This document shows, in pieces, positions 1-43,751 of a stretch of DNA of 43,751 nt. This DNA is from Nemertoderma westbladi. Lineage: Eukaryota > Animalia > Xenacoelomorpha. The notes under the pieces are model-generated. The model made no database searches. It worked only from the letters and a program-made list of their open reading frames with translations, and was not told the DNA's origin. Made by a program: the position numbers and the translations under genes. Position 1 is the stretch's first letter; each line of letters starts with the position of its first letter. Where the stretch lies: positions 1 through 43,751 of the forward strand of contig JAUCBJ010007506.1 in the NCBI GenBank assembly GCA_032718475.1, in the 5' to 3' direction.

Positions 1-204
1 CAGGCCTAATTATTTCAGGTTCATCGACTATAGTAGGGAGTCTTTTGACCTGGATTTTTATGTCCGTTAAAACACCTGTAAAGGTACCTTGCGGGCGAGG
101 GGAATATATATACAGTTAGAAAACCTTTTTAGAGTATTCCAGCGCCTGGGGGAGAACTGGCCAGCAAAGGCAAACGTATCAGTTATCCCACAAAAGCTTT
201 TACA
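1..204 (-). mobile_element. Start of an LTR (5' or solo) related to the BEL/Pao 3' LTR at 33056; runs off the left edge
   Basis: 121-204 is nearly identical to 32973-33056. The similarity stops exactly at ...AAAAGCTTTTACA (TGT terminus on minus), and no polypurine tract is adjacent here. Confidence 0.55.
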
Positions 205-478
205 ATATGTATTATATAAACAGGCAGGATCACCAGGATCGCACACGTACAGTCAGACATCAGTAGTTACTTTTTGCGGTAGTGGTATAGCTTTGCGGTA
301 GCCTCCTTACTGCCTTAGCGGTGTATACCGCGGTAGCGTAGTTGAGTTATAGCTGTATAGTTCATTCATACCCATACTGCCATACCTGTGGTATTTTCGT
401 ATGGCAAAAATAAGACTACTGTAAACTGTAACCTATTATGTTATTGAGTTAATGTTTATTGACTAATTGTTTTGATTA

Positions 479-910
479 GGTTCACTGTGTCAAGTACAAT
501 GCACACATCTCTGCATCTCCAACCAGACACTATATAACATTGGAGTTGGAGGTGTCTCATTCAGTCATTGGTTCCCCCAAGCTTGACACTAGAACAAAGC
601 CGCCTCCGCTTTGCAGGACATCGCTTTAAGCCGTGAGGACCAGCCAGTGCATCTCATGGAGTGAATAAGCATGGTGGACAGCCCATGACTTTCTTGAGAC
701 GCATCTTTCTTACTGCTGTTCTGTCTTAAAGGACACTGGCCTTGAAGATGCGGATGATCTAGCAAATGTCATGGGTGAATAGGCTGTAAGAGTGTAAGGG
801 AGTTGTGGAGGCGCACTTTTGTCAACAAGCCGGCACAGCATTCTTAATACATAATAGGGCCTATATATATAATGCAGCTGCAATGAATCATGCCGATTGT
901 AGTAGTAGTA
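479..910 (+). mobile_element. 3' fragment of RTE-like LINE (family A)
   Basis: Aligns with 6972-7335(-) and 27274-27541(-) (RLRFAGH...EDQPVH coding remnant). Ends in (TAG)n. Confidence 0.8.
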
Positions 911-1629
911 TGTGGTGAGGTTATCAGTTATAGGGCTCCTTCAATTGGTAAAGTCAAAAGTGGCCGTTTATTGTTTTAGTTAGAAAAGCCTGCCTCCGTA
1001 ACCTGTTCCTTTCCCTCAATTGGTTTATGATTATGACGTGTGTTACTTGTTACTTCTGTACTTATTATGTGGAGACCCCAATCAGTTCAGCAGTTACTAA
1101 TCCCATTTCAATATCCTGTTATCCAGCCGTTTTATAATACCCTTCCTGTTGTATGGAAAAATTAGAAGAGATGGTGGTAGCATCAACTTGTAGTATTTCT
1201 TTCTGATAGGGCTCCCATAGCCTTAGACGAAATCGTAGCTTGTACTGTAGTTCTGTAGTTAGCCTTAGCAGCAGCTGCAGTTGGCTAACCTGGCATTGCT
1301 ACCAGTATCCACCAAATATAATTTGTAATTAAATATTTGTTGGAGCATAATCTAATCTAGTCCTAAAGACACTATAAAGTCCTGGGTACATAAGGCTGTA
1401 AGGTTAGACATAACATGAATGTAAATTGTAAACTAAACAATATGCTAAAAGTAAAGTACAAAGTAGGCCTACCTAGAATGCTAGAATGTACCATTATATT
1501 CTAAGTACAGTACAGTCATTACACTGCAGATACATACAGAGCTGCAAAGGTAACTTTCCATAACTTAACAGCTGTCTGGCTGTCTCTCATCTGTCATGCT
1601 TCATGTACCTTTAAGTTTGATTCTCAATG

Positions 1630-1915
1630 TCACGACCAAAATTGGACTTAAAGTCCAATATTGGACTTTTGTAAAAATTCAAAGCCTTATAAAAAAAGTT
1701 CCCCCTGGTGAATTTCAGGTCCCCCTGTTCAAAACTCTTATTTTTTGATATATTTTCGATTAAAGAAAAAAAATCCCGCCCGATCCAATTACCCAAGGCC
1801 CTGGAACAATTGGCTGATTTGAAGTCCAATATTGGACTCACAGAAGTCCAATTTTGGACTTGAACTGGAGTCGAAGTCCAATTTTGGACTCAAGTCCAAT
1901 TTTTGACTTCTCACC
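1630..1915. repeat. Small MITE-like element with internal AAGTCCAATATTGGACT palindromic repeats
   Basis: Several AAGTCCAA(T/A)TTGGACT units. Ends are inverted (AAAATTGGACTT / AAGTCCAATTTT). Confidence 0.5.
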
Positions 1916-2771
1916 GACTGGCATTCGTTACCTAAATTATTCGGACTGACGAACCACAGACGAAGGCTTCACGAATCTTAAATAACATTCCACGCACCTT
2001 TCAGCCTTTTGCGAATGTTGTATGTGGCACTAATGCGTTACACGCATGGGGATTTTTTACTGGGTATAATTTGTTATAAATATTAGGACTGGAATAATAA
2101 TTGTATAATCATGTACTGAAATAGTTTACTAACATTGCCGAAGTTGTCAGTATACTGTCGGTTTGTGATTTTACCTGTCGGTTTGTGTCTTTTGTTGTTG
2201 GTGGTAGTCGGTGGTATGCGAAAGGTGTCGGTGGTTGTCGGTGGCGTATTTAGTCAAACCCAAAGTTGGAACCACTACCTACTGCAGTATACAATATTAC
2301 CGGTACCGGTACATCAATTAAAGTTCAATTTGATAATGTGCTTTAAACTTATATGTAAAGATCTAAACCTGATCCTCCATTACATACAACATGTACAACA
2401 TCCTCGCAGACTATTTTAATATCCCAGCCAGACATCCAATGCAATCATGACCTGGCCATATAGGCCTATATAAAATTATGAAGCAAAGGCCCCGCCCATC
2501 TGCCCATGTCTGCATGTTGCATGTTCCATACTATACAGACAGATACCGCTAGGCCTACTCTTATTTTGACAGTTTGAAGTTATTGTCTAGGCGAGGCCTA
2601 TACTGCTATACTGCTATAAGTATAACTGTATAAACTGTAGTACAGTAGTATATCTACTGGCAGACTGGTACCTTTGTCTGTTTGTAGTCTTAGTAAATAA
2701 TATAGTATTAGTGTATTCTCATTTTATAATAACTTAATAGCTGAAGTTGAAACTGAACGTTGAGACACACC

Positions 2772-3110
2772 ATGGCAGGTGGCGTGGATGCGGAACTGAA
2801 GTACCTAGTGGTGGACCGCACGAAGTTTGGGGATGCCACAGCGCAGGCCGAATGGGGCGCAAAGAAACTGGTATGGATTCCGTCGTTGGAGCACGGGTTC
2901 GTAGCTGCCTCCATAAAGGAGACTCGTGAGGAAGACTTTGTGGTGCAGGAGGAGGGGGGTGGGCAGTCCTTGTTGATCAGTAAGGATGATGTCCAACGGA
3001 TGAACCCTCCAAAATTCTCCAAAGTAGAAGATATGGCCGAACTAACTTGCCTTAATGAAGCGTCGGTTTTACATAATATTAAAGACAGATATTACAGCGG
3101 ATTAATTTAT
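2772..3110 (+). CDS. Non-muscle myosin II heavy chain (zipper/MYH9-10-like), first coding exon (113 codons)
   Basis: [16 protein letters not shown]...W..KKLVWIP..HGF...[37 protein letters not shown] is the SH3-like N-terminus plus start of the motor domain. Acceptor TAATAG ends at 2740; phase-0 donor GTAAGT at 3111. Confidence 0.95.
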
Positions 3111-5084
3111 GTAAGTTTATTACTATTTAGCCACTCCTGTGTAGCCTATTGTAAGGGGGGGGGGGGGGGGGGGGGGGGTGGTGGTTATTGGCTTATATAG
3201 TATTAGAGAGTTCTACCAATTTATTTTTTTGGTCTTGAGTAGGCCTATTTACTGATTTACGACCTCTGATTATTGTGGTTCACAAAATTAAATCATTCAT
3301 ATTATTTTGATTAAAATTAACCGCTTATAAAGAGTACTTTTAAATAACCCTATATGTCCCAGAGTAGCCCTTGTGTTTTAATTCATGTACCTGCCCTCCA
3401 ATGCATATTCATTCACAAATTATCTTCTTCAAACACCCTTCTACAAATCTTAATGAGATCGGATGAAATTTGAAACAGAGATAGTTTCACCTCCCTTCTC
3501 CTAGCTGGGTGTGCCAGAATTTTTATTTTCGCTTTCGGGACGATTTTGGTGAATGACCGGAGAACAAACAAAAATTATATTAATGTTAAGTTTTGTTGTA
3601 TTGTATGTGTTACTATTCTTATACTGTTCTATCTTATTTTTCCTATATTCAATTTTTAGTTTTAGAAATATTTCTAAACAAGTTTAAAGAATTTAGAAAT
3701 CACTATTTTAATTTATAAATTTCACTAACATAATTAGAAAAAAAACCCTGCTTAGTTCTTCGTATAAAATTCCACAAGTGAGTTGATGGGCGTCAGTCGT
3801 GAGGCTGTCAGGTCGACATATAGAACGGGACTTCCTCGTGTATAATTTCATTCCCACCCATCAGCCTATCGAGCAGCGCTGCCCCTACATCCTACAGGTA
3901 CTGTATGAGTTGTTTCAGGACCGAGACCGTGTTTTTTCCACCACTGAAAATCCGCTTTAGATGAAATATTTTTCTAGAAAAAAACAGTTTTTTCACGTGC
4001 TACGCGAAGGGCATATCATCCTCTTATGCCGTAAAATTGTATAGTAAAGTAAAGTTAAGTGTAGGTAGGCGTACGCCGTACACCCTACAAGTAGCCTATA
4101 CAGCGGCTTAAGTCTGTAAGCAGGAGGATTGCAGTGCAGTCAGCTGGTCAGGTTACATTAGGGAATAAGACTATAATACTGTAATAGTAGTATAGGATGG
4201 AGGCCCCCAAACAGGAATGAGCCTCGCTTTCATTCGTTGGCCTGCTGTGATTTGAAAAAGGTTTCACCATCGAGATTGGACCGGTTTCACCACAGTTATT
4301 CATCAAACCGTGTAGTGGTTTGTTGATAGCAATGGGAAGCTGGCCACGCAAGAATTCAAGTAACACAATCTGAATTTCGTTGAAGTACCGGTATTGCTGA
4401 GATATGGGGCGTTCGAAAGTTATATGGCTTTGCATCTGAGCGAGCCTGTTTTATTATATTAAATATAAACACCATATTCTGGTACCTTTTGTTTATATGT
4501 ATGAATTCAGCTACCTAATAGTATTATTGGTAGGTATTGCTTGTTTGTCCATCCTTTACTAAGTAAAGGATGCCTTGATTAGGCTTGTACTATTTTATTA
4601 AATATAAAACAGCGCGCAAGCAAAACCGTGAAAGTCGACCCCCCCCCCCCCCCCCCCCCCCCCCTAGAGTGTTTCATAAAAATAAAATTTTGGAAATTTT
4701 ACGATTTCTGTGAGCCATTTGGTGGACACTGGTCCCAAAAAGAATGCTGACCAATTTTTGTTTGAAAATATTAAGTTTTAGGGGTCCCCCACCAGTAATT
4801 TTCAATTCTATCATATTCCGCGGCTGTCGCGAAAGGTACAAGGATGGAAAAATATGCTCACGCGACTTCCTGAGGTCACACGGTAATAAAATTAGGCTCA
4901 TTCGAACCGCAATCAGTGATATAGTGGGGGTAGGAACCATTAAAAAGCAGATAAAGTTGAATTTATATGATGAAAAATTACATTAAATCATTTTAGCCCT
5001 GAACAGCTGAATACGGTATGATGTAATACCGGTATCTTTAAATAGTCATACCGGTATCTTTAAATAATCATACCATGAGGCTCA

Positions 5085-5386
5085 ATTGTGAGCACGATCC
5101 TGACAGTGTTGTATTACAGAACTAGAACACTGTACAAAGAGATGTAGGCCTTGTACTACTCAGTAGTGAGTGTGAGTAGGAGTACCGGTACTGTCACTAG
5201 AAAAAACTTTCACATTCACAGTCTAAACTTTTTTGTATTGTGAGCATGAGCCTGGCAGTGTTGTATTACAGAACTAGAACACTGTACAAAGAGATGTAGG
5301 CCTTGTACTACTCAGTAGTGAGTGTGAGTAGGAGTACCGGTACTGTCACTAGAAAAAACTTTCACATTCACAGTCTAAACTTTTTT
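5085..5386. repeat. Tandem duplication, 2 x ~152 bp, inside the hAT element
   Basis: ATTGTGAGCA...AGTCTAAACTTTTT at 5085 and 5237, near-identical. Confidence 0.9.
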
Positions 5387-5431
5387 CTGTCAATCTGTCA
5401 TACCTATGTGTCTGTCTATACCGTATTTAAT

Positions 5432-6363
5432 ATGAGTAATACACGTTCTTCAAACTGCCAAATTGTCAAATTATTGGGAAATGCCATCGGACAATTACCA
5501 AGAAGTGAAGTTCTCTCTAAAAGAATAATTCTTAAACGTTTAGCATTTATACATGAAGATTCAAATCTAGGTGACTCAATAAATCATCTCTCTCAGGAAG
5601 TTCAGGCATTCACAATTACTTGAATCCTTAATCTTTCAGCACACCAATCGCAGATTCAAGTCAAAGACAGATGAGAACATATGTTTAAACACAAAAGCTA
5701 TGTTGGAAATTAAGAATCTTGACAAATTGGGTGAAATTCTCTGTCAGTATGCTATTGTTCATTTTAGAGCCCATAGGATCGCTATAACCACCACAGGATG
5801 TAACATGATTACTAACACTTTAGAGATATCAAAAATGTTGGCCAATGTTGGTGACAAATTGAAACTCACAACATCTTACTATGAGGCTATTGAGCGGCAT
5901 CTTTACAATGCTGATGCTGTTTTTCTGCCTCTGGACAAACGTTATAGAACCTTAATGCTAAATCAGCCACTTGATGATATTGATGTTGCTAATAATGGGC
6001 TTTTTGAACAACGGGTAAGGTTGGCACTTTCAAAGGAGCAGTTGTTATGTGTTGAAGTAGATCAACTTGTTGATTATCCTGGGTGGATAGATCGTGCTAT
6101 TGGATCACCATTATTCAAGCCCCCAATTTTGTGGAAAAGCTCGTGATCTCTTCGCAAATCCTGATCATGGGTTATGGGAGGCAATTGAGCTGATTGGACA
6201 GACCATTGTAGGGCATAATCAGCCTGCAGAGAGGCTAGTTGGGGAACTGAAATCTACAGACTCTTTCTCTAAGATTTTTATAAAGTATGAGGAACGGTGG
6301 ATACGAAGTCGTCATTTAGGAAATGTGTCTAAGACAGATTGTTCTAATCTTGTAAAAGACTAA
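5432..6363 (+). pseudogene. Fragmented transposase-like ORF of the hAT element
   Basis: Three consecutive ORF pieces. N-terminal TRS...LLG...LP and C-terminal HNQPAERLV resemble, from memory, hATm transposase ends (CHTQAVERxV motif). No complete catalytic core is visible. Confidence 0.5.
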
Positions 6364-6971
6364 TTTATTGTCGTAACACTTCGATGACTATGTTCTATTG
6401 TTCTACTGAATGCCTTAATATTATTGAATTTTCTTTAATTCATCTAATTATGCCTATCAGTATATGGAATAAGTGAAATTGAAGTGAATTTTAGATTCAA
6501 CACCTAGGAATGTTTCAAATTAATCAATAGGGCCTAACGTATGCCTATTTAAGTCATATTCAGGGCTGAAAATGATTTAATGTCATTTTTTATCATAAAA
6601 ATTTAACTTTATCTGTTTTTTAATAGTTTCTACACCCACTATATCACTGATTGCGGTTCGAATGAGTCTAATTTTATGACCATGTGACTTCAGGAAGTCG
6701 ACTAAGCGTATTTATCCATTCTCGTACCTTTCGCGACAGCCGCGGAATATACTGGATTTGAAAATTACTGGTGGGGGGACCCCTAAAACTTAATATTTTC
6801 AAACAAAAATTGGTCAGCATTCTTTTTGGACCAGTATCCACCAAATGGCTCACAGAAATCGTAAAATTTCCAAAATTTTATTTTTATGAAACACTCTACC
6901 CCCCCCCCCCCCCCCCCCCCCCCCGGTCTCGAAAAGTAGATCTGGTATGACCACGTCTTTACTTCTCCAGC

Positions 6972-8193
6972 TACTAGGATCGGCATGCTGCATTGCAACT
7001 GCATTTGTAAGAATGCTGTGCCGGCTTGTCGACAAAATTGCACCGCCACAACTCCCTATCACCCATGACATTTACTAGATCATCCACATCTTCAAGGCCA
7101 GTGTCCTTTAAGATGCGTCTCAAGAAAGTCATGGGCTGTCCACCATGGTTATTCACTCCATGAGGCTGCCAAAGTACAAGATTATGCACTGGCTGGTCCT
7201 CGCGGCGAAAGCAATGTCCTGCAAAGCGGAGGCGATTTTGTTCTAGTGTCAAGCTTGGGGGAACCAATGAGACACCTCCAATGTTATATAGTGTCTGGTT
7301 GGAGATGTATGCATTGTACTTGGCACAATGAACCAGGGTAGCATTCTCGTGAATGTGCCATCCAGAGATTTGGTGTCCTCAGCAGTTAGAGCCCAGCATG
7401 GACTCCCTCCCATAGAGGAGTACTGGAACTACTGCTGCTCTAAATAATCGGACCTTAAGTTTCCGATTAATTCTCGGTGACTGCCAAATCCTGGAAAGCC
7501 TATTCAAGGCTGCCCATGCCTTTCCCTTACGTATTCGAAGGTCCTCACCTCACTTCCGGATCCATGATCCCAGGTAACAGAAGTCGTCCACATGCTCAAG
7601 CATACCATCCTTTGAGCTCATGCTCATCCGATCAGAGACTTGCTGAGGACTTTCAAAGTTAACTGTCAAAATTTTGGTCTTGTCTAGAGTTAATAAAAAG
7701 ACCAACACTAGAAGCAGCCTGTTCTAATGAGCCGAGGAGCCGTTGGGCTCCCTCTAGTGATTCTGAGAGTACTCCTAAGTCATCAGCAAAGTCTAGATCA
7801 GTTAGGTACTTGGCAGGATCTCCTCGACTTCTGGAGCCAGTAGGTGGAGTTATCATCACCCCATCATCATTATGATGATCTAAGGACATGCGTTAGAACA
7901 TAGTCAACCACAATTATGAACAAGAATGGTGCAAGTGTGTCTCCCTGGAGGACGCCCCATAACACTTCAAATGGTTCTGTGTCACCGTCAACAGTAGACA
8001 CAAATGTTGTCGAACCATCGTATACTGATCTGATTGCTGCAATAATTTCATCAGGAATCCCATATAATGAAAGTATGCTGAACATACGTGAGCGAGAGAC
8101 TGAATCAAAGGCCTTGAAGAAGTCAACAAAGATAACAGCCAGATGCCTGTCTTTCTTTTTTTATAACTCTTCAATTATCCTTCTAAGTGCCAA
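6972..8193 (-). mobile_element. 5'-truncated RTE-like LINE (family A), inserted into a fragment of RTE family B (6935-8228)
   Basis: RT motifs GVLQGDTLAPFLF and DLDFADD, with frameshifts. TAG tail. 11-bp TSD ACTTCTCCAGC at 6961-6971 and 8194-8204. Flanks match 18487-18550 of family B. Confidence 0.9.
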
Positions 8194-8944
8194 ACTTCTC
8201 CAGCAGTGCCCACTGAATCATAATCTGCGTGGTTGCTTGATACTGTTGATACGATTCATATTTTTAAAGATAAGATACTTTCACTTTACTAATGTTATTT
8301 TGAGAAATTATTTACGAAACGATACGAAAAATCAAGGCTGCGATACCAATACGAAAGTATCGTAATTAATTAATTAGTCAACCTAATTTCTCGTTCGTTA
8401 GTTCTTCTTTTCTTTATTATATCATTAGTCGTTCTCATAAAATTATCGTTATAGTGATAACACTTAAGCCTAATTTTTAAAAATCTTAAAATTTAACTTA
8501 TAACATTTCATATAAAAAAAATGATTGAAAACTTAATTTCGCATTTTGTCATATCATATCATCCTGCCTCATCCACGCCAGAGTAAGGACTGCACTAAAT
8601 TGAACAAAAATTAATTTCATGATTTAGCTGATGATGTGTATTTTATACAAAATTATGAACGGCAGTGACTGGTTGATTCGATAATATGCCATCGCGCAAT
8701 GAGAACCAATTCAATTATCTTTAGATTTGTTAAAACTCTAATCTTCCGCGATAATTCTAAGTACTTTTGCAGAAGTAATATCGGTTCCTATTTGCCATTT
8801 TCTAATGTCAACAACTAGAAAAATATATTACCAAATCAAAATTTGAAAAGGCGAAATGTGAGAACCGCTGAGTGATACGCAATGTCCTGTACTGATATCC
8901 TAAAAAAATGTTAAACACCTCGTATTAAACAGACCATCCGCCAT

Positions 8945-9658
8945 TTATCCGTACAACTTGTTGACTCGGATGTACTCAATAACATTATCGGGTACTAAAT
9001 ATTTAATACTTTCTTTCCTTCGAAGGGAAGTCCGAATATGCGTGGAACTTATATCGTTGGGAATCCAATTGGGTACAACCTCTATATACCTGGAATTCTC
9101 CGACAACTTATCGCTATTGTATATAAACCTGTGGGGGTCGCTTCCTTGCCGAGAGATAACCACTAACCCGAACTGTCGAACAATCTCTAGAATGTCTTCG
9201 TCTTTCCACAGCCTCGGCACTGCGAAAGTCTCAAACAAATCTGCCCCGCACAATAACTTTACCACCGGTCCCGGTTCATCTAATTTTTGTTTTTTGTTAC
9301 AAGGAATTCCATCCACTAAAGGATCGACTTCTGTATCTATTTTCGCATCCGCGATCTGCTGATGGTGTCTAAGTACCTCTACCGTGTGACTGTATTTCTC
9401 CCTGTCCGCTTCCCAGGAGTCCAAAGTAATCCAGTCTGATGATTCGACCGCGAGTTTCCCCATCCGACACCGGTGGGCTGCCGACACCAACCCTTCCTTT
9501 TTGTATCCATCGTGTGCCGGTGATATTATCCCACGGACTACACGCACTCCGGTGTGTTTCTCCAGATAATCTCGAGCTATCTCGAACATTCGGAGGTGCA
9601 ATAGCGTTATTGGATTGAAGGAGCCGCAGGACAATAATATTACCTGTCTAACCGGCAT
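8945..9658 (-). CDS. NMNAT: Nicotinamide/nicotinate mononucleotide adenylyltransferase, single-exon, 237 aa
   Basis: GSFNPITxxH motif, ISPAHDGYKKEGL, WE, KLLCGADL, WKDEDI, ISSTHIR, SIKYLVPD. ATG at 9658 matches the family N-terminus. Basic NKKQKL in the insertion region, as in NMNAT1-type enzymes. Confidence 0.97.
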   Translation of the reverse strand: MPVRQVILLSCGSFNPITLLHLRMFEIARDYLEKHTGVRVVRGIISPAHDGYKKEGLVSAAHRCRMGKLAVESSDWITLDSWEADREKYSHTVEVLRHHQQIADAKIDTEVDPLVDGIPCNKKQKLDEPGPVVKLLCGADLFETFAVPRLWKDEDILEIVRQFGLVVISRQGSDPHRFIYNSDKLSENSRYIEVVPNWIPNDISSTHIRTSLRRKESIKYLVPDNVIEYIRVNKLYG

Positions 9659-9787
9659 ATTTATGAGATATATAACAGTAAAAAAATATGTAGGAACTAG
9701 GCTGAATGGAAATAGAAAGAGCATATAGCTGTATAGACAGATAGCCCAGTACCGGTACCCTTTTACAACGGTTCCCCGGCTTTAGAA

Positions 9788-10580
9788 TAGATCCTAGAGC
9801 ACCTTAGATCCTGAACGAACTTAGATCTTGGTTTAACTTAGATCCTCCCCATACGAATTTAGATCCTTCCCATACGAACTTAGATCCTCAAGATACGAAC
9901 TGAGATCCTACCACCAATACATTGCAACGAATTAGCTATTAATTTGCAATTTGTAAGCGAATCACTGATCCCAACTAAAGTACTTGCGTGTATGGCTTTA
10001 GCACTAGATCATTAGAAGTATTTTGTATTATGCTTAATATGCCTACAGTAATTTTAATATGCCTACAGTAATTTAATTGTCATATGAACGGGGGGTTGAT
10101 TTCTTGAAATATTATTCCAGATCGTTTGAACCGCCCATGATCAGTTTTAAAACTCAATAATATAATTATATCTTTCTCTAATTTAATAATTTGCCTATTA
10201 TTTACAAAAGGACACAAAGAATGTTACACAGAGAATATCACCTGTTCTAGGAGTGATATACGATATATCAACCTGACGGCCGAGGTTGTTATACAAAGTT
10301 TATTTGCTGAAGTTTGATTTAAAATTATTAAAGTTGTTTAGTAAGTAGTACAAAATTAAACATAGGAAAAACTGGTCTAAAGTTGCCTTGTTAAGTCTCG
10401 GCCTGTAAAAATTTGATTGCAAGTTAAATACTTTCAATGTGGGATCTAAGTTCACCTAGTTAGGATCTAAGTTCACATAGTTAGGATCGAAGTTCACCAA
10501 GTTAGGATCAAAGTTCACCTAGTTAGGATCTAAGTGCAACTAGTTAGGATCTAAGTTCACCTAGTTGGGATCTAAGTTAG
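9788..10580. repeat. Fold-back-like element with tandem-repeat arms
   Basis: GAACTTAGATCCT units at ~9790-9910 face inverted AGGATCTAAGTTC units in a 20-bp tandem array at 10440-10580. Confidence 0.6.
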
Positions 10581-11822
10581 AGATAATATTAAATATAAAT
10601 AATATAAATTTTTTTAATTATTTTTTTTAATTACGAACTTGACTAAAATTCTAGTTAGGAACGATCACACTTATTTTGTAATTTTTCTTGGGGCAATTTA
10701 TTGTTTGGTACGTAACTGTCATTTGGGGGGGGGGGGGGGGGGGGGCAATTGTCCTGACACGGTTCTACCAGTAGTATGGCAGTCTGTAAAACATTTTGGA
10801 ACATTTTGTTTATCCCACAAGTAGCGGGGAAACAATGCAATGCCTATATAATAATACTATGTAGAACTTGGATATTCCTACATAAGATTAAATATTATAG
10901 AACATGGTGTATTTATTCAATAGAATAAATAGCATGCAGCGAAAGCAAATACATGCAACATTCGAATGCCCATAACTCAAATATTTCCCAACCAAATTCA
11001 ATATTTTATACATATTTGGAATCCTTGCATGACCAGCATTCCATTGTTACAAATCTCTATAATGTTGAAGTATAACTGAGGTGTAACTGGCTCACCCACG
11101 GAGGAGGAGGAGGGAGGTGAAACTATCTATGTTTCAAATTTCATGCAATCTCATTGAGATTTGGAGAAATTTTTTTTTTGGGGTGGGGGGGGGGGGGTGT
11201 GTCCCTGAATTACGACACTATTATTCCAGGACATGGTGTATAAAGTGCAACAATAGCTTTTCCATTTCCGAGTAGTAAGCCCACCGCCACCATGGTTTGA
11301 CAACTTGTCAATAAGCAAATGCACTAGCATGGCAACTGTTGTTGTTGTTATAGAAATAAACAAATCAACAAAACTGTCCAATCAGAGTAATTTTTAATGG
11401 CAACTACGAACGGGATGATTATCACAAATCTTTTGACACTCGTCACTAAGCTACGGTAACGGTATTGTAAACAAATTCAAATGGCAAATATTTTGATAAT
11501 TAAAGGTCGCACGCGACATTCTAACTAACAGGGGGCTTGTTGTATATAAAAAATAAACAGGTAAAACCCGAGTCTTACACCCCACAAACTAACAAAAAAC
11601 ATAGAATCAGGACATTAACGGCCAAAATAGTACTCAGCCACAAGGGCCATCAAAAAACTACAAACAATACAAACAAAAAACGACATAAACAAAAAAACAA
11701 CAAACAAATATAATAAACATGCTCAACATACAGGTATGTATCGCACCCTAACCCTAAGCCTAACCGCCATACACTAAATGATACCGGTAGTAAACTGCAC
11801 AAAAGCTAAGCCTATATTCTAT

Positions 11823-11892
11823 AAGAAAATACAGTATGATATTTTGTCACCGTAACCCTTTACGGTGACAAAATATCATACTGTATTTTCTT
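11823..11892. repeat. Perfect palindrome/hairpin (33-bp arms, 4-nt loop)
   Basis: AAGAAAATACAGTATGATATTTTGTCACCGTAA-CCCT-TTACGGTGACAAAATATCATACTGTATTTTCTT. Confidence 0.95.
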
Positions 11893-12217
11893 TTCTTTAG
11901 GGCAAAAATAATGAATTTTATTCCAAAATAGTAACATTACTCAACGCCGTTAGTATTAACAGCGAGTTGTTATTTAGCATTTTACAACTTTTGAGGAAAT
12001 TAATTATCGGTGGTGGATAACTCACTAGGACTACTAGCTGTACTCTCTGTGTTCGATAATTCAGTACTAGTACTAAGCTAACTTATTTATAACATAATTT
12101 ATGTCATTTTTACATTTATTTATACAGCAACTAATAGAATTTGTGCTGTTTCTATCACTTATAATATATATGTACATGTACAATCATTTCGTAATGTTAA
12201 AATTTTGGAATAAAACT

Positions 12218-12362
12218 ACATACATACTTGTTGCAAAGTACTTTACAGTATTCTGATCCTCGTGGCTTTATTTTCACTCACTCACTAATGTTCGTTCGTG
12301 TAACAAAGCCACTCGGTTCATCACACTGTAAAGTGCTACTTTACACACAAGTATGTAAATAG
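12218..12362. repeat. Imperfect palindromic MITE-like element
   Basis: TACATACTTGT..TACTTTACAGT..GTGGCTTT / AAAGCCAC..ACTGTAAAGT..ACAAGTATGTA arms. Confidence 0.6.
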
Positions 12363-12382
12363 TAATTATCAAAAATATGTTT

Positions 12383-12456
12383 GCGTTTCGGTGTCTGAGA
12401 CCCAGTACGCGGAAATCTCCGACACCTCATCAGCTGGACAAAGGATTACCCAACGC
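12383..12456 (-). ncRNA. Hammerhead-ribozyme-like motif (possibly truncated, Penelope-type)
   Basis: Minus strand: CTGATGA (12433-12427), stem II GGTGTC.GAGA...TCTC.GACACC, then GAAA (12389-12386) and CGC. Stems I and III are only partly satisfiable. Confidence 0.5.
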
Positions 12457-12997
12457 CTATCTATATTGCACCGATGACCTACTATAATCGCACCAAACTC
12501 TGTTACCACTCTCCCAAAACAGATTAGACCGCAGAACAATGAAACCAATATGGTAAGTGAATCTATGTAAAAAATTATATGTTAAACAGCTCAGCAATAA
12601 CAGTTAACATTACAAATATATGTTATATTAGATATATTAAAAATAGTTAAAAAGTAGACTTTTGGTGCCAAAATGACTGGCCTAGGCAAATAACCATTGT
12701 AAGTAAATTGGAAAATTTGGAATGCTATAGAACTCCAGAGAGTGCCATTGCTGTCATTGGAGTATGAGGTATAGATAGCAAATGAGGTTTAAAGGTCTTC
12801 CACAGCTACAGGCTTTTACAGTAGATGCGTTCTTAAATACAATGTTAACTGCAGGCAATGGTAACAGAAGTTTCAAAACCGCAAGTAGTTCACTCATGTG
12901 TCATAGGTGGTTTGGGGAAACAGCTCCATAATGAACTGAAGAACTTAAAGTCTTTAAAACAGTTGAGGGAATCGCAGACAAGATATTCTGTGGGAGA

Positions 12998-14323
12998 TTA
13001 ATTATTAATAATTTTATGAACAGTCTTTATGTGTCTGCTGAGGGAGCTTGGGTGGCTAAATACTTTATCACAACCAGTACAATTATACCGGATTCCACTG
13101 TGAGCAGATTCTATATGAAATTGCAAACCTGATTTGAAAGCAAATGATTTTCCACAATCAGAGCAATTATACTTGATTCCGTTTTTATGAGTTGATTCTA
13201 TGTGAAACTGTAAACTGCGCTTGTAGGCAAATGATTTTCCACAATCAAAACAATTATACTTGATACCCTTATGAATAGAATCAACGTGGTTGCTTAGATG
13301 TGTTTGATGTGTAAATAATTTATCACAAACAAGACATTTATACTTGATTTGGTCATGAACTGAATCCATGTGAAACTGTAAACCGTGTCTAGTAGCAAAT
13401 GATTTCCCACAGTCAAAGCAATTGAACATCTTAATACCTTTATGAACGAAGTCGATGTGGCTGTTTAGATTCCCTTTCTTGCTGAATAGTTTATCACAAT
13501 GAACACAATTGAAATTCTTTATACCTTTATGTACAGAATTGATATGACTGTTTAAGTGTTCTTGTCGTGTAAATAGTTTATCACAGTGACCGCAATTGAA
13601 ATTCTTTATTCTTTTATGAACAGAATTTATGTGATTGTTTAAGTGCCCTTGGCGTGCAAATAGTTTATCACAATGAATGCAATTGAAATTCTTTATTCCT
13701 TTATGAACAGAATTGATGTGACTTTTTAAGTGTCCTTGGCGTGTAAATAGTTTATCGCAAATCTCACACTTATACTTGATGTAGTTATGAATAGAGTTGA
13801 CGTTGGTTCCTAAGTTACTGGCAAAATTTGGTTCAGGATCTGCGGTACAGATTGTTGCATCATTAGGATGCATCAGTGAGACATTATCACATGAGGTATC
13901 ATGCTGTTTTCTAACAATGAGAGTACCGGTACCTTCAGATGATCCACAACTAAAACCTGCCTCAGATTTTACAGAAGAAGAATTCATTCCATGAATATCT
14001 GTGTCATCAGTTTCAATATCATATGGTAAGTGATTGTTGTCATTTCGTTGTTTTACGAGAACAAAAGAATCTATGGATTGTTCATAAGAATTATCTTCTT
14101 CATCTAGAACAGGGATAATATCTACTCCACTGCACAAATTGTTATGATCATTGCTAGGTGAAGCTCTGTAAACGGAGTTTTCAGTTTCAGTTTTAACTTC
14201 CAAAGAATAAGGAGTAGAGTCTGCTACCTCTTCCACTATCATTTCCCCAGAGGGTTTATGTTTCGATGAATTAGTATTGGAATTCGATAACATCTTCCCA
14301 GCATTACAATAACCCTGATGCGA
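12998..14323 (-). CDS. C2H2 zinc-finger protein, last coding exon (9 fingers)
   Basis: Nine CX2CX12HX4H fingers after an acidic/Ser-rich region. Frame is open up to acceptor TTTCCATAG (exon start 14323, phase 0). In-frame ATG at 14293 gives 431 aa if used. Upstream exons not found. Confidence 0.9.
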   Translation of the reverse strand, partial: SHQGYCNAGKMLSNSNTNSSKHKPSGEMIVEEVADSTPYSLEVKTETENSVYRASPSNDHNNLCSGVDIIPVLDEEDNSYEQSIDSFVLVKQRNDNNHLPYDIETDDTDIHGMNSSSVKSEAGFSCGSSEGTGTLIVRKQHDTSCDNVSLMHPNDATICTADPEPNFASNLGTNVNSIHNYIKYKCEICDKLFTRQGHLKSHINSVHKGIKNFNCIHCDKLFARQGHLNNHINSVHKRIKNFNCGHCDKLFTRQEHLNSHINSVHKGIKNFNCVHCDKLFSKKGNLNSHIDFVHKGIKMFNCFDCGKSFATRHGLQFHMDSVHDQIKYKCLVCDKLFTHQTHLSNHVDSIHKGIKYNCFDCGKSFAYKRSLQFHIESTHKNGIKYNCSDCGKSFAFKSGLQFHIESAHSGIRYNCTGCDKVFSHPSSLSRHIKTVHKIINN

Positions 14324-15050
14324 CTATGGAAATATTGTCAACAATATATTATAAAATATTTTTTAGATTCAAGTGTTTTAAATTAAGGTTAGGGTCAACA
14401 GATACATGACAGTTTTACTTTTACTCAGAGTTAGGTATATATTGGGCGCTTTCATATTAAAGGCCTGGTTGTAGCCTACCACTCCCTCAACCCACTGGGA
14501 TAAACATACTTTAAGAAAAAATAATTACAAGTACATTTACAGTAAAATCTGAGGAGAAGAAAACCCTGGCTGTATAAGGACTTATGGGTGACATCATGGA
14601 CTAAACTAGGCAATGTTGACATGTAACAGATAATGCAAATAATGTAAAACATTTAATAGCAATAGCAATAATTAATTATTATTAATTCAATTATATTGAA
14701 AAAGAGTAATATGTTTTTCCCACGTATAAATAATTTTAGTCTTAAATTGTTACTTTTTTGATACTTACCGGTTCCCTGGAACCAAAATCGGAAGAAAAAA
14801 AACGGACAAAAAAGTAAAAACACGAAAAAACTGATATATAATATAATGAGTGATTTAAACAGATAAGAACATTTATTCTGATTCAATTACATTATTCTTA
14901 GTCTATTCATGTATTCAATGATACAACTTATTCAAATTTACTGATTTTACTGAATTCATTTGAATTTCCCAGGCTATGGACGGTCCGACGAATCTGTGCA
15001 AAAAAGTAAAAAAAAATACAAAATAGTACAAAAGAGTACAATAAAGTGCA

Positions 15051-15826
15051 ACTACTACTATTAGGTCGAGCGAACTCGGACAGTGGAAATGAGATCCTTC
15101 CAGGCTTCCCGATTCTCCATAGTTGTCGCAATCTCGTTTCTCCCAAGTTCAGTATCCCTTTCAAGTTGATCTATATATGTTATGGCCGGTTGTCCACGAC
15201 TACGCTTTCTGGTATGACCTCGTCTTTACTTCACCAGCAGTGCCCACTGGATCTTAATCTGCGTTCACGGAGGGTGGTTGATACAGGTGATATAGTACCA
15301 TAAAGCTCGGCGTTTGTCATGTGTTGTCTCCAGGTGATGTTTAGGGCTGCCCTTAGTAGTATTGTGTAGCAACCATCAATTCGTTGTTCAAGTGATTTAG
15401 TCAGTGTCCAGGTCTCACCCCCGTATAAAAATACACTTTCCACTGTGGCTCGAAAGAACTTAGTCTTCAGGTGCCTGGAGAGATCTGATTTCCAGATGGT
15501 ATCCATTTTTGATAGAGCTACCCAAGCCTTTGCTTTCCTAACTTCTATGTCCTTTTTGCTACTCTCTATCCACGATCCAAGGTACTGGAAGTCGTCGACC
15601 TTCCTTAGTTGATTATTATCAATGGTTGTCAAGTTTCCATCAACATTAAAGGTCATGAATTCGGTCTTGGTAGCAATTATATGCAATCCAACCTCCTTAG
15701 CAGCCCTCTCCACTTTATTTAGTAGAAGCTGTGCATCTGCTAGTGTATTAGAGAGCAGGGCGATGTCATCCGCAAATTCGGTGTCTGTGACTGCAGTTGC
15801 CGGATATCTACTACTTCTGCGTTCTT
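15051..15826 (-). mobile_element. 3' ~0.8-kb copy of RTE-like LINE (family B)
   Basis: Inverted near-copy of 17926-18728 (FADD to 3' end) with a ~28-bp deletion and a (TAG)n tail. Confidence 0.92.
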
Positions 15827-15877
15827 TCTCACTCGTTTGTACTCTTTTGTACTATTTTTGCACTTTATTGTACTCTT

Positions 15878-18727
15878 CGACATGACATGGTCGCGCTGGC
15901 AATGGAATATAACTTCGACATCATCTGCATCCAAGAACATCGGATTTGTCATGAAGACACTGCCATGAAGTACAATGACATTGGAAATAGATGGACGTTA
16001 GTAACAAGCTCAGCAGTAAGAAACTCGGCCAATGCATCAATTGGTGGAGTAGGAATTCTGCTAAGCCCATTTGCACTTAAGACCCTAAACAACATCGAAT
16101 CTATATGTTCCAGGGTTCCAGAATTCCAGGGTTATGATCGCAACATTTGATGGGAATCCCAAAGCAACAGTTATATGTTGCTACAGTCCAACCAATGCCT
16201 CAGACCCAGAACAAGCAGTCAAGTTTTATGAAGAACTGACTGGACTTATAAAGGACAATCCGAAACACAATGTTAAAGTCATTGCTGGTGACCTGAATGC
16301 GCAAATTGGCCCAGAAGACATCAAGGGTTACACCTATAACACCAGTTCTAACAGAAATGGGTACTTACTTTTAGACCTAATGGAAGAATGTGAATTGATA
16401 CCAACAAACAACACAATCGAAAAGAGTAAGGGGAAGCTATGGACCTTTCAATACCCTAATGGAACCAAAGCACAACTGGATTACATCCTTATAAACAAAA
16501 AGTGGAGAAACAGCATGATCAACTGCGAGGGATACAGCTCGTTCGACCTAATTGGTTCGGACCACAGAATTGTGACTGCAGAGATCAGACTCAGTTTGAG
16601 AGCCAGCAAACCCAGGACAAGCAAGCAAATCAACTATGACTGGGTCTGGCAGAAACTCAGAAATGACATGCTGTAAAGGATGCTTACACAGTAGAAGTTC
16701 AAAACCGCTTTGAAGCACTTCAGTCAATGGATGAAGACCAGTCCACCGATTCAATATACCTGAATATAATAACAGCCCACAAGGAATCAGCTAAGAGGCA
16801 TATCCCCCGGAAACCCAAACAAAAACAGTATGTGCCATGGCAAAACTCTGAGGTTACTTGTAAGAGAGAAGATCTTAAGATAGATTACAAAGTTAAAACC
16901 GAACAACCAACAACCGAAAACATTAACAAGGTTGAGAAAGCTAAGGACGATCTTAAATTGGCCTACAACATCAGCCAGGAAAAGTACATACAGGATAAAA
17001 TTGAAGCAATTACAACTGCTCACATACAGCAACCATCAAGACTTACCTGGCAAACTGTAAATGAGGTATCTGGTCGGAAAAGATGTGCAAAGGGGCTCCT
17101 AAAAGCCGATAGTCCTGAAGAACGTGCTGGGAAGTGGAAAAATCACATCAGCAACTTGCTTGGGCAGCCACCAAACATCGAGGTCAGCCCTACAAGGAAA
17201 ATATATGACAAGACACTACCTATAGAAACAGGGGACTTCACACCTGCGGAACTCCAAAGAAGCATTAAAAGCAAGTCCAATAATAAAGCGAGTGGATTAT
17301 ATGAAATCTCAGCGGAGGTATGGAAAACCGGAGTGCTAAATAGACCATTATTGAATGTTTGCAACCGGATGTTAAAAGGGGAAAAGCCACCACCAATTTG
17401 GACTAAAGGTTAACTAAAGCCTCTCCCATACCTCCGCTCGGCATACCAACAAACTATCGTGGGATCTGTCTGCTTGTGGTAGCTGCCAAAATATACAATA
17501 AAATGATTCTATATAGGATTAGGCCTCACATAGAGAAACTACTGGGTAAGAGCCAAAACGGATTGCGACCAAGTAGATCAACAATAGCTCACATACTTGC
17601 CCTATGGAGACTGACTGAAGGAATTAAGTCAAAGAATCTCCCCGCAGTCATGACTTTTGTGGACTTCAAGAAGGCATTCGACTCCATCCATAAAGGAAAA
17701 ATGCTTGAAATCTTAAGAGCTTATAGAAGTAATTGTTGCTGGCATTGGATTGTTATATTGTGACACAGAAGCGCAGGTACTCTCACCAGATGGTGAAACT
17801 TGAGTTTTTCTCAATCCTGGCTGGCGTACTGCAAGGTGACACATTAGCACCATTACTATTTGTAATTGTACTGGATTATGCAATGAGGACGGTCACAAAG
17901 GGTGAAGATCTGGGATTCACACTTCAAGAACGCAGAAGTAGTAGATATCCGGCAACTACAGTCACAGACACCGACTTTGCAGATGACATCGCCCTGCTCT
18001 CTAATACCCTAGCAGATGCACAGCTTCTACTAAATAAAGTGGAGAGGGCTGCTAAGGAGGTTGGATTGCATATAAATGCTACCAAGACCGAATTCATGAC
18101 CTTTAATGTTGATGGAAACTTGACAACCATTGGTAATAATCAACTAGGAAGGTCAACGACTTCCAGTACCTTGGATCATGGATAGAGAGTAGCAAAAAGG
18201 ACATAGAAGTTAGGAAAGCAATGGCTTGGGCAGCTCTATCAAATATGGATACCATCTGGAAATCAGATCTCTCCAGGCACCTGAAGACTAAGTTCTTTCG
18301 AGCCACAGTGGAAAGTGTATTTTTATACGAGGGTGAGACCTGGACACTGACTATATCACTTGAACAACGAATTGATGGTTGCTACACAAGACTACTAAGG
18401 GCAGCCCTAAACATCAGCTGGAGACAACACATGACAAACGCCGAGCTTTATGGTACAATACCACCTGTATCAACCACCCTCCGTGAACGCAGATTAAGAT
18501 TCAGTGGGCACTGCTGGCAAAGTAAAGACGAGGTCATACCAGATCTACTTCTCTGGCAACCAACTCATGGAAAGCGTAGTCGTGAACGACCTGCCATAAC
18601 ATATATAGATCAACTTGAAAGGGATACTGAACTTGGTTGAAACGAAATTGCGACAACTATGGAGAATCGGGAAGCCTGGAAGGATCTCATTTCCACTGTC
18701 CGAGTTCGCTCGACCTAGTAGTAGTAG
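15878..18727 (+). mobile_element. Near full-length RTE-like LINE (family B): APE endonuclease + RT, frameshifted pseudogene
   Basis: IICIQEHR, YSPT, GDLNAQ, QLDYIL, SDHR (APE); FVDFKKAFDS, GVLQGDTLAP, FADD, RLRFSGHCW (RT and C-terminus). (TAG)n tail. 12-bp TSD TATTGTACTCTT at 15866-15877 and 18728-18739. Confidence 0.95.
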
Positions 18728-19461
18728 TATTGTACTCTTTTGTAGCGGGACTATATTGTACTATTTTGGGTTATCGTTGATACTGTCATATGCGTACCGA
18801 TGGTGTTACAGTGGTGGTGTTTTCTAACCAAAACAATAAACTAATCTCCATTAATTAATTAACGGAAAGGAGCAGGTTACAGTGGTGGGCTTTTCTAACC
18901 AAAACAATAAACATATCTCAATAACATAGGGTATTTCATACTTATAATCTTATTTTTGCAATACGAAAATACCATCGGTACGGATATGAACTATAACTGT
19001 TAATAAATTGCATTAAAAAAATTTATTTATATACCGTATATATATAAACTTATATCAGTATATGGTTGCATGAGTCGTGAGTGTATGGCATATAATATTA
19101 CGAATTTGCATTAACTGTTGGAATCAATGATGTACAATCTGACAATGGTCTGATGGATGGTATAAGCAGATAAGGCTGTAAGGCAATGAGTTGTAGTTCC
19201 AAATAGGCTGATAGGCACAAAACAACTGTATATAACTCAAATAGGCAGATAGGCATAACTCCATACCGCCGGTATATATAATAATAATAATATAAGATAT
19301 AGCCTACAGTCTGACAGTACCGGTAGGCTAACTATTAACACAGTAACACCGGTAATAACAAACTGAAAACAAGGTACCCGGTATACCAATGTGTGAGTAA
19401 GTACAAAACAAATACTGAATACCGGTACCGGTACCCAGACTAAAGACCTGTAGGCTATAAA

Positions 19462-20143
19462 ACACATGTGTTAACTTTCGTTTATTGTTTTGGTTCCACC
19501 AACACGCATCATCTGTATCCTGCTGCTTTCTGTCTTGCCTTTACTAACCTGCACCTTTACCCTAAATGGCAATGGGACCTAACGCTCTTTGGGAATTAAA
19601 TTACCGGTAATGCTCTTTTCCTTTTACTTTTCCTCTTTGTTTTGTACAGGTCCCAAAGAGAGTTTTTATAAACATACAGTACAGACAGACAGACACTTCT
19701 TGTACAGGTCCCAAAGAGAGTTTTTATAAACATACAGTACAGACACTTCTAACGCATTTAAATTGGACCATATTATTTCCAGTAACAATATTTTAATATT
19801 TTTTATAAATATTTACAGGCTGACAGGTATACCAGTAGTATCTGATTGAAGGTCTTGCATTGGCTATTTGGTACTTTTGTTGTTCTGGTAACTCATAACT
19901 ATTTTACTAGGCCTATGTTATCGTTATTGTTCATACCGGTACCGGGTATTTTAATTGCGTAATTTTAGCTAATTTGACGTCTAATAAAAAATTCAAATTC
20001 CAAGAGCGTTAGCTAGGACCCATTACTGCATTACCTGATTACTGCATTATTGCAATTTAAGGGAGCATGTTAGTAAAGGAGCAGGTTACAGAGGCGTGGC
20101 ACGTGGTGGGGGAACCAAATCAATAAACGAAAATTAACACATG
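19462..20143. mobile_element. MITE-like element with ~140-bp imperfect TIRs; arm motif dispersed in the window
   Basis: ACATGTGTTAA..CGTTTATTGTTTTGGTT arm and its inverse. The AGGAGCAGGTTACAG...AACCAAAACAATAAAC motif recurs near 965-1015, 18805-18912, 24680-24727 and 30060-30110. Confidence 0.6.
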
Positions 20144-20391
20144 TCAGCATGTTACAAGATTAAGATTATGCAGGTTACTTAATTGGGTCTTTGGTCAGTT
20201 GGTCTTTGTTTCGTACTCGGAATATGCCTAAATAAAGTGACTAATGTACTGTACTGCCACCGTACCGGTCTGCCGGTAGGCGTAGGGTAGGTCTACCGCC
20301 TGACCGCCGCTACCGCGGATGTCTGGCTGTAGCTGTGTAGGCTACCGGTCTACCTGCTGACTAACGGTACTGTACTGCTACCGCACCGTTC

Positions 20392-21462
20392 CGCGTCGTT
20401 GGGTCCTTTGGTCGTTAGGTCCTGCGTCGTTAGGTCCTGCGTCGTTAGGTCCTGAGGCATTAGGTCCTGCGACATTAGGTCCTGCGTCATTAGGTCCTGT
20501 TGTGTCATATCGTGCGACGTTAGGTCCTGTGGAGCGTCGTTAGGTCCTGCCTGCCTGCGTCGTTAGGTGGTATTCCACTGCTGTACAGTGAACAGGCTGA
20601 CAGCAGGACAGGTACCGGTGTCCGGTAGGCCACTGTATACTGGTATACAAGGTAGGCCTATATGGCAATATCGTAGGTACCGGTAGTCAGGTAGTAGAAA
20701 GGGTAGGTCGGTATAAACGGTAGGTTGGCCTACTGCCGTTGCGAGGCAGTGTGCAGGGGTGGTAGACTACTTAACCGTGAACTTGAAAGAACTACTTAAC
20801 TGAGTTATTTTTGTATACCGCTACCATTCAAAATCGTTGTAATTTTTACTTTAATCATTTATTCATTCTTAGTGTTGTGTTTGTGTTATCATATGTTAAT
20901 GTTGTTGAACATTTGTGAAAATATGTGTTAGTAATGTTGAAGATAAAAGTAGTGCGGCTATTTGAATCAAGTTTTGAGTGGGCGTTTATTTGGGAGCGGG
21001 AGGGAGGGGGAACTTTTTTCTATTTATGTGAACTATTTTTGTAGGTCGTATGAGCAGTGCTCATGAGAACTGTGCTAGTCAATTGGTTTAGGAGAATGGT
21101 TTAGGGACGCAGTACTCGTCACCATAGAACATTACAAGCCTCGTTGCGCTCGACCTGTTTTAGTCGAAAATATTTCTCATAACGTTAACTTTATAACTAT
21201 GAAAAATGACAAAATGAAATGTGAAATGAAAAATTAAAAAAACTGAAAAATCTGGAAACCCCCCAATCGCCAAAGCCGCAGAGGACCTAATGACGCAGGA
21301 CCTAACGACCAAAGGACCTAATGACGCTATTATAGAAGACCTAATGTCGCAGGACCTAATGACGCAGGACTTAACGCCGCAGGACCTAATGCCGCAGGAC
21401 CTAACGACCACTCACAGGACCTAATGACGCGGGACCTAACGACCAAAGGACCTAATGACGCG
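20392..21462. mobile_element. Fold-back (MULE-like) element with arms built of 15-bp tandem repeats
   Basis: (GCGTCGTTAGGTCCT)n at 20392-20570 is inverted to (AGGACCTAA[C/T]GACGC)n at 21281-21462. No convincing TSD. Confidence 0.7.
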
Positions 21463-24060
21463 TTACCGTCTGCCGGTATGCGGTAGGCTACTCCAACTCC
21501 ATACAGCCATAGGCAATAGGCGTGCCTAGCCTACTCTCAGACTCGGACTCTAAATAAAATTTTTGAAAGTATTGTTGAAGTACAACACCGGTACCGACTG
21601 TATGTATCTGAATTCTGAATATTATGAAATGAGGTAGGCCTACCGGTACCGGTACCCAGCCTACAAACAGGCCACAATCTTTCAGCCGTGCAATATTGGA
21701 CGGTATCGCGCATGTGGCATGCACCCGAAATAATGCGCACTCCCGACTGCATATCCCAATCCTTACAAACTACTGAACTAAATCTCACCAAAATCACACC
21801 AAACCAACTGACCAAATCGTAGCAAATTATTTATTATTATTATTATTATTATTAACACTCATGCAAGCAATACCAGTCAGCCAGTAAATGGCCGAGGAGA
21901 AAACAACCAGTTTACAAACGACACGTACGGTTGTAAAACAAAACAAAATGTACATATAATGACAATAACGGTACATAATGTACGTGATAATTATGTGAAC
22001 AATAACACTCGATAAAAAATTAAAAAAAAAACATATGACAAACATACACGGGTCCGTCTGAACACCCAAATCACACCCAATTGACCAAATCACAACATAT
22101 CCCGGGCCAAATCGTCCGGGCCGAAATGTCCGGTCCGAAACGAATAAAAATTCGCAGCCATATTTTATGTCAGGTTCATTGTAATTACCCACCTTGACTA
22201 TTTGTTGCACTCCTGACATATATTAATTTACAGTTTTGTTTCTGCCGTTTGCAAATGCTCTGTTCAAATGCAAATTCAATGTCGGCTAATGCTTTAAGAC
22301 TACCTAGAGATACACCCCCATAGAAATCCATTACACCAGGGAAAACTAACGGTGAAGGTGAATGACACTTACTACACCAGAAAGCAATCAATGGAACTCG
22401 AATGAATACAATGGAGACCGCGTTAATCTTCAATCTTCTTAAAGGTTCAACTCTCCCACCCTAGGTGGTCAAGTCTCCCCACATTGAGGGAGACTTGACG
22501 CTTTTTCGAAATTACGAATTATTGGTTTTAATTAAAAAAGTTTAAGAGTTGAAATTCTCAAACTCTAACATAATGATAGCAATCATTAATGTAATGTGAA
22601 AAAGTTAAAACGGCATTGGAAAATTTAATTTATCTGTTCTTTAGAGCGATTATACACTTTTGGGGTTCAAGTCTCCACTCAATTACATTGTAATTTTTGA
22701 TTTGTGTTCACCAGTATAAAATGTATGAAAGAAAATATAATAAATAAATAATATTTTGAGTGAATTTTGATCTGGAGACGTTTCGATTTATATTGCATTC
22801 AGAGCATACACCGGGTTTTTAAGTGAATTACATTGTATGCGAGCATATTTTCAATGAAAATAATATATTAATTACTTTATTCTATCAATCGTATAAATTG
22901 TTTATATGGATAATTTAAATTGTTTAGCGTCATTAAAATGGTGCTAAAGTCCCGCTACTCTCACTCAGGTTTAGTAGAAAAAGAACAGGTCAATAGAAAA
23001 GGTTACAGTTTTATTTTTGAGAATAATCAGCTGTTAGTTATTTGCGTCGATTTTTCTCTGGAGAGGGATGAATTTTGAACGCGTCGAAAGCCCCAGTTGC
23101 CTGGAAACGGTTTACTAATCCTAATTGTCTTCCTAAAATACTTATGATATCCTTATAAAGTGACTCACACTGTAAAATAAAGTCATCATCCATGATCAAT
23201 TGCCAATAACGAAATAATAATTGTTGAAATTTGTTTTTCTCAATTTTTTTATATATGAATATCTAAAGTTAAAAACAAAATGTTAATAATACAAATACAC
23301 ACACCTCGTACTTTAATATTACGATATTTACATAGGCAGGCAGGCCACTATGGATAAAATAACTATATTGGAATAAAAATAAATATAATTAGCAAATAAA
23401 TAGAACATACATAACAAACTTCTAAATTAAATTCTGAAAACAAGAGAAGCCCGGAACAGATTGACTACGTAGTGTATCCGTAAATGTCATGTTGCTAAAG
23501 TACTAAGTATCAACTTCAGTGGTAGTAGACCTTTACTAATATAAATAGTCAACATGTATATGGGAAATTTATCCATAATTTAGGACGCACATCGCACAAT
23601 ATCAAATAGTCATATAAGAAGCAATACATTACGTATGTACCGCCCAGTAGCGGTATAATAAAGTGAACTTTATGGAAGACCACTGACCCTGTACACTACA
23701 CGTACAGTACAACATATTTATAAGTACAGATATTAAAAAATGATCATTTTTATACATTATTAATAAACTGAAACCAAATAGCTACTATAGTCTCGTATAA
23801 ATTACAAATTCACTATAAAACATCAAACTGCACATAACCTGACGAAGAAATTAGTACAAATCCATAACGATAACTAATATATATAAATGCGTAAGTGTAA
23901 TTAATGTAATTCCTATGAAATAATTAAAAATTCATGCATATAAATGTCTCAAAATACAAAGCAACTATTCAGAGTAATAAATATTGTGGGTCGAGTCAGC
24001 AGCTATTTGCAGCTTTATACTGACTATTAGCATGATACACTTTATTATTTGATACAGTCG

Positions 24061-24172
24061 CTAATGTTTGATCCCAATGCGATTAAGTTTTTTGCTCCTG
24101 TCGATTCGCTTTGGAGGGGGCGGTGGGTTCATCTGAGCGTGTTTGGTGTACAGAACACGGTATATATTGCCT
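24061..24172 (-). CDS. RSU1: Ras suppressor protein 1, exon 6 (last)
   Basis: TTCCAG acceptor, phase 2. (R)GNIYRVLYTKHAQMNPPPPPKRIDRSKKLNRIGIKH*, matching the RSU1 C-terminal tail. Confidence 0.92.
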
Positions 24173-24322
24173 CTGGAACGAGGTAAATAAACAATAATTA
24201 ATTAATTAATGTAAAAATTAAAGTAACTCCTTTCGATATCACCCGAGCTCAGCATACTTCCAGCATAAATGTACCGATATTAAAATACAGATAATTAAAA
24301 TGTGTGAGATTCCAATATTTAC

Positions 24323-24437
24323 CTGAGAAATTCGAACACGTGAGAATTCCCCAGCATAAACTCCTCGGCGAGTTCTTTAATCCATGTGTTATCATCGCCT
24401 CTAAATATACAATTACTGTTTCCCAGATCTAAATTAC
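24323..24437 (-). CDS. RSU1: Ras suppressor protein 1, exon 5
   Basis: TTCACAG acceptor and GTAAAT donor. (G)NLDLGNSNCIFRGDDNTWIKELAEEFMLGNSHVFEFL(R). Confidence 0.93.
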
Positions 24438-24914
24438 CTGTGAAATTAAACATAAGCCGGATAATAAAGACCCATAATATAACAATAAGTTAGGCGAGTT
24501 GTGAGACCAGCTCAGCTTATTATTACAGTAATTAATTAATTAATTAACTAACTAACAACAAAGGTAATTATTACTTATAAAAGAAGGTTGTAAAGCTTAT
24601 TAATCATTACTTTAAAGATCTAGAATGTATGCAGTAAGTTAAAAAAATATGAAAGAAGTAGCAAATTATCAATTAAGGAAAAGGAGCAGGTTTCAGTGAC
24701 ACGTTGTTCGAACCAAACCAATAAACTTAAGTAAATAGCACACTAAGAACAGGTTACAGCCTTATTTTGGGGAGTAATCAGCTGTTATTTGGGTTGATTT
24801 TCCCCTGGAAATGGGATGATGAATTTGATTGCGTCGAACTCGAAAGCACCTCCAATATTCCCAACCTTGTTGAGACAAATTGTTTCAGATTATTAACATA
24901 GTGGTGGGATAGAA

Positions 24915-25135
24915 GGCGAGGTAGCTCAGTTGGTTGAGCGCCGGGCCTGCAATCTATTGGTTGTATGTTCAGCCCCACCAGGGTCCACTCAGCCTTTCAT
25001 CCACTGGGGTCGATAAAATGAGTACCAGTTAAATAACTGGGAGCAAATCTTGGGATAGGAGTAGCGACCACCCCTACCCTCGAGTAGCAGCTATCGAAAG
25101 AGGAGCCTTTGGGTCGCCTCCGGCCTCGGTCGACT
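24915..25135 (+). mobile_element. tRNA-derived SINE in RSU1 intron 4
   Basis: A-box TAGCTCAGTTGG and a degenerate B-box. Central ACTCAGCCTTTCATCC...GTCGATAAAATGAGTACCAG block resembles, from memory, a conserved SINE central domain (MetaSINE-like). Confidence 0.65.
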
Positions 25136-25536
25136 GTTTGCTTTGCTCTCCTCTGATTGTAAACTCGGACAATAAAAATTGTTGGTCTCCAGAAACAAAT
25201 TTGTAGGCTTGTCACTAGTCTGAAACATAATATGCAACCTACCAGCTTCCTTATGGGGGAACTATAGTAAAATTGTATCAATTTCTGCCTGACACCTGTG
25301 TCTGTACAGTGTACTGTACATGTACACCATGGCCCGTTATATATTGTCATTGGTGTGATTTCGTAAAAGAAAAAATAGTTTTTTTAAAATGCTTATAAAG
25401 ACAGGTAAGAAAAAATCGAAAATTCTGGCTTCAGGTTAACAACCACGATGAGTTGAACTATGTCAATGACTCCCTATCAATATTAACGCCCTATATAAAC
25501 TCGAATGACAACCAGTTTGTTTCATGTTTAACTTAC

Positions 25537-25654
25537 CTAATTCTAGAGGCAATACTTGTAAGCGATTTCCTTGAATATGAAGCTCCTTTAGTTTAGTCAA
25601 GGCGGATATTGTTTTCGGCACAGCGATAAGATCGTTATGTCTAACACAAAGCAC
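25537..25654 (-). CDS. RSU1: Ras suppressor protein 1, exon 4
   Basis: TTCTCAG acceptor and GTAAGT donor. VLCVRHNDLIAVPKTISALTKLKELHIQGNRLQVLPLEL(G). Confidence 0.95.
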
Positions 25655-25867
25655 CTGAGAACACAGCGGATATTATCTCATGATGACAATTAACTCATAT
25701 GATGACTTTCAAGGAAAGTGTCACATTACTTTAAATTTTGGATGTGTACAGTTTGTATGAACATGGTACATTTTTAAAGAAAAATAGCATATAATTTCAA
25801 AATAAATTTTTTTTAAGTAACTTTTAAATTAAACTGGCACATAATTTAATAATTATTAATTGAAAGC

Positions 25868-26078
25868 GGAGTCTTGCGCGTCTTTTGACACTACAATAAA
25901 TTAAATTCATGGTGATGAACATTGATAAAATGATGTTTGCAATTTAGCAACCTTGGTAGATTACCGCTACTGCTACCTAACAGCCGGATAAATGTGGGAC
26001 CGGGAAACACAGCATTTTATCAACGTTCCTTATCATGAATTTAATTAATTGTAGTGTCAAAAGACGCGCAAGACTCTC
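25868..26078. repeat. Palindromic MITE-like element (~70-bp arms)
   Basis: GAGTCTTGCGCGTCTTTTGACACTACAAT... / ...ATTGTAGTGTCAAAAGACGCGCAAGACTC. Confidence 0.8.
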
Positions 26079-26869
26079 CGATTTCAATTGATATAATCCA
26101 TGTGTGAAATTATTGAGATTTAATGTGTATTTGAATGGATCGAAAATCTCTATCCATAGAAACCAAGATAAAAATTTATCAGATCACTGCGTAGTGACGT
26201 CAAATATGTAGTAGCCAATCACAGCCGATTTTCAAAATTGGCTTCCCGCGCTTACTTAAACCCGCCATTTCGACAGTTTCCACGTGTTTTTACAAAAACA
26301 CACACCGCCACTCGATTCAGGGCACCTTGTTGCCCCTTATTCGATTGTTTCTAGCCCAACAATATTTTCGCGAACCAACCCTATTAAATAGGGGTGTGCC
26401 GGATATCCGGCCGGATTTTGAGAAAAAAATCCGGTTCCGGCTCCGGCCGGATTTCAATTTTTTGGCCGGATTTCAATTTCAACGAATTGTTGACAAAATT
26501 TACAATTAATGTAAATTTTTGAAAAAAAAACATCAAAATAAATTTTCTTTTAAATTTTAAACATAAGCAAATCCAATGGAATACAATACAATTATTTTAA
26601 TTGTTTGTATTATATTCATTCATTAATATTATGAATATGATAAAGTCTAAAGTCTCAGAGCTATCATTTTATTATTATCTACATGCTGAGCTGACTGACT
26701 ACTTTTTACCAATACTATTTGTATTTGGTTGGGCTCAGCCTCACTAACACTTAATATATAATAAATAGTATATGCATGGTATGCCCATTTAGTAATTAAG
26801 CTTACCACCGTGAATGACCAGTTTATTATATATTCGAGAATTCGACAGGCAATTTAGAAACTCTAGTAA

Positions 26870-27873
26870 GGGTCCATCCATAAATTACGTCACGCTGGAC
26901 AGGGGGGGGGGGGGGGGGTTAGTATTTCGTGACGATTTGTGACGAGGGGGAGGGGGGGTGTCCGCAATATCGTGACGTCACATTATAATTTCCGATACAA
27001 TTACTGTATATTAAATACATAACGTGTATTTATACTTGTATACTATTAAACGTGTATACTATTAACGTGTTTACTATTAAACTATTACCTCTTCCAATGA
27101 TAACCATTAAAATCTTACCTTACGACCTCTACTGCCCTTCCTTAATTAGTAAAATTAGAGAGCGTGTTTGTAAAGAATGTCATCTTTTTGCATCGAAATT
27201 TTTACTACAAATCTTACATCCCTTCATGGTAGCGGTAGTTCCAAAACCCGTTTTGATTATCAATCCCCTGCGACTACTACTAGGATCGGCATGCTGCATT
27301 GCAGCTGCATTTTTAAGAATGCTGTGCCGGCTTGTCGACAAAATTGCACCGCCACAACTCCCTATCACCCAATACATTTGCTAGATCATCCGCATCTTCA
27401 AGGCCAGTGTCCTTTAAAATGCGTCTCAAGAAAGTCATGGGCTGTCCACCATGCTTATTCACTCCATGAGGCTGCCAAAGTACAAGATTATGCACTGGCT
27501 GGTCCTCACGGCGAAAGCAATGTCCTGCAAAACGGAGGCCGATCCCCTGCGAACACATACCCAGTAGCTGATGTTCCACCAATGGCCATTATAAGCATGA
27601 CAGACCATCTGCAGTGCCCATGGGAGCATGTCTGAAAAACTCGTATTACTGTAATTCAGTAATTTGTAATGTTAGTTTATATCTATAGTTTATAGTTGAG
27701 AAATTTATTCCAGATTTATTGTTCTAATAAAATAATATAAGAGTAATAATGACGTGACATAGGGGAGGGGGGGGGGGGGGGGGGGTAGCGATTTCGTGAC
27801 GATTTGTGACGAAAGGGGGGATAGGGGGTCAAAAATGTCTTTAAAAAACGTGACGTCATTTATGGATGGCCCC
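26870..27873. mobile_element. Non-autonomous PIF/Harbinger-like element nested in the hAT element
   Basis: TIR GGG(T/G)CCATCCATAAAT(T/G)ACGTCACG and TAA TSD on both sides. Short coding remnant PYDLYCPSL...CKECHLFAS at ~27117-27220. Confidence 0.85.
27274..27541 (-). mobile_element. Short 3' RTE-like LINE (family A) copy nested in the Harbinger-like element
   Basis: Matches 6972-7233. (TAG)n tail. 11-bp TSD ATCCCCTGCGA at 27263-27273 and 27542-27552. Confidence 0.9.
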
Positions 27874-28986
27874 TAAATTCAATTTAACTCCGAGAGTATA
27901 AAAAAACTACAGCTACTGTATTACTTCGATCTATTTTTCAATTTGCACTTTATTTATCAAATCATTCCATTATATCAAATATAAAATCGGCGTAGGTTAT
28001 GGTACAAAAATATTAGTTTATCTCCACGATCCGGAAGTACACGAGAGCGGTTCTCATCAAATACATTACCAGCCTCTACAAATATTCACTCGGAATAAAT
28101 TGAGGACACTGGTGATACTAAATACATGTACAATTGTACAAGTATTTGTAAATTAGGAAATTATTCCTTATTTGCTGCCCACCAACGCAAAACGCTCTTA
28201 TCGTCCCGTTTAGTTGGGATAATTGACATAGACTTACTAATCTACTTCTGAATTCTTATTAAAGTCAAAGTCCTTATCATACATGACCTTACTGATAATG
28301 ATCCAGCACGTTATCTCTCGATGCAGGACCTAACGCCCAAAGGACCAAATGATACCCTCCCTCCCTCCAGTTCTGTTCATGCATAAAGGTACCATATAGC
28401 TGATTCAAGGAAAAAAGTGGTGTGGTGGCATATAAAAAAATCCGGCTTGGCCGGAATTCCGGCCGCATTTTTTTTACAAATCCGGCTCCGGCTCCGGCCG
28501 GTTTGAAAATAGTCAATCCGGCACATCCCTACTATTAAGGGAAAGTATTACAGAATACAGACGATGTGCCAGACGAACATAATAACTACTGGTCTGTGTC
28601 GGAATCATTAAGGTACTGGTATGTTATTATAAATTAAGGGCCATAAAAAAATATATTTTAGCGAAAAAAAAAAGATAATTAAACCCGCCAAACGAATAAT
28701 GTCAGCGAAACTCGCCATATCACAGGTCACTCACTGCTGCACTGGACGGGTTAGTCGTAGTTAATAGACCAAAAAAGTTATTAAATTCTACAAAAATAAA
28801 AATATCGCATGGCAATATCGTACTTAATCGCATGGTTGTCATATCATTTTATTTTATGTAGGATAAGAAAGTGAGCACAAAGTGAGAGGAGTTATAATAC
28901 GCGGTTATTATTATTACAATATAAAGTATATAGTGATATAGTATAATAATAGTAATACTTTATTTTATTTGTGCCGAATAACTCGC

Positions 28987-29084
28987 CTGCAAATTGGTAA
29001 GTTTTCCGATATCGTCTGGTACAATCTCGAAGGCATTGTCCCCCAGGTACAGAGCCCGCAGTGTCTTTATCATGAAGAAGTTAC
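28987..29084 (-). CDS. RSU1: Ras suppressor protein 1, exon 3 (GC donor)
   Basis: TCCTAG acceptor. (G)NFFMIKTLRALYLGDNAFEIVPDDIGKLTNLQ. Donor CAG|GCGAGT. Confidence 0.92.
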
Positions 29085-29157
29085 CTAGGATAGAGATTCA
29101 ATAGTCAAAACTTAAATGAATCGTAGCGTTTTCTTACGCAGACATTACATAATATTA

Positions 29158-29545
29158 AACAGGACTAAGGATGATCCAACTCTATAGCAAATGGAGCGGA
29201 AAAAATGAATTCGCCACCAGCGGGGATTGAACCCGTGTCTCCAGATAAAAAAAAAGTAAATAACTGCTATTGTATTAGAATACAGATTAAATCCACCCGT
29301 AAGGAGGACTGTATTCAATAGCAACCGTAAGGTAGCTTACCACCTATAGCAAATCAATCGGAAAGATGCAGGAGCCTCCGTGGTGTAGTGGTTAGCATAC
29401 ATGTATGTTTATCGGGAGACGCGGGTTCGATCCCCGCTGGTGGCGAATTCATTTTTTCCACTCCATTTGCTAGAGTTGGATCATCCTTAGTCCTGTTTAA
29501 TTACTTATTAATTTATACAATCTATGGATGTTAAACACATATAAA
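29158..29545. mobile_element. Small insertion with an internal tRNA-like module and inverted partial duplication
   Basis: 29154-29242 is the inverse of 29414-29501. 14-bp direct repeat ATTACATAATATTA at 29144-29157 and 29546-29559. Confidence 0.65.
29374..29445 (+). pseudogene. tRNA-like sequence (degenerate anticodon arm; not a functional tRNA call)
   Basis: A-box TGGTGTAGTGG, T-arm GCGGG-TTCGATC-CCCGC, acceptor stem 6/7 paired, T6 run downstream. The anticodon stem does not pair. Confidence 0.6.
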
Positions 29546-29589
29546 ATTACATAATATTATTTAACGGCTATATTAAGTGTTCATTTAAC

Positions 29590-29809
29590 CTGGTAGATGC
29601 TCCTGTGTAAGGTTGTTGTAACTAAGGTCTAGGATTTCCAGTGCCGGAAAGGAACCGAACCCCCTAGGTAGATTGGATAGTCTGTTCATCCCGAGGTTCA
29701 GGTGTTTCAGCTTGCTGAGGGAGCACAACGAGGGGGGGACGTGTAAAACGAGGTTGTTGAATAGATTGAGGTCTTCTAAGTCCGAGAGATCGGCAAGTTC
29801 GGAAGGAAT
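29590..29809 (-). CDS. RSU1: Ras suppressor protein 1, exon 2
   Basis: TTTCAG acceptor and GTTAAA donor. IPSELADL...LKHLNLGMNRLSNLPRGFGSFPALEILDLSYNNLTQEHLP(G) is the RSU1 LRR signature. Confidence 0.95.
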
Positions 29810-30359
29810 CTGAAATAATGTGATTTGAAATTAGTCTCACTGCTGCACTGTAACAGACTGCCAGAGGCTTACATGTAGCAGTGCCGTCGCCGTGTACCAC
29901 CCTACTGCACTCTGCACTACGCCCTATACCACTATACTAAGCCTGTCACAATAAATAATAAAGTACCGATAATAATAGTAGGCCTATCACTGCCTATTAT
30001 AATCCATACTGCTGTAATGGGATTATCCTGTTTGGGGGCCTCCAAAACCAGGTAGGTTAGTAAAGGAGCAGGTTACAGAGGCGAGTTGAAAGGAACCAAA
30101 ACAATAAACGTGAGTTAGGAATGTTGTAGAATAGAAAACAAAATTTAATTGAGAATCAACAGTCAGATGTATATACCTACCTACCGGAAATCTGAATAGA
30201 CTGGACAGCTGGAGGCCCCCAAACAGGATAGAGCCTTCACAATAGATAGGTACCGGTAATAGAAAAAAACGTTTTTGTAAAACTGTAAAAACTGCTTTTA
30301 TCCCACAGACCCACGCCAGCACGCTCCATGGACCATTCAGCCATTGCAGCATTGCCTAC

Positions 30360-30536
30360 CTCAACGATCCTGTTGTGGCTAAGAATTAGCCTAGACAAGT
30401 GGGTAAACGTTAGGATATTGGGAATCTCTAAGACCAGGTTAATTTCTTGTCCGATACACACCAATTCCTTTGATCCACTCTCCTGTATTTCATCTGAGAG
30501 CTTCTTCAACGACTTATATTGATAATTTAAATTCAT
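30360..30536 (-). CDS. RSU1: Ras suppressor protein 1, exon 1 (six exons total 840 nt, 279 aa)
   Basis: MNLNYQYKSLKKLSDEIQE...LSRLILSHNRIVE, donor GTAGGC. All exon phases join in frame. Confidence 0.9.
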
Positions 30537-31855
30537 GATGAAATCCTTGATAGCGGTACCGGTATGACTGTAAGACTGTGTAGTGCTACTGTGTTGACTA
30601 AACAATAACTGACTAGCCTAACTGCCTAAAGCAGTAAAGGAAACAGTGCAGCAGTGAAGTCTGAGGCCAGGAGGCACTGCCAGATTGCATTGGTTAGATA
30701 CAGGCAGATTCAGAATCACAAACAAACAAACAAATCACACCAAATCCGACAGACTGACAAAACTGCAGAACTACATGCACGGCCTTCGCGTACCAAAACT
30801 GCAAGCAATCTCAGTGAACAATAATAATTATACTAGTATACTATCTGAATATTTATACTGTATATTCTGATATTTGCTTCTGACACACACCCCCACCATT
30901 TGCTTCTGACACCCACCCCCACCAACCCACACCACACCCACGCTGAAATACTGACACTTACACCCCCCAGTCTTTCTTACTTTTGGGAAACGACCATGTA
31001 TAATTATAACAGTTTTGACTTGGCCAAGGCCGATGGATAAATAGTTAGCAGGATAAATAAATTAGTAGGCCTTGGACTCGGCCCCCCACAGTCAGACAGT
31101 ATTCCTTTCACAATTCTCAATACTCTCCTACAGTACAGTACGAGTAGGCCGATACTAATGCCGTACATTCGCTTATTCGATAATTATAGTGAAAGTTTTC
31201 TGTGCGTAATAAATGTGAAAAATAATACCGGCATTATTGTACTTTGGGAACCTGTACTTTGACTACCCTACCATACACCACATACCCATACGGACCCTAG
31301 ACTTGCAACATCACCAATCTGCACTGATCTTAGCATAAGATCTTTATATGTCTTGGTCTTTATTGGTTGGTCTTGGTCTTGGTCTTGATCTTTGCTCTAT
31401 GATCTTAGCAGGGTTGGTAACGATCAGTGCAGATCTTTGCAGGATTGGTAAGACCACGGCATATCTCTGGAGTTTTAGTAAGATCAGTGCAGATCTTTGC
31501 AGAATTAATGATATATAACAAAGTTCTGCAAAGATCTTAATAGTTCTCAATCAATAATTCAGCAAAATTGGAAGCATTCTTCTGTTTGCACTGTGGATTG
31601 TTACTATGGAGATATGGCAGTGGGGGATGTACTGTAGAACTAACTTAACACATCTTACCTACATATCCTACTGTACAACTAACACCTTCACACCTAACTG
31701 CCTAACATTTCCTATTGTCCCTATCTGTATATCTATTGTGTGGTAATGGTATTATATTTAAGCAAAACAAATTTCAATTTGGTTTTAAGATAAGCCAATT
31801 TAACTTTGCATTAATATCAATAAATTTATATTAGATTCATATAAATTAATATAAC

Positions 31856-33056
31856 TGTTCGCGCTTTTGAAGACCTTTAGCAGTTTAACCTGCCAAAATT
31901 TATATGTCTTTTAGTTAATTAAAACACCTTTAGCATACGACGATATTTTATGCTAATACACAAAACATTAGCCGAAGTCAGCCCATGCGCGATCATTCAC
32001 CCGATGGATCTACACCCGGGAGGCTGAATTCGGATGCTTAAATTTTATTATTGCAGTGTAAGGTTGCAGTGTAAACTTACTGTATTATTCGATAGATCGT
32101 TAATAATTAATTTCTGACAGATATTATTGGCTTTCGGGAAATATTAACAGTTCCTTTAGGACGTGGCGCTCTATCTATTTAAACAGAACTAAGACTTATA
32201 CTAAAACGCAACGATACTGCTTATGATTAAAGTATAAAGCGCATTCTTTAGGAAATGCTTTGTTACCAATCACAATCATACACACTATTCTGCCGACCGT
32301 CAGTATATTTGATCACACATAAAGAGAGCAGTAATTGACTCATGTAGGGTCTGCTAAATAACATTAGATTCAATACACACCACATTAATATAAATCGCAA
32401 TTGTTATGTATAGCCTGTCTCTCTAACCTGTAGTGTATCAAGAAAATTGGGAAATTTGGGAGATTTATCCGTATTATCCAAAGAGCAATATTTCCATCAA
32501 CAAATAGGTACAATTAATAACTGACGGTAAATAACAGTACAAACAATATGATTAATAGTGAGTTAAGATTGATTAGTTAAGTTAAGATTCGTTAGGATTC
32601 GGTAACAGTTTATACTTTCGATAATTTAAGCAGTTTTACTAGAGTTCTTCCCAAAAAGCCGGTGTTATGGCGAAAATGGGAACACAACAACAGAATCATA
32701 TAAAATCATATGACTACTACCACTATACGAGTATACCAAAACCCTTATTCCACGAAGCCCCGTTCAACACAGAGGATGAGCATAGAGATAGGGAATTCAG
32801 TTCAGTAGCGCTGGGATAGGTCGAAATCAACGCCCACGCACATTCTATTGGCCGACACGGACAGCAAGGCTTAGGCAACCTCCCTACACTGGTTGGCCGA
32901 TTAAACTGAGCCCAGATATCTCCACACAGCACATCAGCCAATAAGCTGGTAGCTTGCACTATTTTAGTTATAAATCCCTTTGAGAGTATTCCAGCGACCG
33001 GGGGGGAACTGGCCAGCAAAGGCAAACGTATCAGTTATCCCACAAAAGCTTTTACA
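31856..33056 (-). mobile_element. 3' LTR of the BEL/Pao element (left boundary uncertain: 31856 or 31905)
   Basis: Begins TGTAAAAGC right after a purine tract. The terminus is corroborated by the copy ending at 204. AATAAA near 32044 on minus; candidate ends ...GCGCGAACA or ...AAAAGACA. Confidence 0.55.
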
Positions 33057-33064
33057 CCGCTCCC
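33057..33064 (-). promoter_or_regulatory. Polypurine tract (GGGAGCGG) preceding the 3' LTR
   Basis: Minus strand reads GGGAGCGG|TGTAAAAG. Confidence 0.55.
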
Positions 33065-33134
33065 AGAAAATGGGATTTAAGTCTATAAAATATACAAAAT
33101 CACAGTTTCTAAAATATAAAAATACTCTAAACAG

Positions 33135-34886
33135 TTAGTCTTTCTTGCGCGGACGGCGTTTACGCAGTTTTTTAAAGCTAGCAAGAGTCCTTTTCTCTTT
33201 GGGGCGAGCCACTTTAAGAGGAGGGCTATAACTCCTGGGTGAAGGGTGCAATATGATTGCATCAGAAGGCATGGGATTGCGATCGGTATATCCGCCGGTC
33301 GAAGTACCGGGTTGATTGACATCAACGTCTGGGGAGAGGGGTCTAACGGCTTTGAGAGCTCGTTTCAAGACAGCCGCTCTTACGGGTCCTTTACGAGTGG
33401 TCTGAACGAGGGCCGTGGGTGGACCATAGGCAGTTAGAAACTTCCTTGGTTTAATGGTTCTTTCCAACTCGCGTTCGCGGGCTCTGTACTCGTAAGGCCG
33501 TCGATATACTTCTTGTAACTCGGGGTGTGAGTTGACAAATAAGTCTCCATAGGCCGGATCTTGACGGATAAAGTTTATTAAGTTATACGAATTGATGTCA
33601 CTCGGATTAATGCTCCTGAGGAATTTGCGTACATATTTGGTTGAAATACATTCTCCAACGCGCTTCAATAGTTCATAACTTGATAGGCGCAATTTCTGCT
33701 CGACGGAGGCAAACAAATAAGGATGGAACGCATAAACTCCTTCGTAAGCGCGTCCAGGATAATAGCGATGGCGTGAATCACAATGTAAATCAGCGTTCGC
33801 TTCCCAAGCTCTGATATAACATAGTACAATCATTTCATCTACGCTCTCTAAATCATGGTTAAAGGGACAATCAAAGCTGGCGTGTCCTTTTAATTGACAA
33901 TGATGGCATTGAGTCATAAATTGGGGGCAGACAGCAAAAATGTGCAAATTATTAAGCCGACAATATGCACAATAGATTTCCATCGACGGTTGCTCGTGGA
34001 AATAGGAACAAAGATCGTTGGTGTCCATAGACGTAATATGGTCTCTCGATGCGCACAGCCGACAACGTTGTCTAGAAACATAATTGGCATGGCGATAATC
34101 ATACGCAGTAAGACACTGGGGACCTTGATACCATTCCAATATGTAGTCGCTATCGCTACTCCGAGACGTGGGGGGCTGAATCTCTTCAGATTCTAAACAT
34201 ATGGGTTCGTCTTCCCCTTGTATAGTTGAGGTAGGCGTGGCTGTCTCCTCAAGTGGACCTACCGTCTGAATTTCCACGACAGAATAACCGGTGGGGATCC
34301 GAGGTCTTTGGATAACCGAGGAGTGCAGGTTTATTACACAAATGTCTCTGAAAATAGCGAATCCAGCGCTATCTAACTTCTCCGCAGCCGAGTCTCTTAA
34401 GCTGAGCTTGGTCAAAGCGCGGTCTTTGAATTGGCTATCCACGTTGCGAAACGGGGTTAAAAACCGTCGGAAACATTCAAAGCGGATGAATTTATTATGT
34501 TCATCTAGCTTAGCGAGTTTGGTCCCAAGGATTAATGGATGGGCGCGTATAGTGCGACTGCACACATCGGCTAGCCAACCGGAAAGTGCGGTGTTTTCGA
34601 AGATCGTGTAGATAGCTAAGGAGGGACGGAGTGGAACACTCATGAAGCTATACACGGCGCCAGGTGCGGTCAACGGTCCGTCAAAGTATAATCGAGAATA
34701 ATGGTCTCCGTATACTTGTTGATAGTTGATGGGATTTCCGACCTTGAAATTCCACCCGTATTCCATTACGATTCGTATAGCGAGCGGTGAATTTTCTATA
34801 GTCCGATTCACACGTAAGTTGTTCCTGGGACATCGGCGGTTCGATATAACGACCATCGTCCTCCGTAATAGTCGGATCGGCTTCAC
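33135..34886 (-). CDS. Accessory ORF of the BEL/Pao element: unknown protein with CCHC zinc-knuckle cluster and basic C-terminus
   Basis: 583 open codons (first ATG 34856). CX2CX4HX9C, CX2CX5HX4C and CX2CX4HX4C at ~34064-33868. Ends KKLRKRRPRKKD. No signal peptide or TM segment visible. Confidence 0.8.
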   Translation of the reverse strand: MKPIRLLRRTMVVISNRRCPRNNLRVNRTIENSPLAIRIVMEYGWNFKVGNPINYQQVYGDHYSRLYFDGPLTAPGAVYSFMSVPLRPSLAIYTIFENTALSGWLADVCSRTIRAHPLILGTKLAKLDEHNKFIRFECFRRFLTPFRNVDSQFKDRALTKLSLRDSAAEKLDSAGFAIFRDICVINLHSSVIQRPRIPTGYSVVEIQTVGPLEETATPTSTIQGEDEPICLESEEIQPPTSRSSDSDYILEWYQGPQCLTAYDYRHANYVSRQRCRLCASRDHITSMDTNDLCSYFHEQPSMEIYCAYCRLNNLHIFAVCPQFMTQCHHCQLKGHASFDCPFNHDLESVDEMIVLCYIRAWEANADLHCDSRHRYYPGRAYEGVYAFHPYLFASVEQKLRLSSYELLKRVGECISTKYVRKFLRSINPSDINSYNLINFIRQDPAYGDLFVNSHPELQEVYRRPYEYRARERELERTIKPRKFLTAYGPPTALVQTTRKGPVRAAVLKRALKAVRPLSPDVDVNQPGTSTGGYTDRNPMPSDAIILHPSPRSYSPPLKVARPKEKRTLASFKKLRKRRPRKKD

Positions 34887-34971
34887 CGCGTATCAAGCTA
34901 TCCACAAACGCTTGTAAAGGTAGAGTATATCGCTCTCTAATATCAAGGTCATCTTCTATCAATTCCGTCAT
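34681..34971 (-). CDS. 96-aa ORF overlapping the 5' end of the accessory ORF (possible true N-terminus)
   Basis: ATG start, acidic N-terminal half, 206-nt overlap in a different frame. Confidence 0.4.
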   Translation of the reverse strand: MTELIEDDLDIRERYTLPLQAFVDSLIRGEADPTITEDDGRYIEPPMSQEQLTCESDYRKFTARYTNRNGIRVEFQGRKSHQLSTSIRRPLFSIIL

Positions 34972-35343
34972 ATCTGCTATCTGAGTTTATTAATCTCAAT
35001 ATGAGTTAATATTTTAGGCAAGCGGGCGTCGCTGCCTACTAGGCTTTGCCCCCGGACAGTGGGTTTCTCAGCGCCGATGTACCGCTGTCGCAGTGTTTAC
35101 GCCAACATGTAGCAACAGCACGACAACGATAACCGGCACAAGTCCCACCACTGTCCGTCCCAAAGGCTTGAATCCACTTGAGGTTATCTCGGTAGAGTTA
35201 GGGCTATTTTACAATTGCGATTAGCTACTGTAAACACACTTTAGTAGTAACATTCACCTATAAACGCACAAATTCCATACAATCATTACTTACTGCACAC
35301 ATGCATGCCATTTGTCCGTTAGTCAGTGTCTTCCAGAATGTCA

Positions 35344-36315
35344 TGTTATTACTATGTATCCTTGGATACTAATAGTGCGCTATGTATACTCTTATGCTAC
35401 GCAATGGGGCAAGCTTTTTATTGTTCCTTTAACTTGCTTCTAATTCTAGCGTGGGTGTTGCCATGGTGACATTATGGAAAACTAGCGGTAGAATTAGGGC
35501 AATTCTCATGTATACAGATCTGGGATGTTATTTAATAGTAATTCTTTAATTGTCAATCTTCTCTTTATGCCTGATTTTATAAATTTTATCGGCTATTGAC
35601 TATATATTGGAGATTCTCGCACTCTAGTACACTCAATATGAATCTCCGCTCCCATGATCTATTAATTACTGGAATTTTGGGAATGTTGTAAATTGCACAA
35701 AATGACAATTTATGAAATTCATTCGAATATGAATTTAAATTTATTCCCGTGAATTTTATTATTTGATGTTAAAATTGACACAATTTGATTCCAGAGCAGG
35801 TCTGGGGACATAGGATCCTTAATTCTATGAAATTTGTCTTTTAAGAGTATCGGTAAGTGCTACGATATCTTAATCGACTAGAATTGTTAACGGATCTGAA
35901 TTTTACAGATTTTAATAAATATTAAATTAATATTTAGGATGGGCACCGATTTATTCCAGAACTTGTCTGGGGACGTTAACCACTGATTCTAGAATTTGTC
36001 TTTCAAGTATATCGGTGGGTGCCACGATATCTTAATTGACTAGAATTACAGATGGTCAAAAGTTTAACAGATTTATTTGCGATTTACGCTACTGTTAGAG
36101 GGACATCACGCTACTATATGTATTATTTGTTATAAGGTAGAAGAGCAATATCGCACGAAGCAATGTCAGTGTGAAGAGGCAAGTCGTTTCCAAGGTCTAC
36201 CCAGAGCTTGGTTTAGCCGAGACACGAGGATCTGAACTTTGCATTCCTAATACTCTGCCTACCAATAATACTTAAATATAGTAGTGGCTTTATTGTACTT
36301 TAAGAAGTACTGACA
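35344..36315 (+). mobile_element. Solo LTR (972 bp) inserted between pol and the accessory ORF
   Basis: TGTTATTACT...AGTACTGACA (8/10 inverted match). 5-bp TSD TGTCA at 35339-35343 and 36316-36320. Internal ~165-bp imperfect repeat; TATA-like TATAAGG near 36131. Strand is tentative. Confidence 0.75.
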
Positions 36316-36591
36316 TGTCATCTTACTATAGTCTCGCATTTATAATATAATACGGACAGTAAGGAAAGAGAAAAATAATTATTTCTTGCCGTCGCACTAA
36401 ATATATTATAAGTAATTAAATACGTAATAAACACTAATATATTGCACTAATTTACTAAATATTCTAAAAATAACCTTTTACTAAATAAAATTAAATAAAA
36501 ACGATTATAATAACGTACATAATAACATTTACATATAAAAATGTAATAAAAACAGATAAAATAACATAGACATACACCCACTCCAGACGTA

Positions 36592-39500
36592 CTACGTTGA
36601 AGAGCCCCTAGATGTTTGAGGTATTAGGGAGGTGGTCGTGGGAAGAGTGTCTTGTCTTCCATAGTTTCCGGAGAGTTCCCTGTCTCTTTCCAGCAAACAT
36701 AAGCGACCAACTGGGCGATTGAGTTGTTGCGTCTCAAAGATTATCCCGGGTTTCTTGAAGTTACGCCGCATTACGACGAGTTCTACTGAGCGCACTAGAC
36801 CATCCTCCGAGATATGCGTCTCGATGATACGACCGATCTGCCACCGTCTACGTGGGAGGTCCGGATCTACAATAAGGACCATGTCTCCGGCGCTGACATT
36901 TTCCTGCTGCGCAAACCACTTAGTTCGAAGTTGTAGCGTGGGCAGATAATGTTTCTCAAAATGGTCAGCGAAACGACGGGATAGCAACTGCATAAGCTGC
37001 CAAGTTCGACGACAGTATTCATCTCCATCGGCAATCTCGGATTGTGGGAGCATGGCTACAGGTTTCTTAAGTAGGAAGTGCGCGGGTGTTAGCGCTTCCA
37101 GGGAGTCGATACTCGATGAGACTGGCATAAGCGGTCTCTCGTTAAGATAGGCAGCGATTTCTTCCATTAACGTCCGTAGAAGTTCGTCGGTGAGATATGC
37201 GCGGCACGGCACTATAAAGTGAAATGCGGTCTTGACACTTCGAATTAATCTCTCCCAACTTCCTCCCCACCAAGGGGCATCGGCGGCGTTAAAGGTCCAG
37301 CTAGACGCCGTTATCCGTAGCTGGTCATCCACCTGTCTTTGATTCCAGTCCTTTACGTAAGCCTGAATTTCGTTGTTGGCACCAATGAAGTTCGTTCCCT
37401 TATCGGATCTCATCGTATTGCTAGTGCCGAAACGAGCGATCTGTCGTCGTAAACATAAGACGAAGCTGTTAGTAGATAGATCGTTCACCATATCGAGATG
37501 GATAGCTCTACAAGTCATGCAGACAAAGATTACACACCATCTTTTGATTATAGTTCTAGCACGATATACTTCAATAGGGCCAAATAAATCCACACCAGTA
37601 TTAGTAAAGGGTGGTTCATAAAAGCTTACTCGTTCCCTAGGTAATTCTGCCTCTCGCTGTGTTAAAGGCCTACTGAATACTTTCCTACAAGGTATGCAGT
37701 TCCTAAGAACTTGATTCAGAGCTCTACGTGGTTTATGAAAATAATAGCGGGTTCGAATTTCGCTAAGAACTCGTTCTCTACCAGCATGATACAGTTTACT
37801 GTGAACATCTACAATCATCTTGATTTGTACTTCAAGATTACTAATGAGTATAGGGAATTTAGTATCAAAAGATAATGGAGCGTTGGTAAGTCTTCCTCCA
37901 ACGCGTATTAACCCATCTATCATTGTGCTAGAGAAGCGATCCCTTAAGCGCATCTGCGGATTTCTTAACAACAGAAAATACTTATCGGGATCCTCATAGC
38001 ATTGCAAGAGTCTCAGTATCTGCTTATTAGTTTCTTCATGCTCCTGGTAGCTGATCTTCTCTTTTAGAAACCGGTCTGATATCTTGTACTTAGGTAGATC
38101 TTTAATAACATGAACTTGCGCAGATGTTACCGGAGCAGGATCACTAGTGGTCTTCTTCCTGGAGTAATGATGGTAAAAACATCTCTTTAAGTATGTGATA
38201 GCTTTACAGAGACGATTCCAGGAACTGTAATGATGCAATGCTCTCTGCAGCAGGGGTGAGATTCCTTGCGAGACGTCTGGTATCTCAGATTTCCAATCTC
38301 TGTCTCTAATTTCCACAACAGATTTGTTTGTGGCGAGGGATTGTGGATCCGAAGTATCGTTCTCGGCAGTATGTAATACAGATAGGTCGATTGTCGGTTT
38401 AAATAACTTCGATTTACTTGTCCGAATTTTGGGTTTGACTTTCTCCGCTCCCTTGGCTTGTCTAATCTCAGCCGTAGTAAGGTGAGGAGGCCATTCATCC
38501 TCTTCCTCGCTCAAGAAGCCGGGTCCACCCAACCAGTCAGGGGTATCTATCAGTTCCTGTGGAGTTGCTCCTCTGGAGGCGATGTCAGCTGGGTTAATCG
38601 TACCGGGGCAATGTCTCCATTGATCTATCGTTGTGCGACTAAGAATAATGGCTACTCTGTTAGTAACAAAGACGCTGAACTGACAGACTTCATTCGTTAT
38701 ATATTCCAATACAAGTAAAGCGTCGGTCCAATAAACAGTTTTCTCCAGTGGATAATCGATCTGTTCTGTTACATTCCGTCCGATAGCTGTAGCGTATAAT
38801 GCTGCTTTTAACTCCGCCCGAGGAACCTTAAGCTTGTTGTTAATCAATGCCTTAGAGGTAACCAAGGCAACTTTGATTCCATCCGGAGTTTCGACTCGCA
38901 GATATGCTACTATACCGATCCCCATATCGCTGGCATCTCCAAATACATGAAGTTGATAGGAATACGTAGGGAGAACATGACCAAAATATGAACGGGAAAT
39001 TATAAAGTTCTCGATGGCAGGTAGCGAATCCTCCCATTTCATCCATTTCTTTAATAGTTCTCCCTTGAGTGGATCGTCCCACGAGTGGTTTTCCAGCCAC
39101 ATTTGTTGTACTAAACTCCGAGCAATCAATATAACTGGGCTAATAAATCCCAAGGGATCGAAATAAGTGCTCAGAATACTTAAACAAATCCGTTTGGTCC
39201 GAACTGGATTATCTCGCTGTTTTAACTGAAAAAACAGGATATCTCTTTCTGTGTCCCACTTCAAGCCAAGCGTCTTGGTTTCCGGAAGATCGTCATGTAT
39301 TAAGTCGAGATCTTTTGATCCCCGGTCTTCTACAGATATTGCTTCCAGAAACTCACGGGAGTTGCTGGTGAACTTCGTCAATCGAAATCCACCTCTTTTC
39401 AAACACTCAACCGTTCCTTTCGCGACATCAATGGCTTCCTTTACTGATGGAAGGGACTTTAAATTGTCGTCCATGTATATGTCTCGTTTGATGTTATCTA

Positions 39501-39791
39501 TCACCTCTTTGGAGAAGGCATCCCGGTTGTCATCCGCAGTGGTACGGACCACTGAGCAGGCGTTTGAAGGGCTTGATATAATCCCAAAAGCCTGGATGGT
39601 CATCCAGTACTCTACCGGTTTCTGGTTGAGATCTCCTTCAGGCCACCACAGGAATCTTAGGCTGTCTCTATCCCGATCCAACGCCTTGACTTGTAGGAAC
39701 ATTCCTTCTATATCGGAGGCGAACGCGATGGAATATTGTCTTAATCTCAACAGTATCCCCAACAAAGATTGGAGCAAGTTAGGTCCTGGTA
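36592..39791 (-). CDS. BEL/Pao retrotransposon pol (RT-RNase H-integrase-DUF5641-like), 5'-interrupted
   Basis: GPNL, DIEGMF, YMDD (RT); LHVFGDAS, PRAEL, WTD, NPADIASRG (Pao RNase H/peptidase A17 region); H-H-CIPC, GVDLFGP, SDKGTNF, GGSWERL (integrase); LTPAHFL, DGLVRSV. Over 1060 codons without a stop. Gag and protease absent from the window. Confidence 0.95.
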
Positions 39792-40051
39792 AGTAGTATA
39801 CAATGCTATGACACTGGATAATGGTCACCCGTAGCCCATCATTACCGTCCATTTCTGGTACTCTGTCCAATCAGAAGCCACTATTTCAACCTTTAGCGGT
39901 GGTCGTTATTATTTCATCCAATCAGATGTCAGCATTTAATCCGTAACCATGGCAACTTCTCAAGTTCCCGCTTATTCCGCTAGAGGCGTTATTAGTCACC
40001 CAACGCTACTCATCCGTCCAATCATAAGCCTTTATTTTACAAGTGTTTGGA

Positions 40052-40270
40052 TGTCTACAGGTAACTTCTACTATTTTTCAAATCGCAATTTTTCAGCAAC
40101 CAGTATTTTTCATATTTACCAACCTTTATTTTACAGACGCTAGAGGTGTCTACAGGTAACTTCTACTATTTTTCAAATCGCAATTTTTCAGCAACCAGTA
40201 TTTTTCATATTCACCAACCTTTATCTTACAGACGCTAGAGGTGTCTACAGGTAACTTCTACTATTTTTCA
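40052..40270. repeat. Tandem repeat, ~2.3 x 95 bp
   Basis: TGTCTACAGGTAACTTCTACTATTTTTCA at 40052, 40147 and 40242. Confidence 0.92.
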
Positions 40271-40821
40271 CCAGTAACTAAATTTAATTTTGCAATTTTT
40301 CAGATAACAAAATATTCAACAGGGTTCGAACTCGGGACCATTATAACTCCCCACATTCCTCCACTCACTCCCCCATCCAACCTCGAGAGAAAAAGGCGAT
40401 AAATATCTGAGTTATACCATAGTCATTGAATTCTTCATCTTCATCACCGGTAGCAGATGTTTATAAATAGTTTCTAGTTCCTTATCATAATTACTATAGC
40501 GTAGAATACATTAATTCGACTATTAATAATAATCAATTTCTTTTATCGATGTAACTGATCGATCAACTAAGTTGAATATAAGTTAGAATGATAGGGCTAG
40601 CATTGATTACGTTGCATCTGTTACATGTTACTGCTATTTCACTCTCTAACTCACGCTAATGTAATAAATTTATCTGTACACGTTGCATCTGTTACACGAA
40701 GCTACTATATTCCTCACTGTAAGTCACTCTGCTGTATTAAACCAACCATATAAACCGAAGTTTTACAATCTAATAATCATTTATTTAGTTTTTATTTTTC
40801 AAAATAGTTTTCATTCTAATT

Positions 40822-41868
40822 ATGGATTTATTTAAAAAAACTTCAAGCAATACTTGGAAATTTACATTTAATAAATATACCTGTAGTATTGTTTATGGCA
40901 AGTACTTTATATTACTCTCATGCGATAGCAATGTAACAACATGCTTCTCTTACCTGGATACACTCTACCTTCTAGACGTCTTAGAAATATTATTCAACCA
41001 ACAAAAGGAATCACCAGTTTCAAGAGGTAATATTTATCCTAATATAGAATTTACAAGAGGAAAGTTAAATATTTCCACCTGTGTTATTACTGAAAACGTA
41101 TATATTCAGAAGCATGGCAAATGTCAAATTCTAAACAAATCACTCATTAATTTATTGCTTCAGAGTAAGACAGAAATATTAGAATTGTTATCACCACCAC
41201 TCGAAATAATAAATCAGTGTTATGTTGTTAATTTAACCAACCCATCTTTTGTTGGTTTTGTAAGCAAATATAAAGGAGCGACTTATATGGGACTATGGGA
41301 GATTTCAGCTAGATATTCTGATGCTATTGGTCTTAGGTATTATAATGGGTTTAACTTAACAGCATCGGAAGTAAATTCATTGTGGTATGAATGGAATTAT
41401 GAAATTAGTAACGAAGGTGTCTTTTCAGAGCTAGATACGGACGATAAAGTAGCTTTATCTGACCGACTTAAAGTAAAAATAAATGTACAAGAAAAAAAAG
41501 TAATTATTACAGACAAGGAAAGCAAATATTTACAGTTACATTACGATAAAGACATACCTCATATAGAGTTTCTCTACGATATGATGTTAAAGGTTTCATC
41601 AACTGATATAGCAGACGGTTTCGTGATTCTATATCCACCAACTTGGAAGTTTAAGGATAATAAGTCATTTCCAGAAGTAGTTTCATCCACATTTAATCCA
41701 AAGACATACATCGAAGAGACCTCGAGTGATAGAAAGCGCAGATCTACATCTCAAACATCTTCCATTCCCAACAATGATTCTATACCTACAAAGAAAATAA
41801 AAGTTACAAAAGCAAGTGAAGAGGTAGCAGATTACAATAAGGAACATATAAAAACAATATCAGATTGA
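40822..41868 (+). CDS. 348-aa hypothetical protein with a PC4-like ssDNA-binding motif
   Basis: Intact intronless ORF. VSKYKGATYMGLWE...NGFNLTASEVNSL resembles the PC4 pattern VxxFKGxxxxDIRE...KGISLxxEQWxxL. Basic RKRR and KKIK in the C-terminus. Confidence 0.6.
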   Translation: MDLFKKTSSNTWKFTFNKYTCSIVYGKYFILLSCDSNVTTCFSYLDTLYLLDVLEILFNQQKESPVSRGNIYPNIEFTRGKLNISTCVITENVYIQKHGKCQILNKSLINLLLQSKTEILELLSPPLEIINQCYVVNLTNPSFVGFVSKYKGATYMGLWEISARYSDAIGLRYYNGFNLTASEVNSLWYEWNYEISNEGVFSELDTDDKVALSDRLKVKINVQEKKVIITDKESKYLQLHYDKDIPHIEFLYDMMLKVSSTDIADGFVILYPPTWKFKDNKSFPEVVSSTFNPKTYIEETSSDRKRRSTSQTSSIPNNDSIPTKKIKVTKASEEVADYNKEHIKTISD

Positions 41869-43621
41869 TTTATTATTAACTAGAGACTTTTCTTTTTCAG
41901 TTTCACACTGACTTGTAAAGGTAACTTTTTATCACAAAGCGTGATTATTATAAAGTATTTGCATGTAAAGGTGACTTTATTGAGTAAATATTGGTGATAG
42001 TTTAATGTGAGCATGGGATTAGGTATAAAACATTCGCATGTAAATGCGTGAGTTTACACCACCATAATAAAACATTTGCATGTAAAACCTACTTTATCAA
42101 TGAAAATTAAAAACACATTATGTACATCTTGGTTTAGACTTGATTTTATTATAAAGAATTCAGTTGTAAAAGCAACTTTATTTATGATGTTAGTTTCCCA
42201 ATGAAACTGTTATTTATGATTGGTTGGTCTAAGTAGAAACTTGAAATATATATATAAAGAGCTCAACTGATTCATTCGAGCTCATTCTGAAAATATTAAA
42301 TTAATTAAAGTTTAGATATTATATTTTATTTGTGTTGAGTAGCTTATGAATTTTTTTTGATTATATATATATATATATATGTATAACGAACCTTTTACGC
42401 CCATTGAATATGTAAAAACGGTTTACATATGCAGTGGCGATTTCGTTCCCAAATATATATTGACGTTCTGTACTCATTCGAAGATACTTTGTAAAGCGCA
42501 TGAAAATAATGAGTGTATACAGTAGCGTTTTCGTCAAGAAAAAATTCGTCAAAACTTACGATCTTTTAAAAAAACACAGTATGTTAGTTTTATACAGTAT
42601 AATTATGTAACAAAAATTGTTAAGTGTAGGTAAACTTTACTGACTTTCAAGTACTGTACAAGTAGAGTAGTTGTATTGAGTAGGATATCAGCCTACTGTA
42701 TATACAGTAGTGCAAAATTACTGTAGGCCTACTATACATTCCGATTATTCTGTGTTTCTGTTTATTTATTATTTAATTATTAATTCACAACCAAGTTTGA
42801 TATATTTTGTTTTATTAAAACCCTATATCACTATATAACCTGACAATTTCAAATGGGAAGGGGGGGGGGATATACGCAAGAAATATTTAACCTACTTCAA
42901 GGGAAAATCGATGCGCAAATACCACCAACCAGCAAGAATAAAATGGGAACTTACGATATAAACTCTCATGTCACTCAGTTTCCCCTTTCTTCACACATTT
43001 ATTCCCCTTGTAAGCTTAATCCGTGCTTTGTTAGCGTTAGGTAAACATGCGAACATTAAACATACAATTTCATTTCAGACGTTAATAAAATTATGTTTTG
43101 ACGACCAACAAGTTACATTACATACTGTAGTAGGCCTATGTAAAAAAACGATGATACGTAAACATTGATACGTAAACAATGATACGTAAAGTCAATCGCC
43201 AGAGACTTGACTTTACCTGACATACTTGACTTGACTTGACATTGACTTGAAATATACCCCATTTGGCTTTGTCATCCTTCAGTTGATATAATTCAATTCT
43301 CATACTTGATTTGACATACACATACTTGACTTGAAATTCTTCTGCCAAAAGAAGTCAAATATGCTAAGTTAAGTACGTCAACTTTAAGTCAAGTAAAGTG
43401 ATCACTTAAACAGGCTATGATTTCTACATTATTTATGTATACATTTTGTCATTGTCACCACTATATTTCGTCAATTTAAGTCGATGAAATGCCAAAGGTA
43501 GGAAAAAATAAACATTTAAAGTCACAAATACGCCACAAATAATCCAAGTCGACATTTTATATATAGGAATATATAATGTAACAAATTCTCCAATCGGTGT
43601 TGCTAAAACGCCTTTCGTATA

Positions 43622-43751
43622 AAAAATAAATCTAAAGGGTTACAAATACGACGTATTTGTAACCCTTTAGATTTATTTTTAAACTTTCCGCGATGTGAAG
43701 ACAAGCTTTGTATGTGACGACATACAAAGCTTGTCTTCATATCGCGGAAAG
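43622..43751. repeat. Two adjacent long palindromes (29-bp and 32-bp arms)
   Basis: 43622-43680 is perfect around A43651. 43684-43751 has loop GACG and one G-T mismatch. Confidence 0.95.

Follow-up and report, generated by a model that had tools for sequence, protein, structure and literature searches.

A non-env zinc-knuckle gene and a candidate spliced RNA in a BEL/Pao retrotransposon of Nemertoderma westbladi

The ICTV profile of the Belpaoviridae describes BEL/Pao elements of 4.2-10 kb with gag, pol and env only and with LTRs of 0.2-1.2 kb preceded by a polypurine tract (PPT) of ~10 nt, and terms their replication poorly understood (PMC8742986). The available part of PMC554778 gives the triple box of BEL Gag as CX2CX3-4HX4C, CX2CX2-4HX4-5C and CX2-4CX3HX4H. 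In LTR elements more widely, third ORFs typically come from spliced messages, according to the accessible sections of PMC5408684, and third ORFs that do not encode an env protein have earlier examples in other LTR groups (the same sections, and those of PMC5718144). The locus reported here, put forward as a candidate for an undescribed system by a first-pass annotation, is thus not the first of its general kind. What is new is a joint between LTR position 32428 and position 35188, a candidate spliced RNA. Besides this joint, the far LTR end at 31856 and an overlapping ORF of 96 codons (34971-34681) are additions to the first-pass annotation. Our survey of the open literature, which lies outside Repbase, Dfam, GyDB and subscription papers, returned no non-env or zinc-knuckle extra ORF, LTR donor or back-splicing in BEL/Pao, and the element sequences of PMC3118150 may hold such.

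The element lies in a 43,751-nt contig of Nemertoderma westbladi (JAUCBJ010007506.1; hereafter the window) and comprises the following features.

31856..33056, minus strand: 3' LTR, 1,201 bp, TGT...ACA, ends read from the sequence
33057..33064, minus strand: short polypurine tract GGGAGCGG adjoining the LTR, from the sequence
33135..34892, minus strand: accessory ORF of 585 codons from stop to stop, lying between pol and the 3' LTR
33867..34064, minus strand: knuckle cluster, aa 277-342 of the accessory ORF (motif scan, weak zf-CCHC_3)
34681..34971, minus strand: overlapping upstream ORF in another frame, 96 aa, acidic N-terminal part (ORF scan)
34972..36591, minus strand: 1.6-kb non-coding spacer from pol to the accessory unit, stops in three frames, repeated with the element
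36592..39792, minus strand: BEL/Pao pol, 5'-truncated, with RT (YMDD), RNase H region (PF05380), integrase H2C2 and core, DUF5641

The element and its third gene

The element is a BEL/Pao retrotransposon of a many-copy family, and the assignment made from the letters alone is upheld by its domains and relatives. A Pfam profile search of pol returned PF05380 (E 2.5e-36), DUF5641 and integrase H2C2, and domain matches together with motifs give the Pao-type order of RT, RNase H and integrase. Relatives at E<=1e-30 number 798 of the 7,995 sequences scored; the best listed share 32-44% identity, all 120 listed carry PF05380, and the named matches are from marine invertebrates and fish. The 1,201-bp LTR and its PPT also fit the published BEL/Pao ranges. 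TATA-like words occur in the LTR at 32973 and 32614, its sole AATAAA is at 32049, and non-canonical poly(A) hexamers lie at 32640, 32614 and 32469. The spacer contains a degenerate ~162-bp duplication, and there is no Rfam match in 31500-41000.

The window copy had been described as having an intact pol and as recently functional. No stop interrupts its pol frame between RT and integrase, but likeness to relatives starts only at 39792 (aa 27), where the 5' part is cut. When four longer relatives, two exceeding 1,800 aa, were used as tblastn queries, no gag or protease was found in the window, and repeat and sequence scans of the window returned no 5' LTR; an LTR fragment at 114-204 was ruled out for that role, as it is on the wrong side and has a different flank. 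Because gag, protease and 5' LTR are missing, this copy is a dead, 5'-truncated family member, which contradicts both descriptions. The stretch from RT start to LTR end alone spans 7.9 kb, and we infer a full-length element of ~11-12 kb.

The accessory frame, earlier put at about 580 codons on the pol strand, runs for 585 codons and stops 78 bp from the LTR TGT at 33056, an interval that ends in the PPT, in line with the proximity first noted. Its first ATG is at 34856 (573 aa) and its next at 34766 (543 aa); translation probably starts some way into the frame, with ATG 34766 and a 543-aa product favoured. The protein is laid out as an N-terminal domain, an acidic S/T/P linker, the knuckles, a predicted helical region and a basic tail. 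The three CCHC-type knuckles claimed at the outset are all found: CX2CX4HX9C at aa 277 is atypical, CX2CX5HX4C at aa 308 is also a variant, and CX2CX4HX4C at aa 329 is the sole canonical motif. Pfam scores them below threshold, with zf-CCHC_3 at E 0.1 on the whole protein and at E 0.0025 when 87 aa were searched separately (18.1 bits against a gathering score of 27). The basic tail likewise holds up, with 26 K/R against 6 D/E over aa 480-585. An export-signal-like stretch picked out by eye at aa ~394-404 was dropped, one of its leucines being private to the window copy, and two single-sequence structure predictions were unusable (pLDDT 34 and 40).

The accessory ORF is not env-like, in agreement with the first reading. 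By hydropathy (best value 1.33 over 19 residues) the protein lacks a TM anchor and a hydrophobic signal or fusion segment, and Pfam gave no match to an env family; its one N-glycosylation sequon precedes the likely start, and a furin-like motif occurs only in the basic tail. From its sequence it is also not a copy of BEL gag, since the triple-box pattern, which 47 of the 120 relatives retrieved possess, is absent from it and a gag-region profile of the pol relatives gave no match. Homologs were not found by a word-index search (near lengths, and shorter lengths with region 250-482), by phmmer against 1.84 billion representatives (0 matches at E<=0.001), in PHROGs or in metagenome and viral contigs; PDB sequences gave 3 matches, at E 0.55-2.2 only. 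ESM Atlas neighbours of the knuckle region include zf-CCHC and AIR2-like knuckle clusters (<=0.86, leads only), with none for aa 43-215. These blanks weigh little because the collections searched contain few animal transposon proteins. By sequence comparison the gene appears to be an orphan. Related elements have nothing or env at that place.

Linkage and variation among family copies

Contigs of four public sequencing runs (X1, X3, X4 and X5) were compared with the window. Flank contigs end at 31854, where contig depth climbs, and summed depth in X1 rises from ~1,000 in the left flank to 137,000-1,250,000 over LTR, ORF, spacer and pol; the X3/X1 depth ratio is 0.34-0.87 in 30/30 bins. Whether other copies lack the ORF was the obvious challenge to its membership, and none of the 15 joints listed, of 53, skips it. 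The family also has DNA deletion derivatives (36729-38438, in X1, X3 and X4), and each listed contig piece covers less than the whole element. The accessory ORF belongs to the element, being repeated together with LTR, spacer and pol.

Variation among its copies looks protein-constrained, judging from the variant sequences. From codon 43 on, 13 of 20 listed variants are synonymous, compared with 22 of 29 in pol. Among variants with a share <0.9 in X1 the synonymous count is 12 of 15, where 28% would be expected. Treating the variants as independent gives p 5e-5, but this value is too small, because the rows analysed are the top 40 of 619 and those within a subfamily are linked. Gap letters relative to substitutions in contig pieces are 4/919 in the accessory ORF (28 pieces) and 6/519 in pol (14 pieces), compared with 38/183 outside ORFs (10 pieces). 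Deep X5 contigs have single-letter indels in the accessory ORF at 33860, 34017 and 34166 (3 of the 12 listed rows, of 69), and X5 joints with unknown letters between span 33521-33682, 33326-33453 and 34133-34251; the forms abundant in X5 may therefore carry frameshifts or just be divergent. The 96-codon ORF, possibly a second product, has 7 listed variants, 3 of them synonymous; all 3 fall among the 4 in its non-overlapping part. A frameshift private to the window copy that would fuse this ORF with the long one was considered and rejected, no such indel being among the same 12 listed rows.

The joint between the LTR and position 35188

The joint in X5 connects two splice-site-like sequences and is readable as GT..AG.

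32422..32430, minus strand: splice-donor-like site CAG/GTTAGA in the LTR, exon end 32428 (X5 joint end)
35188..35205, minus strand: splice-acceptor-like site, AG ends 35188 (X5 joint end)

The donor matches 7/9 of the consensus and ties for best with 4 others among 81 LTR GT sites. The acceptor ranks 6 of 95 spacer AG sites for pyrimidine content, has a branch-point-like CCCTAAC upstream and stands in a non-canonical GAG context in the window copy. Two X5 contigs of different sequence carry the joint, at depths 1108 and 493. Eight bins cover 32451-34986; the ratio of X5 to X1 depth lies between 12 and 29 in seven of them and at 3.5 in the other, as against 0.1-3.0 over spacer and pol. This is no more than a weak hint; contig depth is a poor measure, and contigs give no strand, ends or level. 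The profile of X4, a run guessed to be RNA, is as flat as that of X1 and its contigs show no splice joint, so that it is silent on expression. The suggestion that RNA-seq be checked for a spliced subgenomic mRNA was thus borne out in part: X5 holds a candidate junction, but it is one of four runs, its library is guessed to be DNA, and none of the runs is recorded as RNA.

We regard the joint as likely to mark a spliced RNA that carries two ORFs, the acidic one of 96 codons and that of the knuckle protein. That it arose by splicing is probable; that the product is a linear mRNA stands at even chances. X5 depth is low over 32428-32030, a stretch that a linear mRNA ending via AATAAA 32049 should cover, and the excess ends near 32428 and 35188. 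Back-splicing from the 3' LTR donor to acceptor 35188 would leave an identical junction in a 2,760-nt circular RNA with both ORFs, which is unlikely; cleavage upstream of 32428, at the hexamers named above, or splicing from the 3' LTR to a site in the flank would produce an identical depth profile, itself drawn from contigs of an unrecorded library type. Less likely again is a deletion or tandem derivative of the DNA, with X5 genomic and the ORF expressed otherwise. The guessed nature of X5, the known deletion derivatives and the 2 letters that the sides of the joint have in common all favour such a derivative, but the joint recurs in two sequence variants at GT..AG, a reading open to 0.5% of random LTR-spacer joints, and is unlisted in X1 and X3, runs under the same species label, as in X4, although the listings for these three include joints with a depth as low as 5.

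Clustered CCHC knuckles are typical of gag- and ORF1-type proteins, and the ORF might accordingly have come, as gag or ORF1, with an independent element (LINE, DIRS or other LTR) that inserted once into a family ancestor, or be a second nucleocapsid-like protein, three knuckles superficially resembling the BEL triple box. We hold this to be improbable, as the triple-box pattern and gag-region profile failed and as the nested-element check raised by the first-pass annotation found neither remains of an RT nor a poly(A) tail or terminal repeats next to the ORF, which has no repeats bounding it and is itself repeated with pol, while the spacer is closed in three frames; ongoing constraint further argues that the ORF serves its host element. 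Ancient capture of a LINE-, DIRS- or gag-type gene is a possible origin. As to function, the same gene and RNA could yield a protein directed against host silencing or RNA decay (by piRNA, RNAi or the nuclear exosome), or one that switches on transcription from the LTR, a doubtful option to which the knuckle-cluster neighbours lend a lead. The genes beside the 3' LTR of foamy viruses are the transactivator Tas and the defence antagonist Bet, as the available part of PMC3185757 describes, and in the sections seen of PMC11952523 an MDG1 short accessory transcript is still expressed while full-length RNA is silenced. Homolog searches, on the other hand, gave no similarity to such proteins.

On balance we lean towards a non-env zinc-knuckle gene, likely with its own spliced RNA, whose product is predicted to be a nuclear, Rev-like regulator of element RNA. 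Rev-like export factors recognise a response element in unspliced RNA, which they export. Lentiviral Rev is a regulatory protein with a basic stretch for RNA binding and nuclear signalling, and the basic tail of the window ORF resembles such a signal. In the favoured model, a donor in the 5' LTR would join acceptor 35188, gag-pol would be removed by splicing, and the resulting RNA would be translated into an acidic peptide of 96 aa and, with ATG 34766 as start, into the knuckle protein. Knuckles and basic tail would bind RNA in the nucleus, which we predict with some assurance. The accessory product may then help unspliced genomic RNA to survive or exit the nucleus, because an LTR-internal donor would divert most transcripts from gag-pol; this is the most likely single function, offered tentatively and with odds somewhat against it. 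A bolder and unlikely version is an envelope-less BEL/Pao element with independently evolved complex-retrovirus logic, in which the LTR donor would feed an abundant two-ORF RNA (possibly the 2,760-nt circle) and the orphan protein and acidic peptide would switch spliced to genomic RNA or shield the element from silencing.

Comparison with known systems

A constrained orphan gene with a candidate junction offers a handle on the balance of spliced and genomic RNA, or on silencing resistance, in BEL/Pao elements, and cautions that their third ORFs are not automatically env. If Rev-like or anti-silencing, the gene would mean that an accessory function of retroviral type arose separately in an invertebrate-type retrotransposon, and it would found a new family of RNA-binding proteins.

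The element shares with BEL/Pao (Belpaoviridae, Semotivirus) the RT-RNase H-integrase order, PF05380, DUF5641, a TG..CA LTR, here at the 1.2-kb upper limit, and a short PPT; it differs in a third gene that is not env-like and in an inferred length above the 4.2-10 kb range. The env-bearing BEL/Pao elements Tas and Cer7, as covered in the accessible part of PMC554778, likewise have their third ORF downstream of pol and ahead of the 3' LTR, but the window ORF differs in its missing TM segment, single sequon and tail-confined furin-like motif. Bdelloid rotifer Juno and Vesta also carry non-env, family-specific ORF3s expected from spliced messages, although these are not BEL/Pao elements and, in the available text of PMC5408684, their ORF3s encode DEDDy exonucleases, GDSL esterases or proteins with TM/coiled-coil features, not zinc-knuckle proteins. 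Drosophila MDG1-group sORF1 is similar in being an accessory ORF on its own short transcript with a nuclear product; it is ~110 aa, lies 5' of gag, uses early polyadenylation and has no knuckles reported in the part of PMC11952523 available. Foamy viruses come close in layout, with regulatory ORFs (Tas and Bet) beside the 3' LTR and a splice donor within the LTR, in the R region, but Tas and Bet arise mainly from an internal promoter, unlike the proposed LTR-donor RNA (PMC3185757, as far as its available sections go). With foamy virus Tas and Bet, as with Rev, no sequence similarity was found, and the likeness is one of analogy only.

Anatomy of the element and its surroundings

The window carries an LTR retrotransposon on its minus strand, of which the 3' two-thirds is present.

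36592-39870, minus: pol, a 1,092-codon frame matching PF05380, integrase H2C2 and DUF5641
1.6 kb between pol and the accessory ORF, minus: spacer with stops in all frames
Starting at ATG 34971, minus: 96-codon ORF overlapping the accessory ORF
33135-34892, minus: accessory ORF, following the spacer and preceding 78 bp and the LTR; the 78 bp end in a short purine run
33056 (TGT) to 31856 (ACA), minus: 3' LTR of 1,201 bp

Of 7,995 scored, 798 are relatives of pol at E<=1e-30; those with a name belong to marine invertebrates and fish. Similarity to these relatives begins at 39792, within RT, neither gag nor protease was found in the window by tblastn with four longer relatives, and no 5' LTR was found there. 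This copy is therefore dead, and its pol is not intact as the first-pass annotation had described it. Flank contigs end at 31854.

Within 39793-41868, the DNA truncating pol is itself repeated, at lower depth, and contains a 95-bp tandem repeat. Beyond it, a 359-codon plus-strand ORF (40789-41868) has a basic motif near its end and no match in Pfam or PHROG. A 91-bp piece of the start of the same LTR (114-204, 92% identical) begins exactly at TGT with no PPT and is an independent truncated insertion. Other features of the window are as follows.

15051-18728: inverted arms of ~780 bp (96%) around LINE endonuclease and RT fragments (16089-18185)
12998-14323: nine C2H2 zinc fingers encoded in a single frame of 441 codons
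8945-9781: frame of 278 codons, containing a cytidylyltransferase-like domain (E 3e-17) and weakly matching the fukutin N-terminal
4665-6898, 20378-21469 and 9834-10602: several MITE- or foldback-like elements, having terminal inverted repeats with subterminal 15- or 21-bp tandem units

Repetition and coding constraint of the accessory gene

Contigs from four of the seven public sequencing runs containing the element (X1, X3, X4 and X5) were compared with the element region; among the contig pieces listed, none covers the whole element. Summed contig depth in X1 is ~1,000 in the left flank versus 137,000-1,250,000 over LTR, ORF, spacer and pol, and X3 parallels it (X3/X1 ratio 0.34-0.87). These depths, which do not equal copy number, show that the accessory ORF is repeated like pol. 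No joint among the 15 listed (of 53) leaves out the ORF.

A 1.7-kb deletion internal to pol (36729-38438) occurs in X1, X3 and X4 contigs; it marks a non-autonomous derivative in which the accessory gene may be retained. X4, which carries another species label, has the element over 31817-39800, partly at 98-99% identity, with low flat depth and almost no flank cover; a mixed sample, a sister species or a recent transfer are possible readings.

Among the best 40 of 619 variant rows, 20 lie in the accessory ORF from codon 43 on; of these, 13 are synonymous, as are 12 of the 15 with a share <0.9 in X1, against a neutral expectation of 28%. One of five near-fixed variants is synonymous, and these look like this copy's own decay. 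For pol the count is 22/29 (best 40 of 1,279 rows). These rows were selected by the tool, and variants are linked within subfamilies. Gap letters per substitutions, counted from 64 listed pieces after removal of 7 duplicates and of 5 lying beyond the element, were 4/919 in the accessory ORF, 6/519 in pol and 38/183 elsewhere. Against constraint stand three one-letter indels that deep X5 contigs show within the ORF, and three joints of X5 that also lie within it, with unknown letters between their sides. The accessory gene is a real and constrained orphan in this BEL/Pao family.

The accessory protein

From stop to stop the ORF spans 585 codons, the first 42 of which are arginine-rich (10 K/R versus 1 D/E) and seem to be off-frame. 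The best start context is that of ATG 34766, the probable start, which gives a product of 543 aa. In each of the four runs, loose contig ends pile up at 34763 (5, 1, 43 and 17 contigs), immediately behind this ATG; a subfamily whose N-terminal region differs therefore diverges there. In the non-overlapping part of the upstream 96-codon ORF, three of four listed variants are synonymous and at third positions, but over its whole length only three of seven are synonymous, and one places a stop at codon 82. This ORF may encode a real short product or act as a regulatory upstream ORF.

The protein has an acidic linker and a basic tail. Its top hydropathy is 1.33, so it has no TM anchor, in agreement with the earlier reading. 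The three CCHC-type motifs noticed at first pass are present (aa 277, 308 and 329), and only the last is canonical. The BEL Gag triple-box pattern, as defined in PMC554778, is absent from the ORF and present in 47 of 120 fetched relatives; the ORF gave no hit against a profile of the relatives' gag regions. No homolog was found by word-index, phmmer, PDB sequence, PHROG, or metagenome and viral contig searches. ESM Atlas neighbours are zinc-knuckle-type clusters with scores <=0.86.

A candidate splice junction and comparison with known elements

Two X5 contigs of differing sequence (depth 1108 and 493) connect the spacer with the LTR. Both run on the minus strand through the LTR to 32428 and then continue at 35187, with divergent letters between allowed for. 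GT follows the LTR side (32428) and AG precedes the spacer side, a reading open to 0.5% of random LTR-spacer joints. The donor-like site matches 7/9 consensus positions, which ties it for first place among 81; the acceptor, at rank 6 of 95, is mediocre. The joint is not listed in X1, X3 or X4, whose listings reach joints of depth 5. X5/X1 depth is 12-29 in seven of eight bins over 32451-34986 versus 0.1-3.0 over spacer and pol, a weak hint. The ratio is likewise high in the flank bin, owing to low X1 depth. We infer that the joint in X5 (labelled 'DNA?', library off record), a candidate splice junction, is of RNA origin. X5 depth is low beyond 32428, though the sole AATAAA lies at 32049; such a drop would agree with cleavage at an earlier site, with splicing into flanks, or with a back-spliced circle of 2,760 nt.

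In the proposed mechanism, the 5' LTR donor would be spliced past gag-pol to 35188, the resulting RNA would yield a short acidic peptide as well as the knuckle protein, and the latter's knuckles and basic tail would bind RNA in the nucleus. Rev-type proteins solve the problem of delivering unspliced RNA. Since the LTR carries a good donor, yet unspliced RNA must be delivered, we place a Rev-like role first among the predicted functions, tentatively and at rather low probability. Anti-silencing or trans-activation, taken together, rank below it as a doubtful prediction. Complex-retrovirus-like control through a two-ORF RNA, possibly circular, we consider improbable.

BEL/Pao elements of 4.2-10 kb encode gag, pol and sometimes env (PMC8742986), env being carried by few, according to PMC3118150. 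Our literature search, with Repbase, Dfam and the PMC3118150 supplements outside its scope, returned no BEL/Pao element whose third ORF encodes zinc knuckles. MDG1 elements have a short transcript encoding a nuclear accessory protein (PMC11952523), and foamy viruses have a donor in LTR R along with regulatory genes on the 3' side (PMC3185757). LTR elements of rotifers and plants are known to carry non-env third ORFs (PMC5408684, PMC5718144, PMC2774666). With non-env third ORFs already known in other LTR elements, a zinc-knuckle one in BEL/Pao is a variant.
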